Shown in pieces: positions 1 through 64,000 of a stretch of 64,000 nt of DNA. The DNA is from Promethearchaeota archaeon. Its GTDB lineage: Archaea > Asgardarchaeota > Lokiarchaeia > Sigyniarchaeales > SOKP01. The notes under the pieces are model-generated. The model had not been told where the DNA came from. It did no database searches and worked only from the letters and a program-made list of their open reading frames with translations. The stretch is from contig JBHLNF010000001.1 in assembly GCA_048937405.1 (NCBI GenBank), positions 128,001 through 192,000 of the forward strand, in the 5' to 3' direction. Each line of letters begins with the position of its first letter. The first letter of the stretch is position 1. Made by a program: the position numbers and the translations under genes.

Positions 1-2
1 CA

Positions 3-230
3 ATGTTTTCTCCAGAAGTTATTATAATTTTATTGGCTCCTATCATGGTAATCTTTCCAGTAATATCAAAATTAATCTCATTTATCAAACATAGAAATTT
101 AATAATCAGATTACAACAAGAAGGACGTATAAAAGAACTTCTTACTTCTGTTGGGGATTATGTTAGAAAAGAAGAAGTTGAAGTACCTATAGAAGAAAAA
201 ACGGAAGAAGTTGCTGTTGAATCTACTTAG
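3..230 (+). CDS. probable C-terminal part of a membrane protein (likely truncated by window edge)
   Basis: One hydrophobic helix then an acidic tail; the ORF begins at position 3, so the true start may lie upstream. Confidence 0.5.
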   Translation: MFSPEVIIILLAPIMVIFPVISKLISFIKHRNLIIRLQQEGRIKELLTSVGDYVRKEEVEVPIEEKTEEVAVEST

Positions 231-249
231 GAATGACTTCCTTTTTTAA

Positions 250-1179
250 TTATAATTGAATGATAAATTGAGCTAAATCTTTTTTCTTTAATAAATCTAC
301 CATTAGCGTATCATAACAATAAGTTCTTATACCAAGTTCTTCAATTTTTGGTTTTAAACTACAATCTTTATTATCAATTATGAAATGTCCTAAAAATTCT
401 CGATAATATTTTGCCACTCCTAAACATGAGATCTCTAATCCAATACATTTCATTAATTTATCAGCAGGTCCCTTAATTGGAGATCCTTCAATAATGGGAC
501 TAACGGAATATATTTTATCCTTAACTTTAGAGAGTGCCTTTTTAATGCCTTTCACTTGAACTATAGTTCCTATTGATACAATTGGATTTGAAGGACAGAT
601 TATTATTTTTTTTGCATCTTCTATATATTTTAGGACGTTTTTAATTGGTACTGAATTTTGAATACCCTCAAAATGAATGTTAAGAACTTTTGGTTTACAT
701 TGATGTTTAATGAAATATTCTTCAAAATGCATTGTTCCTGATGGAGTAGTAATAAATGTCTGAACATTTTCATTACACATCGGAATAAGATGAGATTTTA
801 CTCCCAAGTTTTTACATATCATATTGGTAATCTCTGCCTTGCTAAATCCTTGTTTGAATAGATCAGTCCGATAAATATGAGTAGCTAAGTCATAATCACC
901 AGCATTAAACCATCCTGTATTATAATATCTCTTTAAAATACTTAAACAATTAAAAGTCTCATCCTTAAATCCCCATCCCTTTTCTTTATCTACCAGGTTT
1001 GCTAATGTATAAGTTATTATATCCAAATCAGGGCAGATTTTTAGTCCAAACAACTCAATATCATCACCTGTATTAACAATAATCTTTAGTAATTCCGGGC
1101 TAACTACATTTGTTAATCCCTCAATTAATTTTGCGGCTCCAACACCTCCAGCTAAAACAACATAAAAATTATCATTCAT
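250..1179 (-). CDS. cofD: 2-phospho-L-lactate/phosphoenolpyruvate transferase (F420-0 synthesis)
   Basis: LAGGVGAAK, NTGDD, ICPDLD, HFEEYF, PSNPIVSIG, SPIIEGSPIKGPADKLM motifs of CofD/FbiA. Confidence 0.95.
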   Translation of the reverse strand: MNDNFYVVLAGGVGAAKLIEGLTNVVSPELLKIIVNTGDDIELFGLKICPDLDIITYTLANLVDKEKGWGFKDETFNCLSILKRYYNTGWFNAGDYDLATHIYRTDLFKQGFSKAEITNMICKNLGVKSHLIPMCNENVQTFITTPSGTMHFEEYFIKHQCKPKVLNIHFEGIQNSVPIKNVLKYIEDAKKIIICPSNPIVSIGTIVQVKGIKKALSKVKDKIYSVSPIIEGSPIKGPADKLMKCIGLEISCLGVAKYYREFLGHFIIDNKDCSLKPKIEELGIRTYCYDTLMVDLLKKKDLAQFIIQL

Positions 1180-1191
1180 AATTTTATTAGT

Positions 1192-2604
1192 CTAAATATT
1201 AGGTTCATATATTATTTCTTTCAAATTTTTACGATTTGGAGCTTTTATTGTTTTAATTGGGTAACCAACTGTAAAAAAAGCCATAGGGATATAACTTTGA
1301 GGTAGTTGCAAATTTTCTCTTATAATATTCTTAGCAAAAAGTGGAGCACAATACCAGCATGCAGCTAAATTTTTCATCTCGAGAGAAAGGAGAAAATAAA
1401 TTGCTGAACTACTAATACTTTGTATTCCTAAAAAAAATTCATTCTGATTTCTTTCAAAATCCGAATACTTTTCTAAATCTGAAGTATCCATGCATAGTAA
1501 AACCAAGAAGGGTGAATTTAAAAAACTATTTTTGGTTCTTTCTATTTTTAATTTAATAAACTCTTCTGATTTCCCATCTTTTTGTAAATCTATTCTTAAT
1601 TTTTCATTCATTTTAATAATCAAACTTTCACGTTTCTTATCTCTTTCAAATATTATATATCTCCAAAATTGTCCATTATGAGCGCTTGGTGCCCATCTGG
1701 CAAGCTTAATACATTCTTCAACAATTTTTCTATCAACATCTTGAGTAGAAAAAGATAATTTATAGCTTCTACGCTTTTTTAAGAATTTTTTTATTATATC
1801 CTCTTTATTTTCTCTGAATAAATCAATCTCCTTATTTCTCAAAATAGATTTAATTGTTGCTTTAGTACTAAATTCAAAATTATATCCTCTTATTAGTACA
1901 ATAGGAATACCCTCATTACATTCACCCATAACTAATTGTGCTGCTGCTGCTAAACTATCTACTTGGCCAATTAATGTTGTTTGGAGTATCTTCCCAAATA
2001 AATCATGTTGACCCCGCATGTCTAAAATCGGATTTATTCCTGAAACACCAATAGCAGTTCCAATAGCTCCTATTCTAAAAGCTCTCCCAAATGAATCGGA
2101 TATTATTATAGCTACATCCTTTTCTGTTTTCTTTTTTAATGTTATTCTTATTTTCTCCGCTTCCATATCAGGATTTTCTGGTAAAAGAGTTATTACACCT
2201 TCACCATCGACATTAGACTTATCTATTCCAGCATCAGCACAAATAAATCCGTGTTTAGTTTCTGTTATTATTACGTGTTGACTCTTTACAATTTCCTTAG
2301 ATTCATCTAAAATAGCTTGAATTAATTCAGGATTTTTTTCTGGTAATCCGTGAGTCTTAACTTTTGGTGTAATTTTTTTCCATAATTTAAAAGCTTTAGT
2401 ACTTGGTGTTATCTTATTTAAATTCCTTGTTCTACCAATACTTTTTGAAATAATAGTTTGAGCGATAATTAATATATCTCTATCTTCTAAGGTTAACCCA
2501 TTATTATTTATTGCCTTTAATATGATTTCGGGAATATTATCGCCTTTTTGAATTAATGGAACTTCTTTTAGTCCTATAATTTTAATTTCCTTACTAATAT
2601 ACAT
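1192..2604 (-). CDS. cofE: F420-0:gamma-glutamyl ligase fused to a C-terminal nitroreductase-fold domain (FbiB-like architecture)
   Basis: N-term CADAGIDKSN, LLPENPD, IISDSFGRAFRIG, LVMGE..EGIPIVLIRG; C-term RRSYK, APSAHNGQFW, LAACWYCAPLF, VGYP nitroreductase motifs. Confidence 0.92.
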   Translation of the reverse strand: MYISKEIKIIGLKEVPLIQKGDNIPEIILKAINNNGLTLEDRDILIIAQTIISKSIGRTRNLNKITPSTKAFKLWKKITPKVKTHGLPEKNPELIQAILDESKEIVKSQHVIITETKHGFICADAGIDKSNVDGEGVITLLPENPDMEAEKIRITLKKKTEKDVAIIISDSFGRAFRIGAIGTAIGVSGINPILDMRGQHDLFGKILQTTLIGQVDSLAAAAQLVMGECNEGIPIVLIRGYNFEFSTKATIKSILRNKEIDLFRENKEDIIKKFLKKRRSYKLSFSTQDVDRKIVEECIKLARWAPSAHNGQFWRYIIFERDKKRESLIIKMNEKLRIDLQKDGKSEEFIKLKIERTKNSFLNSPFLVLLCMDTSDLEKYSDFERNQNEFFLGIQSISSSAIYFLLSLEMKNLAACWYCAPLFAKNIIRENLQLPQSYIPMAFFTVGYPIKTIKAPNRKNLKEIIYEPNI

Positions 2605-2615
2605 AATTTTTCGCT

Positions 2616-3671
2616 TCAGATCTTTGTATATTTTCTAATATCTTCAATATTACTTTCAGCTAAATTTTCAAACTTTTCAGGAATTGCACAACAAGCAGAA
2701 AAATATTTATACTGTATTTTAGAATTATATTCCCTTAACCATATTAAAGTATCTCTAGATGGGATTTCAATTCGAGTGATACCTGCTTTAATTGCAGCTT
2801 TTTCAATCTCATTTTTAGCTCTTCCCCGAGGTCTCATACACCCTAATGAAATTTCTGTCTTAGGAAAAAGAATTCTTAGGATACTTATCACCTTTGCAAT
2901 ATCTTCTGGTTTTGGAATCTTAAATTTAATTTTGGAATCCTTTGGAGGAATTAAAACAATAATAACTATTAATGAGGGATTAATATTAGATTCCTTAATA
3001 AATTTAATAGAATCTAACTCCTTGCTCAGATTTCCATAATGAAGACCAATACAAATGTGAGGAACAATATTTAATTTATACCTTTTTAATAAATTTATTG
3101 CCCTTTTATATTCACTTAATTCGATATCTAAATGGTATATATTCTTTACAACCTCTTCATCCATATTTATATCAAAGGATACTATATCAACCTTAGCATC
3201 AGCGAGCTTCTTTGCTGTTTTTTCATTTAACAATCCGGTGTGTGAATTTATTATTAATTTTGTTTCTCTTTTCACTTTTTTTATAGCATCTAAATAATTT
3301 AATAATGGCACTGAACCATCCTCCATATTCCCTCCTGATATTAATGCCCCTACTCCACCCTTTTTAGAAAGGTCAAATAAAAATCTCTCTAATTTATGGG
3401 GATCTAGAATAGGGGTCATTCCCTTTAAATATTTCTTATTACAATGTTCACATTGTAAATTACATTCTCTTCCCGTTATACTGATAGCAGGAAATCTATT
3501 TGTGGGAATATAAATCTTTAAAATATTATTAAAGTTTTTACGGGTAATCTCTTGGGTTATGTCAAATAATTCAGTTAATTCAATTGATTCTAGATTGAGA
3601 ATGGTTGAAAAATCTCCCCATTCTATTGATTGAGATGTTATTTTTTCCTTCAACAATTGAGTTCTAGTCAT
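2616..3671 (-). CDS. lipS1: radical SAM archaeal lipoyl synthase subunit LipS1
   Basis: CxxxCxxC (CNLQCEHC), GCMR and C-terminal CC motifs; next to a lipoate ligase and lipS2. Confidence 0.8.
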   Translation of the reverse strand: MTRTQLLKEKITSQSIEWGDFSTILNLESIELTELFDITQEITRKNFNNILKIYIPTNRFPAISITGRECNLQCEHCNKKYLKGMTPILDPHKLERFLFDLSKKGGVGALISGGNMEDGSVPLLNYLDAIKKVKRETKLIINSHTGLLNEKTAKKLADAKVDIVSFDINMDEEVVKNIYHLDIELSEYKRAINLLKRYKLNIVPHICIGLHYGNLSKELDSIKFIKESNINPSLIVIIVLIPPKDSKIKFKIPKPEDIAKVISILRILFPKTEISLGCMRPRGRAKNEIEKAAIKAGITRIEIPSRDTLIWLREYNSKIQYKYFSACCAIPEKFENLAESNIEDIRKYTKI

Positions 3672-4443
3672 ATTTTTTTAGCCAATTTTGAGTAGAATAT
3701 TTCTTTAGAACTAATTCTTCAGCTAACTTAATTTCTTCTTTAGTAAAAAAATCATCGACACAATTGATTTTTAGTGCTTTTTCGAAGCCATATTTTAATG
3801 ATCTAAGTAATTTTCGTTCTTTATAGTTTGGAATAATATTTTTTATGCCTATACACTTTGCTCGAACTGATCTGACCATTCTAGATTTCGTTACATTTTC
3901 TGGAGTCTTAAGTACAGAATACATTAATTCAGGGTTTATATCTAATAAAATTGTACCATGTTGGAGGAGATATCCTTTTCTGCGGATTTGAGCATTTCCA
4001 GAAAATTTTTTTCCATCCAAAAGAATTGCTGGACAATGGATGACATCCTTCTCTGGTTTTAAACCAAAATTTGATAATCCCCCAATTATTCCTTGGGTGA
4101 TTATTTCAAACTGATCTAAGACTTTATTTGCGCCTAATTTCTCAAGATATTTAATAGGACAAACAATTGAATAAGTAATCTCTCTAAATTCATCGTGGAA
4201 AACTGCACCGCCTCCAGTAATACGTCTTACAACATTGAATCCTCGATCTATGGCAATTTGAAGGTCAATCTCATCCGAAAGACTTTGATTTCTGCCAATA
4301 CTTGCTGTTGAAGGGTGCCATTTATAAAATCTTAATGTGTTTGGAGATTTTCCCTCTATGACTGCTGTTAGAATTGCCTCATCTAAAGCCATATTCCAAA
4401 AACCATTCTTAACTGTAAGTGGTATAAATCTCCAGGTATTCAT
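3664..4443 (-). CDS. lipoate/octanoate-protein ligase catalytic domain (LplA-N/LipM family)
   Basis: NMALDEA, RRITGGGAVFHD, GKKFSGNAQ, LQHGTIL; no fused LplB domain. Confidence 0.9.
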   Translation of the reverse strand: MNTWRFIPLTVKNGFWNMALDEAILTAVIEGKSPNTLRFYKWHPSTASIGRNQSLSDEIDLQIAIDRGFNVVRRITGGGAVFHDEFREITYSIVCPIKYLEKLGANKVLDQFEIITQGIIGGLSNFGLKPEKDVIHCPAILLDGKKFSGNAQIRRKGYLLQHGTILLDINPELMYSVLKTPENVTKSRMVRSVRAKCIGIKNIIPNYKERKLLRSLKYGFEKALKINCVDDFFTKEEIKLAEELVLKKYSTQNWLKKYD

Positions 4444-4456
4444 TTTTACTAATCAC

Positions 4457-5461
4457 TTATTTATTTACAAATTTATTTAGTAATTCATATATCTCTTCTT
4501 TTTGTTTATCTGTCAGCGAACTTGGATAATTATAGATAGGACCTGAAGGTTTTGAAGTATAATAAGGGCGATTACATCCAGGACATCCAGAAGTTAAAAA
4601 AGAGTCTGTCTCATCAATGAGAATCTTTAGCTCTTTTTTATTAATATTAATATTAATAATTTCTCCTCTTGTATTAAATGTAAAATCCTTCAATTTTTTC
4701 CTTCTATTATAAATAAGAAATCTTCCTAACTGTATTTTTCTATAATTTGTAATACTAGGTTGTTGCTTATTTTCAAATCTGGTACCTTTAATTGGTGTAA
4801 ATGCAAATAGAGAAACAATAATACCTAAGTTGAATAATTCTTCAATAAGTTGAATTACATTTTTTTCAGTTTCATTTAATCCAACAATTATATGAGTACT
4901 TACAAATCCAGGAGTAAAAATTTCTAGAGCTTCTTTTAATTTTTGAAGGTGCTCCTCCCATTTATAGGGACCTTCAACATTCTTACCTTTTATTATTTCA
5001 AAAATTTCGGGTGTAGCCCCATCTAATGCAATTCCCACTCTTTGAACACCTCTATTTTTTAATTCTTTCAATTTTTCTTTTGACATAGGTGGAATTGCAA
5101 CTGAAATAGGAATGTCAATAATTCTTTTAATCTGAGTTATTATCTCGATTAAATCATTGAAATTTTCTGGGTAATTAAGTGTTTGAATACAAATTCTTTC
5201 AAATTTTTTTGAAGATGGCAAATACTTAAGTTTTGTCAGAAAATCTTTGAAGGAAAAAATTGGCCAATTAACACGAGATAGCTTCTCAATGGAGCTTTTT
5301 GATGATCTGGCTTGAGGACAAAAACTACAATTCGCTAAACAATGACCCTCCCTGAATGTCATGAGATAACACGTAGTAGGAGGATATTTAAATCGAGGTA
5401 ACGACCCTAATTCTAAAACTGAGGCACTTCCAACAGATAATCTTATTTTTTCAATTGTCAC
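4457..5461 (-). CDS. lipS2: radical SAM archaeal lipoyl synthase subunit LipS2
   Basis: CLANCSFC radical SAM motif and TSGCPGCNRP signature. Confidence 0.82.
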   Translation of the reverse strand: MTIEKIRLSVGSASVLELGSLPRFKYPPTTCYLMTFREGHCLANCSFCPQARSSKSSIEKLSRVNWPIFSFKDFLTKLKYLPSSKKFERICIQTLNYPENFNDLIEIITQIKRIIDIPISVAIPPMSKEKLKELKNRGVQRVGIALDGATPEIFEIIKGKNVEGPYKWEEHLQKLKEALEIFTPGFVSTHIIVGLNETEKNVIQLIEELFNLGIIVSLFAFTPIKGTRFENKQQPSITNYRKIQLGRFLIYNRRKKLKDFTFNTRGEIINININKKELKILIDETDSFLTSGCPGCNRPYYTSKPSGPIYNYPSSLTDKQKEEIYELLNKFVNK

Positions 5462-5658
5462 TAATATCCTTAGTAAGTTGGTAAAGTTAAGTTTTATTGC
5501 TACAGTTTATTTTTTTTCTATTTAGAATAACTATTGAAATTTTAAGTAATAACAAAAGATACTATGGTTAGTTTTCTACATAAAAAATTTATTGAATCAA
5601 ATACTAAAATATTAAATCGTTTGTATAACCACTAATTTATGGAAAGTAGTAGGATTTT

Positions 5659-8448
5659 ATGGTTGATTATAACGCAGAAAAAATCGAGAAAAAATGGCAA
5701 CAAAAATGGGAAAAAGATAAAATTTTTGAAGTTCAAGTAGATTCAGGGAAAAAAAAATATTATGTTTTAGAGATGTATCCTTATCCGTCTGGAAAACTTC
5801 ATATGGGGCACCTGAGAAATTATACTATAGGAGATTGCTATGCTAGATTTAAAAGGATGAATGGTTTTAATGTTCTTTATCCCATGGGTTATGATTCGTT
5901 TGGTATGCCTGCAGAGAATGCAGCAATTGATCATGGTGCTAATCCTGAAGAATGGACTAACAAAAATATAAAGAAAATGAAAAATCAGCAAAAAAGAATC
6001 GGACTTTCATACGACTGGACACGGGAGGTATATAGTCATAATCCAAATTATTATAAATGGGATCAATGGTTTTTTTTAAAGATGCTAGAAAAGGGATTAG
6101 CGTATAAACAAGAAAGCTATGTTAATTGGTGTCCTAAATGTGCTACGGTTCTAGCAAATGAGCAAGCTCAAGGAGGAAAGTGCTGGAGATGTAATACAAT
6201 TGTTGACCAGAAGTTTTTAACGCAATGGTTTCTTAAGATAAGAGATTATGCAGATGAATTGCTCGAGGGTTTAAATCTTGTTGATTGGCCTGAAAAAGTT
6301 AAGATTATGCAACAGAATTGGATTGGAAGATCAGAGGGTACAATAATAAAATTCCCTATTGATGAAGAAAAAAGAACTATAGATATATTTACAACTAGAC
6401 CTGATACATTATATGGTGTAACCTTTATGGTTTTTGCTCCCGAACATCCTTGGGTTCGAGAATGGGTGATTGGAACGGAATATGAGAATAGTTTTAATAA
6501 ATTATATGATGAGGTAATGCATCAAGATAAATTTGAACGAACTGATATTGAAATAACAAAGAAAGGAATGTTTATTGGAAAATATGCGGTAAATCCAATT
6601 AACAGTGAAAAAATTCCTATTTTCATAGGTAATTTTGTAATTTATGAGTATGGAGCAGGTGCTGTCATGGCAGTTCCAGCACATGACCAGAGAGATTTTG
6701 AATTCGCTAAAGAATACGATGTTCCAATCAAGATTGTAATTCAACCACATGACTATGAATTAAATATTACCAAAATGACTCGTGCATATGAAAGCGATGG
6801 TATCCTAGTAAACTCAGGAGAATTCAATGGCATGGAGAATAGATCTGCTATTAATAAAATAACTGAAAAATTAAATGAACTTGATATGGGATATGCTACT
6901 ATAAATTACAAGTTAAGAGATTGGGGAATTTCACGTCAACGCTATTGGGGCTGTCCAATACCAATCGTATATTGTGATGAATGTGGAACGATCCCAGTCC
7001 CATATGAAGACTTGCCAGTATATTTACCAAATGATGTGATATTCACCGAAGCAGGTAATCCATTAAAATCAAGTGAAAGGTTTGTTAATACAAAATGTCC
7101 CAAATGTGGAAATGACGCAACACGTGAGACAGATACAATGGATACTTTTATTGATAGTTCTTGGTATTTCTTTGCCTATTGCGATCCCCCTTCTCTAGAA
7201 TCAGATATTCCTTATGCTAAAACTAAGGTAAATTATTGGGGTAATGTTGATCTCTATGTGGGAGGGATCGAGCATGCTATACTCCATTTGATCTACGCGA
7301 GATTCTTTACAAAAGTGGCTCGTGATTTAGGACTTCACAAATTTGATGAGCCCTTCCAGAAATTATTAACTCAGGGGATGATTAATAAAGCACACCCATA
7401 TTGCCCTAAATGTAATACTTTTCTTATGAAAGCTGATTTAGAAGAGATGAAATGTAGAAAATGTGGAAGTAATGATCTTATTCAAAAATCTGTTAAAATG
7501 AGTAAAAGTTATGGAAATACAGTAGATCCGGGGGAAATTATTGGAAAATATGGAGCAGATGCAGCAAGATTTTTTATATTATTTGGAGCAAGCCCTGAAT
7601 CAGGATTAGAATGGAATGATGAGGGGGTCAATTTTGCTAATAAATTTATAAGAAATTTCTTTCATTTGTTAGCTACTCCAATTCAAAATAAAAGAAATAA
7701 AAGAAGTATTAGTGATGATCTAATTATATATAATTTGTATAAGACCATTAAATTAGTTTCTGAATACATTAACAGAATTGCGATTCGAGACGCTCTTAAT
7801 TATATTATACAATTCGTCTCGGAGTTAACAAAGTATAAAGAGGAAGGAGTAATGGAAAAAATCTTTGAAGAATGTAGAGAAAAATTATTAATTCTTTCAC
7901 ATCCCTTTGTTCCGCACGTTACAGAAGAAATCTGGGAATTAATTGGAAAAGATAGATTTCTAAGTATAACTCTTTGGCCAACTTATAATAATGATCTCCT
8001 CAATGTTGAAAATGATTATAAATGGAATTTATTAAACAACACTATTGATGACATCAAAAGTATTAAATTAGCAACAAAAATCAATGATATAAAAAAAACT
8101 ATAATTATAACGGCCACTGATTGGAAATATAAATTTTATTCACAATTAATGATATTAATTGAAGAAACAAAGGATCAAGGAGAGATCATGAAAGAATTGA
8201 TGAAAAATGGCGATTTAAAAATTCACAGTAAATTTATCAGTCAAACAACTACTAAGATTCTCAAAAATATTGGAAAGTATTCCAAACACCATATTGATAT
8301 ATCTGATGAAAATCAATTTTTTAATGAAATAAAACCTCTGATCAAAAAAAGATTTAATTGTAATGTAGATGTTATAGTAGAAGTTAAGTCTGAACATAAA
8401 AAAGCATCTCAAGCATTACCAGGACGCCCTGCTATAGTTTTAGAATAA
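5659..8448 (+). CDS. leuS: leucine--tRNA ligase
   Basis: PYPSGKLHMGH (HIGH), FTTRPDT and GAGAVMAVPAHDQRD editing domain, KMSKS, C-terminal ALPGRPAI. Confidence 0.97.
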   Translation: MVDYNAEKIEKKWQQKWEKDKIFEVQVDSGKKKYYVLEMYPYPSGKLHMGHLRNYTIGDCYARFKRMNGFNVLYPMGYDSFGMPAENAAIDHGANPEEWTNKNIKKMKNQQKRIGLSYDWTREVYSHNPNYYKWDQWFFLKMLEKGLAYKQESYVNWCPKCATVLANEQAQGGKCWRCNTIVDQKFLTQWFLKIRDYADELLEGLNLVDWPEKVKIMQQNWIGRSEGTIIKFPIDEEKRTIDIFTTRPDTLYGVTFMVFAPEHPWVREWVIGTEYENSFNKLYDEVMHQDKFERTDIEITKKGMFIGKYAVNPINSEKIPIFIGNFVIYEYGAGAVMAVPAHDQRDFEFAKEYDVPIKIVIQPHDYELNITKMTRAYESDGILVNSGEFNGMENRSAINKITEKLNELDMGYATINYKLRDWGISRQRYWGCPIPIVYCDECGTIPVPYEDLPVYLPNDVIFTEAGNPLKSSERFVNTKCPKCGNDATRETDTMDTFIDSSWYFFAYCDPPSLESDIPYAKTKVNYWGNVDLYVGGIEHAILHLIYARFFTKVARDLGLHKFDEPFQKLLTQGMINKAHPYCPKCNTFLMKADLEEMKCRKCGSNDLIQKSVKMSKSYGNTVDPGEIIGKYGADAARFFILFGASPESGLEWNDEGVNFANKFIRNFFHLLATPIQNKRNKRSISDDLIIYNLYKTIKLVSEYINRIAIRDALNYIIQFVSELTKYKEEGVMEKIFEECREKLLILSHPFVPHVTEEIWELIGKDRFLSITLWPTYNNDLLNVENDYKWNLLNNTIDDIKSIKLATKINDIKKTIIITATDWKYKFYSQLMILIEETKDQGEIMKELMKNGDLKIHSKFISQTTTKILKNIGKYSKHHIDISDENQFFNEIKPLIKKRFNCNVDVIVEVKSEHKKASQALPGRPAIVLE

Positions 8449-8499
8449 TTATAGGATTTTTAAATTTTTTTTCTTTTGCCTGCTAATTTATATTCATTA

Positions 8500-9078
8500 T
8501 TATTTATTTACGTATTCGATGTTAATTATAAGACTATAATCCTTACTTTGATTAAGATTTATTTTTGAAACCTTTCCATACCCTATTTGAAGTTTAAATG
8601 AACTTTTTAAGGGAATTTTTAATAAATAAGATAAGATTGAGCGGATTACTCCCGAATGAGTAATGATGCCCACTTTTTTATGACCTTTTTCGATTATATC
8701 TTCAAAAAATCTACAAGATCTCCTATATAGATCAAGAAACGATTCACCATTAGGACATGGTTTGTTTATAAAATCCTTTGTCCATTCTTGAAATTTAACT
8801 CTATTTATTAAATTCCATTTTTTTAACTCCCATTCACCAAAATCCATTTCAAGTAGGCGTTTATCTATTATTGGTGTTGTAGTGGATAATTTTTCTGAAA
8901 GCAAAGTACATCTTTTCAATGGACTTGAGTAAAAAACCATCTGAGGAGAAAAGGGCAATTTTTTTTTAAGTTCTTTAAGTTCATGTTCAAAAGAATCTGC
9001 AATATCTACATCAGATTGACCGTAACACACATCATTATCCAATTTTACATTAGTATGTCGAATAAGATATATATCCAT
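8500..9078 (-). CDS. cobC: alpha-ribazole-5'-phosphate phosphatase (histidine phosphatase, bacterial CobC type)
   Basis: LIRHT, CYGQSD, SSPLKRC, EMDFGEWE, GES, THSGVIR; last gene of the cob run. Confidence 0.85.
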   Translation of the reverse strand: MDIYLIRHTNVKLDNDVCYGQSDVDIADSFEHELKELKKKLPFSPQMVFYSSPLKRCTLLSEKLSTTTPIIDKRLLEMDFGEWELKKWNLINRVKFQEWTKDFINKPCPNGESFLDLYRRSCRFFEDIIEKGHKKVGIITHSGVIRSILSYLLKIPLKSSFKLQIGYGKVSKINLNQSKDYSLIINIEYVNK

Positions 9079-9127
9079 ACTTTAATCAATATAAGAAAAA
9101 TTTTTTTTGTTATATGTATTTATATTA

Positions 9128-9769
9128 TCACTTAATTCTATTGTTAAATTTTTTCAATTGATAAAAATCATCGATTGTGTTAATATTGAACAATAACTCT
9201 TCCTGTTCGCTAATAAAAATTGCTTGGTCAAGTTCTGGTTGTCCTATTAAGCGACCATCTATTATATTAATTCCTAGTGGTACTAAATTATTCTGTTTAT
9301 CATCAGATTGGAAAATTATTGTTGGTTTTAATCCATATTGACTAAATAATTTAATCTCTGCCATAACAGAAAGTGCTGGTCTACTTAATATAAAATATTT
9401 ATTGATAATCTCGTCGAGAATCTTAGGTTTAATTAACGGGATATCGGCTGCGATCGTTATGACAACCTCAAGATTTAATTTTTTTATTACAAATAATAAA
9501 TCTGAGTGGTAATTAATACCAGGAGTTTCTATCAATATAATTGACATTTTTTTTTTCTCGAGGACAGATTTCGTCTGTGGAGTGAATGGAGAGAGTGCAA
9601 TAATTACTTTATTGATATTTTTCGCGTTTAATGTCGCCTCAATGGCATATTCAATCATAAATCTATTATTAAATTGAAGTAATAATTTTTCTTGATATTT
9701 AGACTTAACTTTATCAAAATTAAACCGTTCACCTTTACCTCCTGCCATAATTATCGCTGGTATTTGCAT
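9128..9769 (-). CDS. cobY: adenosylcobinamide-phosphate guanylyltransferase (archaeal type)
   Basis: IMAGGKGERF NTP-transferase start, ETPG..Y..DL, ADIP, NINT..D; next to cobS. Confidence 0.85.
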   Translation of the reverse strand: MQIPAIIMAGGKGERFNFDKVKSKYQEKLLLQFNNRFMIEYAIEATLNAKNINKVIIALSPFTPQTKSVLEKKKMSIILIETPGINYHSDLLFVIKKLNLEVVITIAADIPLIKPKILDEIINKYFILSRPALSVMAEIKLFSQYGLKPTIIFQSDDKQNNLVPLGINIIDGRLIGQPELDQAIFISEQEELLFNINTIDDFYQLKKFNNRIK

Positions 9770-9797
9770 AATTTAGTCTCAAAATAAAATAAATACT

Positions 9798-10649
9798 TTA
9801 AATAAATCTCAAAGAATGGAATATCAACAATAATATTAATATGAATAGTCTCGTAATCTCATTTAAAGCTCCAAGACAATCACCAGTAAGACCACCGAAA
9901 TTTTGATAAGATAAAATTAATACAATAATTAAAGACAGAAGAGTCCCTATGACGAAAATTGTAAAGATTAAAATAGATTGGAGTAAATTCCAAGGCGAAA
10001 TCCCGTTTATTGGAATAAATGTAAACTTAAAAATAAGTATATCATGATATAATAAAATATAATAGGTTCTAATTAATAAAGTGAAATATATTAAAATAAT
10101 CGATAAAATTAATGAGAGAAACATATGTTTTTTCATATTTTTTTGGATAAATAGATCAGCCATCCTAGTTTTAGCAGATTTTCCAATAGAACAGGCAACT
10201 ACCATATTGAATTTAGCACCAATTTCACTCAACATTAAAGATATTAGAATAATATTCATTGAGTAAGAGATGGTTATTCCAGTTAGTATTAATATTATAA
10301 AACCTAGTGTAAAACCTCCTGCCCCTATAGTTGACTCGTGCATTACTTCTTTCTTCCGCTCAGGAGGACCTGATGCCATTAAACCATCTCCAAAATCAAT
10401 TAAACCATCAGTATGATGAATACCTGTCATTAATAGTAGTAATCCTAGGACAATGAACCCCACTATTAAAGACGGAAGAATACTGAATAAAATTAGACTT
10501 ATAATGCTAGATATTAATCCAAGTACGAATCCTACAAAAGGGAATAACCAAATATATGGTGCGATATCTTCTTGAATATCAACTTTTCCTCTAATAGGAA
10601 ATCTAGTTAAAAAAGAAAAGCAATTTTTAATTTTGTTTAGAATTCTCAA
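9798..10649 (-). CDS. cobS: adenosylcobinamide-GDP ribazoletransferase (cobalamin synthase)
   Basis: FLTRFP, TGIHHTDGLIDFGDG, FGGLTGDCLGA; multi-TM; GGAGGT upstream of the TTG start. Confidence 0.93.
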   Translation of the reverse strand: MRILNKIKNCFSFLTRFPIRGKVDIQEDIAPYIWLFPFVGFVLGLISSIISLILFSILPSLIVGFIVLGLLLLMTGIHHTDGLIDFGDGLMASGPPERKKEVMHESTIGAGGFTLGFIILILTGITISYSMNIILISLMLSEIGAKFNMVVACSIGKSAKTRMADLFIQKNMKKHMFLSLILSIILIYFTLLIRTYYILLYHDILIFKFTFIPINGISPWNLLQSILIFTIFVIGTLLSLIIVLILSYQNFGGLTGDCLGALNEITRLFILILLLIFHSLRFI

Positions 10650-10655
10650 TTCTCA

Positions 10656-10838
10656 TTACCTCCTTGCTCCTAATACTCTCTTAAGTGCATCAGTATCACA
10701 TTGAACTATAGAAGATCGTACTTTTTTTGCTTGTTTTATATTACCATAATTAGAAATAATGCTAATGTCGTTCTCGCTAAAAAAGTCATTCAAATTTGGG
10801 ATATAACTATTATACCATTTTACATTCATGATAACCAC
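10656..10838 (-). CDS. small ORF between cbiB and cobS (possible gene relic)
   Basis: Exactly fills the cbiB-cobS gap on the operon strand; no recognisable motif. Confidence 0.35.
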   Translation of the reverse strand: MVIMNVKWYNSYIPNLNDFFSENDISIISNYGNIKQAKKVRSSIVQCDTDALKRVLGARR

Positions 10839-10841
10839 AAT

Positions 10842-11921
10842 TTAAAATGTAAAAATCAAAAACATTATTAAAATAATAATTATAGAAAGAATTACTATAA
10901 ATAATAGAGCTGCTAATCGAACAATTCTAAAAGTTGTTCTAATATCTTCTGGTCTAAGCGTTTTATTGGAAATTCCTAACTTATAAGATCCTATTTTCTC
11001 AAGTTGAACATTTAATAATCCTGCCATAGTACCCATTGTCCATCCTCCATTAACGCTTTCTGTATGATTTTTATCTGATTTTAAAATCTTCCATGCATTT
11101 TTCACATCTTTTTTCAAAATTTTGCCGGCTAATAATAATAGTAATACAGTAAGACGTGTGGGGAAAAAATTGGAAAGATCATCCATTCTTGCTGAAAACC
11201 ATCCAATATCTATATTTTCAGAATCTTTATATCCCACAATACTATCAGCAGTATTGATAATGCGGAAAATATAAGCGGAGGGTATTCCTAAGAACAACCA
11301 GAAAACATGATGGTGAATATAAGTAAAAAAACTTGCTCCTAATAAATTTCCAATTAGAAAAAACCAAAATACACTGGTAACTGCATCAGTAGAACTTTCA
11401 GCTATAACTTCAACAGCAGCCGAAATTATATGAGAATTATCAAGTGTTTCAGTATCTCGGCGAACTATAAAAGATAGCTCTTTTTTTGCTTTTTCTATAT
11501 CACCATGTTTTAGATGCTCTCCAATAGGAATTGTGGTATCTCCTAAATTTTTGATTGCAAATGACCATTTTAAAATAAAGCCAAAAATGAATGAAATAAG
11601 GAGAATATCGAGGAAATTAATATTATTTAAACTAGAAGAATCCCAAATTTTCCATATCCACCAAATAAAGACCTGAACAAGAAATAGTGGTATGCAAAAT
11701 ATTAAAAAAGCAAATACTAATAGAAAAACCCCAAAAATTTTATCCAAAATTCTTTTATCACATTTCAATCTTAGTTTTAACCAGTTAATTACATTACCGA
11801 TTATATTTACAGGATGATATTTTAAGTGGGGATCTCCAATTATAAAATCGATAATAACAGAGAAAAATATTGTCAAAATAACTAAAAGAATGAAATAAGA
11901 TGGAAAAAGCGCGATATCCAA
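10842..11921 (-). CDS. cbiB: adenosylcobinamide-phosphate synthase CbiB
   Basis: GDP...HPV, IVRRDT, AESSTD, RIINTADSIVGYK, GWFSARMDD, NGGWTMGTMAGLL. Confidence 0.93.
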   Translation of the reverse strand: MDIALFPSYFILLVILTIFFSVIIDFIIGDPHLKYHPVNIIGNVINWLKLRLKCDKRILDKIFGVFLLVFAFLIFCIPLFLVQVFIWWIWKIWDSSSLNNINFLDILLISFIFGFILKWSFAIKNLGDTTIPIGEHLKHGDIEKAKKELSFIVRRDTETLDNSHIISAAVEVIAESSTDAVTSVFWFFLIGNLLGASFFTYIHHHVFWLFLGIPSAYIFRIINTADSIVGYKDSENIDIGWFSARMDDLSNFFPTRLTVLLLLLAGKILKKDVKNAWKILKSDKNHTESVNGGWTMGTMAGLLNVQLEKIGSYKLGISNKTLRPEDIRTTFRIVRLAALLFIVILSIIIILIMFLIFTF

Positions 11922-11930
11922 TTATGACAC

Positions 11931-13448
11931 CTATATATTTACTAATTTTTTAATTTCTTGAAGATTTATACTTTTTAATACAGTATTAGCATACTTCTGT
12001 ATGTTCTCCTCTACTATACTTTTGTAAATTGTCTTTTTTTTTTTTCTCTTGACCCCTTTTCTCCTATATATATGTTTAATGAATCTTTCCCTAAAATCAT
12101 CATTATCCCATAATCCATGAATATAACAACCAAAAACATTTTTATTTTTATTAATTGCTCCAATAAAACTGTTAACGGATTTTACATCAGAGTTTATTAT
12201 TCTTAACAAGGGCATTGCTCCAGCTTCATATTTAGTTTTTCCCATATGTATTTCATATCCATTAATTTTTTGACTATTGAGGAAAGGTAACCCAATAAAC
12301 TCTGCTAGTATTTGTTTTGTTATCTTATTATAATCTAAAAATTCAGTTTGAATAGGTAATAATCCTAATCCTTCAAATTCTCCAATAGAGTCACTTTCAA
12401 TCTTATTGTCTATTACTTTTCTTCCTAATATTTGATACCCTCCACACACACCAATTATTAAAGTTCCAACTTGGTTTAATTGTTTTAATTTGTCAGAAAA
12501 GCCACTCTCTTTCATCCATTTCAAGCTTTCTACTGTATTTTTAGTTCCTGGTATAATAATAACATCAGAATTATCCAGTTGCTCTGGAAGAGAAACATAG
12601 GATATATGGATATCTTCCTCCCAATTTAATACTTCAAAGTCAGTAAAATTAGAAATTTTTGGTAAATTAATAACCTTAATATCTAAGAATCCACCGCCTT
12701 CACTTTTTTCCATAGAAAGTGAATCTTCAGCAGGTATTTTTAAATTAGATAAATAGGGTATTACACCACTACACTTAAGACCTAATAATTTTTCTAAGTC
12801 TTCTATTCCTGACTTTAAAAGAGTTATATCTCCACGGAATTTATTGATAACAAACATTTTTATTAGATTTTGTTCCTCCATACTAAGCAATTTGATTGTT
12901 CCATAAATTGATGCAAAAACTCCACCTCGATCAATATCGGCAATTAATATCACAGGGGCATCAGCTAACTTTGCAACAAACATATTTGCTATTTCCTTAT
13001 CCATTAAGTTTATTTCAGCGGGGCTACCAGCCCCCTCAATTATAACAATATCATAATTTTCTCTAAGATAATTGAGAGCGCTTTTTATATAAGGTTTAAA
13101 TTTTGGAACATATTTGGTGTAATATTCTTTTACCTTTGTATCTGCATAAGGTTTTCCCATAAGTATTATTTGAGAAGTTGCATCTCCTTTAGGTTTTAAT
13201 AAAATAGGATTGAACTCTGCAATAACTTCTGACCTAGAAGCTAAAGCTTGCACAACTTGAGAACGAGCAACTTCTTTTCCATCTTTAGTGACGAACGAGT
13301 TTAAGGACATATTTTGTGCTTTAAAGGGTGCAACTTTATACCCCATATCACTAAAAATTCTACATAAAGCAGTGACTAACATTGATTTACCTGCATGAGA
13401 AGTTGTTCCCTGGATCATTAAAACTTTCCCGAGCATTCCTACAACCAT
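11931..13448 (-). CDS. cbiP: cobyric acid synthase
   Basis: QGTTSHAGKS, PFKAQNMSLNS, EGAGSPAEINL, DIDRGG, GVCGGYQILG, GYEIH, YIHG. Confidence 0.96.
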   Translation of the reverse strand: MVVGMLGKVLMIQGTTSHAGKSMLVTALCRIFSDMGYKVAPFKAQNMSLNSFVTKDGKEVARSQVVQALASRSEVIAEFNPILLKPKGDATSQIILMGKPYADTKVKEYYTKYVPKFKPYIKSALNYLRENYDIVIIEGAGSPAEINLMDKEIANMFVAKLADAPVILIADIDRGGVFASIYGTIKLLSMEEQNLIKMFVINKFRGDITLLKSGIEDLEKLLGLKCSGVIPYLSNLKIPAEDSLSMEKSEGGGFLDIKVINLPKISNFTDFEVLNWEEDIHISYVSLPEQLDNSDVIIIPGTKNTVESLKWMKESGFSDKLKQLNQVGTLIIGVCGGYQILGRKVIDNKIESDSIGEFEGLGLLPIQTEFLDYNKITKQILAEFIGLPFLNSQKINGYEIHMGKTKYEAGAMPLLRIINSDVKSVNSFIGAINKNKNVFGCYIHGLWDNDDFRERFIKHIYRRKGVKRKKKKTIYKSIVEENIQKYANTVLKSINLQEIKKLVNI

Positions 13449-13808
13449 CTATTTTTTAATATTTTCCAATATTTTAGAACGTAATTTTAATAATTCTTCT
13501 CTTGAAATTTCTTCAAATTTTTTTTTATAACTTATCAAACCTTCAAGGATTAATTCTGAATTTTTCATTTTATGTATAAAAAGACAATTAGAACATGCCC
13601 AAATAGGTTTTTGTGTATTAGAGTTTATCTTTTCAAATCCTCTAGTATCAATTTCATTACAAGGATAAAAAGGGCAATAGCAGAATGTACAATCTTCTAA
13701 TCCATCATGACATGGTAAATAATCACATGATTTATCAAGACCAGTTAAACTTTTTCTTTTTATTGCTCTATTTATCAAAATCTTACCTTTTTCCAGCATC
13801 TCAGTCAT
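13449..13808 (-). CDS. cysteine-rich small domain protein (cob-cluster associated)
   Basis: CDYLPCH...CTFCYCPFYPC...WACSNCLFIH. Confidence 0.8.
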   Translation of the reverse strand: MTEMLEKGKILINRAIKRKSLTGLDKSCDYLPCHDGLEDCTFCYCPFYPCNEIDTRGFEKINSNTQKPIWACSNCLFIHKMKNSELILEGLISYKKKFEEISREELLKLRSKILENIKK

Positions 13809-13828
13809 CTCTTTAACTATTTACTTGA

Positions 13829-14950
13829 TTATATTATAGATTTTAAAGTTTGAATTAATTTTATATTAGACTCTCGATCTTTTACTGAAATCCTTATATA
13901 ATAATTATCCAAATATTTAAAATTAGAACAATCTCTTATTAGAATATTCTTTTCTAATAAAATCTTCTTTAATTCATGAGATCTAATTCCAGTATTTTCA
14001 ATATTGATTAATATAAAGTTAGTGCGAGTAGTGAATAATTTTAGTTTTGGTATTCTACTTAATTCGGAAATTAGAAAATTTCTTTCTTTATTAACAAAAG
14101 AAATCGAACTTTTTATAAAATTATTATAATATAACATTTTTTCGGCAAATTTTTGACCAATACAATTAACTGACCATAAATTTTGAGCTTTCTTCATATG
14201 TTTTATTAAAACTAAATCCCCTACCCCAAATCCTATTCGAAGTCCTGGAATTCCAAAAAATTTCGTAAAACTGCGACTAACAAAGAGATTTTTATATTTA
14301 TTAATCTTATTAATAAATGAATTTTCTTCACCTGTGAATTCAATAAAAGCTTCATCAAGAAAGACCAAGATATTTCTATCTAATGAAAATTTTATTATCT
14401 CTTCAATATCATTAAAATTTTCCAAATTCCCATTTGGATTGTTAGGATTACAAATAAATATAGCTTTTGTTTGGGGATCAATTCTTGACATAATTGGATG
14501 TTTCTCAAGCTTGAAATTATTCTGAAGATCCCTGGGGATATTGATTATATCTCCAAGATTTTTTCGAATAGCCCACTCATATTCAGAAAAGGTAGGTTGA
14601 GAAATTATTATATTATCATTGGGCTCAATAAATATATCACAAAAATTAGTAATTAATTCCATGGAACCAGCTCCAATAATAATATTTTCTAATTTAATTC
14701 TATTACTAAAGTAACTTACTAATCTTTCTTTTAGTATTAAAGATTCTGAATCAGGATATTTTTGGATTTCTGATAAACTTTCCTTAAACCATTCAGAATA
14801 CTTATTAGAAGCATTTAATGGATTAATATTTATACTAAAGTCTATTATTTCAGATTTACCTTTAAATATTTTTTTCTTATATATTTCACCTCCATGTCTT
14901 TTATGGATTAAATCTTTCTTTTTTTTGTTTATAATTTTATCAAAATCCAT
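13829..14950 (-). CDS. cobD: L-threonine-O-3-phosphate decarboxylase (PLP, HisC-like)
   Basis: HGG, DFSININPL, CNPNNPNG, DEAFIEF, RSFTKFFGIPGLRIG, IRDCSNF; cob context. Confidence 0.88.
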   Translation of the reverse strand: MDFDKIINKKKKDLIHKRHGGEIYKKKIFKGKSEIIDFSININPLNASNKYSEWFKESLSEIQKYPDSESLILKERLVSYFSNRIKLENIIIGAGSMELITNFCDIFIEPNDNIIISQPTFSEYEWAIRKNLGDIINIPRDLQNNFKLEKHPIMSRIDPQTKAIFICNPNNPNGNLENFNDIEEIIKFSLDRNILVFLDEAFIEFTGEENSFINKINKYKNLFVSRSFTKFFGIPGLRIGFGVGDLVLIKHMKKAQNLWSVNCIGQKFAEKMLYYNNFIKSSISFVNKERNFLISELSRIPKLKLFTTRTNFILINIENTGIRSHELKKILLEKNILIRDCSNFKYLDNYYIRISVKDRESNIKLIQTLKSII

Positions 14951-14965
14951 TATAATTAATCCTTT

Positions 14966-16210
14966 TTATTCTGATATTTTCTGAAAAAGCGTTTCTAAAT
15001 TATTTACAACCATAACATTACTTTTATTAATTAAATTTAGGTAAACATTTGTTGCTAACCCTCCAGTAAAATCTCGATTTTCAATTGGTTCTAATTCATA
15101 AATAATAATTTTTTTTTCGCATTCATTTAGAATATGTAAATTCTCTATATTATTATAACCAAAAGGCATATTTCCCAGAATTATAAGATCTACGTTTTCT
15201 AATACTTTCCTTAATTTATTCTTAGATTCTTCAGAAATTGGAGAGAATGGTGCTTCTGAAATAATCCTATAATTTAGTTCATTTGCTAATGAAAAATCAT
15301 CATCTAAAACATTCAAAATACCAATACTAACTATATTATTTTTTAATTTTGGTAGAATTTCTAATGCAGATCCACCTCCAGCTATTACATGAATCCTTTT
15401 TCCTTCTTTTAATTTACATTTTCTTGAAATATGAGATCTATCTTTTAATGGAGTAATATAAATAGAATTTGTGAATAAATTTTTTCGAATTGCAATTTCT
15501 ATATTATACACAGATAGAATATTTTCCTTTGTTATTGTTTCTTCAATTGATCCAAAAGCTTCAATATGCCCAGCATTTAATAGAATGATCTTATCACAAA
15601 ATAAAGTTGCTAAATTTAAATCATGCAGAACGATTATAACGATTAGTCCATCCTTGACGTAATTTTTTAACATTTCCATTAATTCAATTTTATAGTTAAG
15701 ATCTAACTGCGATGTTGGCTCATCTAATAAAAGAACTTCACTTTCTTGAGCAATTGCCCTACTAATAATAACTTTTTGTTGTTCTCCACCACTCAATTCA
15801 TTAAATCCTCTGTGTTGTATTTCAGTTAAATTAAATTTATTTAAAATTTGATCAACAACATTAATATCCTTTATAGATTCTCTTGAAAAGCGTCCTACAT
15901 GTGAATATCTTCCCATTTTAATAATTTCTCTTACTGAAAAATCAAAATTAATTGATGTTGATTGAGGAACTATTGCTATTTTTTTCGCTATTTCACGTAT
16001 CATTAATTTGTTAATATTATCTTCATCAATTAAGACTTTTCCATAATTAGTTTTTAAGATCCCACTAAGAATTTTTAAAAAAGTAGATTTTCCACACCCA
16101 TTTGGGCCTATTATTCCATAAAGATAACCCTTTTCAAACTGCATAGATATATTGTTTAAAACTTCTTTTGTCCCATATTGAAAACTAATATTTTCACATT
16201 TAATAGTCAT
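14966..16210 (-). CDS. btuD: corrinoid ABC transporter ATPase with C-terminal extension
   Basis: GPNGCGKS, LSGGEQQ, LLDEPT, LHDLN; extra ~150-aa C-terminal domain starting HVIAGGGS. Confidence 0.85.
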   Translation of the reverse strand: MTIKCENISFQYGTKEVLNNISMQFEKGYLYGIIGPNGCGKSTFLKILSGILKTNYGKVLIDEDNINKLMIREIAKKIAIVPQSTSINFDFSVREIIKMGRYSHVGRFSRESIKDINVVDQILNKFNLTEIQHRGFNELSGGEQQKVIISRAIAQESEVLLLDEPTSQLDLNYKIELMEMLKNYVKDGLIVIIVLHDLNLATLFCDKIILLNAGHIEAFGSIEETITKENILSVYNIEIAIRKNLFTNSIYITPLKDRSHISRKCKLKEGKRIHVIAGGGSALEILPKLKNNIVSIGILNVLDDDFSLANELNYRIISEAPFSPISEESKNKLRKVLENVDLIILGNMPFGYNNIENLHILNECEKKIIIYELEPIENRDFTGGLATNVYLNLINKSNVMVVNNLETLFQKISE

Positions 16211-17241
16211 TACCCTAATTCACCTTTTCTTTTTTTTTTAACAATTAAATAGAGAAAAAATGGTCCACCCATCAACGCAGTGAATATTCCAACGGGTATT
16301 TCGAGAGGTGCTATCAATGTTCGAGCGAAAATGTCTGCCCATAATAATAATAATCCTCCAATTAATGCACTATAGGGAATTAATTTTTGGTTATTACTTC
16401 CAATTAGTAATCTTATAGTATGGGGAACAATTAATCCAATAAAGCCAATACTACCACAAAATGCCACAGCTGTGGAAGTTAATAATGTCATTAAAAATAA
16501 AATTATTTTTTTTGATTGCTCAACATTAACACCCATTGACTGCGCCGTTTCATCTCCAAATACCATTAAATTTAAATCACGACCATAAAAAAACAATATT
16601 ATTGTGCTTGGAACCATAACAAGTAACACGATATAAAATTCAATCCAAGTTATGCCCCATAAACTTCCCATTAAATAAATAAGAATTGTATGAGCTTTAT
16701 CTTCGGAAAAAAATAAGATAAAACTGGTAAGGGCAGAAAAAAAGAAAGATATGGCAATCCCCGCTAATAAAAGAACAGTTGTTGATATTCTATATGTTGT
16801 TTTAGATAATTCATATACAATGGAAATTGATAATATAGCAAATAGAAACGCAACAAGTGGAATTGTTAATAAACTAAAAAAGCCAAGCACAAGTACTACC
16901 ATTAGGGCGGTCCCAAATCCTGCTGCTGCTGAAACACCAATAATATAAGGATCAGCAAGAGGATTCTTTAATATTCCCTGAGCGGCTACTCCCGCAACTC
17001 CTAGCATTGCACCAATAACAACAGCCATTAATACTCTTGGCATTCGTATAGTTAAAATGATAGTTTCTTCTCCCGCATCATAAGTTCTTGGAATATTAAA
17101 TCCAATTTTATTCATTATAATAATCCATACTTTAGGAAATTCGATTTCGACAGAGCCAATTGAAATTGCAAATATTACACTAAAAAATAAGAAAATTGAA
17201 AGAAAAAGAGGTAAAAAAATATTAATAGCTTTTTTTTTCAT
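16210..17241 (-). CDS. btuC: corrinoid ABC transporter permease (FecCD family)
   Basis: RMPR, KNPLADPYIIGVS, GSIGFIGLIVPH, EIPVG, GGPFF. Confidence 0.88.
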   Translation of the reverse strand: MKKKAINIFLPLFLSIFLFFSVIFAISIGSVEIEFPKVWIIIMNKIGFNIPRTYDAGEETIILTIRMPRVLMAVVIGAMLGVAGVAAQGILKNPLADPYIIGVSAAAGFGTALMVVLVLGFFSLLTIPLVAFLFAILSISIVYELSKTTYRISTTVLLLAGIAISFFFSALTSFILFFSEDKAHTILIYLMGSLWGITWIEFYIVLLVMVPSTIILFFYGRDLNLMVFGDETAQSMGVNVEQSKKIILFLMTLLTSTAVAFCGSIGFIGLIVPHTIRLLIGSNNQKLIPYSALIGGLLLLWADIFARTLIAPLEIPVGIFTALMGGPFFLYLIVKKKRKGELG

Positions 17242-17283
17242 ATTCTTTTAAATTAAAGATTTGGTTCTTTTTTTAGATTATTT

Positions 17284-18237
17284 TTAATCCAATATCCCTG
17301 GATATAGAGCTAATGTCATGTTAATTAACGCATCAATTATTCGAGGTCCTGCTCTTGTGAACTTGTCATCATCGCATATATATATTCGATTATTTATTAC
17401 TGCATTAACAACATCATAACCACTTCTTTCAGCAATGTTGCTTTCATAATAATCTCTTCCCATTGCAGTAATAAAAATTACTTCAGGATTATTGCTTATA
17501 ACCGATTCATGACTCACTATTGGATATTCCTCTTGTATATCACCAAAGATGTTTATACCCCCAGCTTTTTTAATCATATCATCAATGAAAGATTTAGCCC
17601 CCGCTACTTTTGGAGTTTCCCATACCTCAAAATAACAGGTTAACTTGTCACTATTATTTATTTGTGATGTTTCAGCTGTAATTAAATTCATTCTAGCTTT
17701 CAAGGAATCCAAAAAGTCTTTACTCTTCTCTTTTTCATCGATTAGCCACCCAATATCCTCAATATTCTTAAAAATATCACTGATTGAATTCGCTATGAGA
17801 ATAACAACCGTGATATTATAATAATCTAATTGATCAATTATATCTGGATCATCCCTTGCTCCTATGACTAAATCGGGCTCTAAACTTACTATAATTTCAA
17901 TATTTGGAGTAGAAAAACCTCCTATACTTGTTTTATTTTTTGTCTCCTCTGGATAATTGCAGTAGCTGGTAACAGCAACTAATTTATCTTCTGCTTCAAC
18001 AGCATATAATATTTCTGTTATGGCAGGGGCCATAGATATAATTTTTTCAGGATATTCTGGAACTTCTACCTCTCTACCTAGTGAATCCTCAAATAATCTT
18101 ATTTCATTTCCTTCTGGATTACAAATATCTCCAACAATAATATTAACTATGATTAAACTTGATATGAGTAATACTATTGTCAAACTGAGTAATACAATTT
18201 TAAATATACCTTTCATTTTTTTTCTCTTTATTTTCAT
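17284..18237 (-). CDS. btuF: corrinoid ABC transporter substrate-binding protein
   Basis: N-terminal TM anchor, DSLGREV, ISMAPAITEILYA, CNYPEE, LEPDLV, RAGPRI. Confidence 0.85.
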   Translation of the reverse strand: MKIKRKKMKGIFKIVLLSLTIVLLISSLIIVNIIVGDICNPEGNEIRLFEDSLGREVEVPEYPEKIISMAPAITEILYAVEAEDKLVAVTSYCNYPEETKNKTSIGGFSTPNIEIIVSLEPDLVIGARDDPDIIDQLDYYNITVVILIANSISDIFKNIEDIGWLIDEKEKSKDFLDSLKARMNLITAETSQINNSDKLTCYFEVWETPKVAGAKSFIDDMIKKAGGINIFGDIQEEYPIVSHESVISNNPEVIFITAMGRDYYESNIAERSGYDVVNAVINNRIYICDDDKFTRAGPRIIDALINMTLALYPGILD

Positions 18238-18245
18238 TAAGAATT

Positions 18246-18911
18246 TTAAGAATACTCAAGAATATTCAAATACCAATAATTATCTCTTAAAATTGAGTTA
18301 TGTTGTTTAATATTTATTTTCTCTTTGAATAAGGGACAATCAGTTACAAATGTATGAAATTCACCTAACTCCCCACATGTATTAATTTGATTATCTTTAA
18401 GATATTCAAAATAACTTTTATCTAAAAATTGACCAAGCCATTTTTTATTAATTAAATTTGCTTTTAAGCTAACAATAATTGCTTTAAATCCCACTTCAAT
18501 TAACTCAAGGTAAATGTCATCGGCTGAGTATCCCCAAAGCGGTTCAACAGCTTGGACTCCTAATTCTCCACATACATTTTCTGCCCATTTCTTATGTTTT
18601 TGAATTTCAAACTCTTCTAAATAAATATCTCCAAAAATTATCCCCTTTAAACTATTTTTAATTAATGGCTTAATAATTCTTTTGAACTCTTGTGTATAAT
18701 TATTCCAACTGATTTCTTGTTGTATAAGTGGTATATGCATAGATTTTGCTTGTAATTGTATTAGTTCAGTATTTATATTATGGGTATCAATCTTCTTAGA
18801 TTCTTTAGAAACTAAATTTATTAGATGAGATATATTATATCCTTCACTAATTGCCTTGAAACATGCAAAGCAGCAATCTTTTCCACCGCTCCAAGAAACT
18901 AAATAGCTCAT
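18246..18911 (-). CDS. PP-loop ATPase of the DUF71/diphthine-ammonia ligase family (likely B12-salvage subgroup)
   Basis: SWSGGKDC, FGDI, EPLW, CGELGEFHTFVTDCPLF; first gene of the btu/cob run. Confidence 0.8.
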   Translation of the reverse strand: MSYLVSWSGGKDCCFACFKAISEGYNISHLINLVSKESKKIDTHNINTELIQLQAKSMHIPLIQQEISWNNYTQEFKRIIKPLIKNSLKGIIFGDIYLEEFEIQKHKKWAENVCGELGVQAVEPLWGYSADDIYLELIEVGFKAIIVSLKANLINKKWLGQFLDKSYFEYLKDNQINTCGELGEFHTFVTDCPLFKEKINIKQHNSILRDNYWYLNILEYS

Positions 18912-18936
18912 TTTTATATTTTTATTTTGAATTAAT

Positions 18937-18958
18937 TTATAGGAAATTTATCCTATAA
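18937..18958. promoter_or_regulatory. palindromic operator-like site 1 (TTATAGG-aaatttat-CCTATAA)
   Basis: Perfect 7-bp arms with 8-bp spacer, 26-47 bp upstream of the 18911 start codon. Confidence 0.65.
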
Positions 18959-18997
18959 AAAATTATTTAATAAAGTAATGTACTAATGTTTTTAAAG

Positions 18998-19019
18998 TTA
19001 TAGGTTAAGTTTCCTATAA
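18998..19019. promoter_or_regulatory. palindromic operator-like site 2 (TTATAGG-ttaagttt-CCTATAA)
   Basis: Same arms and spacing as site 1; 20/22 identical to the reverse complement of site 1. Confidence 0.65.
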
Positions 19020-19183
19020 TTTTTAAATAAAATTTAATTAATTCATTTAACGACATTTGAATGTCGTTTTGTTCGAATGATTTAAAATATCTAAAAATAA
19101 GGAGATTTCTCAATAAATGAGAATACATCTTCAATAGCAATTTAAAAAATTTAAAAGAAACTCTGTTAAAATAGCGAATATTA

Positions 19184-20278
19184 ATGAAAGAAATTATAAG
19201 AATAGGTAAAAAGGAAAAAATTGAAGATTTTATATCAAAAATAGAAGGAAAAAAACCTCTGTTTATATGTGTTATAGGAAATACTGAAACTGCAAAAATT
19301 CCTAGCATCTCTGCAGCGGGTGCTAATCCAGATATTACAGATTATACACCAGCTGCTGATATGGAATACTTAATATATGAGAAATGCAAATCAATTGAAG
19401 GTGTTCCAATTACACCTGATGGAATACCAACTCCTGCCTTGATTACTAAAGCTTCAATAGATTTAGCAGAAATATCCTTATTAGTTGCATCTGGTGGACT
19501 AAATATACATCCTCAAACACCATTTTTAGAATTTGGAGGGCAACCAGGAAAAAATATTTCAAATGGACTTGCTTTAAATAAAGTTTCAAGTGTATTTGAA
19601 AGAGCTAAAATATTAGGAGAGCAAATATCAAAAGCAGTAGATTATCTTGTAATTGGAGAAAGTGTTGCAGGAGGAACTACGACTGCTTTAGGAGTTTTAA
19701 CAGCCATGGGATTTGATGCATCAAATAAAATTAGCAGTAGTTTACCCAAGAATCCAATTGGTTTAAAGATTAAAACTGTAAAATTGGGACTTAAGAACGC
19801 TGGTATAGTTGCTGGAGATTTAAAAAATGAACCCTTAAAAGCGATTAAATTATTAGGAGATCCTATGCAACCTGTACATGCAGGTATAGTTATAGGGGCT
19901 GCAGAAAGAATCCCTGTATTATTAGCAGGGGGGACTCAAATGAGTGCTGTTTTAGCAATAGTAAATTCCATTAATCCATTGATAAGTAAAAATTTAGCTA
20001 TAGGGACAACTAGATGGATAATTGAAGATAAACAAGCTGATTTGAAGGGGCTTATCGATCAAATTAATCCAGATATTCCAATCTTAGGCGCAAACCTTAA
20101 CTTTAATCAAATGAAATATGATGGTTTAAAGGCATATGAACAGGGAGTAGTTAAAGAAGGCGTTGGTGCTGGAGGGTCTGTCATTGCTAGTATATTATCA
20201 ACTAAAGGTATGATATCAATTGATCAAATTCATCAAAAAATTAAAGATAACTATAGGAGAATAGTTTTAAATGAATAA
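19184..20278 (+). CDS. cobT: nicotinate-nucleotide:lower-ligand base phosphoribosyltransferase, archaeal CobT type
   Basis: GNTETAKIPSISAAG, YTPAAD, PTPALIT, GESVAGGTTTA, GDPMQ, LAGGTQM, VKEGVGAGG. Confidence 0.9.
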   Translation: MKEIIRIGKKEKIEDFISKIEGKKPLFICVIGNTETAKIPSISAAGANPDITDYTPAADMEYLIYEKCKSIEGVPITPDGIPTPALITKASIDLAEISLLVASGGLNIHPQTPFLEFGGQPGKNISNGLALNKVSSVFERAKILGEQISKAVDYLVIGESVAGGTTTALGVLTAMGFDASNKISSSLPKNPIGLKIKTVKLGLKNAGIVAGDLKNEPLKAIKLLGDPMQPVHAGIVIGAAERIPVLLAGGTQMSAVLAIVNSINPLISKNLAIGTTRWIIEDKQADLKGLIDQINPDIPILGANLNFNQMKYDGLKAYEQGVVKEGVGAGGSVIASILSTKGMISIDQIHQKIKDNYRRIVLNE

Positions 20279-20660
20279 AAATACAATGAAAAAAGAATCT
20301 TTACAAAAAATATTCATAATAATAGCAGATCGGTGGAAATTGAATTTTTATTCAAAATTTATGAGTATTTTAGATGAAACAAAGAATCAGGGAGAAATAA
20401 TGAAGAGACTTATGATAGAGAGTGAGTTTAAAAAACATAGTAAAATCATAAACCAAAGTGTCAATAAGATTCTTAAAAATGTGGGAAAGTACCCAAAATT
20501 GACTCTTACTACGAATGAAGAATTTCATTCTTTTGATGAAATAAAACCAGTTTTAGAGAAAAAATTCAATTCTAAAGTAGAGATTATGTATGAACAAGAC
20601 TCAAAGGAACAAAAAGCAGCCAACGCGCTTCCTGGTAAACCTGCAATCGTTATTTTTTAA
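20271..20660 (+). CDS. stand-alone paralog of the LeuRS C-terminal domain
   Basis: Gapless alignment to the last 124 aa of LeuS with 59 identities by hand count; ATG overlaps the end of cobT. Confidence 0.8.
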   Translation: MNKNTMKKESLQKIFIIIADRWKLNFYSKFMSILDETKNQGEIMKRLMIESEFKKHSKIINQSVNKILKNVGKYPKLTLTTNEEFHSFDEIKPVLEKKFNSKVEIMYEQDSKEQKAANALPGKPAIVIF

Positions 20661-20824
20661 ATATTTTTATTGATATATCAAAATTATTTCATTTAATGAG
20701 CTAAAATTCTACATGGTTTTATTAACTTAAGATTAATTTAAATATTATAAATTTAAATATGTTAAAAGTTGTTAGAAAAGCATTGAATCAATTAAAATAT
20801 TCAAGAATAGTATTTTCAAAATAG

Positions 20825-21694
20825 ATGACTATCTACGAACTTAGTATTATTACAACAACAGGATTTCCTTATTTCAATACCATAATTAAACCTATACCAG
20901 AAGGGGTAAAAGTCTTTCTTAGATTTTTTGATTTTTCTAGAAATATATCACTAGTTCAAGATGAATTAGATTTGAATTCAAAATTTGATCTTACTGCTGG
21001 TTTAATCTCAGCTCTTTTTGAATTTGCTCGAAATATTGATAAGAAAATAGATATTCTTGAATTCAGACCTAAAAAACTAAAAGATATAGCAAAGAATGTA
21101 AATATTAATAACAAATATCAAGGAGACGTGCTAATTACAGCACAAACAGAATCTTTCTTATTACATAGATCAGTAAGAGAAAAAATTAAATTAATTTATA
21201 CTAACTATATTTATTCTAAAATTCCTCTTGATTCGGCTGATTACATTCAAGAAAATGAAGAAAAAAAAATTATAGAGATTCTAAGAGATTCAAAATCTAG
21301 ACAAAAAGTCTTAAAATCTCAGAATGATTTAAAAAGAACTGCTAGTGCTTTTTTGAATGAAATGAAAGATTATGGTCTATGGGGCATTTGTATAACAACT
21401 TTTGATCTCTCACCGATAATTAATTTTGGAAAGAAATTCACATTGGAGAATGTGAATGATATTTTGAGACATATTGGTTATATCCCCGAGATTGTGCCTT
21501 TGGAATGGATTTATAGGCAATCTTTTTTTTCAAATGAACAAATTCAGGTATGTATTATCAAATCAAATATAGGACCTACCATTGAAAACAGTTTATTTGA
21601 ACCTTATTTCTATTTGCTTTTAGCAGATCCTCAAAGTTATATGGGTGAGTTTCCTGAAAAATTAAATTCTGCTTTTAGTATGATTCTGGGATAA
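20825..21694 (+). CDS. hypothetical protein with a longin-like N-terminus and possible roadblock-like C-terminus
   Basis: IYELSIITTTGFPYF...LTAGLISALFEFARNI resembles longin strand/helix pattern; C-term GICITTFDLSPI. Confidence 0.5.
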   Translation: MTIYELSIITTTGFPYFNTIIKPIPEGVKVFLRFFDFSRNISLVQDELDLNSKFDLTAGLISALFEFARNIDKKIDILEFRPKKLKDIAKNVNINNKYQGDVLITAQTESFLLHRSVREKIKLIYTNYIYSKIPLDSADYIQENEEKKIIEILRDSKSRQKVLKSQNDLKRTASAFLNEMKDYGLWGICITTFDLSPIINFGKKFTLENVNDILRHIGYIPEIVPLEWIYRQSFFSNEQIQVCIIKSNIGPTIENSLFEPYFYLLLADPQSYMGEFPEKLNSAFSMILG

Positions 21695-21767
21695 GAGAGA
21701 TAGGATGTCTAAAATTCCTCCATTAATTTTAGAAAATAAGTTAAAAAAATATTTTATTTCAATTATC

Positions 21768-22538
21768 TTATTTAATAGATTTATCCGCTGCTTTTATTAT
21801 CTGAAATAGGGAATTTGAATCTAGAGAAGCACCTCCAACTAATCCTCCATCGATATTTTTTTTATTAAACAAATCCTCAGCATTAATAGGTTTAATGGAG
21901 CCCCCATATTGTATCCTAACAATATCACTAATTTCTTTATCATATTTTTTAGTTAAAAGTTCCCTAATGAAAATATGTATTTCTTCTGCTTGTTCCGGAG
22001 TAGCTGTTTTTCCTGTTCCTATTGCCCAAATAGGTTCATAGGCTATAATTATCTTTTTCATTTCTTCTTTGGAAAGATCCCTAAATGTTTCATTAATCTG
22101 GTATTCAATTATTTCTTTTGTTCTTCCAGTTTCTCTTTCTTCTAAGTGTTCTCCAATACAAACAATTGGTTTCAAATTTATTGATAATGCCTTCTTAATC
22201 TTTTTATTGATTAAAGAATCTGATTCTTTAAAAATGTCTCTTCTTTCACTGTGACCAAGAATGACATATTCAACCCCAATTTCTTTTAAAAATTTAGGGG
22301 AAATTTCACCTGTATATGCTCCTTTATCTTCAAAATGCATGTTTTGTGCGCCTAATTTGATATTAGTATTCTTTAAAATCTCATACGCACTAGTTAGAAC
22401 CGTATAAGGAGGTGCTATAATTATATCTACATTATCTATTCCCTCTACTTGTGGTATAAGATTTTCTAGCATTTCAATTGTTTCATTTGGGGTTCCCCGA
22501 TTCATTTTCCAATTTCCTCCAATAACAAGTTTTCTCAA
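21768..22538 (-). CDS. tpiA: triosephosphate isomerase (bacterial/eukaryal-type length and motifs)
   Basis: GNWKMN, GAYTGEIS, LGHSERR, AYEPIWAIGTG, YGGS, GGLVGGASL; 256 aa. Confidence 0.97.
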   Translation of the reverse strand: MRKLVIGGNWKMNRGTPNETIEMLENLIPQVEGIDNVDIIIAPPYTVLTSAYEILKNTNIKLGAQNMHFEDKGAYTGEISPKFLKEIGVEYVILGHSERRDIFKESDSLINKKIKKALSINLKPIVCIGEHLEERETGRTKEIIEYQINETFRDLSKEEMKKIIIAYEPIWAIGTGKTATPEQAEEIHIFIRELLTKKYDKEISDIVRIQYGGSIKPINAEDLFNKKNIDGGLVGGASLDSNSLFQIIKAADKSIK

Positions 22539-22660
22539 TTTTTCTACCTCTATAATTATGAAATTATTAAATTAACGCTATAATTCAAATATTGAATTAA
22601 GTTAATAAAATTCTAACGAAAAATTATATTACATTTACAGTAAAAATAATTAAGAAAAAA

Positions 22661-23164
22661 TTATTCTGTTTTAGGTAGTTTTCCAGATAATTCTGTTGCC
22701 TCAAGCAACTTTTTTACTTCTTTCACATCAGGATTCATAATTGCAGGTAATCCTAATTGTGAGCGACGTCGCTCTATAGCGGGTTGCATAGGAATTGCTT
22801 TACCATGTTCCAAAACAGTCGAAGCCTGACCAGTGTAGTGGGTGGGTGCCTCTCCTCGCGCAACGCTCATATTTTTTAAGATTGTAAAGATCTCTGTAAG
22901 CTCAACCTTTTGAGGACAAACTTCATCGCAAGTATCGCACATTGTACATCCCCAAATATTGAAAGCGTTTTCAGGCCCAAAAATCTTTTCTTTTAATCCC
23001 AATAAAGCATCGAGTATTAATCTACGTGGATTATATCTACCTTCGGTAACCTGTGCTACAGGACATGCACCACTACAAGTAGCGCATTGGTAACAATAGG
23101 CTAGTGTATTTCCAATATCATTACCAAGAATTTGATTTCTGAAATTAAAATCTATAGTTGCCAT
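22661..23164 (-). CDS. hdrC: heterodisulfide reductase subunit C-like 2x[4Fe-4S] protein
   Basis: CYQCATCSGACP, YNPRR, WGCTMCDTCDEVCPQ, RRSQLGLP. Confidence 0.8.
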   Translation of the reverse strand: MATIDFNFRNQILGNDIGNTLAYCYQCATCSGACPVAQVTEGRYNPRRLILDALLGLKEKIFGPENAFNIWGCTMCDTCDEVCPQKVELTEIFTILKNMSVARGEAPTHYTGQASTVLEHGKAIPMQPAIERRRSQLGLPAIMNPDVKEVKKLLEATELSGKLPKTE

Positions 23165-23404
23165 TTAAAATAATCTTTTTATAATAATATTATGTAGTAT
23201 AACCTATAGTCAATTTTAAAATTAATTCTTTTAAAAACAAGTTTTAAATTTGATAATTTTACTTAATTTTTTTTATTATACTTATTTTTTCAGATCATCT
23301 TATTTTAAAATGTAAATGAAATCAATAAAAGTAATTGAATATTTATACTCTCAATAATATTTTAAAAGAATTTAAACTGCAAATTATTTAAAAATTGAGA
23401 TGAC

Positions 23405-23761
23405 ATGACAAAAATAGAGGAACTAAAAGAATTTGGGATCGAAATTACAGAGGATATGAAACAAGGAAAAGTTATTATTGATGTTTATACTACTTGGTGT
23501 GGTCCATGTCGTTTTTTAAGTCCAATATTAGAAAAATTGCACAAAGAAGGGCTAATATCATTAATAAAAGAAGATCTTGATCAAAATAGACCACTTGGAG
23601 AAAGATTTGGAATAAGTGCAATACCTACACTCCTCCTATTTAATAATGGTGAATTGTTGAATCATCCTATAGAAGTTGAAGGCCAAATACTTGTGAGAAA
23701 TGGAATTATGGTAGGTGCTGCTGGAGAACAAGTTCTCAGAGAAATAATTTCAAAAATGTAG
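23405..23761 (+). CDS. trxA: thioredoxin
   Basis: WCGPC active site, ISAIPTLLLF. Confidence 0.88.
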   Translation: MTKIEELKEFGIEITEDMKQGKVIIDVYTTWCGPCRFLSPILEKLHKEGLISLIKEDLDQNRPLGERFGISAIPTLLLFNNGELLNHPIEVEGQILVRNGIMVGAAGEQVLREIISKM

Positions 23762-24065
23762 GAAATAACCTCAACTTAAAATTATTTAATAAAAGAAAAT
23801 TACTTTTTTACATCATTCTTTCATTTTTATTAAAAATTTAAGAGAATTATAAATTTTAAACGAAATTAGAATTAAATAGGAGAAATATATAATAAATAGA
23901 AATTATCCAAATATACGAATAAAGTAAAAGATATGTAATTTAAACGAATTTTTTAATTTAAAAAGCCTTCAGAAATCCTACAAATAATCTATTAATCAGA
24001 TTAAAAATTTTTTATTTAATGTATTTTTTCAATATTTAATTTAAATAAGTTATCATGATAGAATA

Positions 24066-24578
24066 ATGAATTACTCGAGGAAAGATTTAGTTCAAACAGA
24101 TGCAACTATGAATCAAATGCGAAATAGCATTTATATTCTAGCAAACTTCATGAAGAATAATGGAGTTATAGATTTGAAAGAAAAACTAAGATCAATGGGG
24201 CGAAAAATAGCAAAAACATATATAAGGTACTGGAAACCTACAAATTTTGTTGATATTTCAAATTTGAAAGATGTGATAACAACTATTTATCAAAAAATAC
24301 TAAATAGTACTATCTCAATTGAAATAAAAGATGATGAAAATATAATTAGTGTTAATGATCACAGATGTGCTTTGTGCAAATACCATTATGAAGATGTTAA
24401 AATTGCTGGTTGTGAAATAATATTGGGAATGGTATCTGAAATTGTCTCTCTAATCAATCAAGAATCCAGTAATCCATATTCTTTAATATTAGATCCATAT
24501 GAAGTAAAAGAATCTCGAGCATTCGGAAATAAAACATGTATTCAATTGTATAAATTTAAAATTGGGAGGATATCCTAA
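24066..24578 (+). CDS. V4R/Bet3(TRAPP)-like protein
   Basis: LRSMGRKIA helix, CALC, GCEIILGMV, ESRAFGNKTC (V4R-type pattern). Confidence 0.6.
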   Translation: MNYSRKDLVQTDATMNQMRNSIYILANFMKNNGVIDLKEKLRSMGRKIAKTYIRYWKPTNFVDISNLKDVITTIYQKILNSTISIEIKDDENIISVNDHRCALCKYHYEDVKIAGCEIILGMVSEIVSLINQESSNPYSLILDPYEVKESRAFGNKTCIQLYKFKIGRIS

Positions 24579-24580
24579 AA

Positions 24581-26053
24581 ATGGGGGCATTTCAGTGGTT
24601 AATGAAGAAAATAACTAAAGTATTTGGACGTTCTACAAATGCTTTGTTCTACACATTACTTTATAGAGAAATTCTTAATGAGATTAATGAAATTACTAAG
24701 AATGAAGAGGATAGCTTAATTGTACTTAGAGAAATAGGAAAAAGAGCAGCTTATGAATCTTGTGAACGCCACTCAAGTATTTTCAAATTTATGCCTGGAT
24801 CTCCTAAGAAAGTTCTAGATTATTTTGAGATTCTTTGGGTTGTTGTATTTGGAAAAGAATTAGAGCAGTATTCTTATGAAGAAATACAAAAAGTAGGATC
24901 AAAATATAATGATTATGTTCTAAAAATTAACCAATGTCCAATCTGCGCAGATTATGGTCAAGATAAGGAAGATACATTTATTTTTAAAAGATTAGAAGAT
25001 AGGGATACTGAAGGATTAGCTTGTGGACTTTGTGGAATGCTTGAAACAGTTGCAAATTTTATATTGAAGATAAAAAGAAATAACTATAGAATCCAAATAG
25101 TTGAACAAGCGTGTATAGCTAAAGGAGGGGATTCTTTGAGATTACTCTGTAAAATCCATGATATGAAAGAATGGAAAGTACTCAAAGATTCAAAAACTCA
25201 AGAAAATAAGGTATTAGGTAAATTTTTTAAAGATACTATTAAAGAAGAAGAATTTATTCAAGAAACAAAGCTGGATATTATTGACAAACTACAAGATGTT
25301 ATTTCAATTGATAAATTAGAGGAATATCTTGATGAACCGCTAGAAGGAATAAAGCAAAGAGTTTCTGATATTATTAGAGATAAATTGAACATGGAACCTA
25401 AAAATTTTTTTGATTACTTTCGTAACTATGAGGATGACATGATCCGTATTATTGGTTACCTTGGAACTCATATCTTAAATGAATATGGCGGATTATTGGA
25501 AAAATCTTTCCAGAATGAATGGTTTGCAAAAGTCTTTGGTTATATTTTTAAACAATTTAAAGAATTGACATTATTATTTGTTCCTTTAGATGTTATACGT
25601 GATTATAATTCATTACTAGTAAAGTTTTTAGAAGGTATAGCTCCTCCAGAAATGGTTGAAAACGTGAAACTCTTTTCTGGTAAAGATACAATCAATTACA
25701 TTTTTGATGGGGCTCAAATGGCTCTTGAAAATTTAGGAGTTGATTTTTCCGAACTCAAGGATAATGTGTGGGAGGAACTAAAAGTAGAACGCGAAAACGG
25801 TTTAATTTCTTCAGAATCCTCACCTTTAGATAGATCTCGTGAAAAAATGCCTCAAATCATTAATATCATTCAAGAGGTACTAATGGTCATCAATGATATC
25901 CTAACTTTGCCTATTAGAGTTTTAATATCAGAAAGCCATTATGGATTAAAGACAGCAATTAATTCAGTAGTATCAGAAGAAGAAGGTTTATATGGTTCTA
26001 TACGTGGAAGACTTGATAATATCTTTGACCAAATTCAAGAAATAAGAAAGTAA
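24581..26053 (+). CDS. V4R/Bet3-like N-terminal domain plus ~290-aa helical C-terminal region
   Basis: LREIGKRAA, LWVVVFGKE, CPIC, CGLCGML, EQACIAKG; starts 2 bp after the previous ORF. Confidence 0.6.
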   Translation: MGAFQWLMKKITKVFGRSTNALFYTLLYREILNEINEITKNEEDSLIVLREIGKRAAYESCERHSSIFKFMPGSPKKVLDYFEILWVVVFGKELEQYSYEEIQKVGSKYNDYVLKINQCPICADYGQDKEDTFIFKRLEDRDTEGLACGLCGMLETVANFILKIKRNNYRIQIVEQACIAKGGDSLRLLCKIHDMKEWKVLKDSKTQENKVLGKFFKDTIKEEEFIQETKLDIIDKLQDVISIDKLEEYLDEPLEGIKQRVSDIIRDKLNMEPKNFFDYFRNYEDDMIRIIGYLGTHILNEYGGLLEKSFQNEWFAKVFGYIFKQFKELTLLFVPLDVIRDYNSLLVKFLEGIAPPEMVENVKLFSGKDTINYIFDGAQMALENLGVDFSELKDNVWEELKVERENGLISSESSPLDRSREKMPQIINIIQEVLMVINDILTLPIRVLISESHYGLKTAINSVVSEEEGLYGSIRGRLDNIFDQIQEIRK

Positions 26054-26108
26054 GAATTGAATTTTTTGTACATTTTTCCATACTATTTCTTATATTTTTC
26101 CATATCCA

Positions 26109-27530
26109 CTAAAATTTAGTCTTTTCATAGATTTCATAGAACCAACTTGTGATATATTGAAAGAAAATTCTCTCCCTTAAAACATCATAATGGGATTTTT
26201 CTTTTAAGCTCGTTAATTTTGCTATATCTTCTGATTTTAGCAAACCCCTGGTAACTAAATCCATCCGCGCTTTATATTGATCTATCATTTTTATAGGTCT
26301 TAAAATTACGCGAATAGCATATGAAATTTTATCTATTAATCTCTTATAAATCTCTTCCGATAAATTTAAATCTTTACTATCTTCAATCAGAAAGTTTCTA
26401 ATATTCCTTAAAATAGAGTCTTTTTTGAAATAACTAATAACATCTTTATTATCCAATACTTGAGTAAGATAATTTACTATTTTTTCAACTGTAGTTTCCT
26501 TTATATGTAATTCATTCATTTCGTTTCCTAATTTCTCAATAAATTGTGTTTTTAAGAATTTTTTAAACTTGACAATAATCGCCTTATTTTGTTTATTATC
26601 TGAACATATTTCAATTACTTCCCCTCTTGGAGTAGAATAAGTAAAACCTAATCCTTGTGGTCCTAAACCTCCCTGAAGTACCATGGATAAATTATAAAAA
26701 TTGTAATTATTCTTCTCCAAAATTTTATCTATATTTTTCATTATATTCTTTGGAGAGACAAGATGTTTTTTATTCTCCCTATACTCTCGTTCTTCTTCTG
26801 TACCATAATAGAACATTCTATATTTATAAGTTGCATCAAATTCAATTAGTTCATCTTTCTTCTTAGAAAGTTGTTCTTCTTTTGTTTTTAATTGATTTTT
26901 GTTTTGGGCAAAATTCTCTTTAAATTCCTTGAGAAAATCATAAATTGAACTTAAATATCTTACACTTAAACCGTAAATCGTATATTGGTCAAAAAAAACA
27001 TTTTTAATGAAATGCATCATCTGATCCTGATCAGGAAAATAGGAATTTAACCGAGTTATGAAATATTCGTAGAGATCCTGAGGTATGACCTTATAAATAA
27101 AAAGAGTAAATGAATTTGATACTTTACCAAATAAATCATTTAAATTTGAAATAAATAAAATATCTTTTCTAAGATTTTCAACATTTTTTTTTTCTGAATA
27201 ATCTAACTCTCTCTCTAACAAGCCATATTTATTACAAAATCTTAAAATATTAATGATCTCTCCTAATGCTGAAGTTTGATATCCAGTAGATACTTTATCT
27301 GTACAATTTAATAGCAATTTTGAAATAATATTAAATCGATCAGGGATTTTTTTAATATCAAAAAAAAGATTGAATTCAACCGATGCGTTGAATAGCAATT
27401 TATAGACCTTATATTGTCCATTCCTAAGACATTTTGTAAGGGTGTTATAATATGATTTCTCTAGTTCCTCTTTATCCTTTATCTTTAATAGTTCTGTTTT
27501 AAACTCAATAAAGAGCTGATTTGAAATCAT
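26109..27530 (-). CDS. hypothetical protein
   Basis: 473-aa ORF; central Gly-rich motif GGLGPQGLGFTYSTPRGEVIEICSD. Confidence 0.75.
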   Translation of the reverse strand: MISNQLFIEFKTELLKIKDKEELEKSYYNTLTKCLRNGQYKVYKLLFNASVEFNLFFDIKKIPDRFNIISKLLLNCTDKVSTGYQTSALGEIINILRFCNKYGLLERELDYSEKKNVENLRKDILFISNLNDLFGKVSNSFTLFIYKVIPQDLYEYFITRLNSYFPDQDQMMHFIKNVFFDQYTIYGLSVRYLSSIYDFLKEFKENFAQNKNQLKTKEEQLSKKKDELIEFDATYKYRMFYYGTEEEREYRENKKHLVSPKNIMKNIDKILEKNNYNFYNLSMVLQGGLGPQGLGFTYSTPRGEVIEICSDNKQNKAIIVKFKKFLKTQFIEKLGNEMNELHIKETTVEKIVNYLTQVLDNKDVISYFKKDSILRNIRNFLIEDSKDLNLSEEIYKRLIDKISYAIRVILRPIKMIDQYKARMDLVTRGLLKSEDIAKLTSLKEKSHYDVLRERIFFQYITSWFYEIYEKTKF

Positions 27531-27600
27531 TTTAAAACTATTAAGTTAAAAGTAATCTACAAAAATAATATTTTGCATTAATAAATATTGATAAATTACA

Positions 27601-27972
27601 TTAATCTAATAATTCAGCGATTTTTTTCGATACACTTTGGATATTTAAGAAAACCATTCCTAATGAAGCATCACTTTTCGCAAGAGTACACAATATAGCA
27701 TTTTCTCCTGCTTTTGATAAAATAATTATACCATCAACACCTTCTATCAAAATTCTTTTTAAATCTCCACGTGCAAGTTCTTCAACAGCGCGTTCTGAAA
27801 CACTGAGTATTGCTGCACTCATAGCACTTACGATTCCATCATTAACATCTCTCGCAAGGACTGAACAGATAGGTAACCCTTGTACACTAACGATAGCGCT
27901 TCCCTGAATATCTGAGTTTACAGCTTCCATTCTTCTTAAAAGGTCGATGAGTTCACTGATATTTTCGCTCAA
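27601..27972 (-). CDS. roadblock/LC7 domain protein
   Basis: IQGSAIVSVQGLPICS, VSAMSAAILSVSERAVEELARG, SLGMVF. Confidence 0.92.
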   Translation of the reverse strand: MSENISELIDLLRRMEAVNSDIQGSAIVSVQGLPICSVLARDVNDGIVSAMSAAILSVSERAVEELARGDLKRILIEGVDGIIILSKAGENAILCTLAKSDASLGMVFLNIQSVSKKIAELLD

Positions 27973-28137
27973 AAATTTATCAACTTGAATAAATAGTAGG
28001 TTATTGATCTAATTAGATAATAATATAATAATATTATTAATATTTTTAATTTTAATCTAATTTTAATAAAAACTTTATTATTAAAGTTAATACTTATTTA
28101 AAAAATATTTTTATCAATATCCGCATTAGTAATTATA

Positions 28138-29115
28138 ATGACTGAGAATGAAAAGTTAAAAAACGAGATTAAAGAAGAAAAAAGTAAGGAAGAGTTAGAT
28201 AAAGAAAAAGAAGAAAAACTCAAAATTGAATCTCTTCAAAAAGCAGGGAAAATTGCTCAAGCAGTTAAAAAGTATATTAAGCCAAAAATTAAAGTAGGAG
28301 CAAAAATTTTTGATTTAATATCTGATATCGAAGCTAAAATTGAGGAGTTAGGGGGATTTTGTGCTTTTCCAGCAAATATTTGTGTAAATAATATTGCTGC
28401 TCATTACACATCTCCAACTAAAGATGATGGTTTAGAAGTAAATGAAGGAGATTTAGTTAAAATTGATCTAGGTGTCCATGTAGAAGGATATATAGTAGAT
28501 ACTGCTTTTTCTATAAATTTTAGTGAAGAAGAATCAGTTGAGAATATCATACAAGCAATTGAAGTGGCACTTGATGCAGCAAAAATGATGGCTAAACCTA
28601 AAACTAATACTCAAAACATTGGTAAAAAAATAGAAGAAATTGTTAAAGGTTTTAAATACAATCCAATCAGAGAACTTGGTGGACATCAAATTGAAAGATG
28701 GACTGTTCATGGTAAAAAACAACTGCCAGAATTAGGCTCTCAGGGGGGAGATATAATGGAACTTGACGAGGTTTTTTCTATTGAGATCTTTGCTAGTACA
28801 GGTCAGGGTTCAGTTCATAATACCCAATATTCATATATATATGAAATGAATCCCTATGCAGGTAGAGTCCCTTTACGAAGAAAAACATCTAAACAACTCC
28901 TAGGCTATATTAATAAAAATTTTAAGACTTTACCATTTGCGGAGAGATGGTTAGCAAAAGAATTTAGGTTAGGAGTTGCTTTTGGGCTTCAAGAATTAAT
29001 ACAACAAGGTAAATTACAAGTACATAATGTATTAGCTGAAAAAAAGGGAGTTAAAGTAGCCCAGATCGAGGAAACAATCCTTATTACTGAAGAAGGATTT
29101 GAACAATTGACTTGA
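28138..29115 (+). CDS. map: methionine aminopeptidase type II
   Basis: AFPAN, AAHYT, KIDLGVHVEGYIVDTA, GHQI, IEIF, TLPFAERW insert, AQIEET. Confidence 0.95.
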   Translation: MTENEKLKNEIKEEKSKEELDKEKEEKLKIESLQKAGKIAQAVKKYIKPKIKVGAKIFDLISDIEAKIEELGGFCAFPANICVNNIAAHYTSPTKDDGLEVNEGDLVKIDLGVHVEGYIVDTAFSINFSEEESVENIIQAIEVALDAAKMMAKPKTNTQNIGKKIEEIVKGFKYNPIRELGGHQIERWTVHGKKQLPELGSQGGDIMELDEVFSIEIFASTGQGSVHNTQYSYIYEMNPYAGRVPLRRKTSKQLLGYINKNFKTLPFAERWLAKEFRLGVAFGLQELIQQGKLQVHNVLAEKKGVKVAQIEETILITEEGFEQLT

Positions 29116-29156
29116 AATAATAATAAATAACAAATAAAAGGATTTTCTTACTTAAT

Positions 29157-30269
29157 ATGGATAAATTAAATATTTGTTTAATTTCCTTAACGTTTGCTCC
29201 TGATACGCAAGATGGGGCGGCTAAATTCTTTACTGGGATCTATAAATATCTAAAAAATCAAGGTCATAATGTAAAAGTAATTACAGGAAAATGGAATAAA
29301 TCACTCCCAGATCCAAATATTTTGCAAATAGCTATTATTAGAAGAAGATTTTTTTGGTTTCCTCAGTTTAATATTAAAACCGTAAAATTTTTAAAACGAA
29401 ATCAATTCGATATTATCCATGGTAATAGCCCTAAAGGAATTTTACCTATAATATTCGCAAACAAGAAACGATTCATATCTACGATTCATGATTTAGGTCC
29501 ATTTGAAACTCGATTTACTAGAATTCCAATTGAAAGATTTTTAATTAAATATGCTGTTAACAAGTCAACTTATATCACAACCTGCTCTGAATTTATAAAA
29601 AAGGAAATTAAATATTACATCCCAAATACAGATTTAAATAAGATTTTTAATCTCTATTCAGCGATTGAAAATAAATATAAACCTCTTCCTAAAGAATCTC
29701 AAAAATTAAAAGAAAAACTTGGTATTAAAGGACCAGTTCTACTATATATCGGGCGAATAGCTAAATACAAGGGTGTTAGTGATATCATAAAAGCTTATCA
29801 AATTGCTAAAAAAGAGATTCCTGGATTAAATTTAGTAATGGGGGGAAAGCCTGATTTTTATATGGAAAAATCTTATCTAGAATGGAAACAAAAGTTCAAT
29901 GATATCTATTTTGTTGGTTTTATTCATGAAAAAGAAATTCCTGTATATTTCTCGATGGGTGATATATTTGTAACATATTCTTATGCATCTGAAGGCTTTG
30001 GTTTAACTCCAATTGAAGCAATTGCATGTGGAACTCCTGTGATTTGTTCATCAATGATAGCATATAAAGAAGTTTTAAAGGATAACGCAATTTTTGTTCC
30101 TCCTAAAAATCCTCAACTACTCGCAAAAGAAATTATTAATTTGTTACAGGATGATATCAAGAGAAGAACTTTAATAGAAAGGGCCCAAAAGTTTATAAAA
30201 AGATATAGTTGGAAATCAGTTGGTGAAAAATTAGAGACAATTTATCGTAAATTCATATTTGATGAATAA
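29157..30269 (+). CDS. GT4 family glycosyltransferase
   Basis: TIHD, YIGRIAKYKG, EGFGLTPIEAIACGTPVI, YSW. Confidence 0.92.
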   Translation: MDKLNICLISLTFAPDTQDGAAKFFTGIYKYLKNQGHNVKVITGKWNKSLPDPNILQIAIIRRRFFWFPQFNIKTVKFLKRNQFDIIHGNSPKGILPIIFANKKRFISTIHDLGPFETRFTRIPIERFLIKYAVNKSTYITTCSEFIKKEIKYYIPNTDLNKIFNLYSAIENKYKPLPKESQKLKEKLGIKGPVLLYIGRIAKYKGVSDIIKAYQIAKKEIPGLNLVMGGKPDFYMEKSYLEWKQKFNDIYFVGFIHEKEIPVYFSMGDIFVTYSYASEGFGLTPIEAIACGTPVICSSMIAYKEVLKDNAIFVPPKNPQLLAKEIINLLQDDIKRRTLIERAQKFIKRYSWKSVGEKLETIYRKFIFDE

Positions 30270-30353
30270 AATATTGTTAGGAGGAAAGTTTCCATTAAAC
30301 ATTATAAACTAATTTTATCTTCCTATTTAAACTTTGATTGAAATTATTATATC

Positions 30354-31472
30354 TTATTTGTTTATTAATTTATTTTTAACAAACTCAAAACAAATTTCAT
30401 TGGGATTCTCAAATTGGCAAATTTTTTCTTTAAATGAGCTTATCTTAAATCTATCTGGAGTGGGTCCTTGATTAAGAAGACTGATGGTTCTTTCTATGAT
30501 ACTCTTTGAATCCCGTAGGTGTTCTAGAGGAAATCCCTCACTAATTAAAAATTTTTCTTGAGGGGCTGATTCTCCGGGATAAAATTCTATACTAGGGACA
30601 TTTAATAAACTTGATTCTCTCACAATAGTACCACCTCCACTAATTATTATACCCCCATAAAAGCATAAATCAACTAAATTTGGTAAATAGCGTGTAATGA
30701 TTATATTCTTCTCTTTATTTAGGTTAATAAGTTCTTTCAAAAGAAATTGTTCTTGTATTTTTGAGCGGACTAAAATCAAATATTTATAATTTGGAAAAGC
30801 TTTAAAAATTGGAGGTAAGAATTTACTTATCAGAGTTTCTTCTGGTTTAATTTTTCCAATTAAATATGAGGCATGAGTGGGTTCAGTTCTCATGATTAAG
30901 AATTTACCTTTTTCTAAATCAAGATTATTCAGAATCTCAGGATTCGGCGTATATTCTGAAAGCCAAGCAATTTCATCTAGCCCATTATATCTAATTATTT
31001 TTTCAGGATCAGCATGAAGTTGTATATATAACTCTTTAGGAATGCATTTAGGAACTATTACATTATCTATAAATGGATGGATTAACTTGCATACAGGCTT
31101 ATTTCTGGGTTCATCATTCATCCCTATTGATGGTGTTTTTAATCCATAGGCAATTCTTGTACCTTCCACAGAGAGAAAAGTAACAAAATAATCTGGTGAA
31201 AATTTATTAATTATCGGAAAAAGTTGATTTAAACGCTCAATATACGCGCATAATTTCTCTTCGATTTTATCACCACCATGACGTCCAATTTTCATGTAAT
31301 CAACTCCATAATTCTCTAGAATTTGAAAAGTAGAATCATAATCTCGAGCGGTAATTAATAGTTTTATCCCTTCATTTTCAAACTTTTTATATAATGAATT
31401 AAACATAATTGCAGTTTTAGGTTGCTCGATATCAATCCAAATTCTTTTACCAGAAAGACTCATAATAAGCAC
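30354..31472 (-). CDS. DUF354 family GT-B-fold protein
   Basis: IWIDI, ITARDY, IGRHGG, YNGLDE, RTEP..ASY, SGGGTIVRESSLL. Confidence 0.8.
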   Translation of the reverse strand: MLIMSLSGKRIWIDIEQPKTAIMFNSLYKKFENEGIKLLITARDYDSTFQILENYGVDYMKIGRHGGDKIEEKLCAYIERLNQLFPIINKFSPDYFVTFLSVEGTRIAYGLKTPSIGMNDEPRNKPVCKLIHPFIDNVIVPKCIPKELYIQLHADPEKIIRYNGLDEIAWLSEYTPNPEILNNLDLEKGKFLIMRTEPTHASYLIGKIKPEETLISKFLPPIFKAFPNYKYLILVRSKIQEQFLLKELINLNKEKNIIITRYLPNLVDLCFYGGIIISGGGTIVRESSLLNVPSIEFYPGESAPQEKFLISEGFPLEHLRDSKSIIERTISLLNQGPTPDRFKISSFKEKICQFENPNEICFEFVKNKLINK

Positions 31473-31587
31473 TTTAATGACGATTTAGTTTTATTTTTTT
31501 TTATATATTGAAATATCATTAATCGAGAATTTAATAGTTTTTAGTACTTCAATCATTTAAATTTTTATTCTCTTGTATAGAGGAGAG

Positions 31588-31881
31588 CTATTTCTGACAA
31601 ACACAAGGTTTTGATTTACACTTGATACACTTATCAGGATACTTTTTTAATAGGGCTGATTCAAGATCTATTTCTAATAAATTTGCCAAGGAATTTGACC
31701 ATGCAATAATATCAGCTAATTCTTCTGAAGCATATTGTTTATCAAGAACCTTACTTCTTAAAACACGGGCTAATTCTCCAATTTCTTCAATTAACCAAAT
31801 GAACGTGTTATTAATTCCTCTTTTCAAATCTTTTTTGAAATAAATTTCTTTAATTAAACTCTGAAATTCTGAAATTTTCAT
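31588..31881 (-). CDS. MazG-like nucleotide pyrophosphohydrolase
   Basis: WLIEEIGELA, EELADIIAW, C-terminal CxxC..PCxC. Confidence 0.88.
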   Translation of the reverse strand: MKISEFQSLIKEIYFKKDLKRGINNTFIWLIEEIGELARVLRSKVLDKQYASEELADIIAWSNSLANLLEIDLESALLKKYPDKCIKCKSKPCVCQK

Positions 31882-31935
31882 GTAAGCTCCATTCTCAATT
31901 GCTATTTTTTTTTTATTAACAGAACCATATCACTA

Positions 31936-32157
31936 TTATCCACCACCAGGAGTGAATAACCATGAAAAAAGATCTAAATGTGCTAGAATAACAATTAGGA
32001 TTAAAGCAATAGATAAAATTACCGTACTAATAGGTCCAATTTTTATACCTACTGAGCTATCCTGAAAGAATCTCATCAATCCTGCTCCTGCCATTGGCAT
32101 CGGAGCACTCCCACTTCGTCTTTTTTTACGTCTTGATTGAGTTGTACGAGAGGACAT
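31936..32157 (-). CDS. preprotein translocase subunit Sec61-beta
   Basis: Basic N-term, AGLMRFFQD...IKIGP followed by one TM helix. Confidence 0.9.
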   Translation of the reverse strand: MSSRTTQSRRKKRRSGSAPMPMAGAGLMRFFQDSSVGIKIGPISTVILSIALILIVILAHLDLFSWLFTPGGG

Positions 32158-32312
32158 TACTAAAGTTAGGTCTAAAATGTATAATAATTATATTGTAAGA
32201 TAATTTCTAAAAGCATTTAAAATTTTTTTTTAAATCTTAGTACAAAATATGGAAAATTTTTTTATCTTGTTTTAATTATCTTTTGATAATTCTAAGAAAA
32301 CATCAGTAGACT

Positions 32313-34160
32313 ATGTTGAAAAAAATAAAAATATCATTAGTTATTCTAATTTTCGTTATTTTTTTGATTAATATCTCCTACTTTCCTTGTTTTTTAGATT
32401 TTGATAATAATAATAAAAATACTGATACAAATCAATTAAATAATTCTGCAAGTTTAGATGGAGTGGAGAATATATTAATAACCAATCTTTTTAGAAATGT
32501 CACTCTGAGTGGTTACGGCTTTTCAACATTTGAAGACTCGATTTCAATTACAAATTTCAATAACAATCCTATCAACTCAATATTTATTGGAATACCATTA
32601 AATAATTCAAAGAATTTGGTGTTTTTTAAATCTACGGGAGATAAGGGAAATACATTACATACAGAACGTCCGTTTTTAATAGTAAAAGATTATGAAATGT
32701 TTGAAATTTATTTCGACTCCCCCTTATTGCCTCAACAAACGAAATCTATTAAATTCTTTCATCAATATAAAGATCTCATTACTTTTTATGTTATAGATAG
32801 TAGTAATTTTCATTATTATACTGGATTGGTATATCCTATCTTACCATATAGAGTAGAAGGAGAGATAAAAGCTTATTATTACTTACCAGAAGGATCTGCA
32901 GATATAGAGGGTGGATGGGGTTTTGAGCATGAGGAACCTGAGTATTTTATACGTTATGAATTAGTATTTATTGAAGACCAAATTGGTGATTTGATCTTAA
33001 CACCGTACATGGAAAATTTAGGCGAATTAAAGGAGATTTCCATCATTTATTCTCATGATTCTTTGTCAAAAATGGAAATCGGTAAAATTAATAGAGAAAT
33101 ATCAATTTCTCCATGGGGGATCATGAAAATTAAAGATGCAATTACAATTGAAAATGTAGGAACGGGCAATTATTACTCTCTCTCACTTTATGTACCATTA
33201 CAAGCTAAAGAAATAACTGTTTCAGATGACCTAGGAGGTTTGTATTTCACTGTAGATTCTAGTGCAGAAATGAAATTGGTATTTATTCAATTAACGATAA
33301 ATCGTATCATAATATTACCTAATACAACATATAGTTTTACCATTGAATATTACTTACCTTTTGAGGATTATTCATCCATAAACTGGTTTCAAAATTCAAT
33401 TCAACTTGATATTTTAGCAACTAAATTTGCTTATCTTGGAAAACATCAAACAATAAAAATTATTATAGATGGATGTGAAAACATTGATTTTATTACCGCT
33501 CCTCCAGAATCGATAAAAGAGTCACATGGTACTATGATAATAACATATGAGTCAGATTATGTTACTCCTTTTGAAAGTAATATCATCCAATTTACGTTCA
33601 CAATTGATCTTTTCAACTTACTTTTAAGACCCATTGCTATTATGCTTTTAATATCATTTCTAGCTATAATTTTTGTTTTATTTATCAAATTAAGAAAGGA
33701 AGGTAGTAAAACAGATTTATTAAAAAAAGAATTTATCCCTGTTAATGAAATAAGAGAATTCTGCTCTTTGTATGAAGAAAAAAATGCTTTATTCTTAGAA
33801 ATAAGTCAAGCAGATGAAGACCAAAGAAGAAAAAAAATCTCTAAAAATAATTATAAAAAAATTCTAGATAAAAATACATCAAAAATAGATGAAATACAAA
33901 AAGAAATTATTCCTTTTAAGAAAACTTTATCAGAGATAAACATTACGTTTGAAAATGTAATAAACAAGTTAGATGTTTTAGAAGCAGAGCGAATTAGCGT
34001 TAAGGATAGCTTAAATCTATTAGAATCTCGATATAAAAGAGGAAGATTGCCTTCCAGAGCTGCTTTCCTTAAATTATCTGATGACTTTAAGAAACGGAGT
34101 AAAAGAATAGAGAGAAATATTGATAAATTAATTCAACAATTAAGAAGTTATCTTCTATAA
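32313..34160 (+). CDS. ribophorin I (Ost1/RPN1)-like oligosaccharyltransferase subunit
   Basis: Signal/anchor; two beta-rich repeats (RNVTLSGYG; REISISPWG..KIKDAITIEN, cf. RPN1 REIEISHWG); one TM; coiled-coil cytoplasmic tail. Confidence 0.75.
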   Translation: MLKKIKISLVILIFVIFLINISYFPCFLDFDNNNKNTDTNQLNNSASLDGVENILITNLFRNVTLSGYGFSTFEDSISITNFNNNPINSIFIGIPLNNSKNLVFFKSTGDKGNTLHTERPFLIVKDYEMFEIYFDSPLLPQQTKSIKFFHQYKDLITFYVIDSSNFHYYTGLVYPILPYRVEGEIKAYYYLPEGSADIEGGWGFEHEEPEYFIRYELVFIEDQIGDLILTPYMENLGELKEISIIYSHDSLSKMEIGKINREISISPWGIMKIKDAITIENVGTGNYYSLSLYVPLQAKEITVSDDLGGLYFTVDSSAEMKLVFIQLTINRIIILPNTTYSFTIEYYLPFEDYSSINWFQNSIQLDILATKFAYLGKHQTIKIIIDGCENIDFITAPPESIKESHGTMIITYESDYVTPFESNIIQFTFTIDLFNLLLRPIAIMLLISFLAIIFVLFIKLRKEGSKTDLLKKEFIPVNEIREFCSLYEEKNALFLEISQADEDQRRKKISKNNYKKILDKNTSKIDEIQKEIIPFKKTLSEINITFENVINKLDVLEAERISVKDSLNLLESRYKRGRLPSRAAFLKLSDDFKKRSKRIERNIDKLIQQLRSYLL

Positions 34161-34184
34161 ACTATCTTTATAGTGGAAAAATTC

Positions 34185-34808
34185 ATGAAGCCATGGTTAT
34201 TTGATATATTAGCATGTCCTATTGATAAATATTTTCCATTAAAACTATATATTTTTTCCTTTGAAACCAAAACTGAAGAATTTCAAGTATTTCTTGACAA
34301 ATATAAAAAAAGAGATCTAAGTTCTATAAAAGAAGAGAAAATAATTGAAGTATCCATGAATAAAGATGTACTCTTAATAAAAGATAATATTATTATTGAA
34401 TTTTCCCCTCTTAAATCTTATCTTGAATTAATAATATCAAGTATTAGTGAATTAGATAATATCTTTGACAACACTAAAAAATTAACTAGTAAAGAATGTT
34501 TAAATTTAGTAAAGACAGAAGTTAAACAAAAAATTGTAGATTACTTGAAGAAGAACAATATTGAAAATATTGATGATATCTTTCCTGAATTATATTTTCT
34601 AAACAAAATAAAATTAGAAACAGAAATTGAATCTGGCTTACTATTTTGTGATAAATGTAAGAGATGGTATCCTATAATAGACACAATACCTCAAATGCTT
34701 CCAGATAAATATAGAGATCAACAAAAAGAAATTGAATTCCTTAAAATCAATAAAAATTTATTAGATGAAGAATTTTTTTTTCAAAACCTAAAACCATTTA
34801 ATATATAA
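34185..34808 (+). CDS. Trm112-like methyltransferase activator with long internal insertion
   Basis: MKPWLFDILACP...EIESGLLFCDKCKRWYPIIDTIPQML; ATG 34185 preferred over GTG 34173. Confidence 0.8.
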   Translation: MKPWLFDILACPIDKYFPLKLYIFSFETKTEEFQVFLDKYKKRDLSSIKEEKIIEVSMNKDVLLIKDNIIIEFSPLKSYLELIISSISELDNIFDNTKKLTSKECLNLVKTEVKQKIVDYLKKNNIENIDDIFPELYFLNKIKLETEIESGLLFCDKCKRWYPIIDTIPQMLPDKYRDQQKEIEFLKINKNLLDEEFFFQNLKPFNI

Positions 34809-34814
34809 AAAAAG

Positions 34815-34916
34815 AGCCCGGTGGTGTAGTGGCCAAGCATTTGGGGCCTTGAACCCCGCGACCACGGTTCGAATATTATCAAGTATGCTTGTTAATTGAA
34901 ATTCCGTGCCGGGCTA
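34815..34916 (+). tRNA. tRNA-Gln(UUG) with 29-nt intron at position 59/60
   Basis: Acceptor AGCCCGG/CCGGGCT+A; anticodon arm TGGGG-CCTTGAA-CCCCG; T arm CACGG-TTCGAA[intron 34874-34902]T-CCGTG; no encoded CCA. Confidence 0.9.
34874..34902 (+). other. archaeal tRNA intron with bulge-helix-bulge motif
   Basis: Central helix TTCG/TGAA, 3-nt bulges AAT and ATT, flanking helices CACGG/CCGTG and ATTA/TAAT. Confidence 0.85.
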
Positions 34917-34989
34917 TTTTTATATAAAGAAAAAGGGAAATCTATAAAATACAATATCAATTTATGCGAAAATAATACTTCACAATAAC

Positions 34990-36354
34990 ATGCCTCCTCT
35001 TACAGATTTAAATTGGAGTTTTCTGGAAATATTTTATTTGATATTACTTTTTTTAATTGGAATTTTAGTCACTTTTAAAATACTCCCTTTTATAATAAAA
35101 TTCATGAATAAGAAAGATCATGTAGGTTATGATATACACAAAAACACCCAACCTAAAGTGGCTGAATCTGGTGGAATTGCTTTAGTTATTGGCTTTATAA
35201 TTGTTTCTATTTTCCTAATGTTTTTTTTTCCAATATTGTTAAAGGAAACACTTATTTTTCTATCTACTGTTGTTAGTGCGGGAGTTATAGGATTTATTGA
35301 TGATGTAAAAAAATTAAAATCTAGATATAAAATAATTCTTTCAATTTTGTGTGGTAGTCCTATTTTTATTGCGAATTACTTCGGATTTATAACAATTTCT
35401 TCACCCACAATTCCCTTTCTTGATAAAACCAGATTATCCTTTATATATCCACTTGTTATACCCATAATTGTAGCAGTTTTTGTCAATACTGTAAACATGT
35501 TAGAAGGATATAACGGAGAAGGTTCTGGAACATGTTTAATTATTGTAATATTTCTGGGTATTTGTGGGCTTATTTGGAATTCTGCTGAGGCTGTGCTGTT
35601 TACTATCCCAGTAATAGCGGTTTTAATCCCATTTTTTATTTATAATAAATATCCAGCAAAAATTTTCCCCGGAGATGTAGGAACTCTAAGTTTGGGAGCC
35701 ATGATTGCTTGTATTATGCTTTTTGGATCGCTTGAAGTCGCTACTTTTTGTGCCCTTCTCGCTCATATATTTAATAGTTTTTATGTTATCAATTCTGTTC
35801 GTGGATTTTTTGAAAGTACTGATATTCATAAAGATAGAGGTGACATCATATTGCTTGGAAATGATAGAATTAAAGCATCAGATAAAAGAGATGCTGCCTT
35901 AACCTTACCTCGGCTAATATTAGCGAAAGGGCCATTAACAGAGCCAAAGTTAGTAAAAAATTTCTTTGCTCTATCAACAATTTGTGGATTATTTTCTATT
36001 GTATCTATAGTCTTTTTACAGGTTTCCATAGGTAATTATGAAGTTATTGCTTTTTTTATTACAACCATTATTATTTTTTTTCCTACTATTTATATATTGT
36101 ATAAATTTCCTAGAATAAGAGGTATAGTCGTGCAGATGATCATTCTACTTGTTTCTATAACAATTTTTCTAGTTATTATAGAAGTATTTATTATGCCTTT
36201 GCCATTTGAAGATATTGAATTTTTTATAGTAGATATTCCTGTTAATCTTTTAATTTCTTTTCTTTTATTTGTTCCTGGATTATTATTATGGTATTTTCTA
36301 ACTATTAGATATTTTTGGTCTGTAATTAAGAAAATAAACAATACAAATAAATAG
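34990..36354 (+). CDS. UDP-GlcNAc:dolichyl-phosphate GlcNAc-1-P transferase (AglH/Alg7/MraY family)
   Basis: DIHK..P.VAESGG, GFIDD, NTVNMLEGYNG, NKYPAKIFPGDVG; extra C-terminal TM helices. Confidence 0.85.
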   Translation: MPPLTDLNWSFLEIFYLILLFLIGILVTFKILPFIIKFMNKKDHVGYDIHKNTQPKVAESGGIALVIGFIIVSIFLMFFFPILLKETLIFLSTVVSAGVIGFIDDVKKLKSRYKIILSILCGSPIFIANYFGFITISSPTIPFLDKTRLSFIYPLVIPIIVAVFVNTVNMLEGYNGEGSGTCLIIVIFLGICGLIWNSAEAVLFTIPVIAVLIPFFIYNKYPAKIFPGDVGTLSLGAMIACIMLFGSLEVATFCALLAHIFNSFYVINSVRGFFESTDIHKDRGDIILLGNDRIKASDKRDAALTLPRLILAKGPLTEPKLVKNFFALSTICGLFSIVSIVFLQVSIGNYEVIAFFITTIIIFFPTIYILYKFPRIRGIVVQMIILLVSITIFLVIIEVFIMPLPFEDIEFFIVDIPVNLLISFLLFVPGLLLWYFLTIRYFWSVIKKINNTNK

Positions 36355-36427
36355 ATACAGAAATCTAACAATTTTCCTAAAAGAATTAAAATAATATTCA
36401 TTATCAGAAAAATACGAGGTATTAGAT

Positions 36428-38968
36428 TTGAAAAAATTTTTCAGAAATTTACTATTTGTTTTGTATCTTTTTATATCAATTGGATTTTCTTTTTTGTTCA
36501 ATACACTGTTTTTTCATTTTGATTGGTCAGAACTTATAGTAGATTGGATTTTTATAATAACAACTTTTCTATATTTATTGACAATTGAAGAATTTTATCA
36601 TTGGGTTCGAAATAATAAAAGAAGTGAAATGAGTGATATTGTAGCAATAGCTTTTTTCTTTTTCCTCATTTTGTTTTTTACAAAGGACTTTCTGACTTCT
36701 TTAATGGGAGCATTTTCGATTTATCTCTGGATTGGTATTTTTGAATTAAAAGATTATCCAATATTAAATAAAATATTGATAATCTCATTAGTGACCTACA
36801 ATATTATATTTTTTGCAGGTATCATTTCCTACTATCAAAATAATTCTTTTTTTATAAATACGGCTTTCGCATTTTCCTTCTGGATTATTTTGATTATGGG
36901 ATTTGTATTATTTGGGAGAAAATATTTAATTGTGTGGAGATTTATGAGTCCCGAATATCTAACACTATTTTTATATATAATAGCTTGGTTAGCAGTTACC
37001 TTTCTTAATCAATATACTGCTCTTAACTTCACTAGTAATAAACCATTAAATTTTGAACAACTAACTCTTCTTGATTTTTTTATGAATATATATTTTATTC
37101 TAGTCTGTGTAAATTGGATAATTTATTTTATTTCTGGTTCAATTTTAGATAAAATGCTTGGAATTAAGAGAATAAAAGATAAAACTATTTTGAAAAAAGT
37201 AACTGAAGTAAAGAATAAAATTGGAATTAAAGGTAAAGTAAAAGTAGGCTATGGAAAATATCCAATTTTAAATGCAATGGCATATGGCTCCTTTTTTGAT
37301 AATAGAATTGCTATAATTGCTGAAGATCTGAACCAAATCCCTAATGATGAGTTAAATGGAATTATAGCTCATGAATTAGCACATACTAAAGGACATCATA
37401 CATTAATATTAACTATAATCACAACAGGAGATCTATTAGTGAGAATGATTTTAGGTATTCCTGCCACATTATATGATTATACTTTTGGAAATCCGCAGAT
37501 TCCAATGATTGCTTTTATTTTTTTGAATATAGCGATATATATCCTTCTTTTTATATTTGTAAGAATTTTAGAAGGAAAGGCTGATTTAAAAGCGAAAAAA
37601 GCGGGATATGCAAGAGAACTAACTAAAGCTCTTTATAATTTAGAAAGTTTCTATGCTACTGGAAGAGAAATTGGATTAAATACAATGTTATTATGTGATG
37701 AAAAGATAACAAAAGATAATCAACTATTAGATTATATGAATACTGCTATATATTTGCATCATTCTATGATCAAACCATCAAGAGCATCACTAATTTCAAA
37801 TTTTATAAACTCTCATCCACCGAGTTATCATAGAATTGCAGCACTATTAAGTAATGATTTAAAGCCAAGCAAAGAAGCAATCCTTCCTTTTATTTGTTTG
37901 AAACAATCTAATCAAAAAAAATATGCTAGAAAATTTAAAATGGCTAGAGAGCAATTTAAATTGATAGCAAATGAGAAATTTAAAGAGTTTTTTAAAATTG
38001 ACGATATTTCTTCAATGATGGTCAAGCTTAAAAGGAATGAATTATATAAATTTGAAATTCAGAAAGATTTTGTTTTTCGCAATCTAATTACAGATGATTT
38101 AATTCTTGGAAAATTAGACGATGTTGAATTTGTTGATGATATCTCGGATCCTATTCAATTTATAATAAACGATACTAAAAATCACAAAATTTGTTATTTA
38201 AACTCATCAACCTATTTACGCATTCGATATGATATAAATGCTCAATATTTCTTACAGAAAGATCAATCCTTAACTTTAACTGATGTTGTAATTTCCAATA
38301 AAACCAAAAAACCGTATTATCTTTTCATGGAAAATGATATCACTAAAATCCAAAAATCAATTTTAAAAACACATTTACCAATTTCAATTTCTCAAATTGA
38401 TTCATTGAAAAATCAAGAGATTTTTTTAAAATCAAAAGGAACCTTAAAAAGATTTAAATGTACGGACATAATTAAAGCAGATAATTTGGGAAATTTTCAA
38501 ATTGAATTATCTAATATAGAAAATAAAGATAAAGAACCAATCAAATATACTTTCAATCAATTAATAATTCGACCTAAAAGAATTTATTTAAATATTAGTA
38601 GAAGATCAAGTTTTCGAGAATCTGAAGTTGATATCATTAAATGGTTATCCATCAATCAACTTCAAGCTTTTATTTATCTTAAGAAACCTGTGAATAATAT
38701 AGAAATTGGTTATATTCAGAATATTGAAGGCGATTTACAAAATAGTATGAAAAACTTCTCAATCAAAGATAAAAAAAATGAAAATGCTTTACTTATTATA
38801 AAGAATATTTTTGGAAAGGAAGTAAAAATCCCTTATAAGCAATTAGAGACAATTTATTTTGAATATGATGGTGCTCTAATACAAATTAAATCAGCGACAA
38901 GCTTTACTAGTCGTCTAGGGTATAAATTGCTAAAGAGGTTCAAACCTGAAAGAATCATTATGACTTAA
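36428..38968 (+). CDS. large M48 family membrane zinc metalloprotease (HtpX/Ste24-like)
   Basis: ~7 N-terminal TM helices, NAMA, AHELAH, EGKAD, SHPPSYHRI; ~350-aa soluble C-terminal extension. Confidence 0.85.
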   Translation: MKKFFRNLLFVLYLFISIGFSFLFNTLFFHFDWSELIVDWIFIITTFLYLLTIEEFYHWVRNNKRSEMSDIVAIAFFFFLILFFTKDFLTSLMGAFSIYLWIGIFELKDYPILNKILIISLVTYNIIFFAGIISYYQNNSFFINTAFAFSFWIILIMGFVLFGRKYLIVWRFMSPEYLTLFLYIIAWLAVTFLNQYTALNFTSNKPLNFEQLTLLDFFMNIYFILVCVNWIIYFISGSILDKMLGIKRIKDKTILKKVTEVKNKIGIKGKVKVGYGKYPILNAMAYGSFFDNRIAIIAEDLNQIPNDELNGIIAHELAHTKGHHTLILTIITTGDLLVRMILGIPATLYDYTFGNPQIPMIAFIFLNIAIYILLFIFVRILEGKADLKAKKAGYARELTKALYNLESFYATGREIGLNTMLLCDEKITKDNQLLDYMNTAIYLHHSMIKPSRASLISNFINSHPPSYHRIAALLSNDLKPSKEAILPFICLKQSNQKKYARKFKMAREQFKLIANEKFKEFFKIDDISSMMVKLKRNELYKFEIQKDFVFRNLITDDLILGKLDDVEFVDDISDPIQFIINDTKNHKICYLNSSTYLRIRYDINAQYFLQKDQSLTLTDVVISNKTKKPYYLFMENDITKIQKSILKTHLPISISQIDSLKNQEIFLKSKGTLKRFKCTDIIKADNLGNFQIELSNIENKDKEPIKYTFNQLIIRPKRIYLNISRRSSFRESEVDIIKWLSINQLQAFIYLKKPVNNIEIGYIQNIEGDLQNSMKNFSIKDKKNENALLIIKNIFGKEVKIPYKQLETIYFEYDGALIQIKSATSFTSRLGYKLLKRFKPERIIMT

Positions 38969-39006
38969 AAAAGTTTAATTTACATGTGTCTTTCAAAAAT
39001 TTAATT

Positions 39007-39933
39007 ATGGCAAGTAAAATTAAAAGTATCATTCGACTTCTACGTATTCGACAATATTATAAGAACTTAATGATTTTTGTCGGGATCTTTTTCAGTTATA
39101 GATTATTTAATACCTCCCTCTATTTTCCACTATTAATTGGATTTGCTTTATTATGTTCAGCTTCATCTTTTAATTATATTATCAATGATATTCGAGATAT
39201 TCAAAATGATAAGAAGCATCCCGAGAAAATTAGAAAGAAACCTCTTGCTTCCGGAGATCTTTCAATTTCTTTTGCCATATTAGTATTATTTATATTAATT
39301 TTATTTATAGTACTAAGTTTGATATTTATTATTCCAAATCTCGGGCTAACACTCATGATAATATTGATTATCACAACAGGTCAGTTGTATAATTATTTTT
39401 TAAAAAATTATGCTTTTATAGATATAATTATCTTGTCCACGGGATATTTATGGAGATCCATAGCAGGCTGTGCAATAATTGGGGAATATGTTTCTGGATG
39501 GTTATATTTTGCAATTTTTGAGATTGCCCTATTATTAAGTATCGCAAAAAGAAAGGGTGATTTAGAACTGCTAGGTAAAGAGAAAGCCATTGAACATAAA
39601 AAAGTATATGATCAATACTCCAAAAAATTATTAGATCAATTTTATGTAATGATAGCGGTCTCTGTTTTTATAACTTATTCGCTTTATCTCATCTTTAAAT
39701 TTGATTTATTTATTCCAGAAGAAGCAAGCCTCAATGAACTGCTTGTTATCATAACAATACCAATTTCCCTCTATATAATTATGAGATTTATGTATCTTAC
39801 CTCTGCTAAACCAGAAGTTGCTCGTAGTACTGAAAAAGCTTTTCTAGATAAAGGTATAATTATTGCTGGGATCTTTCTATTTACAATATTACTAATTTCA
39901 TTTTATTTTGATGATTTTCTCGAATTATTCTAA
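39007..39933 (+). CDS. UbiA-family polyprenyl-phosphate phosphoribosyltransferase-like protein
   Basis: RQYYKN, NYIINDIRDIQNDKKHPEK..KPLASG, AKRKGDL, characteristic of the DPPR-synthase subfamily. Confidence 0.75.
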   Translation: MASKIKSIIRLLRIRQYYKNLMIFVGIFFSYRLFNTSLYFPLLIGFALLCSASSFNYIINDIRDIQNDKKHPEKIRKKPLASGDLSISFAILVLFILILFIVLSLIFIIPNLGLTLMIILIITTGQLYNYFLKNYAFIDIIILSTGYLWRSIAGCAIIGEYVSGWLYFAIFEIALLLSIAKRKGDLELLGKEKAIEHKKVYDQYSKKLLDQFYVMIAVSVFITYSLYLIFKFDLFIPEEASLNELLVIITIPISLYIIMRFMYLTSAKPEVARSTEKAFLDKGIIIAGIFLFTILLISFYFDDFLELF

Positions 39934-40089
39934 ACATTGGAAATAGCATTAGATTTAATTCTCCCAGAAAATTTCATTTTTTATCATAAAATAATAGGAT
40001 ATTTAAATACAGCATTTAGAAGATTATTATAACATATATTCAAATAATTTTCCTCTATAACTACCTGATATTGAAGGAAAATTAAATAA

Positions 40090-41289
40090 TCACTCCAATT
40101 GAAGATCCATATAAGTTATCGCATTATAACAGATTCTTAGACAATCATTCAAAATTTTATTAGAACATTTATCTGGAGTGTCCAAGGTAGAATGAATGTA
40201 TTTTGAATCCTTGTCTGAATGAAAACAAGCTACTTGAAAAAATTTTCGTGTTCTTTTAGTATATGCATGAAAAGACCTATAATCACTTTTTGGTTTAATA
40301 ATCTTATTATATATTTCTAAAGGAATATTTAATTTCTCTGCTGATGTCCTTAAAATATCATTTAAATCCCTATTCATGGGCCTTTTTACAATTAGTCCTG
40401 TTTTCCCTAAAAGTCCGACATAACTCCCAACCATATCAATATTGATATTTATCGATCTTTCAAGATTATTATTGTTTTTAAATTCTTGAAAATATTTTTT
40501 TGTATATTTTTTTGAACCTTTTAATCCCCATTCTTCAGCACCAAACCATATGAATAAAACATCATAATTTTTAAGAGGCTTTTCCTTAATGATTTTTGAA
40601 AGTTCAATTAAAATTGAAACACCACTTGCATTATCAATTGAACCGGTTGATTTGCTAGAAGTAAAAATGAAAAGAAATATTGGGATAATAATACTTAATG
40701 TAACTAAAGAAAGAATACTAACCACATACAATATATAATTATTAAAAAAGGTAACATTGAATAAATTGAGTGTCAACCATACTGATATAAAAATAGCCAG
40801 ACTAATGTGAGGAATTATTATAAATCGAATAATGCCTAATAATACTCTTTGCACTTTATATGACACTCTTGATGAGACAGAATCGTAATGTGCAGAGAAT
40901 ATAACCAGCGGCTTAGGAGATTTGTTATTATTAATTGAAATTTTGGATATAAGATTCTTTGATTCTTCCTTCTTTACAAATGAAATATTACGGGTTTTAT
41001 AGAACATATATTTAATGAAATAAAATAGTACAATAATTAAATATAAGCGAAATATCAATAAATAGGCAAATAGCATTAAGTAAAGTGTTTTCATTAATAA
41101 TCTTATTGGCGTATTCCAAGAAAAATATTCAATTCTTGAATCAACACCCTGTAATCTCAACTTTTCTTGGATATAATTAATTGATTTGGTTTCTCCCACA
41201 CTAGCAGCTGAACGATCAAATGCTAATGCTCTCACATGATTTATAATGTTTAGTTCTTTATTTTCCTTGCTATTTACTCCTACTTCCAT
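40090..41289 (-). CDS. M28 family peptidase with transmembrane segments
   Basis: SAHYDS, GSIDNASGV, GAEEWGL.GS, NIDMVG, SDY, HSTLDT. Confidence 0.88.
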   Translation of the reverse strand: MEVGVNSKENKELNIINHVRALAFDRSAASVGETKSINYIQEKLRLQGVDSRIEYFSWNTPIRLLMKTLYLMLFAYLLIFRLYLIIVLFYFIKYMFYKTRNISFVKKEESKNLISKISINNNKSPKPLVIFSAHYDSVSSRVSYKVQRVLLGIIRFIIIPHISLAIFISVWLTLNLFNVTFFNNYILYVVSILSLVTLSIIIPIFLFIFTSSKSTGSIDNASGVSILIELSKIIKEKPLKNYDVLFIWFGAEEWGLKGSKKYTKKYFQEFKNNNNLERSININIDMVGSYVGLLGKTGLIVKRPMNRDLNDILRTSAEKLNIPLEIYNKIIKPKSDYRSFHAYTKRTRKFFQVACFHSDKDSKYIHSTLDTPDKCSNKILNDCLRICYNAITYMDLQLE

Positions 41290-41637
41290 TTTTTATTTGC
41301 TTTTAGTATGAAATATTTTAATAACGCTAAACTTTTATTATACTTTAATGTTTCTTTTATATAGTGCAATTATAGATTCCAAGTGATTTCTCTTAAAAAG
41401 CAATATCTAATTTTCCAATTCAATTTTTAATCTCCAATGTGATTTCCTAAAAAATAAATTACGAGTTGATTAATCAAATAAATAATTATTTTCTTCATTG
41501 ACTTTATTAGACACTCTAATATCATTATATATATAAAAAAAAACGATAAAACTTATAAGGAGTTGAATTTAAAACAATAATTAACAATAATTTAAATAAA
41601 ATTTTCTAAAAATTTAAATCATTTAAGTGATAAAAAT

Positions 41638-43332
41638 ATGGAAATGGAAAAGAAAAATCTTGCAATAATTGTATTAGCCGTAGCTTTAGTGGCATCTGGT
41701 ATTGGTAATATAGTAATTCTTACAATGAGTGGACTTATTGAGCCAACCGCACCAAAAGAATTACCCACGACCCTCATTTTTGGTACTGGTAGCGGTCCTG
41801 TTGACTCTGATCCCCAATATATGTGGGATAGTGCCTCATTTGACTATGCCTATCAAATTTGGGAAGGTTTATATGCGTATAACTTAAGTGATCCAGACAC
41901 TCCTTTGTTTGCAAATCTTGCAACTGATTTTGGTACGTGGAGTGGTAATAACCACACAGTAACTATTCGACAGGGTATTGAGTTCCATTCTGGTACTAAA
42001 TTTAATGCCACATCTGTAAAATTCTCCCTAGATAGAATAAACTTTTTAAGTAATCTTACAGTTTCAGAAGAATATAATGTGACAGATACATCTTATGGTG
42101 TAAGTGACCTTGCGGTATTATATATGTGGCCTGATGGTACCCCTATTCTTAATCGCACAGAGATCATTAGTGAGTATGTGGTTAAATTTGTATTAAACAG
42201 ACCATATGGTGTCTGGCTACCATTATTGACTTTTACAGGCTCAATGATGCTCGATCCTGAAGTAACTCCAGCAGGTGATTATATATGTGAAGGAATGTCG
42301 GGAGCAACCTCAGAAACAATCTCTGGAACTGGTCCATGGAAATTTGATTATAACATTGCTGGTGTTGAAACACAATTCTCAAGGAATGATGATTTTTGGC
42401 GAGGTCCAGGAGAAATTGAAAAGTTAAAATTTACTGTTATACAAGACTCTGATGCTAGAAATACAGCTATGTTAAATGGAGAAGTACATATATTGGATGC
42501 ACCTCACCCATCATACTATGATGAAATGGGTTCAAATCCAGATTTGGTGCTATACGAGGCTGGTCCTGGTACAATTACTCAATATCTTGGAATGAATAAT
42601 GTACTTTACAACATTACTGTCAGAAGTGCAATTTCCTATGCTATTGATTATGATTATATGATCAATAACTTACTTGAAGGTGAAGCCGTAAGACTAAAAT
42701 CACCAATTCCTCTAGGTATTCAATATGCCAACTGGTCATATGATGTTCCTACTTTAAATCTTACGAAAGCAAGAGAATATATGCAAAGCATGGGGTATGG
42801 TGTTGGCTATACCACAGATGCACAATGGGAAGCTGCGTCCTTTATAACAGTCAACTATACCTATAACTTAGATAATCAGTTCCGAATAGATATGCTCACG
42901 TTATTACAAGATAACTTAGGAAAGATCGGAATTGCTGTTATTGATAACGGTTTGGAATGGTCGCTATATAAAGCTTATCTACAGCTTCCACTAAGCCATA
43001 ATAAATTATCAATATGGTTTATCGGATGGATGCCTGACTATAATGACCCAAGCAATTATGCAAATTCCTTAATGTCAAATATATCTGCTTCAAACACCGC
43101 ACAAATCAATGATCCTACATTAGAAGCTTACTTATTAGCAGGTTTAGAAGAGACAAATCAGACTATTAGAAAACAAATTTACGGGGACATGCAAAAATAC
43201 TGTGTTGAACAATTAAGACCTTGGGCTTATGGCTATGTTGCAAAAAATTTTGATGTGTGGATAAAAGAGCTACACGGCTATCCTAGCAATGGTATGGGTT
43301 ACAATTATTTCTATCCTTGTTATTTTGAATAA
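41638..43332 (+). CDS. dppA: peptide/nickel ABC transporter substrate-binding protein (family 5)
   Basis: N-terminal anchor, IRQGIEFHSGTKFNA, GTGPWK, VRSAISYAID, GWMPDYNDP. Confidence 0.9.
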   Translation: MEMEKKNLAIIVLAVALVASGIGNIVILTMSGLIEPTAPKELPTTLIFGTGSGPVDSDPQYMWDSASFDYAYQIWEGLYAYNLSDPDTPLFANLATDFGTWSGNNHTVTIRQGIEFHSGTKFNATSVKFSLDRINFLSNLTVSEEYNVTDTSYGVSDLAVLYMWPDGTPILNRTEIISEYVVKFVLNRPYGVWLPLLTFTGSMMLDPEVTPAGDYICEGMSGATSETISGTGPWKFDYNIAGVETQFSRNDDFWRGPGEIEKLKFTVIQDSDARNTAMLNGEVHILDAPHPSYYDEMGSNPDLVLYEAGPGTITQYLGMNNVLYNITVRSAISYAIDYDYMINNLLEGEAVRLKSPIPLGIQYANWSYDVPTLNLTKAREYMQSMGYGVGYTTDAQWEAASFITVNYTYNLDNQFRIDMLTLLQDNLGKIGIAVIDNGLEWSLYKAYLQLPLSHNKLSIWFIGWMPDYNDPSNYANSLMSNISASNTAQINDPTLEAYLLAGLEETNQTIRKQIYGDMQKYCVEQLRPWAYGYVAKNFDVWIKELHGYPSNGMGYNYFYPCYFE

Positions 43333-43382
43333 AGAATGAAAAAACTTTAAAAAATTACCAAATAAATCAATTTTTTTTTTTA
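43333..43382 (+). terminator. probable archaeal oligo-T terminator after dppA
   Basis: T11 run at 43371-43381, ~40 bp after the stop codon. Confidence 0.4.
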
Positions 43383-43699
43383 AAATTTCTATTTTTAAAT
43401 TACTTCCAAATATCTCTACAATCATTTCAATACCATTATTTTTAAAAACCGATTTAATTACTAGTTTTAAATATTCCCTTCGATATATTAAGCTTGATTT
43501 CTGAAGAATAAAGCCGAAATGTTATGTTTGATTTTTTATTAATATTAAGAAATACTTGGTATGAATCTAAAATAATGAATTAATCCGACAGAATAAAAAA
43601 ATAATAGAATAATTAATAAAGAATCGATCATTGATAAAGATATTTTTAGGAAAACAGTGGTTTAATTTATCTGATATAAATAAATATCGGAAGATTGTA

Positions 43700-44170
43700 A
43701 TGGATAGATATAAAATTGAGCTTGCAAGACAGGGAAATTTTATTGTGGCAATTTTAATGACTCATTTTATTTTTTTTGGCTTTATTGCCAATGTTTATGA
43801 GAAATCGATTGGAGAAGATATATTATTTTTATATAAAGTTTTATTTAGTCCCCAATCTTTTGTTTCAACTTTTCTTCTTATTGCAATTATCTTCTTTATT
43901 GTTTTAAGAGAACCTTTTTTTGAGTACGGAATTAGGAACAGCATAATGCTTACTCCAATTATAGTAGGAATGTCATGGATATGGTATTGGTTTATTGTTG
44001 GATTTGATATCACAATTATTCCTCTCTATTTTATTAAATTTGAAGCTTATTTAACAATTATTAGTATTTTGGGCATTAATTTAACTTCAGCTATTCTTGC
44101 TTCTATTTTAAAAGAAATATATAGAGAACAAAAAAAATCCAAGAAACAAATTATTATAAAAGAAACATAA
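43700..44170 (+). CDS. small four-TM membrane protein inside the dpp cluster
   Basis: Hydrophobic segments, REPFFEYGIRNS; ATG 43700 preferred over TTG 43631. Confidence 0.7.
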   Translation: MDRYKIELARQGNFIVAILMTHFIFFGFIANVYEKSIGEDILFLYKVLFSPQSFVSTFLLIAIIFFIVLREPFFEYGIRNSIMLTPIIVGMSWIWYWFIVGFDITIIPLYFIKFEAYLTIISILGINLTSAILASILKEIYREQKKSKKQIIIKET

Positions 44171-44214
44171 AAAAATAAGTACAATTTTATAAAAGAAAAA
44201 AATGACTAGGTGTA

Positions 44215-45237
44215 TTGAATTTGAGTATACTTAAATATGTATTTAGAAGATTTTTAACTCTAATACCGGTTTTATTCGGAGTATTGTTGGTTACTTTTAT
44301 ACTCTCAAGGCAAATGCCAGGAGATCCTATATTAGCTCATATGCCTCAACAATACACAATGGCACAATATTTAGCCATGAAACATCGACTTGGATTCGAT
44401 AGACCTCTATTTGACCAATTTTTTATTTACATCGGAAATCTCTTTACAGGAAATTGGGGTGTTTCTGTTTCTATTAATAAAGGTCAAGATGTTTGGGAAC
44501 TTATTTGGGAAAGATTTCCAAGGACATTAGATATTACTATGTTTGCAATGATAATTGCCTCTTATGTGGGGATTAAAACGGGAGTAATTTCAGCAACTCA
44601 CAGAAATAAATCAAAAGACACAATTCTTAGGAGTTTTGCTCTTGTGGGCGTTTCAATACCAATCTTCTGGCTTGGTTTAATCCTACAATTGACGTTAGCC
44701 TATAGACTGAATTTATTTCCAGCTGTGGGGTTTAAAACATTAAGTTATACTGATCCTAAATTAGTTACTGGCTTTAGGATAATTGATTCCTTAATATCGG
44801 GGGAATGGTACTTAATCTGGGATTATTTATATCATCTTGCTCTACCAGTACTATGTTTATCTTTTATAACTCTTGCGTCTATCACAAGACAAACCCGTTC
44901 TAGTATGCTAGAAGTATTGCAACAGGATTATATAAGAACTGCAAGAGCAAAAGGATGTAGAGAGAAAGATGTAATACATAAACATGCTAAAAAAAATGCA
45001 TTGATCCCTACGGTGACAATCATAGGTTTGAATGTTGGTGGTTTATTAGGGGGTGCAATTTTAACCGAAACAACCTTTAACTTGCACGGTGTTGGTGAAT
45101 TATTGCTACGAGCTATTGTGATTAGCGATTATTATGTAATTAATGCAATCGTATTTATGACAACTTTGATATTTATTTTTGTCAATCTATTTACAGATTT
45201 AATATATGCCTATTTGGACCCTCGTATAAAATATTAA
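44215..45237 (+). CDS. dppB: peptide ABC transporter permease
   Basis: MPGDP, LGFDRP, RSSMLEVLQQDYIRTARAKG, LDPRI. Confidence 0.93.
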   Translation: MNLSILKYVFRRFLTLIPVLFGVLLVTFILSRQMPGDPILAHMPQQYTMAQYLAMKHRLGFDRPLFDQFFIYIGNLFTGNWGVSVSINKGQDVWELIWERFPRTLDITMFAMIIASYVGIKTGVISATHRNKSKDTILRSFALVGVSIPIFWLGLILQLTLAYRLNLFPAVGFKTLSYTDPKLVTGFRIIDSLISGEWYLIWDYLYHLALPVLCLSFITLASITRQTRSSMLEVLQQDYIRTARAKGCREKDVIHKHAKKNALIPTVTIIGLNVGGLLGGAILTETTFNLHGVGELLLRAIVISDYYVINAIVFMTTLIFIFVNLFTDLIYAYLDPRIKY

Positions 45238-45274
45238 AAAAAAGATAGAGATTATTTCAAAAAGGGAAGAAAAA

Positions 45275-46276
45275 ATGGAACAGTTATATACACAAGAAGA
45301 GTTAATTGAGCAAAAAAAGAAAAAGAATATAGCAAAAAAAGTACTCTCATGGACGGCTTCGAATTTGAAATTTCTTTTTTTACCTGGTTATAGATTAGAA
45401 GAACTTACAATTCGACAAGAAAAATATGAAAAAACTATTAGTAAAAGAAAATTTATCAGAAGATTAAAGTCAACCCTTACAATAATAGGTATAGGTATCA
45501 TTTTTATAATTGTCAGTTTTGCAGTCTTCGCCCCCTGGATATCACCCTACTCATTTCAGGAAGCTGATGGTATTTATGAACCTTGGTATGCTCCACCTTC
45601 TTCAGAACATCCCTTAGGAACAAGTCATTTTGGAAGAGACGTATTAGCAAGAATGATATGGGGGGCAAGATCATCTTTAACCATTGCATTGCCCGCGATT
45701 ACATTAAGTGTAGTTGCTGGTGTCTTTTTTGGTGTTATTGCAGCCTACTATGGTGGATGGATTGATTCAGTCATTATGAGAATATGCGATATTTTTCTTG
45801 CTTTTCCAGGATTAATATTTGCCATAGTTTTAGTGGGTATATTAGGTCGTGTAATGCAATTTATCATTTTAGCTTATGGAATTCTAGGAATACCTTATTA
45901 TGCAAGATTAATTAGAGGGAATGTATTACAAGCTAGAGAACTGCCCTATGTTGAAGCTGCTAAAGTTTCTGGAGCAGGAAGATGGAGAATAATGTTCAAA
46001 CATATAATACCGAACACTATTCAACCAATTATTATCTCATTCACATTTGATATCGGTGGAGTTATTTTAAGTTTCGCTGGTCTAGCCTTTTTAGGATATA
46101 GCGATCCTCACCTAATTGAATGGGGCAGAGATATCGATCTTGGTCGTGGGAAGTTAGTTGAGGCACCTTGGGCGTCATTATTTCCCGGATTGATGATAAT
46201 GCTTACCGTCTTGGGTTTTATGTTAGTAGGAGATGGATTAAGAGATGCCTTGGATCCTAGATTAAGGAACTTATAA
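45275..46276 (+). CDS. dppC: peptide ABC transporter permease
   Basis: HPLGT..GRDV, YVEAAKVSGA, HIIPN, GDGLRDALDPR. Confidence 0.93.
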   Translation: MEQLYTQEELIEQKKKKNIAKKVLSWTASNLKFLFLPGYRLEELTIRQEKYEKTISKRKFIRRLKSTLTIIGIGIIFIIVSFAVFAPWISPYSFQEADGIYEPWYAPPSSEHPLGTSHFGRDVLARMIWGARSSLTIALPAITLSVVAGVFFGVIAAYYGGWIDSVIMRICDIFLAFPGLIFAIVLVGILGRVMQFIILAYGILGIPYYARLIRGNVLQARELPYVEAAKVSGAGRWRIMFKHIIPNTIQPIIISFTFDIGGVILSFAGLAFLGYSDPHLIEWGRDIDLGRGKLVEAPWASLFPGLMIMLTVLGFMLVGDGLRDALDPRLRNL

Positions 46277-46319
46277 CTGCTATTTAAATTTGAGAAAACT
46301 AAGTGATTTGATAAAAATA

Positions 46320-47594
46320 ATGGGTATAACCGAAGATAAATATAAAGTAGATGATAAAAAACTTCAAAAATTAACAGCAGAGAACAAAATTTCAGAACTT
46401 ATCCTTGAAGTAGATAATTTGAAAACTTATTTCTATACAGAAGAAGGTATTGTTAAAGCTGTTGATGGTGTATCATTTAAAATATATAAAGATGAAGTTT
46501 TGGGTCTTGTAGGTGAAACTGGCTGTGGTAAATCAGTTACAGCCCTTTCAATTTTACGTCTCGTAAGAGAACCTGGTAAAATAGTAGAAGGAAATATTTT
46601 TTATAAAGGAATTTCTCTATTAGATTTAACTGAGCAAGATATGAGAGAGCATCGTGGTAGGGATATAACAATGATTTTTCAAGATCCTTTAAATTCCCTT
46701 AATCCCGTTATTTCAATTGGAGATCAGATAAGGGAAGTATTTCAATTGCACCAAATAGATGAAATCAAGAAAGATTTGGATGATCGTTTATTAGAAAGAA
46801 GAAATAAGAGAATTGAAATAAAAGAAATTGCACAATATCTAAAGGAGAATAAGGAAGAACTTACCCCTGAAGAAAGAGAAATTAATTTAAAGAAGATTAA
46901 GGATCTTAAAAAACAAACCGTTCATATACCTCTTCTTAAAGATATTCTTTCCGAAAGAGCAGAAAAAATTATTACAGAAGTAGGAATTCCGGATGCTAAA
47001 GGTATTTTAAAAAGATATCCTCATGAATTAAGTGGTGGTATGAGACAACGGATTATGATTGCTATGGCTCTCTCTTGCAATCCTTCATTGTTAATTGCAG
47101 ATGAACCTACTACAGCGTTAGATGTTACTATTCAAGCTCAAATCCTTGATCTGATGAAAGAATTAATAAAGAAGTTCCAAACGTCAATTCTAATAATTAC
47201 ACATGATTTAGGAATTATAGCTGAATTGTGTGATAGGATTGCTGTGATGTACAGTGGAAATATTGTTGAATATGCAACATCTGAAAATTTATTTAAAAAT
47301 CCGCGACATCCCTATACAAAAGGTCTACTTGGTGCTATCCCTAGTATTGAAAAGAGAGATCAAGTATTGCAAACTATTCGAGGCATGGTCCCGAATTTAA
47401 TATATCCTCCATCTGGTTGCAGATTTCACCCACGTTGTGACTATAGGTTAGAAGTGTGTGATAAAATAAAACCAAAATTAACAGAAATTGGTGAAAAATA
47501 TTTTGTTGCTTGTCATCTCTTTGACCCAAAATATAAAGATTCACCAAAATATGAACTAACCAAGAAAGAGGAAATAGATTCATATAAAATATAA
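46320..47594 (+). CDS. dppD: peptide ABC transporter ATPase with charged insertion
   Basis: GETGCGKS, FQDP, YPHELSGGMRQR, DEPT, C-terminal GCRFHPRC...C...VACH; ATG 46320 (TTG 46290 possible). Confidence 0.92.
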   Translation: MGITEDKYKVDDKKLQKLTAENKISELILEVDNLKTYFYTEEGIVKAVDGVSFKIYKDEVLGLVGETGCGKSVTALSILRLVREPGKIVEGNIFYKGISLLDLTEQDMREHRGRDITMIFQDPLNSLNPVISIGDQIREVFQLHQIDEIKKDLDDRLLERRNKRIEIKEIAQYLKENKEELTPEEREINLKKIKDLKKQTVHIPLLKDILSERAEKIITEVGIPDAKGILKRYPHELSGGMRQRIMIAMALSCNPSLLIADEPTTALDVTIQAQILDLMKELIKKFQTSILIITHDLGIIAELCDRIAVMYSGNIVEYATSENLFKNPRHPYTKGLLGAIPSIEKRDQVLQTIRGMVPNLIYPPSGCRFHPRCDYRLEVCDKIKPKLTEIGEKYFVACHLFDPKYKDSPKYELTKKEEIDSYKI

Positions 47595-47631
47595 AAATAA
47601 TTAATAAATAAAATTAAATTTAAAAATAGAA

Positions 47632-48891
47632 ATGACTCTTGGAAAAGAAGAACTTAAATCTGATAAATTTAGAGTGCAAAAATCCTCTAAAAAAGAAGAT
47701 GAGGTTATCTTAACTGTAAGAAATCTTAAAACATATTATCCAATTTATGGTGGGTTATTTAAACGAAAAATTGGGGAGGTAAAAGCTGTTGATGGTGTTT
47801 CATTTAAACTTTACAAGAGAAAGACTTTAGGCTTAGTAGGAGAAAGTGGATGTGGGAAAACCACAATTGGTAATACTATTTTAAATCTCGTAGCTAATAA
47901 TGATGGTGAAATTTATTATGGAAATCGAAGGGTTGATCCAGGAAGAATTCAGCGAATATCTGAAAAACTTATTAGGAGATATAAAAAAATCTATCTTGCT
48001 TCCGTTATGAATATTTATAGGAAAAGACATAAAAAAATCAATGATTTTTTCGTTAAAACTCCACAATGGATAAAAAAACTTTATGTGAAGACAAAAATCA
48101 AAGGAAAAGAGATTTTTGAAGATTTTAAAGTTGAAAAATTCTTTAGAAAGAAAATTCAAATGGTTTTTCAAGATCCTGATTCATCTTTAAACCCTAGGTG
48201 GAAAATAGTGAATATTATTGGGGAACCTCTTCGACTTTTGGAAGGTATGACAAAAAGAACCGAAATTAGACACCGTGTTCTTGAATTATTAGAAACAGTA
48301 TCTATGAAAGCAGAACATTTAGATAGGTATCCTCATGAATTCTCAGGAGGTCAAAAACAAAGAATTGTAATAGCCAGAGCTTTAGCATGCAATCCAGAAA
48401 TTATAGTGTTAGATGAACCGACTTCAGCTCTAGATGTTTCTGTTCAAGCTCAAATATTAAATTTATTGAAAAACTTACAGAATATGTTTAATTTATCATA
48501 TCTTTTTATAACCCATGATTTAAGTGTAGTACAACATATTGCTGATGATATCCAAGTTATGTATTTAGGAAAATTTGTTGAAGGTGGTTCTATAGATGAA
48601 GTTTTCTATAATCCAACACATCCATATACTAGAGCCCTACTATCGGCTCGACCAACATTTGATCCAAGTTCAAAGAAAAATAGAATTATCTTAGAAGGTG
48701 ATGTACCAAGTCCAATCAATCCTCCCTCTGGATGTCCTTTCCATCCAAGATGTCAAGAAAAAGGAGAGCATGTTGGATGTGGTTTAGAAAATCCAATAAG
48801 AATTCCACTTGGAGGAACTCATTATATGATGTGTTTGCCGTTTAAAGGAGAGAAAAAATCATATAAAGGAATAAATTACATTTCTGATTAG
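47632..48891 (+). CDS. dppF: peptide ABC transporter ATPase with basic insertion
   Basis: GESGCGKT, FQDP, YPHEFSGGQKQR, DEPTSALDVS, GCPFHPRC. Confidence 0.92.
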   Translation: MTLGKEELKSDKFRVQKSSKKEDEVILTVRNLKTYYPIYGGLFKRKIGEVKAVDGVSFKLYKRKTLGLVGESGCGKTTIGNTILNLVANNDGEIYYGNRRVDPGRIQRISEKLIRRYKKIYLASVMNIYRKRHKKINDFFVKTPQWIKKLYVKTKIKGKEIFEDFKVEKFFRKKIQMVFQDPDSSLNPRWKIVNIIGEPLRLLEGMTKRTEIRHRVLELLETVSMKAEHLDRYPHEFSGGQKQRIVIARALACNPEIIVLDEPTSALDVSVQAQILNLLKNLQNMFNLSYLFITHDLSVVQHIADDIQVMYLGKFVEGGSIDEVFYNPTHPYTRALLSARPTFDPSSKKNRIILEGDVPSPINPPSGCPFHPRCQEKGEHVGCGLENPIRIPLGGTHYMMCLPFKGEKKSYKGINYISD

Positions 48892-49211
48892 TACTATTAC
48901 TATTTCACTTTTTTTTTACAATTTGTTTTCTTTAAATTTTTCAAATTCCCATTAAGTGCCAATTTACAATTGTGAAAGTATAGAAATTAAGTTAAATAAT
49001 ATTTTTTTTTTAAATGATGACTTTTATAAATTCTAGAGTCTTTGTCTTTATATCTTCATCTTAGATTATGCTAAATGATTATCAACATTAATCAGGTTAG
49101 CAGGTTATGAAAAATAATTCGATAAGAAAAAAAAACTTATAAAATTAAATTAAAGCTTTTCATTTCGAAACAAAAAGTTAAAAATAAAATTTTGAATTTT
49201 CTATTTTATCT

Positions 49212-50411
49212 ATGACTGAAAAATCGCGAATATATGTAATTAAAACTTCTCCAAAAACTGTTCTTGAAGATTATGGAAAATTAATGCATTTATCCAAATA
49301 TCAAAATTATTTCCCTAAAGATCTTAAAACAATTATTAAACTCAATCTTAGCTGGTCTAAATTCTATCCTTCATGTTCTAGTCCACCATGGCAAGTAGAA
49401 GGAGTACTTAAAACAATGATTGAAGATGGTTATGATCATCGTAATCTTTTTACAGCTGAAAACCGCACTGTTGTTACCAATATTTCGAAAGGTATTACCC
49501 AAAATCGCTGGAGTCCAATTATTCAAAAATATGGTGCTTGGTTTGTACCTTTAACTAAAGTTCCTTTTACTTCATACAATGATGATTTAAGATCAAAATT
49601 TGAGACATTAAGAGATAAAGAATTACATGTTTTAGATTCAAAAATATTTCCAAAAGGATTTAAAATACCAAAATTTTACTTAGGAAAACCTATAATTCAC
49701 TTACCAACCATGAAAACGCATGGGCATACAGGATCTATTGGAGGGTCTTTAAAGAATACAGTTGATGATTCGAGGAATGGAGGAATTACATGCGCCATGA
49801 AAAATGCATTTGGTGGATTGCTAACAAAACGAAGACACTTTTCTCATCAATATATGAGTGAGGTATTGGTAGATTTACTGATAATCCAAAAACAGATACA
49901 TCCTGCAATAATGTCGATTGTAGATGGAACAGTTTGTGGTGATGGTGCGGGACCGAGAACCATGATACCACGAATTAAAAATTATTTGCTTGCTGGGTAT
50001 GACCAAGTGGCAATCGATACTGTTGTTGCTAAAATGTTAGGATTTAATCCTTTAGACTTACCTGCTATAAAAATCGCTCATGACGAAGGTTTAGGATGTG
50101 GAGATTTTGATCAAATTGAAATTATTGGGGAAAATATCTCTCATGTTAACTGGAAATTTAGAGTTAAAAGAAGTTTGGTAATTTGGGGTGATCAGATGGT
50201 AAGAAAAGGTAAGCTCTCTTTTTTACATCCATTATTCCATAACAAACTGTTTATGGCTTTACCCATATTAGGCTCCTTAATATATCACGATATGTTTTGG
50301 TATCCTACAATAGGTAAAAAAAGAATTAAACAGTTCATGAAAACTGACTGGGGAAAGATGTTTGAGAATTACCCTACAGAATCTTTAGGGACAATAAACA
50401 AATTTAATTAA
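49212..50411 (+). CDS. DUF362 domain protein
   Basis: KLNLSW, PTMKTH, TCAMKNAFGG, VDGTVCGDGAGP, DQVAID. Confidence 0.8.
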   Translation: MTEKSRIYVIKTSPKTVLEDYGKLMHLSKYQNYFPKDLKTIIKLNLSWSKFYPSCSSPPWQVEGVLKTMIEDGYDHRNLFTAENRTVVTNISKGITQNRWSPIIQKYGAWFVPLTKVPFTSYNDDLRSKFETLRDKELHVLDSKIFPKGFKIPKFYLGKPIIHLPTMKTHGHTGSIGGSLKNTVDDSRNGGITCAMKNAFGGLLTKRRHFSHQYMSEVLVDLLIIQKQIHPAIMSIVDGTVCGDGAGPRTMIPRIKNYLLAGYDQVAIDTVVAKMLGFNPLDLPAIKIAHDEGLGCGDFDQIEIIGENISHVNWKFRVKRSLVIWGDQMVRKGKLSFLHPLFHNKLFMALPILGSLIYHDMFWYPTIGKKRIKQFMKTDWGKMFENYPTESLGTINKFN

Positions 50412-51190
50412 AGAATCTCTTTTATTGCCTTTTTATAATCAAACTTATTGTCTTTTTTATGAATTTTATAATAAATTAAGAATTCGATAGATCCTCCCTT
50501 TCCTAAGAGTGGAGAACTTTTTATTCCATAAGGAAATATATTGTTTTTTATACTCCATTCTATCAATTCTTTAAGTATATTAGAGAGAATTCTGGAATCT
50601 CTAATAATTTTAAATTTTTTTTCTTTTTGAAATTGAGTTTCAAAAAGAGGTTTTATTAATGCAATTATAATTCCTTTTTTTCTAAGAAAGTTTTTTACAT
50701 TTGGAAGGATTTCTCTTAAAGAAGTAAAAGTAGTATCAATCGTACAAACATCAATTTTTTCCTCCATTTCTATTTTATTACGGGCATCAACACCAACCAT
50801 CGGAATCACAATTTTTTTCATCTTCTCAATTCTCAATAACGGATGTAATAAATCAATCGCTGTATCTATTGCATATACTTTACGAGCACCACTTTTTATT
50901 AAACAATCTGTAAAGCCTCCAACAGATGCTCCAATATCCGCACAAACTTTATCCTTAACTGAAATTGAGAAAAATTTTAACGCGGATTCTAATTTCAGAC
51001 CTCCTCGTCCAACGTACGGAAATTTTTTTAGCAAATGAATTTCAAGAGAATCGTCTACTCGCTTTCCAGGCTTTGTTATTTTTTTACCATTAATAACTAC
51101 ATAGCCGTTCATAATGAGCCATTGTGCTTTAGTTCTACTTTCAACTAAGCCTCTATCAACTAATACAACATCAATCCGTTCCTTCATCAA
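50408..51190 (-). CDS. tlyA: TlyA family rRNA 2'-O-methyltransferase (S4 + FtsJ-like)
   Basis: RIDVVLVDRGLVESRTKA, YVGRGGLKL, DIGASVGGFTDCL, LIKPLFE, SPLLG..GSIEF. Confidence 0.88.
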   Translation of the reverse strand: MMKERIDVVLVDRGLVESRTKAQWLIMNGYVVINGKKITKPGKRVDDSLEIHLLKKFPYVGRGGLKLESALKFFSISVKDKVCADIGASVGGFTDCLIKSGARKVYAIDTAIDLLHPLLRIEKMKKIVIPMVGVDARNKIEMEEKIDVCTIDTTFTSLREILPNVKNFLRKKGIIIALIKPLFETQFQKEKKFKIIRDSRILSNILKELIEWSIKNNIFPYGIKSSPLLGKGGSIEFLIYYKIHKKDNKFDYKKAIKEIL

Positions 51191-52304
51191 ACTTCTTTCT
51201 TATAGGATTATTATATGTTTTTTCATAGATTATCAATGATATTTTTTTACTGATTTTACTTATTTGCACTTTAATAGACAAAATACCTCCCCATCTTTTA
51301 TAAATTGCTCTAAACAATAAACCAATAGCAAAAAATGTGGCTGTTATAAAAAACCAAATATTAATAGGATTCAATCGATTCAAAAATAAAAAATACAATA
51401 GATTATGAGAAACATATAAAGTAAATGAATAATATGAATAATAAAATAATAATTTATAACTTTTTTCTGTATTAATCAGATTTAATATTTCAAATATTAA
51501 TAATACAGAAAATAATGTTAATTCAATACCCAAAGCATAAATTATCCAAGAAAAAGTTCTTCGATTTAAGAACTTAGGAAAACTAATAAACACCCCAAGG
51601 ATAATAAATAAGATACCAATTACTAAGAGTAAAAATAAATCCTTATACCTTAAAACTCTATTTTCAATTTTTTCATTTTGATTTGTATAAAAAACATTAA
51701 AAATTGTATCTCCAACTACGGTCCCAAATAGGAAAAAAGGGTAAAAAGTTAATATTGGATCTTGATGGATATCATGATATAAGATATGAAATATTAATCC
51801 ATATAAATTTGCTTCACCTTCATATTCTAATAATAGTGATACCAGTATTTGATTTAAAATCATGACAATAAAACCAAAACTTATTCTAAAAATCCTTGAA
51901 GTCTTTAAAAGTGGCAATGTAATGATTAGAGATACTGCTGTTGTTAACAATACATACCAGGTCCATATCCAGGTAAGATCATTTAAACTCAAAGAAATTA
52001 ATATATTATAAATTATTGCTATCGCAAAAATAAAAAAAGCTCGAAGAATGTAAGTATTTCTTATTATACTTGGATTTAACTGATTAAATTTACTAGTTTC
52101 AATAATTTTATTCCTATATGATAGTGTAATACTTATTCCTGATATAAATAGAAAACCAGAGGCGCCAATAGGATCAAATATCATTTTTGTAAAGCTATTT
52201 ATACTAGAATAATCATTTTTTAACCACCAATCTATTAAATGAGTTAAAATCATCCAAGCCATACATAATCCGCGAAAAATATCAATGCTTTTTAATCTCT
52301 TCAT
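51171..52304 (-). CDS. DUF1624/HGSNAT-like membrane acyltransferase
   Basis: RLKSIDIFRGL..WMI..H, FLFISG.S; multi-TM. Confidence 0.78.
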   Translation of the reverse strand: MKRLKSIDIFRGLCMAWMILTHLIDWWLKNDYSSINSFTKMIFDPIGASGFLFISGISITLSYRNKIIETSKFNQLNPSIIRNTYILRAFFIFAIAIIYNILISLSLNDLTWIWTWYVLLTTAVSLIITLPLLKTSRIFRISFGFIVMILNQILVSLLLEYEGEANLYGLIFHILYHDIHQDPILTFYPFFLFGTVVGDTIFNVFYTNQNEKIENRVLRYKDLFLLLVIGILFIILGVFISFPKFLNRRTFSWIIYALGIELTLFSVLLIFEILNLINTEKSYKLLFYYSYYSFTLYVSHNLLYFLFLNRLNPINIWFFITATFFAIGLLFRAIYKRWGGILSIKVQISKISKKISLIIYEKTYNNPIRKKFDEGTD

Positions 52305-52385
52305 AAATATTCCAAATTGTTGAGATACCGACTAATTAATATATACAAAAATCAGGAAAACATAATAGATTAACCAATTATCATT

Positions 52386-53234
52386 TTATTCTTTTGTAAT
52401 TTCATGAAGAATTGCTGATGATTCACTGAGAGAAATTTCACCATCTAAAATTTTATCTATTAATTCCTGTAATGTGTTTAAATTATCAACATAATTAATA
52501 TTCTCTTTATGATTGCTCTTTTTATAATTAGGTACCTTACTCTGTTTAAATAATGATAAATAATTCAATTGTGTAATTTCAACACCCTTCCTCAGTGCTA
52601 AAATTAAAGCCGAAATCTCATGCTTTGTTTTTACTCTCTTTTTATAATCCTTGATTTTAATTTTTGATGATTTAGTTTCATCAATTAGATATAGTCTCAT
52701 TTTTTTCCTTAAATGAAATAAATCAAGAATAAAATCTACAAGTTCGTATGTTAAAGATAAAACGCCACTTCCAAATTTAAACTTTAACATCATCAAATTT
52801 GGATTATCATCTTGGAAATAATATACAATATCTTTAATTAATTTTATAAAATCATTTTTATCATAGAAAGTGTCAGAGATTAAAAAAAAATTATCTAAAA
52901 ATATAACAATTCCAATTTTTTTTGATCCAGGATCTACAGAAAATACTATTTCCGAATATCTTTTTTTATATCCTACTCGGTATGCCGCTAAAACTTTAAA
53001 AATATAATTGTAAAAATTATTTCCTTCTGAATAAGGGAGAATTTCTAATTTTTCTGGAATATTTTTAAATTTTAATGCCTCCTTAAAAGTAGTCAATATT
53101 AAAGAGGGAACTTTTGGATTTTTAATCTTAAGATTTAAAATTTCAAACTTAATATTCAGGCGATTTAGTTCCTTGTTTAATTTATAAAAAAAATTTAAAT
53201 CTTCAGTACTAACATATAAAATTTTATTTCTCAA
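52386..53234 (-). CDS. RNase H-like (YqgF/RuvX-type) domain protein
   Basis: SVDPGSKKIGIV, IDETKSS, HEISALILA. Confidence 0.6.
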   Translation of the reverse strand: MRNKILYVSTEDLNFFYKLNKELNRLNIKFEILNLKIKNPKVPSLILTTFKEALKFKNIPEKLEILPYSEGNNFYNYIFKVLAAYRVGYKKRYSEIVFSVDPGSKKIGIVIFLDNFFLISDTFYDKNDFIKLIKDIVYYFQDDNPNLMMLKFKFGSGVLSLTYELVDFILDLFHLRKKMRLYLIDETKSSKIKIKDYKKRVKTKHEISALILALRKGVEITQLNYLSLFKQSKVPNYKKSNHKENINYVDNLNTLQELIDKILDGEISLSESSAILHEITKE

Positions 53235-53278
53235 ATTATAATTATAAATATTAGATAAAATTAATAATTTCTAAATAC

Positions 53279-53971
53279 ATGAAATTTCCAACATTAGAGT
53301 TAAATAAGTATTTTAATTCCATCGACTCTTTTCAAGGTATTTTTTCTGTATTTGGGGATTTTGGCACCGGAAAAACTACATTTAGTCTCCAAACTGCTAT
53401 AAATTCAGCTGAAATTGATAAATCTGTTATTTATATTTTTACTAAACCTAATTTCCCCTATGAAAAAATTAAATTAATTTGCAAATTCTCAAAACAAATT
53501 GAAAAGAAAATTCACTTTATTCATACTCTAAATTTTAGAGAATTATATAGATTAATCTTCAATTTAGAATTTTTAATATTAGAATATTTAACCCAGAATA
53601 AGCCAAGATTTAATCTAATTGTTATTGATTCAATAACCAATTTGTATAGATTAGAACTAAACAACGATAATAAAGAAAAAAATTATAGCTTGAACTATCA
53701 ATTAAATCAAATGTTGGCCAATCTAGCATATCTTAATGAAAAATATTTTATTGATGTTTTAATTGTTAATGAACTAAATATAAAAAGGATTGAAAATCAA
53801 ACTATTGAGATTCAAAGTGGTGGAAAGGTCATGGAATTTTGGGCAAAATATTTATTGAAAATTACTAAAACTCAAATATTAAATGAGAGAAAATTTTTAT
53901 TTACAAATACCGCTAAACAATACTCTTTAGAATTTACCTCAAGTTTAGGAGAACAAGGATTTAAGAAATAA
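53279..53971 (+). CDS. RadB-like RecA-superfamily ATPase
   Basis: GDFGTGKT, LIVIDSITNLYR, GGKVMEFW. Confidence 0.75.
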   Translation: MKFPTLELNKYFNSIDSFQGIFSVFGDFGTGKTTFSLQTAINSAEIDKSVIYIFTKPNFPYEKIKLICKFSKQIEKKIHFIHTLNFRELYRLIFNLEFLILEYLTQNKPRFNLIVIDSITNLYRLELNNDNKEKNYSLNYQLNQMLANLAYLNEKYFIDVLIVNELNIKRIENQTIEIQSGGKVMEFWAKYLLKITKTQILNERKFLFTNTAKQYSLEFTSSLGEQGFKK

Positions 53972-54014
53972 ATTTTGCCAAATATTTACTAACTCTATAA
54001 TTATTGATGATTAT

Positions 54015-55244
54015 TTGATTATGTTAAAAAAAAATCTAACTTTAATTAAAGAAGGTTCAGTAAAATTTTACATTTATAATATTGATGAAGGACAAATCCC
54101 TTCAAAATCAATGAATACCTTTTATAATAAAAGAATGGAGATTAATCGAGATATATCAACTTTAGCTATCAATGCCTATACCGATTTGTATCAACAAAAA
54201 AACCTGATTATTATTGATTCTATGGCAGCATCAGGAATAAGCTCTATTAGGATATTGAGAGAATGTAAAAACGCAAAGAAAATCTTTATCAATGATATTA
54301 ATCCTGAAGCTATTAGAATTATAAAAAAAAACATTAAATTGAACAGTCTTAATCATTCCCCAATTAAAATTATAATTTCCAGAAAAGATGCCAATTTCCT
54401 ATTTTCTGAAATCGCAAGTAAAAAATGCAAGAATTTAGATGAAATGCAAGAATCACCAAATGTTATTTCAATAGATCCGTTTGGAACACCAAACCTTTAT
54501 ATTGACTCTGCCTTCAAAACAATACAAAAAAGAAATGGCTTAATGTGCATTACAGCTACAGACACTGCTGTTTTATTTGGAATTCGTCCCGATGTTTGTA
54601 TTAGGAAATATTTTGCAAAACCGCTCCATAATGAGTATTGCAAAGAAATTGGGAGTCGTATTTTAGTCTATTTTATCTCTAGAATAGCTAACCTTAATAA
54701 AATAGGAATAATTCCTCTTTTAACTTTCTATTCTGGTCATTTTATCAGAATTTTCTGTTTAACTTTTAAAAATAAAAGAAAAATTACCGAATCTTTTGGA
54801 AATATTGGTTATATTATCCATTGCAAGAATTGTGGATATAGATCTTCATTTAGAAATAATATTTTAGAGATACCCAAGGAATGCCCACTATGTTTAAATA
54901 AAAAAACTCTTGATTATGCAGGACCTTTATGGATAGATAAAATTCATAATTTGAATTTTATCAAAAAGATGTTGTATTTAAATGAAAACTCTAAATTCCA
55001 AAATAAAAAAAGAATTGGAAAACTTTTGTCATTTATTGCAGAAGAAAATAATATGCCAGTTTCATACTATAACATTCATATTCTATGTCAAAATTTAGGA
55101 CTTACTTCAATTCCTAAAATTCAAGATATCATAGAGACAATTGAGAAAATAGGGTATCAAAGTTCTAGGACTCATTTTAATTTTTTATCAATAAAAACCA
55201 ATTTAGATTTGAATACTTTAAAGAAATTATTGATTGATATTTAA
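54015..55244 (+). CDS. trm1: tRNA (guanine26-N2)-dimethyltransferase
   Basis: FYNKRMEINRD, DSMAASGI, NDINP, IDPFGTP, TATD.AVL, CxxC..CxxC, AGPLW, RTHF. Confidence 0.93.
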   Translation: MIMLKKNLTLIKEGSVKFYIYNIDEGQIPSKSMNTFYNKRMEINRDISTLAINAYTDLYQQKNLIIIDSMAASGISSIRILRECKNAKKIFINDINPEAIRIIKKNIKLNSLNHSPIKIIISRKDANFLFSEIASKKCKNLDEMQESPNVISIDPFGTPNLYIDSAFKTIQKRNGLMCITATDTAVLFGIRPDVCIRKYFAKPLHNEYCKEIGSRILVYFISRIANLNKIGIIPLLTFYSGHFIRIFCLTFKNKRKITESFGNIGYIIHCKNCGYRSSFRNNILEIPKECPLCLNKKTLDYAGPLWIDKIHNLNFIKKMLYLNENSKFQNKKRIGKLLSFIAEENNMPVSYYNIHILCQNLGLTSIPKIQDIIETIEKIGYQSSRTHFNFLSIKTNLDLNTLKKLLIDI

Positions 55245-55264
55245 GAGTTATAGATGATTATAAA

Positions 55265-55903
55265 ATGGCAAAAAATCGAGAATCTCACAAGAAAGAACAG
55301 TTTTACAGACAAGCTAAAAAAGATGGGTACCGTGCAAGGTCTGCATATAAATTATTTGATATTCAAAAAAAATATAATATTTTTAAAAGAGCTTTTTACA
55401 TACTTGATATCGGATGTGCCCCTGGTTCATGGTTACAGGTAGAAAAAAAATTTGCTGAAGAAAATGTAATAAAATACAATGATCAATATTATTACCATGA
55501 TCACTTTAAAATAATGGGAATAGATATTGTGAATACATCCCCTATTGAAGATGTTCGTATAATTAAAGCAGATATTACAAAGCCAGAAATCCAAGAAGAG
55601 TTGGATGCTTTTTTTCATAGTAAATTAGATTTGATATTGTCTGATGCATCTATAAAAAAAACTGGTAATAAATTCACTGATCATTTAAGACAATTAGCTC
55701 TATGTTATAAAATATTAGAGTTAGCTCTCAACAATCTAAAATTTAAAGGGAATTTAGTAATTAAACTGTTCCAAGGTGCTGATTTTGATAAATTTTATCA
55801 AAACATAAAGCCATTCTTTAAAATTGTAAAAGCTTATAAACCAATATCTTCCAAAAAGAAAAGTAATGAGATTTTCCTAGTTGGTTTAAAAAAAAAACAC
55901 TAA
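55265..55903 (+). CDS. rlmE: 23S rRNA Um2552 methyltransferase RlmE/FtsJ
   Basis: AKKDGYRARSAYKL, DIGCAPGSWLQ, SDA, KLFQG, KP.SS...S.E. Confidence 0.93.
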   Translation: MAKNRESHKKEQFYRQAKKDGYRARSAYKLFDIQKKYNIFKRAFYILDIGCAPGSWLQVEKKFAEENVIKYNDQYYYHDHFKIMGIDIVNTSPIEDVRIIKADITKPEIQEELDAFFHSKLDLILSDASIKKTGNKFTDHLRQLALCYKILELALNNLKFKGNLVIKLFQGADFDKFYQNIKPFFKIVKAYKPISSKKKSNEIFLVGLKKKH

Positions 55904-56511
55904 ATATCTTGCAATCGAGCTTCGATATCATCAAAATTAATTTCATAATCCTCATCTCGCGAACTGGTATTAATCCATTCAGTTAACCATTCACAATGTT
56001 GAGGATTAAAATTATCTAGATTTGTGTCATTACACTTATCCCTAAAGGGGCATATGAAACAAGGTTGCCTAGAAAACATGTTCCAAATAAAATCTTTATT
56101 CTTTTTATTAATTTTTAGTTCTTTAGCCTTAATATCAATGTCCTCAAGAGCAAATATATGTTTAGTCCAAGAGGCGTCAATTAATTCTCGAATCATTTTG
56201 ATTTTTGATTGTAATGTTAAAATATCTAAAATATTTTCCAAATCACTACGTTTTTTTTTAGTCAGTTCTAAAAGTCTGCTAAATAATATATCTTTTTCAC
56301 GATTTATGATATTTAGTATCATTTTTTCATCTTTTTTTAAGGAACGATTGAATTCTTTCTTTTTTTCCTCTATTCTTTCAATTCTTCTTTCCACATCAGA
56401 TTTTTCCTCTAAAGGACCTTCAACATGTTCTTTTATTTTGCATTTATGACGCGATAAATAAGCAAAACCCTTTCCACAATAAGGGCAAATTTCCTTTTTT
56501 TTTTTTGCCAT
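55900..56511 (-). CDS. TFE-beta/RPC34-like protein (winged helix + [4Fe-4S] motif) with N-terminal zinc finger
   Basis: C-term PCFICPFRDKC...NPQHCEWLTEW matches the C34/TFE-beta Fe-S motif; N-term CPYCGKGFAYLSRHKC. Confidence 0.7.
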   Translation of the reverse strand: MAKKKKEICPYCGKGFAYLSRHKCKIKEHVEGPLEEKSDVERRIERIEEKKKEFNRSLKKDEKMILNIINREKDILFSRLLELTKKKRSDLENILDILTLQSKIKMIRELIDASWTKHIFALEDIDIKAKELKINKKNKDFIWNMFSRQPCFICPFRDKCNDTNLDNFNPQHCEWLTEWINTSSRDEDYEINFDDIEARLQDI

Positions 56512-56699
56512 TGTAATGATTTAGTTTATTTTATTATAATAAATTTAACTATCAAAATTAAAAGGACTATAATATTATCATTATGAATATTTTAAAATTA
56601 ATTTTATGCTTTTTCGAGAATTAACATAAAAATTATCAATAATTTTAATATTCTAATTTTAAATTGTATTTATACTATTAAGATCATTAATACATAACA

Positions 56700-57527
56700 A
56701 TGATTATTAATAAAATATTAGGAATAGATAAAGATAAAATAATTAAATTACAAAGTGTCTACAATCAATCTGTAATAAATAATGAATGTCAATATTTTCT
56801 AACTTCAGGAGCTAAAAATTTTGATGAAACTATAGGAGGAGGTTTCTGCAAGCGCAAAAAATATTTGATATTCGGAGCAAATAAAAGTGGTAAAACTCAG
56901 CTATGTCATCAATTATGTGTTCAAGCCTATTTCCAATTTTCTGATTCTAAAGAAAATCCTCGATTCAAGAATGAGCAGTTTATTTTTTATTTTGATACAG
57001 AAAATACATTCCGACCTGAAAGAATTAAAGAACTTATTGCAAAGTACGATTTGGAACTTCAGAAAATACTTAAGAATATTTTAGTATCTAAAATTATGAG
57101 TAATTCCGCTTTTTTATTATCTTTAGAAGAACTTAATAATTATATAGGAAATAATTCAATCAATGTGCTAATCATAGATTCAATAAATAATCATTATAAT
57201 TCTGATTTAGCAAATAAAAAAATTACTGCCAATAAAGCAAAAGGAGTTTTTTTTAAAATCTTGACTAAAATAAACGAACTTTCACTAAGTAATAATTTTA
57301 TTATAATAGCAACAGCACAGATTAGCTTAAATTTAAATACGAACTCTCTTATAAAAGTCTTACCTATAGGTAATAATATTTTAAACCACTTTTTTTCAGA
57401 ATATGTTTATCTGGATTATAAGGAAAAGGATAAAAGATATGTTCAATTAGTAAATTCATTGACATACCCTGAAAAGAAGTTATTATTCACAATATCCCCT
57501 CTAGGAATTCAAGATTATAAAATTTAA
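56700..57527 (+). CDS. RadA/Rad51 paralog lacking most of the N-terminal domain
   Basis: FDETIGGG, GANKSGKTQLCHQLCV, FDTENTFRPERI, LIIDS. Confidence 0.85.
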   Translation: MIINKILGIDKDKIIKLQSVYNQSVINNECQYFLTSGAKNFDETIGGGFCKRKKYLIFGANKSGKTQLCHQLCVQAYFQFSDSKENPRFKNEQFIFYFDTENTFRPERIKELIAKYDLELQKILKNILVSKIMSNSAFLLSLEELNNYIGNNSINVLIIDSINNHYNSDLANKKITANKAKGVFFKILTKINELSLSNNFIIIATAQISLNLNTNSLIKVLPIGNNILNHFFSEYVYLDYKEKDKRYVQLVNSLTYPEKKLLFTISPLGIQDYKI

Positions 57528-57537
57528 TTTTACTATT

Positions 57538-58365
57538 TTAATAGTTTAAAAACTCTTCTATAGAAAGGTATTGAAAATCTTCTATAGGATTCTTAGAATT
57601 TACAAAATATATAGGGTTCTTTATCATTTTTTTCAACCACTTTATTAATTCTAGGGCATATCGGAGCTTTTTTTGTTTAGTGGAATTTGCTTCTTGATTT
57701 TCTTTTATTTCTATTTTAGAATATTTTCCTACAATATTACCAAAATCCATTCCTATTAGAAATAATCTATGGAATGGAGAGATTAATGATCGTAGAAAAA
57801 AAAGTATTCGATCTCCATCAGTAAAACCACCTGGGTTAATGAGATTTATCAAAGGCTCAACTTGAGTAGTCCCTATTACTCTTTCGAATTTAATAATCTC
57901 ATCTTCATAATACTTTAGTTTTTCGATGTTATCTCCGTGAGCATGTATAATATTAAAATTAGTATAGTTAAATTCTTTTTTAGTAATCCCGTCCAAATCT
58001 GTAAAAATGGCATCGATTTTTATTCCCTTTTCTCTTAATAGGATTGAAGCTCCATCCGCAGCAAGATTAATAAAATTTTCAAAGAAAATGAATCCTTTTT
58101 TTTCCCCAATTTCATTTACAGTTCTTTCTAATGATGGGCCACAACCAAAAATTAAAATTGATGGTTTTTTTTGAATTCTTAGTTTAAATAACCTTAAAAT
58201 ATTATTTAATTCCCAATTTTGGCTTTTTTGTAAAAATATATGTGATAAATAATCACGAGCTTCACAGTCTTTTTGATAGTTGAATTTGAAGTCTAATTTT
58301 ATCTGCTCATACCAGTTTTTAAATATTTTATGAAAATTTAGTTGTTCCTGTAGTTTAAAATCCAT
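57538..58365 (-). CDS. mptE: 6-hydroxymethyl-7,8-dihydropterin pyrophosphokinase (archaeal)
   Basis: GCGPSL, AADGA, TDLDG, HAHGDN, GTTQ, GGFTDGDR, GMDFG. Confidence 0.88.
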   Translation of the reverse strand: MDFKLQEQLNFHKIFKNWYEQIKLDFKFNYQKDCEARDYLSHIFLQKSQNWELNNILRLFKLRIQKKPSILIFGCGPSLERTVNEIGEKKGFIFFENFINLAADGASILLREKGIKIDAIFTDLDGITKKEFNYTNFNIIHAHGDNIEKLKYYEDEIIKFERVIGTTQVEPLINLINPGGFTDGDRILFFLRSLISPFHRLFLIGMDFGNIVGKYSKIEIKENQEANSTKQKKLRYALELIKWLKKMIKNPIYFVNSKNPIEDFQYLSIEEFLNY

Positions 58366-58500
58366 ATTGTCATACTAAAAAAAAATTCTCTAAAAAAATC
58401 AATCATAAAATTTTAAATTATTATCTTAATTAATAAAAACATACTATTTTATTCAATATTATTATAATTCATAAATTTATTAAAAAGGAGTTTGAAGAAT

Positions 58501-58893
58501 ATGGCTAAATGGTTTACGAAAACACATCAATGGTTTGATGATGCTACAAAAATGGTTGGAATTACTCCTTATGCTGCAGAACAGCTTGGAGAAATTAGTT
58601 TTGTTGATGTAGAAGGTCTTGAGGGTGCTACTCTTGAACAAGTAAAAATGGATGGAGATGAACCTTCAAGCGACCCAATTGATTGTACTGTTGAATCAAG
58701 TAAGGCTGTTGGTGATATTTATTCACCAGTGAGTGGTAATGTAATTGAAGTTAATTCCGATTTGATGGATGAACCTGAGAAAATTAATGAAGATGCCTTT
58801 ACAGCATGGTTATTTAAAATAGAACCATCAAATTGGGATGCTGAAAAGGGCAATTTATTAGATGAAGGAGCATATAATGCTTTAGTAGGTTAA
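58501..58893 (+). CDS. gcvH: glycine cleavage system H protein / lipoyl carrier
   Basis: HQW, GITPYAAEQLGEISFV, VESSKAVGDIYSPVSG (lipoyl-Lys), PEKIN, WLFKI. Confidence 0.9.
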   Translation: MAKWFTKTHQWFDDATKMVGITPYAAEQLGEISFVDVEGLEGATLEQVKMDGDEPSSDPIDCTVESSKAVGDIYSPVSGNVIEVNSDLMDEPEKINEDAFTAWLFKIEPSNWDAEKGNLLDEGAYNALVG

Positions 58894-58925
58894 AATATAA
58901 AAAAATATACATTTTATCTTAAAAA

Positions 58926-58949
58926 AATTTTATATTTTTTTTTTTTTTT
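58926..58949 (+). terminator. probable oligo-T terminator after gcvH
   Basis: Long T run (~15 T) ~40 bp after the stop codon. Confidence 0.4.
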
Positions 58950-59099
58950 GAAACTATTAAGAAATTTTAATAAAATAGCTTCTTTCTTAGCAAAAATTTT
59001 AATTTGAATATATGAAATCGTTTAAATCACTATATTTTATCTTTCATTATTCAAATTGTATACAAATAAAAGAGAATCCTCTATATTTAGGGATTAAAT

Positions 59100-59600
59100 T
59101 TAAATTTCACCAAGTTTCACATTTATCATATATTGGAGTAGTACAAATGAGATAATGATCATAAATATACCAATAATCAAAACCCAAATTGCCATTTTCT
59201 TATTATATACATATTTAGATGCTTGAAACAGAGCAATAAATCCAATAGAACAAAATAGAATTAAGATAGATGCCACAATTCCTTCAATAATAAAACTCTC
59301 ATGAAGATCTGTGTAGATAAATATAGGATCTCCCGCACTATTTGCTCCTATTGACGGAGGTTCTCTAACCATAAAATAAACTACACCTGTTTGAAGAACA
59401 AATAGGATAATTAAGATAACGATTACGCTCAAAGATCTTGAGGGTGTTGGAAGGGAAAGTCTTGAAAGTTTTAATTTAGGAAAATGAATTTTAGGTTTCC
59501 TTAATGAGTTTCCAAAAATCCAAGGTGTTTTATCTCTGATCTTTTCAAAAATAGTTTCAGAACCAATAATTTCCTCTTTTTTTAATACATCTTTTTGCAT
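59100..59600 (-). CDS. OSTC/DC2 (OST3/OST6 family)-like oligosaccharyltransferase subunit
   Basis: PKLKL..LSLPTPS, TGVVYFMVREPPSIG, FIIEGIVAS, three TM, C-terminal KL; resembles DC2 GGIIYD..VEPPSVG...YIMEGLAS. Confidence 0.75.
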   Translation of the reverse strand: MQKDVLKKEEIIGSETIFEKIRDKTPWIFGNSLRKPKIHFPKLKLSRLSLPTPSRSLSVIVILIILFVLQTGVVYFMVREPPSIGANSAGDPIFIYTDLHESFIIEGIVASILILFCSIGFIALFQASKYVYNKKMAIWVLIIGIFMIIISFVLLQYMINVKLGEI

Positions 59601-59640
59601 AAACTATGAAATAATTATTTAATTAAATTTATTAAGTTTT

Positions 59641-61167
59641 TCAAAGAGGTATAGAATTACACTTTGAGTTTAGCCTAATTTTTTTTAATAAATTAATCAA
59701 TAATTTCCAGATTTTTATAACAGATTTAATCAATAATCGCTCATCTGGTGAATGCGCGCCTATATTTGTAGGACCAATTGAAATCATTTCCATTTCAGGA
59801 AATTTTTTTTTTAAAATTCCACATTCTAAACCGGCATGAATTGCCTTAATTATAATATCTTCATTGAATAACTCTTTATATGTTTCCTTACAGTTTTTCA
59901 ACAAGGAAGATTGAAAATTTGGAGTCCATCCAGGATAGTCAGAATCCTTTACTATATTCATTTCTAAACCAGTTAAGTTTAATAACGCTCTGGTTTTTTC
60001 CCAAATAACGTTTTTAAAATATTCGCTTAAACTTCTCTGGCTTATTATGATTTCTAATTCATTTTCTCTGGTTCTTAATGAACCAAGATTGGAAGAACTG
60101 AAAACTAATTCACTAATTCGAGGATGTATCAACAAAGGACCATTAGGTAATAAGTACATTATATTTAATAAATTTTCCTGAATATTTTTATTTAGTACCT
60201 TATTATTGGTATATAGTTCTAGTTCCTCTAATGATATAGTTAGATTAGGTTCAATCTCATCAAAAATTACTTTTATTTTAGTAAATAGAGTTTTTATAGA
60301 GGATATAATCTCTGAAGATTGGTTTTTCTCAATATATAATACAGATTCTGCTTCTCTAGGTATAGCATTAGGCCTATTACCGCCATCAATTGAACAAATA
60401 TGGATTGAATATAGTCTATTTAATTTCCAGAGAAGGTGCCCTATGATCTTTAATGCATTTCCCCTTCCTAAATGAATATCTACCCCAGAATGACCTCCTT
60501 TTAATCCAGATATAAAAACTCTAATCGGCATATATTTCGTCTTTTGTTGATTTAACTCAATCATTTCTTTTTTAATTTCAATGAAATGAACCAAACCACC
60601 CGCGCACCCTATTGTTACGGCATCATCTTCTTCTGAATCAAGGTTTATTAAGAAATCTCCATCCATAAATTCATTATCAATTTTAAATGCTCCTTTAAGA
60701 CCTTGTTCTTCATCAATAGTAAATAACATATTAAATCCTAAGGAGTTAAAATTTAATTCCCCTTTATGTATTTTTTTTAATAGAGTCAAAATATAGCATA
60801 TCCCTACACCATTATCTGCTCCTAAAGTTGTTCCCTCCGCTGTAAGCCATTTATCATTCTCAATTTCTTCAATTTTTAATTTTAATGGATCTTTTGAAAA
60901 ATCATGAGATACTGATTCATTTTTTTCACAAACCATATCTAAATGACATTGTAATACAACTGTAAATTTTTGATTTGATCTAGCAGGAACTAGGATAATT
61001 AAATTTCCAACAGAATCTATTTTACTTTTAAAACCAAATCTCTCTGCTTCTTTCTTTATAAACGTTCTTATTTTCTCTTCCTGTTCAGAACACCGAGGAA
61101 TTTTAGAAACTTCTTCAAAGTATTCCCAAAATTCGGACGGTTGTCCTAAATCTTTTAAATTTAGCAA
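59641..61167 (-). CDS. pepD: aminoacyl-histidine dipeptidase (M20C)
   Basis: QCHLDMVCEK, TTLGADNG, DEEQGL, NLDSE, GGHSG.DI, HAGLECG, GAHSPDE. Confidence 0.93.
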   Translation of the reverse strand: MLNLKDLGQPSEFWEYFEEVSKIPRCSEQEEKIRTFIKKEAERFGFKSKIDSVGNLIILVPARSNQKFTVVLQCHLDMVCEKNESVSHDFSKDPLKLKIEEIENDKWLTAEGTTLGADNGVGICYILTLLKKIHKGELNFNSLGFNMLFTIDEEQGLKGAFKIDNEFMDGDFLINLDSEEDDAVTIGCAGGLVHFIEIKKEMIELNQQKTKYMPIRVFISGLKGGHSGVDIHLGRGNALKIIGHLLWKLNRLYSIHICSIDGGNRPNAIPREAESVLYIEKNQSSEIISSIKTLFTKIKVIFDEIEPNLTISLEELELYTNNKVLNKNIQENLLNIMYLLPNGPLLIHPRISELVFSSSNLGSLRTRENELEIIISQRSLSEYFKNVIWEKTRALLNLTGLEMNIVKDSDYPGWTPNFQSSLLKNCKETYKELFNEDIIIKAIHAGLECGILKKKFPEMEMISIGPTNIGAHSPDERLLIKSVIKIWKLLINLLKKIRLNSKCNSIPL

Positions 61168-61263
61168 TTTTTTCCCTTCTAATTAAAATATAAATATTGA
61201 TTCATTTATAATAATTATAGAATAACACTAAATTCTTTATAACTTTAGTCAAAGGCTAATTAA

Positions 61264-62391
61264 ATGAGTTGGAAAGATCTTTATTCAGAAGTAAAAAAAC
61301 GTAAAATTGAAGCACTAAATAAAAAAGATGTTGTACAAGCTGTTGAAAAGCATGGAAAGATTTTAGCCGTAAGTGGAAGATATGAAAAACCTAAAAAAGT
61401 AATTGAACATATGTATGCTTCATTGAAAAAAGTGATTAGAGAAAAAGAAATTATGAAAGAAGATCTAACTCAGTATGATGTATTATTAATTGGATGTCCA
61501 GGAAGTGATATCCCTTATGCTGCTCATCCAAAAGTTCGAGATTTTGTTATGAATGGTGGATGGTTGATAACAACTGATTGGGCTTTACGAAGTATTATTG
61601 AAAATATATTTCCCGGTTTTATACGTTGGAATCAAGCTAAAACCGCTGATGCTGTTGTTGCTTGTCAGATTAATGAACAGAACCACCCTTTTCTGGAAGG
61701 TGTAATCAGTGAAATTCAACAAAGTAAATGGCAAAAACAATCTGCAAAAAATACAAAAAAAAGTGAATTTCGCTGGTGGTTAGAAACCAAATCGTTTCCT
61801 ATACAAGTTTTAAATCATCAGGTTGTAAGAGTATTAATTAGTTCATGGGAAATTCAAAATAAATGGGGAGAATCTCCTGTACTTGTAGAATTTGATTATG
61901 GAAAAAAAAATGGAAGAATAATCCACATGATTAGCCATACTCATTTACAGAAAGGTGGTGTTAAAGGAAAATATGCCTCTGCTTTAATCTTAACAAATAT
62001 TTTAGACGAAAAAGTATCTCAAAAAATGGGTATAAGACAAAAATCAACTTCTGACTATGTTTCAGATTGGCAACAAACTCAACCACAACAACAATATAAT
62101 CAAACACCCTTAGAACAACAATGGATAACTCCTCCTTCCCAAACAGAATATTTAACACCAGCTACAGAGGGTAGTGGTTTAACAGAAACGTCTCAAATAA
62201 TAGAGATTGATGTGAATAGTCCCGATTTTTCATTCACTAATAAGTGTATTTATTGTAATTATGACTTTATGGAATATAAGGGAAGAATCTTTGCATGTAA
62301 TGCCTGCAAAACCTTATATCATGAACATTGTATTAATTCCCAAGTTAATGAAGGAATATGCAAAAAATGTAATAGAATTTTATTATGGTAA
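61264..62391 (+). CDS. class I glutamine-amidotransferase-like domain + Q/P-rich linker + C4HC3 RING/PHD-type finger
   Basis: YDVLLIGCPG, FVMNGGWLITTDWA; QQTQPQQQYNQ linker; CxxC-x13-CxxC-x4-H-x2-C-x9-CxxC. Confidence 0.7.
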   Translation: MSWKDLYSEVKKRKIEALNKKDVVQAVEKHGKILAVSGRYEKPKKVIEHMYASLKKVIREKEIMKEDLTQYDVLLIGCPGSDIPYAAHPKVRDFVMNGGWLITTDWALRSIIENIFPGFIRWNQAKTADAVVACQINEQNHPFLEGVISEIQQSKWQKQSAKNTKKSEFRWWLETKSFPIQVLNHQVVRVLISSWEIQNKWGESPVLVEFDYGKKNGRIIHMISHTHLQKGGVKGKYASALILTNILDEKVSQKMGIRQKSTSDYVSDWQQTQPQQQYNQTPLEQQWITPPSQTEYLTPATEGSGLTETSQIIEIDVNSPDFSFTNKCIYCNYDFMEYKGRIFACNACKTLYHEHCINSQVNEGICKKCNRILLW

Positions 62392-62509
62392 TTCCCTTAT
62401 CATTAATAATACTCTCTATATCTTTCTTTTACAAATATAATTTCTTTGAATAAATTAAAAATTGAAAATAAAAATAAAAAAAAGAGAAAATATTTTCTTG
62501 TTCTAAAAA

Positions 62510-62707
62510 CTAGTTTTCTATAATTTCAATAGCTTCTTCAGGACATTGAGTTTCGCAAGCCCTACATCCCACACAATCTTCTCTGTTTTCTTCAATAACG
62601 TTTACTTTACCACCCTCAGGCTCGCCAAAACATTCAGAAGGACATACTTCATAGCAGGTACCACAACCAGTACAAGCATCCATATCAATATTAATATCAA
62701 AGGACAT
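62510..62707 (-). CDS. 2x[4Fe-4S] ferredoxin
   Basis: CTGCGTCYEVCP and CVGCRACETQCP. Confidence 0.93.
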   Translation of the reverse strand: MSFDINIDMDACTGCGTCYEVCPSECFGEPEGGKVNVIEENREDCVGCRACETQCPEEAIEIIEN

Positions 62708-62888
62708 TGTTTTTTAACTCCTTTCAATTGATTTTTCTTATGTTCAAAATTATGATTATTTAATAATAATCCTAATTTTGATAATAATAGAAAAAATATA
62801 AATTTCGTTTTTATTAAGAAAAGTTACCAAATGATTTTTATATTTTAGATTTAGTCTAAGTCTTTTAATAAAAAATTATTATTTAACA

Positions 62889-64000
62889 TTGAACGCTAAG
62901 GAACTTTGGAATTTCAAATACAATGCCCCTATTCTTGGAATTGAATTATGTGATATCAATAACAATGGAAAGTTAGAAATTATTGCTTTTACTAAAAATG
63001 GGATGTTATTATTCATATCACTTGATGGGAAATTGTTGCATAAAGAATTAGTATCGAAAAATTCACCACTTTGGCATATGAGAATACATGATATTGATAA
63101 TGATGGAAGACATGAATTAGTATTAGGTGGAATGGATGGAATATTAAGAATTTTTAAATGCAAATCTACTTATAATTTGGAACCTTTCTGGATACATAAA
63201 TTTAATTCCTCTATTAGCGGAATTCTAATAGAAGACATAAACGATAATAACTTCAATGAATTGATTATATTTTCACTTGATAAAACTTTAAGAGTTTTAA
63301 ATTCCTTAGATGGTAAATTAATATGGGGACAGATTTTTCAAGATGGTATAGCAGATGCGATAGTTTTTAAAAATAATAAAAAACATAATCATAAAGAAAT
63401 ATTAGCATGTGGAAATGACGGAACTATCAGATGCTATGAAGGGGTCAATGGAAAATTATTATGGTTTAAAAAATATTCTGATAAAATGCGAGTTATTACT
63501 TATATGAACACCATTAAGGGACAATTAGTTTTATCTGGAGGGGATGATAAGAAGCTTCATGTTTTAAATAAATTAACTCAAAATGAAATTAAGACTTTAC
63601 AATTTAATAATTATGTTTGGAAGTGTGTATCTTATCCATTTCCAATCTTAAATAATTGTCTAGTAAGTTCTTATTCATTTGCTTATTTTAATGAATCGAT
63701 ACAAATTAAAAATATTGAATTTACTTCAAAATTAGCTTGTTTTAATGAGTCTTTTAATACAAAATGGGACTTAAATGGCTATAATATTGAATGTTTAAAG
63801 ATAAGAAAAATTTATGAGAGAATTCTTATTATTGTTGGTACTACTAAAGGAAACCTTTTGATTATTGAAGAAGAAACAGGAAAAATAATATTTTTTGGAA
63901 ATTATAGTTCTTGTATAAATATGACTCAAATATGTGAAGAACAAAGACTAATTTTTACATGCCATGATAATGGAACTATTATTGCTCATCATTTGGAAAA
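62889..64000 (+). CDS. beta-propeller protein with FG-GAP/WD40-like repeats (3' end outside window; absent from ORF track)
   Basis: Hand translation from TTG 62889 stays open to the window end: CDINNNGKLEII, HDIDNDGRHELVLGGMDGILRIF, EDINDNNFNELIIFSLDKTLRVL, ACGNDGTIRCY, SGGDDKKLHV. Confidence 0.8.
   Translation, partial: MNAKELWNFKYNAPILGIELCDINNNGKLEIIAFTKNGMLLFISLDGKLLHKELVSKNSPLWHMRIHDIDNDGRHELVLGGMDGILRIFKCKSTYNLEPFWIHKFNSSISGILIEDINDNNFNELIIFSLDKTLRVLNSLDGKLIWGQIFQDGIADAIVFKNNKKHNHKEILACGNDGTIRCYEGVNGKLLWFKKYSDKMRVITYMNTIKGQLVLSGGDDKKLHVLNKLTQNEIKTLQFNNYVWKCVSYPFPILNNCLVSSYSFAYFNESIQIKNIEFTSKLACFNESFNTKWDLNGYNIECLKIRKIYERILIIVGTTKGNLLIIEEETGKIIFFGNYSSCINMTQICEEQRLIFTCHDNGTIIAHHLE

Follow-up and report, generated by a model that had tools for sequence, protein, structure and literature searches.

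Gene content between the two leuS tails

The window is a 64,000-nt stretch of contig JBHLNF010000001.1 from a Promethearchaeota archaeon of the Lokiarchaeia (genome G000). It carries a full leuS at 5659-8448 (+ strand, 929 aa) and, further downstream, an ORF at 20271-20660 (+ strand, 129 aa) that corresponds to a second leuS tail. A BLASTP of the leuS product against this ORF resulted in 58/119 identities (71% positives, no gaps, E 1e-36), with LeuRS residues 810-928 aligned to ORF residues 10-128. The DNA identity of the two tail copies is ~60-65%. A preliminary description of this DNA had reported a duplicated leuS end (59/124 identical by hand count) with a btu/cob cluster lying between the two copies, and both observations are borne out. 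The 11.8-kb cluster separating leuS from the second tail fills a gap with 13 ORFs, one of which is an antisense ORF that is probably spurious. The features, in window coordinates, are:

5659-7245, + strand: host-derived 5′ part of leuS, codons 1 to about 529 (82-98% aa and ~88% nt identity to genome G001)
7246-8448, + strand: imported "type B" 3′ segment of leuS, from about codon 530
8449-8503, - strand: vestige (last ~14 codons) of a convergent Hint+LAGLIDADG endonuclease gene plus short spacer, 55 bp; the cob cluster begins where it ends (left junction)
8500-9078, - strand: cobC, alpha-ribazole phosphatase (TIGR03162, 166.6 bits, cut-off 162.9; His_Phos_1)
9128-9769, - strand: cobY-like adenosylcobinamide-phosphate guanylyltransferase (NTP_transf_3; NF045495, 103 bits, under its cut-off)
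9798-10649, - strand: cobS, cobalamin-5′-phosphate synthase (PF02654, E 2.4e-40)
10842-11921, - strand: cbiB/cobD, adenosylcobinamide-phosphate synthase (PF03186, E 1e-72)
11931-13448, - strand: cobQ/cbiP, cobyric acid synthase (GATase_3 and CbiA)
13449-13808, - strand: Cys-rich zf-like small protein (PF04071), which travels with cobQ
13829-14950, - strand: cobD-type enzyme of the class I/II aminotransferase fold (PF00155, E 1.7e-48)
14966-18237, - strand: btuD, btuC and btuF, corrinoid ABC uptake system (ABC_tran, FecCD, Peripla_BP_2)
18246-18911, - strand: Dph6-like ATP pyrophosphatase, the operon's first gene (PF01902, E 8.6e-50; TIGR03679, 138.9 bits, below the cut-off of 197.3)
19184-20278, + strand: cobT, archaeal-type NaMN:base phosphoribosyltransferase (TIGR00303, 379.8 bits, cut-off 240); its stop lies at the right junction
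20270-20285, + strand: right junction, which gives rise to ATG 20271 and the first five codons (MNKNT)
20286-20660, + strand: native "type A" leuS 3′ end, a displaced remnant of codons about 806-929 plus stop
20661-21694, + strand: native spacer and the 20825 gene, the conserved downstream neighbor of leuS in the genus

According to Pfam and NCBIfam, cobT, cobS, cobC, cobY, cbiB, cobD, cobQ, and btuFCD are all present and intact, and cobT is full length against its homologues. The cob gene order is common to other Asgard clusters, where the zf-like gene also occupies the same position. None of the other Asgard cob clusters compared showed a Dph6-like gene. The best public relatives of cobQ are 60-67% identical, those with a taxon label are Asgard, and the gene is found in only 2/53 other genomes of the genus. 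We did not find a cob cluster adjoining leuS in any other sampled genome.

Both junctions of the cluster are stop codons, those of cobC and cobT. At the right junction, cobT (stop at 20276-20278) and the ORF starting with ATG 20271 share 8 nt, and a 9-nt sequence, AATAAAAAT (20273-20281), is a possible microhomology. Nucleotide homology to the leuS of G001 (84%) starts at ~20275 and continues via the remnant and the spacer into the 20825 gene. The same junction of cobT, ORF, and 20825 gene is found in two other assemblies, L073 (99.98% over 20,390 nt) and L074 (100%). Thus, the possibility of a chimeric assembly, raised in the preliminary description, can be dismissed for the right junction.

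A leuS gene with two 3′ ends

The leuS in the window encodes the second LeuRS paralogue of the genome, the canonical archaeal LeuRS being encoded elsewhere (contig C22). Its 5′ part specifies a bacterial-type LeuRS core (TIGR00396, leuS_bact, 959 bits, residues 4-783). In sliding comparisons with G001, the nearest relative, amino acid identity is 82-98% to about codon 640 and 38-60% beyond, falling sharply from about codon 645 (near position 7591). The nucleotide switch is located at about codon 530, and the type B segment that follows has ~60% nucleotide identity to G001. A breakpoint analysis placed the change at codons 526-528 or 646-654, and the type B signature GAT CTC TAT GTG starts at codon 530 in all carriers. 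In a tree of LeuRS C-terminal domains (CTDs), types A and B separate, and the type B clade has a support of 100/99. On these comparisons the leuS of G000 is a hybrid, native in codons 1 to ~529 and foreign type B in the remainder. A foreign end had been suspected before, limited to the last 124 codons; such an end exists, but it is about 285-400 codons long.

The downstream copy is 81-82% identical to the LeuRS end of G001 and 48% to the resident end, and its DNA is only about 15% diverged from the nearest orthologue. In the CTD tree it groups with the G001 leuS and a remnant from genome G050 (support 100/93). The tree, which the preliminary description had proposed as a check, marks the downstream copy as native and the resident end as foreign. 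ORF 20271-20660 is most probably a scar, the remains of the 3′ end that leuS originally had in this cell. The native tail has been displaced downstream and still adjoins its original neighbor, the 20825 gene. As had been predicted, 21 loci from genomes of the same genus lack a cob cluster at this position and have leuS and the 20825 gene as immediate neighbors, in the conserved order lplA-rSAM-leuS-g20825-tpiA-fer4.

The remnant is a complete archaeal/eukaryal-type LeuRS CTD (NF008957 positions 822-945; TIGR00395, leuS_arch, positions 819-937), and its sequence matches residues 854-966 of 1WZ2. The predicted structure has a pLDDT of 91.5, with residues 1-7 disordered, and the only significant PDB matches to the model are 1WZ2_A (TMq 0.67) and human LRS 6LPF (TMq 0.60). 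The dN/dS is 0.13 against G001, about 0.2-0.3 on the remnant's own branch and 0.22-0.27 between remnants, and the dS of remnants follows that of their flanks, in keeping with a recent displacement. If the sequences are neutral, their stop-free state requires t<0.147 in G000 and t<0.044 in G041. The remnant is probably co-transcribed with cobT.

The preliminary description had considered that the 129-aa product could be a selected stand-alone LeuRS CTD, tRNA-binding or regulatory, tied to corrinoid salvage. Such a product would bind tRNA-Leu or act as a regulator, and its translation would be coupled to that of cobT. The intact ORF, its ATG overlapping the cobT stop, the complete and confidently folded domain matching the tRNA-binding domain of 1WZ2, the low dN/dS against G001 and on its own branch, and a cut at codon 806 close to the domain boundary (Anticodon_1 ends at 813) all agree with this. 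The overlap is real, but the ATG and first five codons are a by-product of the junction; the first seven residues of the model are disordered. Moreover, homologous cob clusters at four other Asgard loci are without such a gene, the remnants in sister lineages are 22 and 67 codons long without a start, or are frameshifted, and the short CTD-like proteins found in public data vary in length (75-226 aa), with several broken gene calls among them. A dN/dS that is not near 1 is also expected under recent displacement, when the ORF needs to have stayed free of stops only for t<0.147. The argument that the copy is stop-free despite ~50% divergence was mistaken because the copies are different alleles brought together, not duplicates that diverged in place, and their divergence is older than their juxtaposition. 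A selected free-standing domain is therefore improbable, and the remnant is most likely a young pseudogene.

Related loci, the endonuclease gene, and possible routes to the layout

The same arrangement, in which an insert separates a type B leuS from a type A remnant beside g20825, recurs in three other genomes, G053, G041, and G050. The native remnants comprise 22, about 390, and 67 codons, respectively. The remnant starts at codon 541-543 in G041/L054 and in L048, and the right-junction positions vary among loci (codons 806, 863, 908, and 893). The gap between the new and old leuS tails is a slot whose cargo varies: G000 has the B12 salvage/uptake cluster there, G053 a subtilase, G041 a 1221-aa unknown protein, and a Loki's Castle contig defence-type genes. 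Since relatives have the type B end with other cargo, this end is not specific to the B12 cluster. Among pairs of carriers, dS is 0.14-0.65 in the type B 3′ segment vs. about 0.2-2.3 in the 5′ part; judging by these divergences, the type B segment spreads horizontally within the genus. The L048 contig contains four to five leuS pieces, with a second class of fragment boundaries at codons 336-341.

G000 has no endonuclease gene, only the 14-codon, 55-bp vestige after the leuS stop. G000 and G053 are 94% identical over 115 nt across this stop and unrelated beyond, and the reverse-strand reading of the G000 vestige (NNNEYKLAGKRKKI and then a stop) matches the tail of the G053 endonuclease remnant (CNNEYKLICKRKKNLKILK). 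Intact Hint+LAGLIDADG ORFs adjoin the leuS ends in L031 and L054 and are 67% identical to each other over 714 aa. In G053 and P0006, the copy located after the type B leuS stop has decayed. Paralogues of the endonuclease adjoin the 3′ end of nrdD, and one paralogue scores over the cut-offs for LAGLIDADG_3 and Intein_splicing. The link to an endonuclease rests on the relatives, since G000 keeps the vestige only. This vestige also makes the cob cluster probably a later replacement of the original cargo.

Most probably, the LeuRS gene received a replacement tail of foreign origin, with cargo genes added later, and its own old tail was pushed aside in the process. There is about an even chance that the original invader was a cassette like those of mitochondrial mORFs, made up of a replacement leuS 3′ part and a convergent, intein-derived Hint+LAGLIDADG homing endonuclease. 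The putative endonuclease would cleave native alleles near codon 541. Repair of the break with a cassette-bearing allele as template would then leave the recipient's own codons 541-929 as a remnant. Because full remnants begin ~11 codons downstream of the start of the type B tract, the model needs co-conversion or resection. The boundaries at codons 336-341 in L048 are unaccounted for by it. In the G000 lineage, the cob/btu cluster probably arrived later and took the place of the endonuclease gene, of other cargo, and of remnant codons 541-805. Of the island scar envisaged in the preliminary description, the synteny and the native downstream tail stand, but the supplied end is ~400 codons long and not B12-specific, and the cob cluster is probably later cargo. 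More tentatively, Lokiarchaeia may have a putative family of free-standing, intein-derived Hint+LAGLIDADG homing endonucleases that invade housekeeping genes (leuS, with paralogues at the nrdD 3′ end) together with their own cleavage-immune replacement of the 3′ third. These would be "gene hybrid" elements of the mitochondrial mORF type on an archaeal chromosome, and once the endonuclease has decayed, the scar could become a landing site for metabolic and defence islands, the B12 cluster being one of them.

Homology-facilitated illegitimate recombination without an endonuclease might have produced the layout in one step, from a donor with a type B leuS and the cob cluster, by an exchange homologous in leuS and illegitimate at native codon 806. 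The hotspot would then merely be a conserved gene bordering a variable region. This is consistent with the lack of an integrase, the varying right-junction codons, and the possible 9-nt microhomology, and this kind of route has also been suggested for Rhs and T6SS arrays (PMC5361080). However, the 55 bp common to G000 and G053 after the leuS stop are the tail of an endonuclease gene and point to an earlier cassette, the full-length remnants begin at the same codon (541-543) in independent loci, and no sampled genome offers a cob cluster beside leuS as a donor would. We consider the one-step route unlikely.

The recurring remnant start could also be expected if an integrase had directed site-specific integration into the 3′ part of leuS, as for e14/phage 21 in icd and the thaumarchaeal elements, and had later been lost. 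The rebuilt target ORF and retained 3′ pseudogene would parallel icd/icdC (PMC13626634), and archaeal elements do target 3′-distal parts of protein genes (PMC6563490). The preliminary description had noted that no integrase remains, and we found none in the cluster or in related loci (at least eight loci examined). There is no tyrosine recombinase gene on the 1.05-Mb contig holding the window, and the only two PF00589 genes of the genome are on other contigs (C9 and C28). An identical att core is also missing, the copies in G041 being 84% identical where they first overlap; the type B tract begins ~11 codons ahead of the remnant start; and the replaced part, ~1.2 kb, is much longer than known att overlaps. 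Integration resembling that at tRNA sites, as suggested earlier, is thus not the best model, since no integrase was seen at any of the loci, and we regard this route as very improbable. In-place tandem duplication followed by divergence, or an assembly chimera, would explain the bare presence of two copies and nothing more. It is refuted by the tree, which puts the copies in separate clades with good support, each nearer to genes of other genomes than to its counterpart, and by the recovery of the junction in independent assemblies and of the same layout in other species.

Comparison with known systems

Several known systems share parts of the leuS pattern. As in leuS, e14/phage 21 in Escherichia coli icd (PMC13626634) resides in the 3′ part of a housekeeping gene, provides a replacement end, and leaves a 3′ pseudogene on the far side; if the element is lost, the icdC remnant can restore the gene (PMC13626634). 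e14 has an integrase, a short att core, and a short, near-identical replacement end, whereas no integrase or core was found in the leuS loci, and the replacement end is ~1.2 kb and ~50% diverged at the tail. The integrated elements of Thaumarchaeota (PMC6563490) also have an archaeal host and a target in the 3′ part of housekeeping genes, translation-related or other, with the ORF rebuilt by the element. Unlike leuS, they carry integrases or casposases, and their att sites or target duplications are short (~13 bp or similar). Rhs, CdiA, and T6SS effector loci (PMC5361080) resemble leuS in their constant 5′ and swapped 3′ parts, in recombination without an integrase, and in strings of orphan 3′ fragments downstream, as in the L048 contig. 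These loci encode polymorphic toxins under diversifying selection with cognate immunity genes, while leuS encodes an aminoacyl-tRNA synthetase paralogue with unrelated cargo.

Hybrid genes with a displaced native tail have been described so far mainly in fungal mitochondria, where mORF gene hybrids are known in atp6 of Allomyces macrogynus and in atp6, atp9, cox2, and nad3 of Glomus (PMC3630166). In both the mORF hybrids and leuS, a native gene continues in frame into a foreign C-terminal part, and the native C*-terminus lies downstream. The native tail is the one closer to relatives (64-81% in mORF hybrids; for leuS, 48% against 81%), an endonuclease gene lies in between (for leuS, in related loci, where it is intact or decayed, with only a vestige in G000), and the distribution is patchy among close relatives. 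The leuS system differs in that it is found on an archaeal chromosome and not in an organelle, that ~400 codons are replaced, and that the cleavage is a predicted one. Its endonuclease is an intein-derived Hint+LAGLIDADG protein whose gene lies on the opposite strand; in G000 this gene has shrunk to a vestige of 14 codons. Also unlike the mORF hybrids, the slot in leuS later gained large cargo, including the 12-kb B12 cluster and defence-type genes.

Two leuS 3' ends around a corrinoid salvage cluster

The window's leuS gene is followed, 11.8 kb downstream and in the same orientation, by a second copy of its 3' end.

5659-8448, + strand: leuS, encoding a LeuRS of 929 aa
20271-20660, + strand: ORF of 129 codons (the remnant)

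LeuRS residues 810-928 and the ORF are identical at 58/119 positions without gaps (BLASTP, E 1e-36), confirming the duplicated tail recorded in the preliminary description. Between the copies, the minus strand carries cobC, cobY, cobS, cbiB, cobQ, a zf-like gene, cobD, btuD, btuC, btuF and a Dph6-like gene, and the plus strand carries cobT, whose stop is overlapped by 8 nt by the ATG of the ORF. A 113-aa ORF antisense to the cobT start (18967-19308, -) is probably not a gene, since, in other cob loci, the part that looks conserved is the part coding for CobT. The cob cluster is present once in the 4.47-Mb genome (G000), and the window sits on a 1.05-Mb contig. The junction of cobT, the ORF and the next gene recurs in two other assemblies: one is 99.98% identical over 20,390 nt, and the other, assembled automatically from a public run, is 100% identical. 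We therefore reject an assembly chimera. Duplication of the leuS tail in place was also rejected because a tree of C-terminal domains (CTDs) puts the two copies in different clades.

The ORF was searched against 40 related genomes. It is 81% identical to the LeuRS C-terminal end of G001, the nearest relative tested, and 52-71% to those of other genus members, but only 48% to the resident LeuRS end of its own genome. The preliminary description had proposed an island integrated within leuS, with leuS directly before the gene at 20825 in relatives lacking the cluster. This is the arrangement found: 19 same-genus genomes share the order lplA, radical-SAM gene, leuS, 20825 gene, tpiA, ferredoxin and thioredoxin-like gene, with ~165 bp between leuS and the 20825 gene and no cob cluster, and the two genes are adjacent in 2 further genomes. 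At the nucleotide level the window starts to match G001 (84%) at ~20275, exactly at the cobT stop, and the match extends across ORF and spacer and on into the 20825 gene. When the last 124 residues are placed in a tree, two clades separate at 100/99 support. The ORF and the G001 LeuRS fall in one (type A, the native end; 100/93) and the resident leuS end in the other (type B), which settles the earlier question of which copy is native. Taken together, identity ranking, synteny, homology with G001 and the tree indicate that the original leuS tail is still in its place as the downstream copy and that the tail now on leuS is foreign.

The foreign segment and the leuS locus in relatives

Compared with G001, the resident LeuRS is 82-98% identical up to ~residue 640 and 38-60% identical over all that follows, a stretch over which the relatives are 60-90% identical among themselves. 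The switch begins earlier in the DNA than in the protein; breakpoint scans put it at codons 526-528 with some references and at 646-654 with others. The close pair G050 and G001 is near-identical through codon 529 and diverges abruptly afterwards, and the signature GAT CTC TAT GTG from codon 530 is common to all type B carriers. The earlier suggestion of a replaced leuS end thus holds as to its foreign origin but not as to its extent, which is much longer than the last 124 codons.

Besides several metagenome contigs, three other genomes of the genus (G053, G050, G041) have type B ends, 75-88% identical to that of G000. In every pair of carriers, synonymous divergence is lower in the 3' segment than in the 5' part of the same gene, and type A pairs show no comparable 3' deficit.

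Synonymous divergence (dS) within leuS for pairs of type B carriers (P0006 and P0009, type B LeuRS genes)
G000/G053: 3' segment 0.245; 5' part 0.87
G000/P0006: 3' segment 0.56; 5' part 1.89
P0006/P0009: 3' segment 0.40; 5' part 2.25

Judged by these divergences, type B is a segment moving horizontally, and part of an aminoacyl-tRNA synthetase gene can act like mobile DNA. In this LeuRS paralogue the last third and the remainder differ in history, that of the last third being more recent, which calls for caution in Asgard phylogenies using such genes. The window leuS is the second LeuRS paralogue of G000; its core is bacterial in type (TIGR00396, 959 bits, residues 4-783) and its tail, from ~residue 611, archaeal. 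Another contig carries the gene for the canonical archaeal LeuRS (C22, locus L075 1366-4254, -; 962 aa, 914 bits with TIGR00395), and both kinds are matched in nearly all 54 genus genomes. The existence of a second LeuRS may be why the window leuS tolerates such traffic.

The same layout recurs in relatives.

G053: type B leuS, 3.9-kb insert (subtilase-propeller protein), 22-codon type A remnant, then the 20825 gene
G041: type B leuS, 4.75-kb insert (1221-aa protein), remnant spanning codons ~543-929, frameshifted once
G050: type B leuS where a contig ends; start-less remnant of 67 codons beside the 20825 gene

A tree of the right-flank genes groups G041, G000 with G053, and G001 with G050 at 99% support. 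Four of these five genomes have the layout; the exception, G001, has an intact type A gene. Full-length remnants start at the same point, codon 541-543, in G041/L054 and on the Loki's Castle contig Ga0073583_1194037 (L048, 4190-21045). With the synteny and the tree, this recurrence bears out the island reading: the leuS locus is a recurrent hotspot, and in G000 a hybrid LeuRS gene bears the scar of an island.

The Loki's Castle contig holds four to five partial leuS copies (residues 232-896, 336-929, 341-438, 541-928 and an inverted 176-216). Between them lie an OLD/GajA/AriA-like ATPase, a Schlafen/AlbA_2 protein and an HD/dGTPase-like protein. By appearance it is a stacked defence island, and its boundaries at codons 336-341 fall outside the explanation given here. 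Two large cargo proteins in the slot between new and old tails, of 640 aa (G004b, L031 7161-9083, -) and 1221 aa (G041, L064 9151-12816, -), had no match in Pfam, PADLOC or PHROGs, and no common "element end" sequence upstream of the remnants was found across different loci. In G047, a lone leuS 3' fragment (contig C59, L065 1877-2434, -; 185-aa ORF, residues 739-928, sister clade of type B) adjoins an ArsR-type regulator among ordinary chromosomal genes, far from the intact leuS. Given these surroundings and no recognisable element, we rejected it as part of an element.

Selection on the free tail

The preliminary description had also raised the possibility that the ORF is a selected stand-alone LeuRS CTD, tRNA-binding or regulatory, being stop-free despite ~50% divergence. 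The ORF does encode a complete domain. Its model has a pLDDT of 91.5, only the junction-derived residues 1-7 are disordered, and the sole significant PDB matches are the C-terminal domains of tRNA-bound Pyrococcus LeuRS (1WZ2) and human LeuRS. The argument from divergence fails, however: the 50% is the distance between two old alleles and was not built up in place. Under neutrality, a tail still free of stops requires fewer substitutions per site than 0.147 (G000) or 0.044 (G041), set against 0.6-1.0 between species. The dN/dS values are 0.22-0.27 between remnants, similar to functional tails, and 0.13 between the G000 remnant and G001, and the synonymous divergence of the remnants follows that of the adjacent 20825 gene. 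Were there one old displacement, such ratios would mean selection, which is implausible for a start-less 67-codon piece and a frameshifted copy. The simpler reading is that the displacements were recent and each independent. In a relative-rate test on the G000 remnant, synonymous and amino-acid changes were equally lopsided, which reflects a longer G000 branch rather than relaxation and makes the test uninformative on relaxed selection. Four other Asgard cob clusters of the same gene order have no stand-alone CTD gene. We consider a selected free domain very improbable. An intact, well-folding duplicate domain may look like a new gene where a young remnant is the simpler reading.

Short CTD look-alikes in public data come in every size between 75 and 226 aa, and several are broken gene calls. 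Two of them, P0244 and P0255, were rejected as island remnants because they are pieces of fragmented leuS calls. At L071 (GCA_964481225.1) and L072 (GCA_019058095.1), leuS is called as several short ORFs or is uncalled, likely due to assembly frameshifts. Fragmented calls of this kind swell database counts of "stand-alone" LeuRS domains.

A putative endonuclease and the arrival of the cob cluster

As the preliminary description had it, no integrase remains: none was found among the cargo genes of the island or any related insert (Pfam, PHROGs, PADLOC), and the two tyrosine-recombinase genes of G000 lie on contigs other than the window's. A scan of viral contigs for a free leuS 3' fragment gave one unrelated 34% match only. 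Two related loci, L031 and L054 (14843-17107, -), carry homologous ORFs with an intein-type Hint domain and a LAGLIDADG endonuclease domain, on the strand opposite leuS; the two are 67% identical over 714 aa. In L031 the stop of this ORF is ~15 bp from that of a leuS 3' remnant, and in L054 its end and an internal leuS fragment are ~140 bp apart. Behind the type B leuS stop in G053 (~18 bp after) and P0006 lie decayed, stop-containing pieces of this gene. G000 and G053 share 55 bp past the leuS stop (94% over 115 nt) and diverge from ~8503; on the reverse strand, the G000 stretch reads NNNEYKLAGKRKKI and a stop, the tail of the Hint+LAGLIDADG ORF. Distant paralogues (33-41% identity, both domains above Pfam cut-offs) abut the nrdD 3' end in 2 other genus genomes. 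Free-standing ORFs with this 33-41% identity to the leuS-linked one were located as follows.

L087 (G012), 6517-8643, +: Hint+LAGLIDADG ORF
L088 (G043), 7632-10298, -: Hint+LAGLIDADG ORF
L089, 6929-8851, -: Hint+LAGLIDADG ORF

These adjoin nrdD (anaerobic ribonucleotide reductase) at its 3' end or are close to nadC, directly after a 926-aa AAA-type gene, and may belong to a wider family of endonuclease genes parked at housekeeping-gene ends.

As the architecture at leuS, taken with the Hint+LAGLIDADG genes of related loci, resembles that of mobile endonuclease ORFs (mORFs) in fungal mitochondria, we propose that replacement of the leuS 3' part may be endonuclease-driven. The putative endonuclease would cut the native leuS allele near codon 541, the cassette-bearing allele would be used to repair the break, and the recipient's own codons 541-929 would be left as the remnant. 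Such a model would account for the lack of an integrase, for remnants that look native and share a start, and for how type B has spread. Counting against it, the type B tract begins ~11 codons upstream of the remnant start.

The left junction of the cob cluster (~8503) is at the cobC stop, within the endonuclease vestige; the right junction (20270-20276) coincides with the cobT stop and may lie in a microhomology of 9 nt. The cluster most likely took the place of remnant codons 541-805 as well as of the endonuclease gene and of any cargo present before it. Import in one step from an unsampled donor is possible. LeuS was near none of the six cob loci examined, the closest type B LeuRS genes (P0005-P0011) have no cob cluster around them, and in a donor search the closest public cobQ relatives were only 60-67% identical. 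The cluster is Asgard-like (best matches 60-70% identity) and rare in the genus, with corrinoid salvage and uptake in only 3/54 genomes searched, and the case explains the gain of this rare trait by an Asgard archaeon. A Dph6-like ATP pyrophosphatase gene (18246-18911, -; 138.9 bits, below the NCBIfam Dph6 cut-off of 197.3) heads the btu/cob operon; other Asgard cob clusters compared have no such gene between btuF and cobT. A ~190-bp gap between cobS and cbiB (10650-10841) occupies the place of cbiZ in other Asgard cob clusters (L061). The latter gene is missing in G000, and only a 57-aa ORF is called in the gap in the sister assembly.

The literature searched yielded no account of insertions into leuS in Asgard archaea. 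Known analogues include e14 in icd (PMC13626634), C-terminal displacement in Rhs and T6SS (PMC5361080) and thaumarchaeal elements in protein-gene 3' ends (PMC6563490). The endonuclease-driven mechanism is the lead of greatest interest. If the link holds, it extends a fungal-mitochondrial mechanism to archaeal chromosomes and provides a predictable hotspot for accessory and defence genes in the closest prokaryotic relatives of eukaryotes. The mORFs are known from Allomyces atp6 and from Glomus atp6, atp9, cox2 and nad3 (PMC3630166). They and the leuS locus are alike in having an in-frame foreign C-terminus and, downstream, the native C-terminus, which is closer to those of relatives; the endonuclease gene of the mORFs has its putative counterpart in the Hint+LAGLIDADG ORFs of loci related to that of G000, which itself retains only a vestige.
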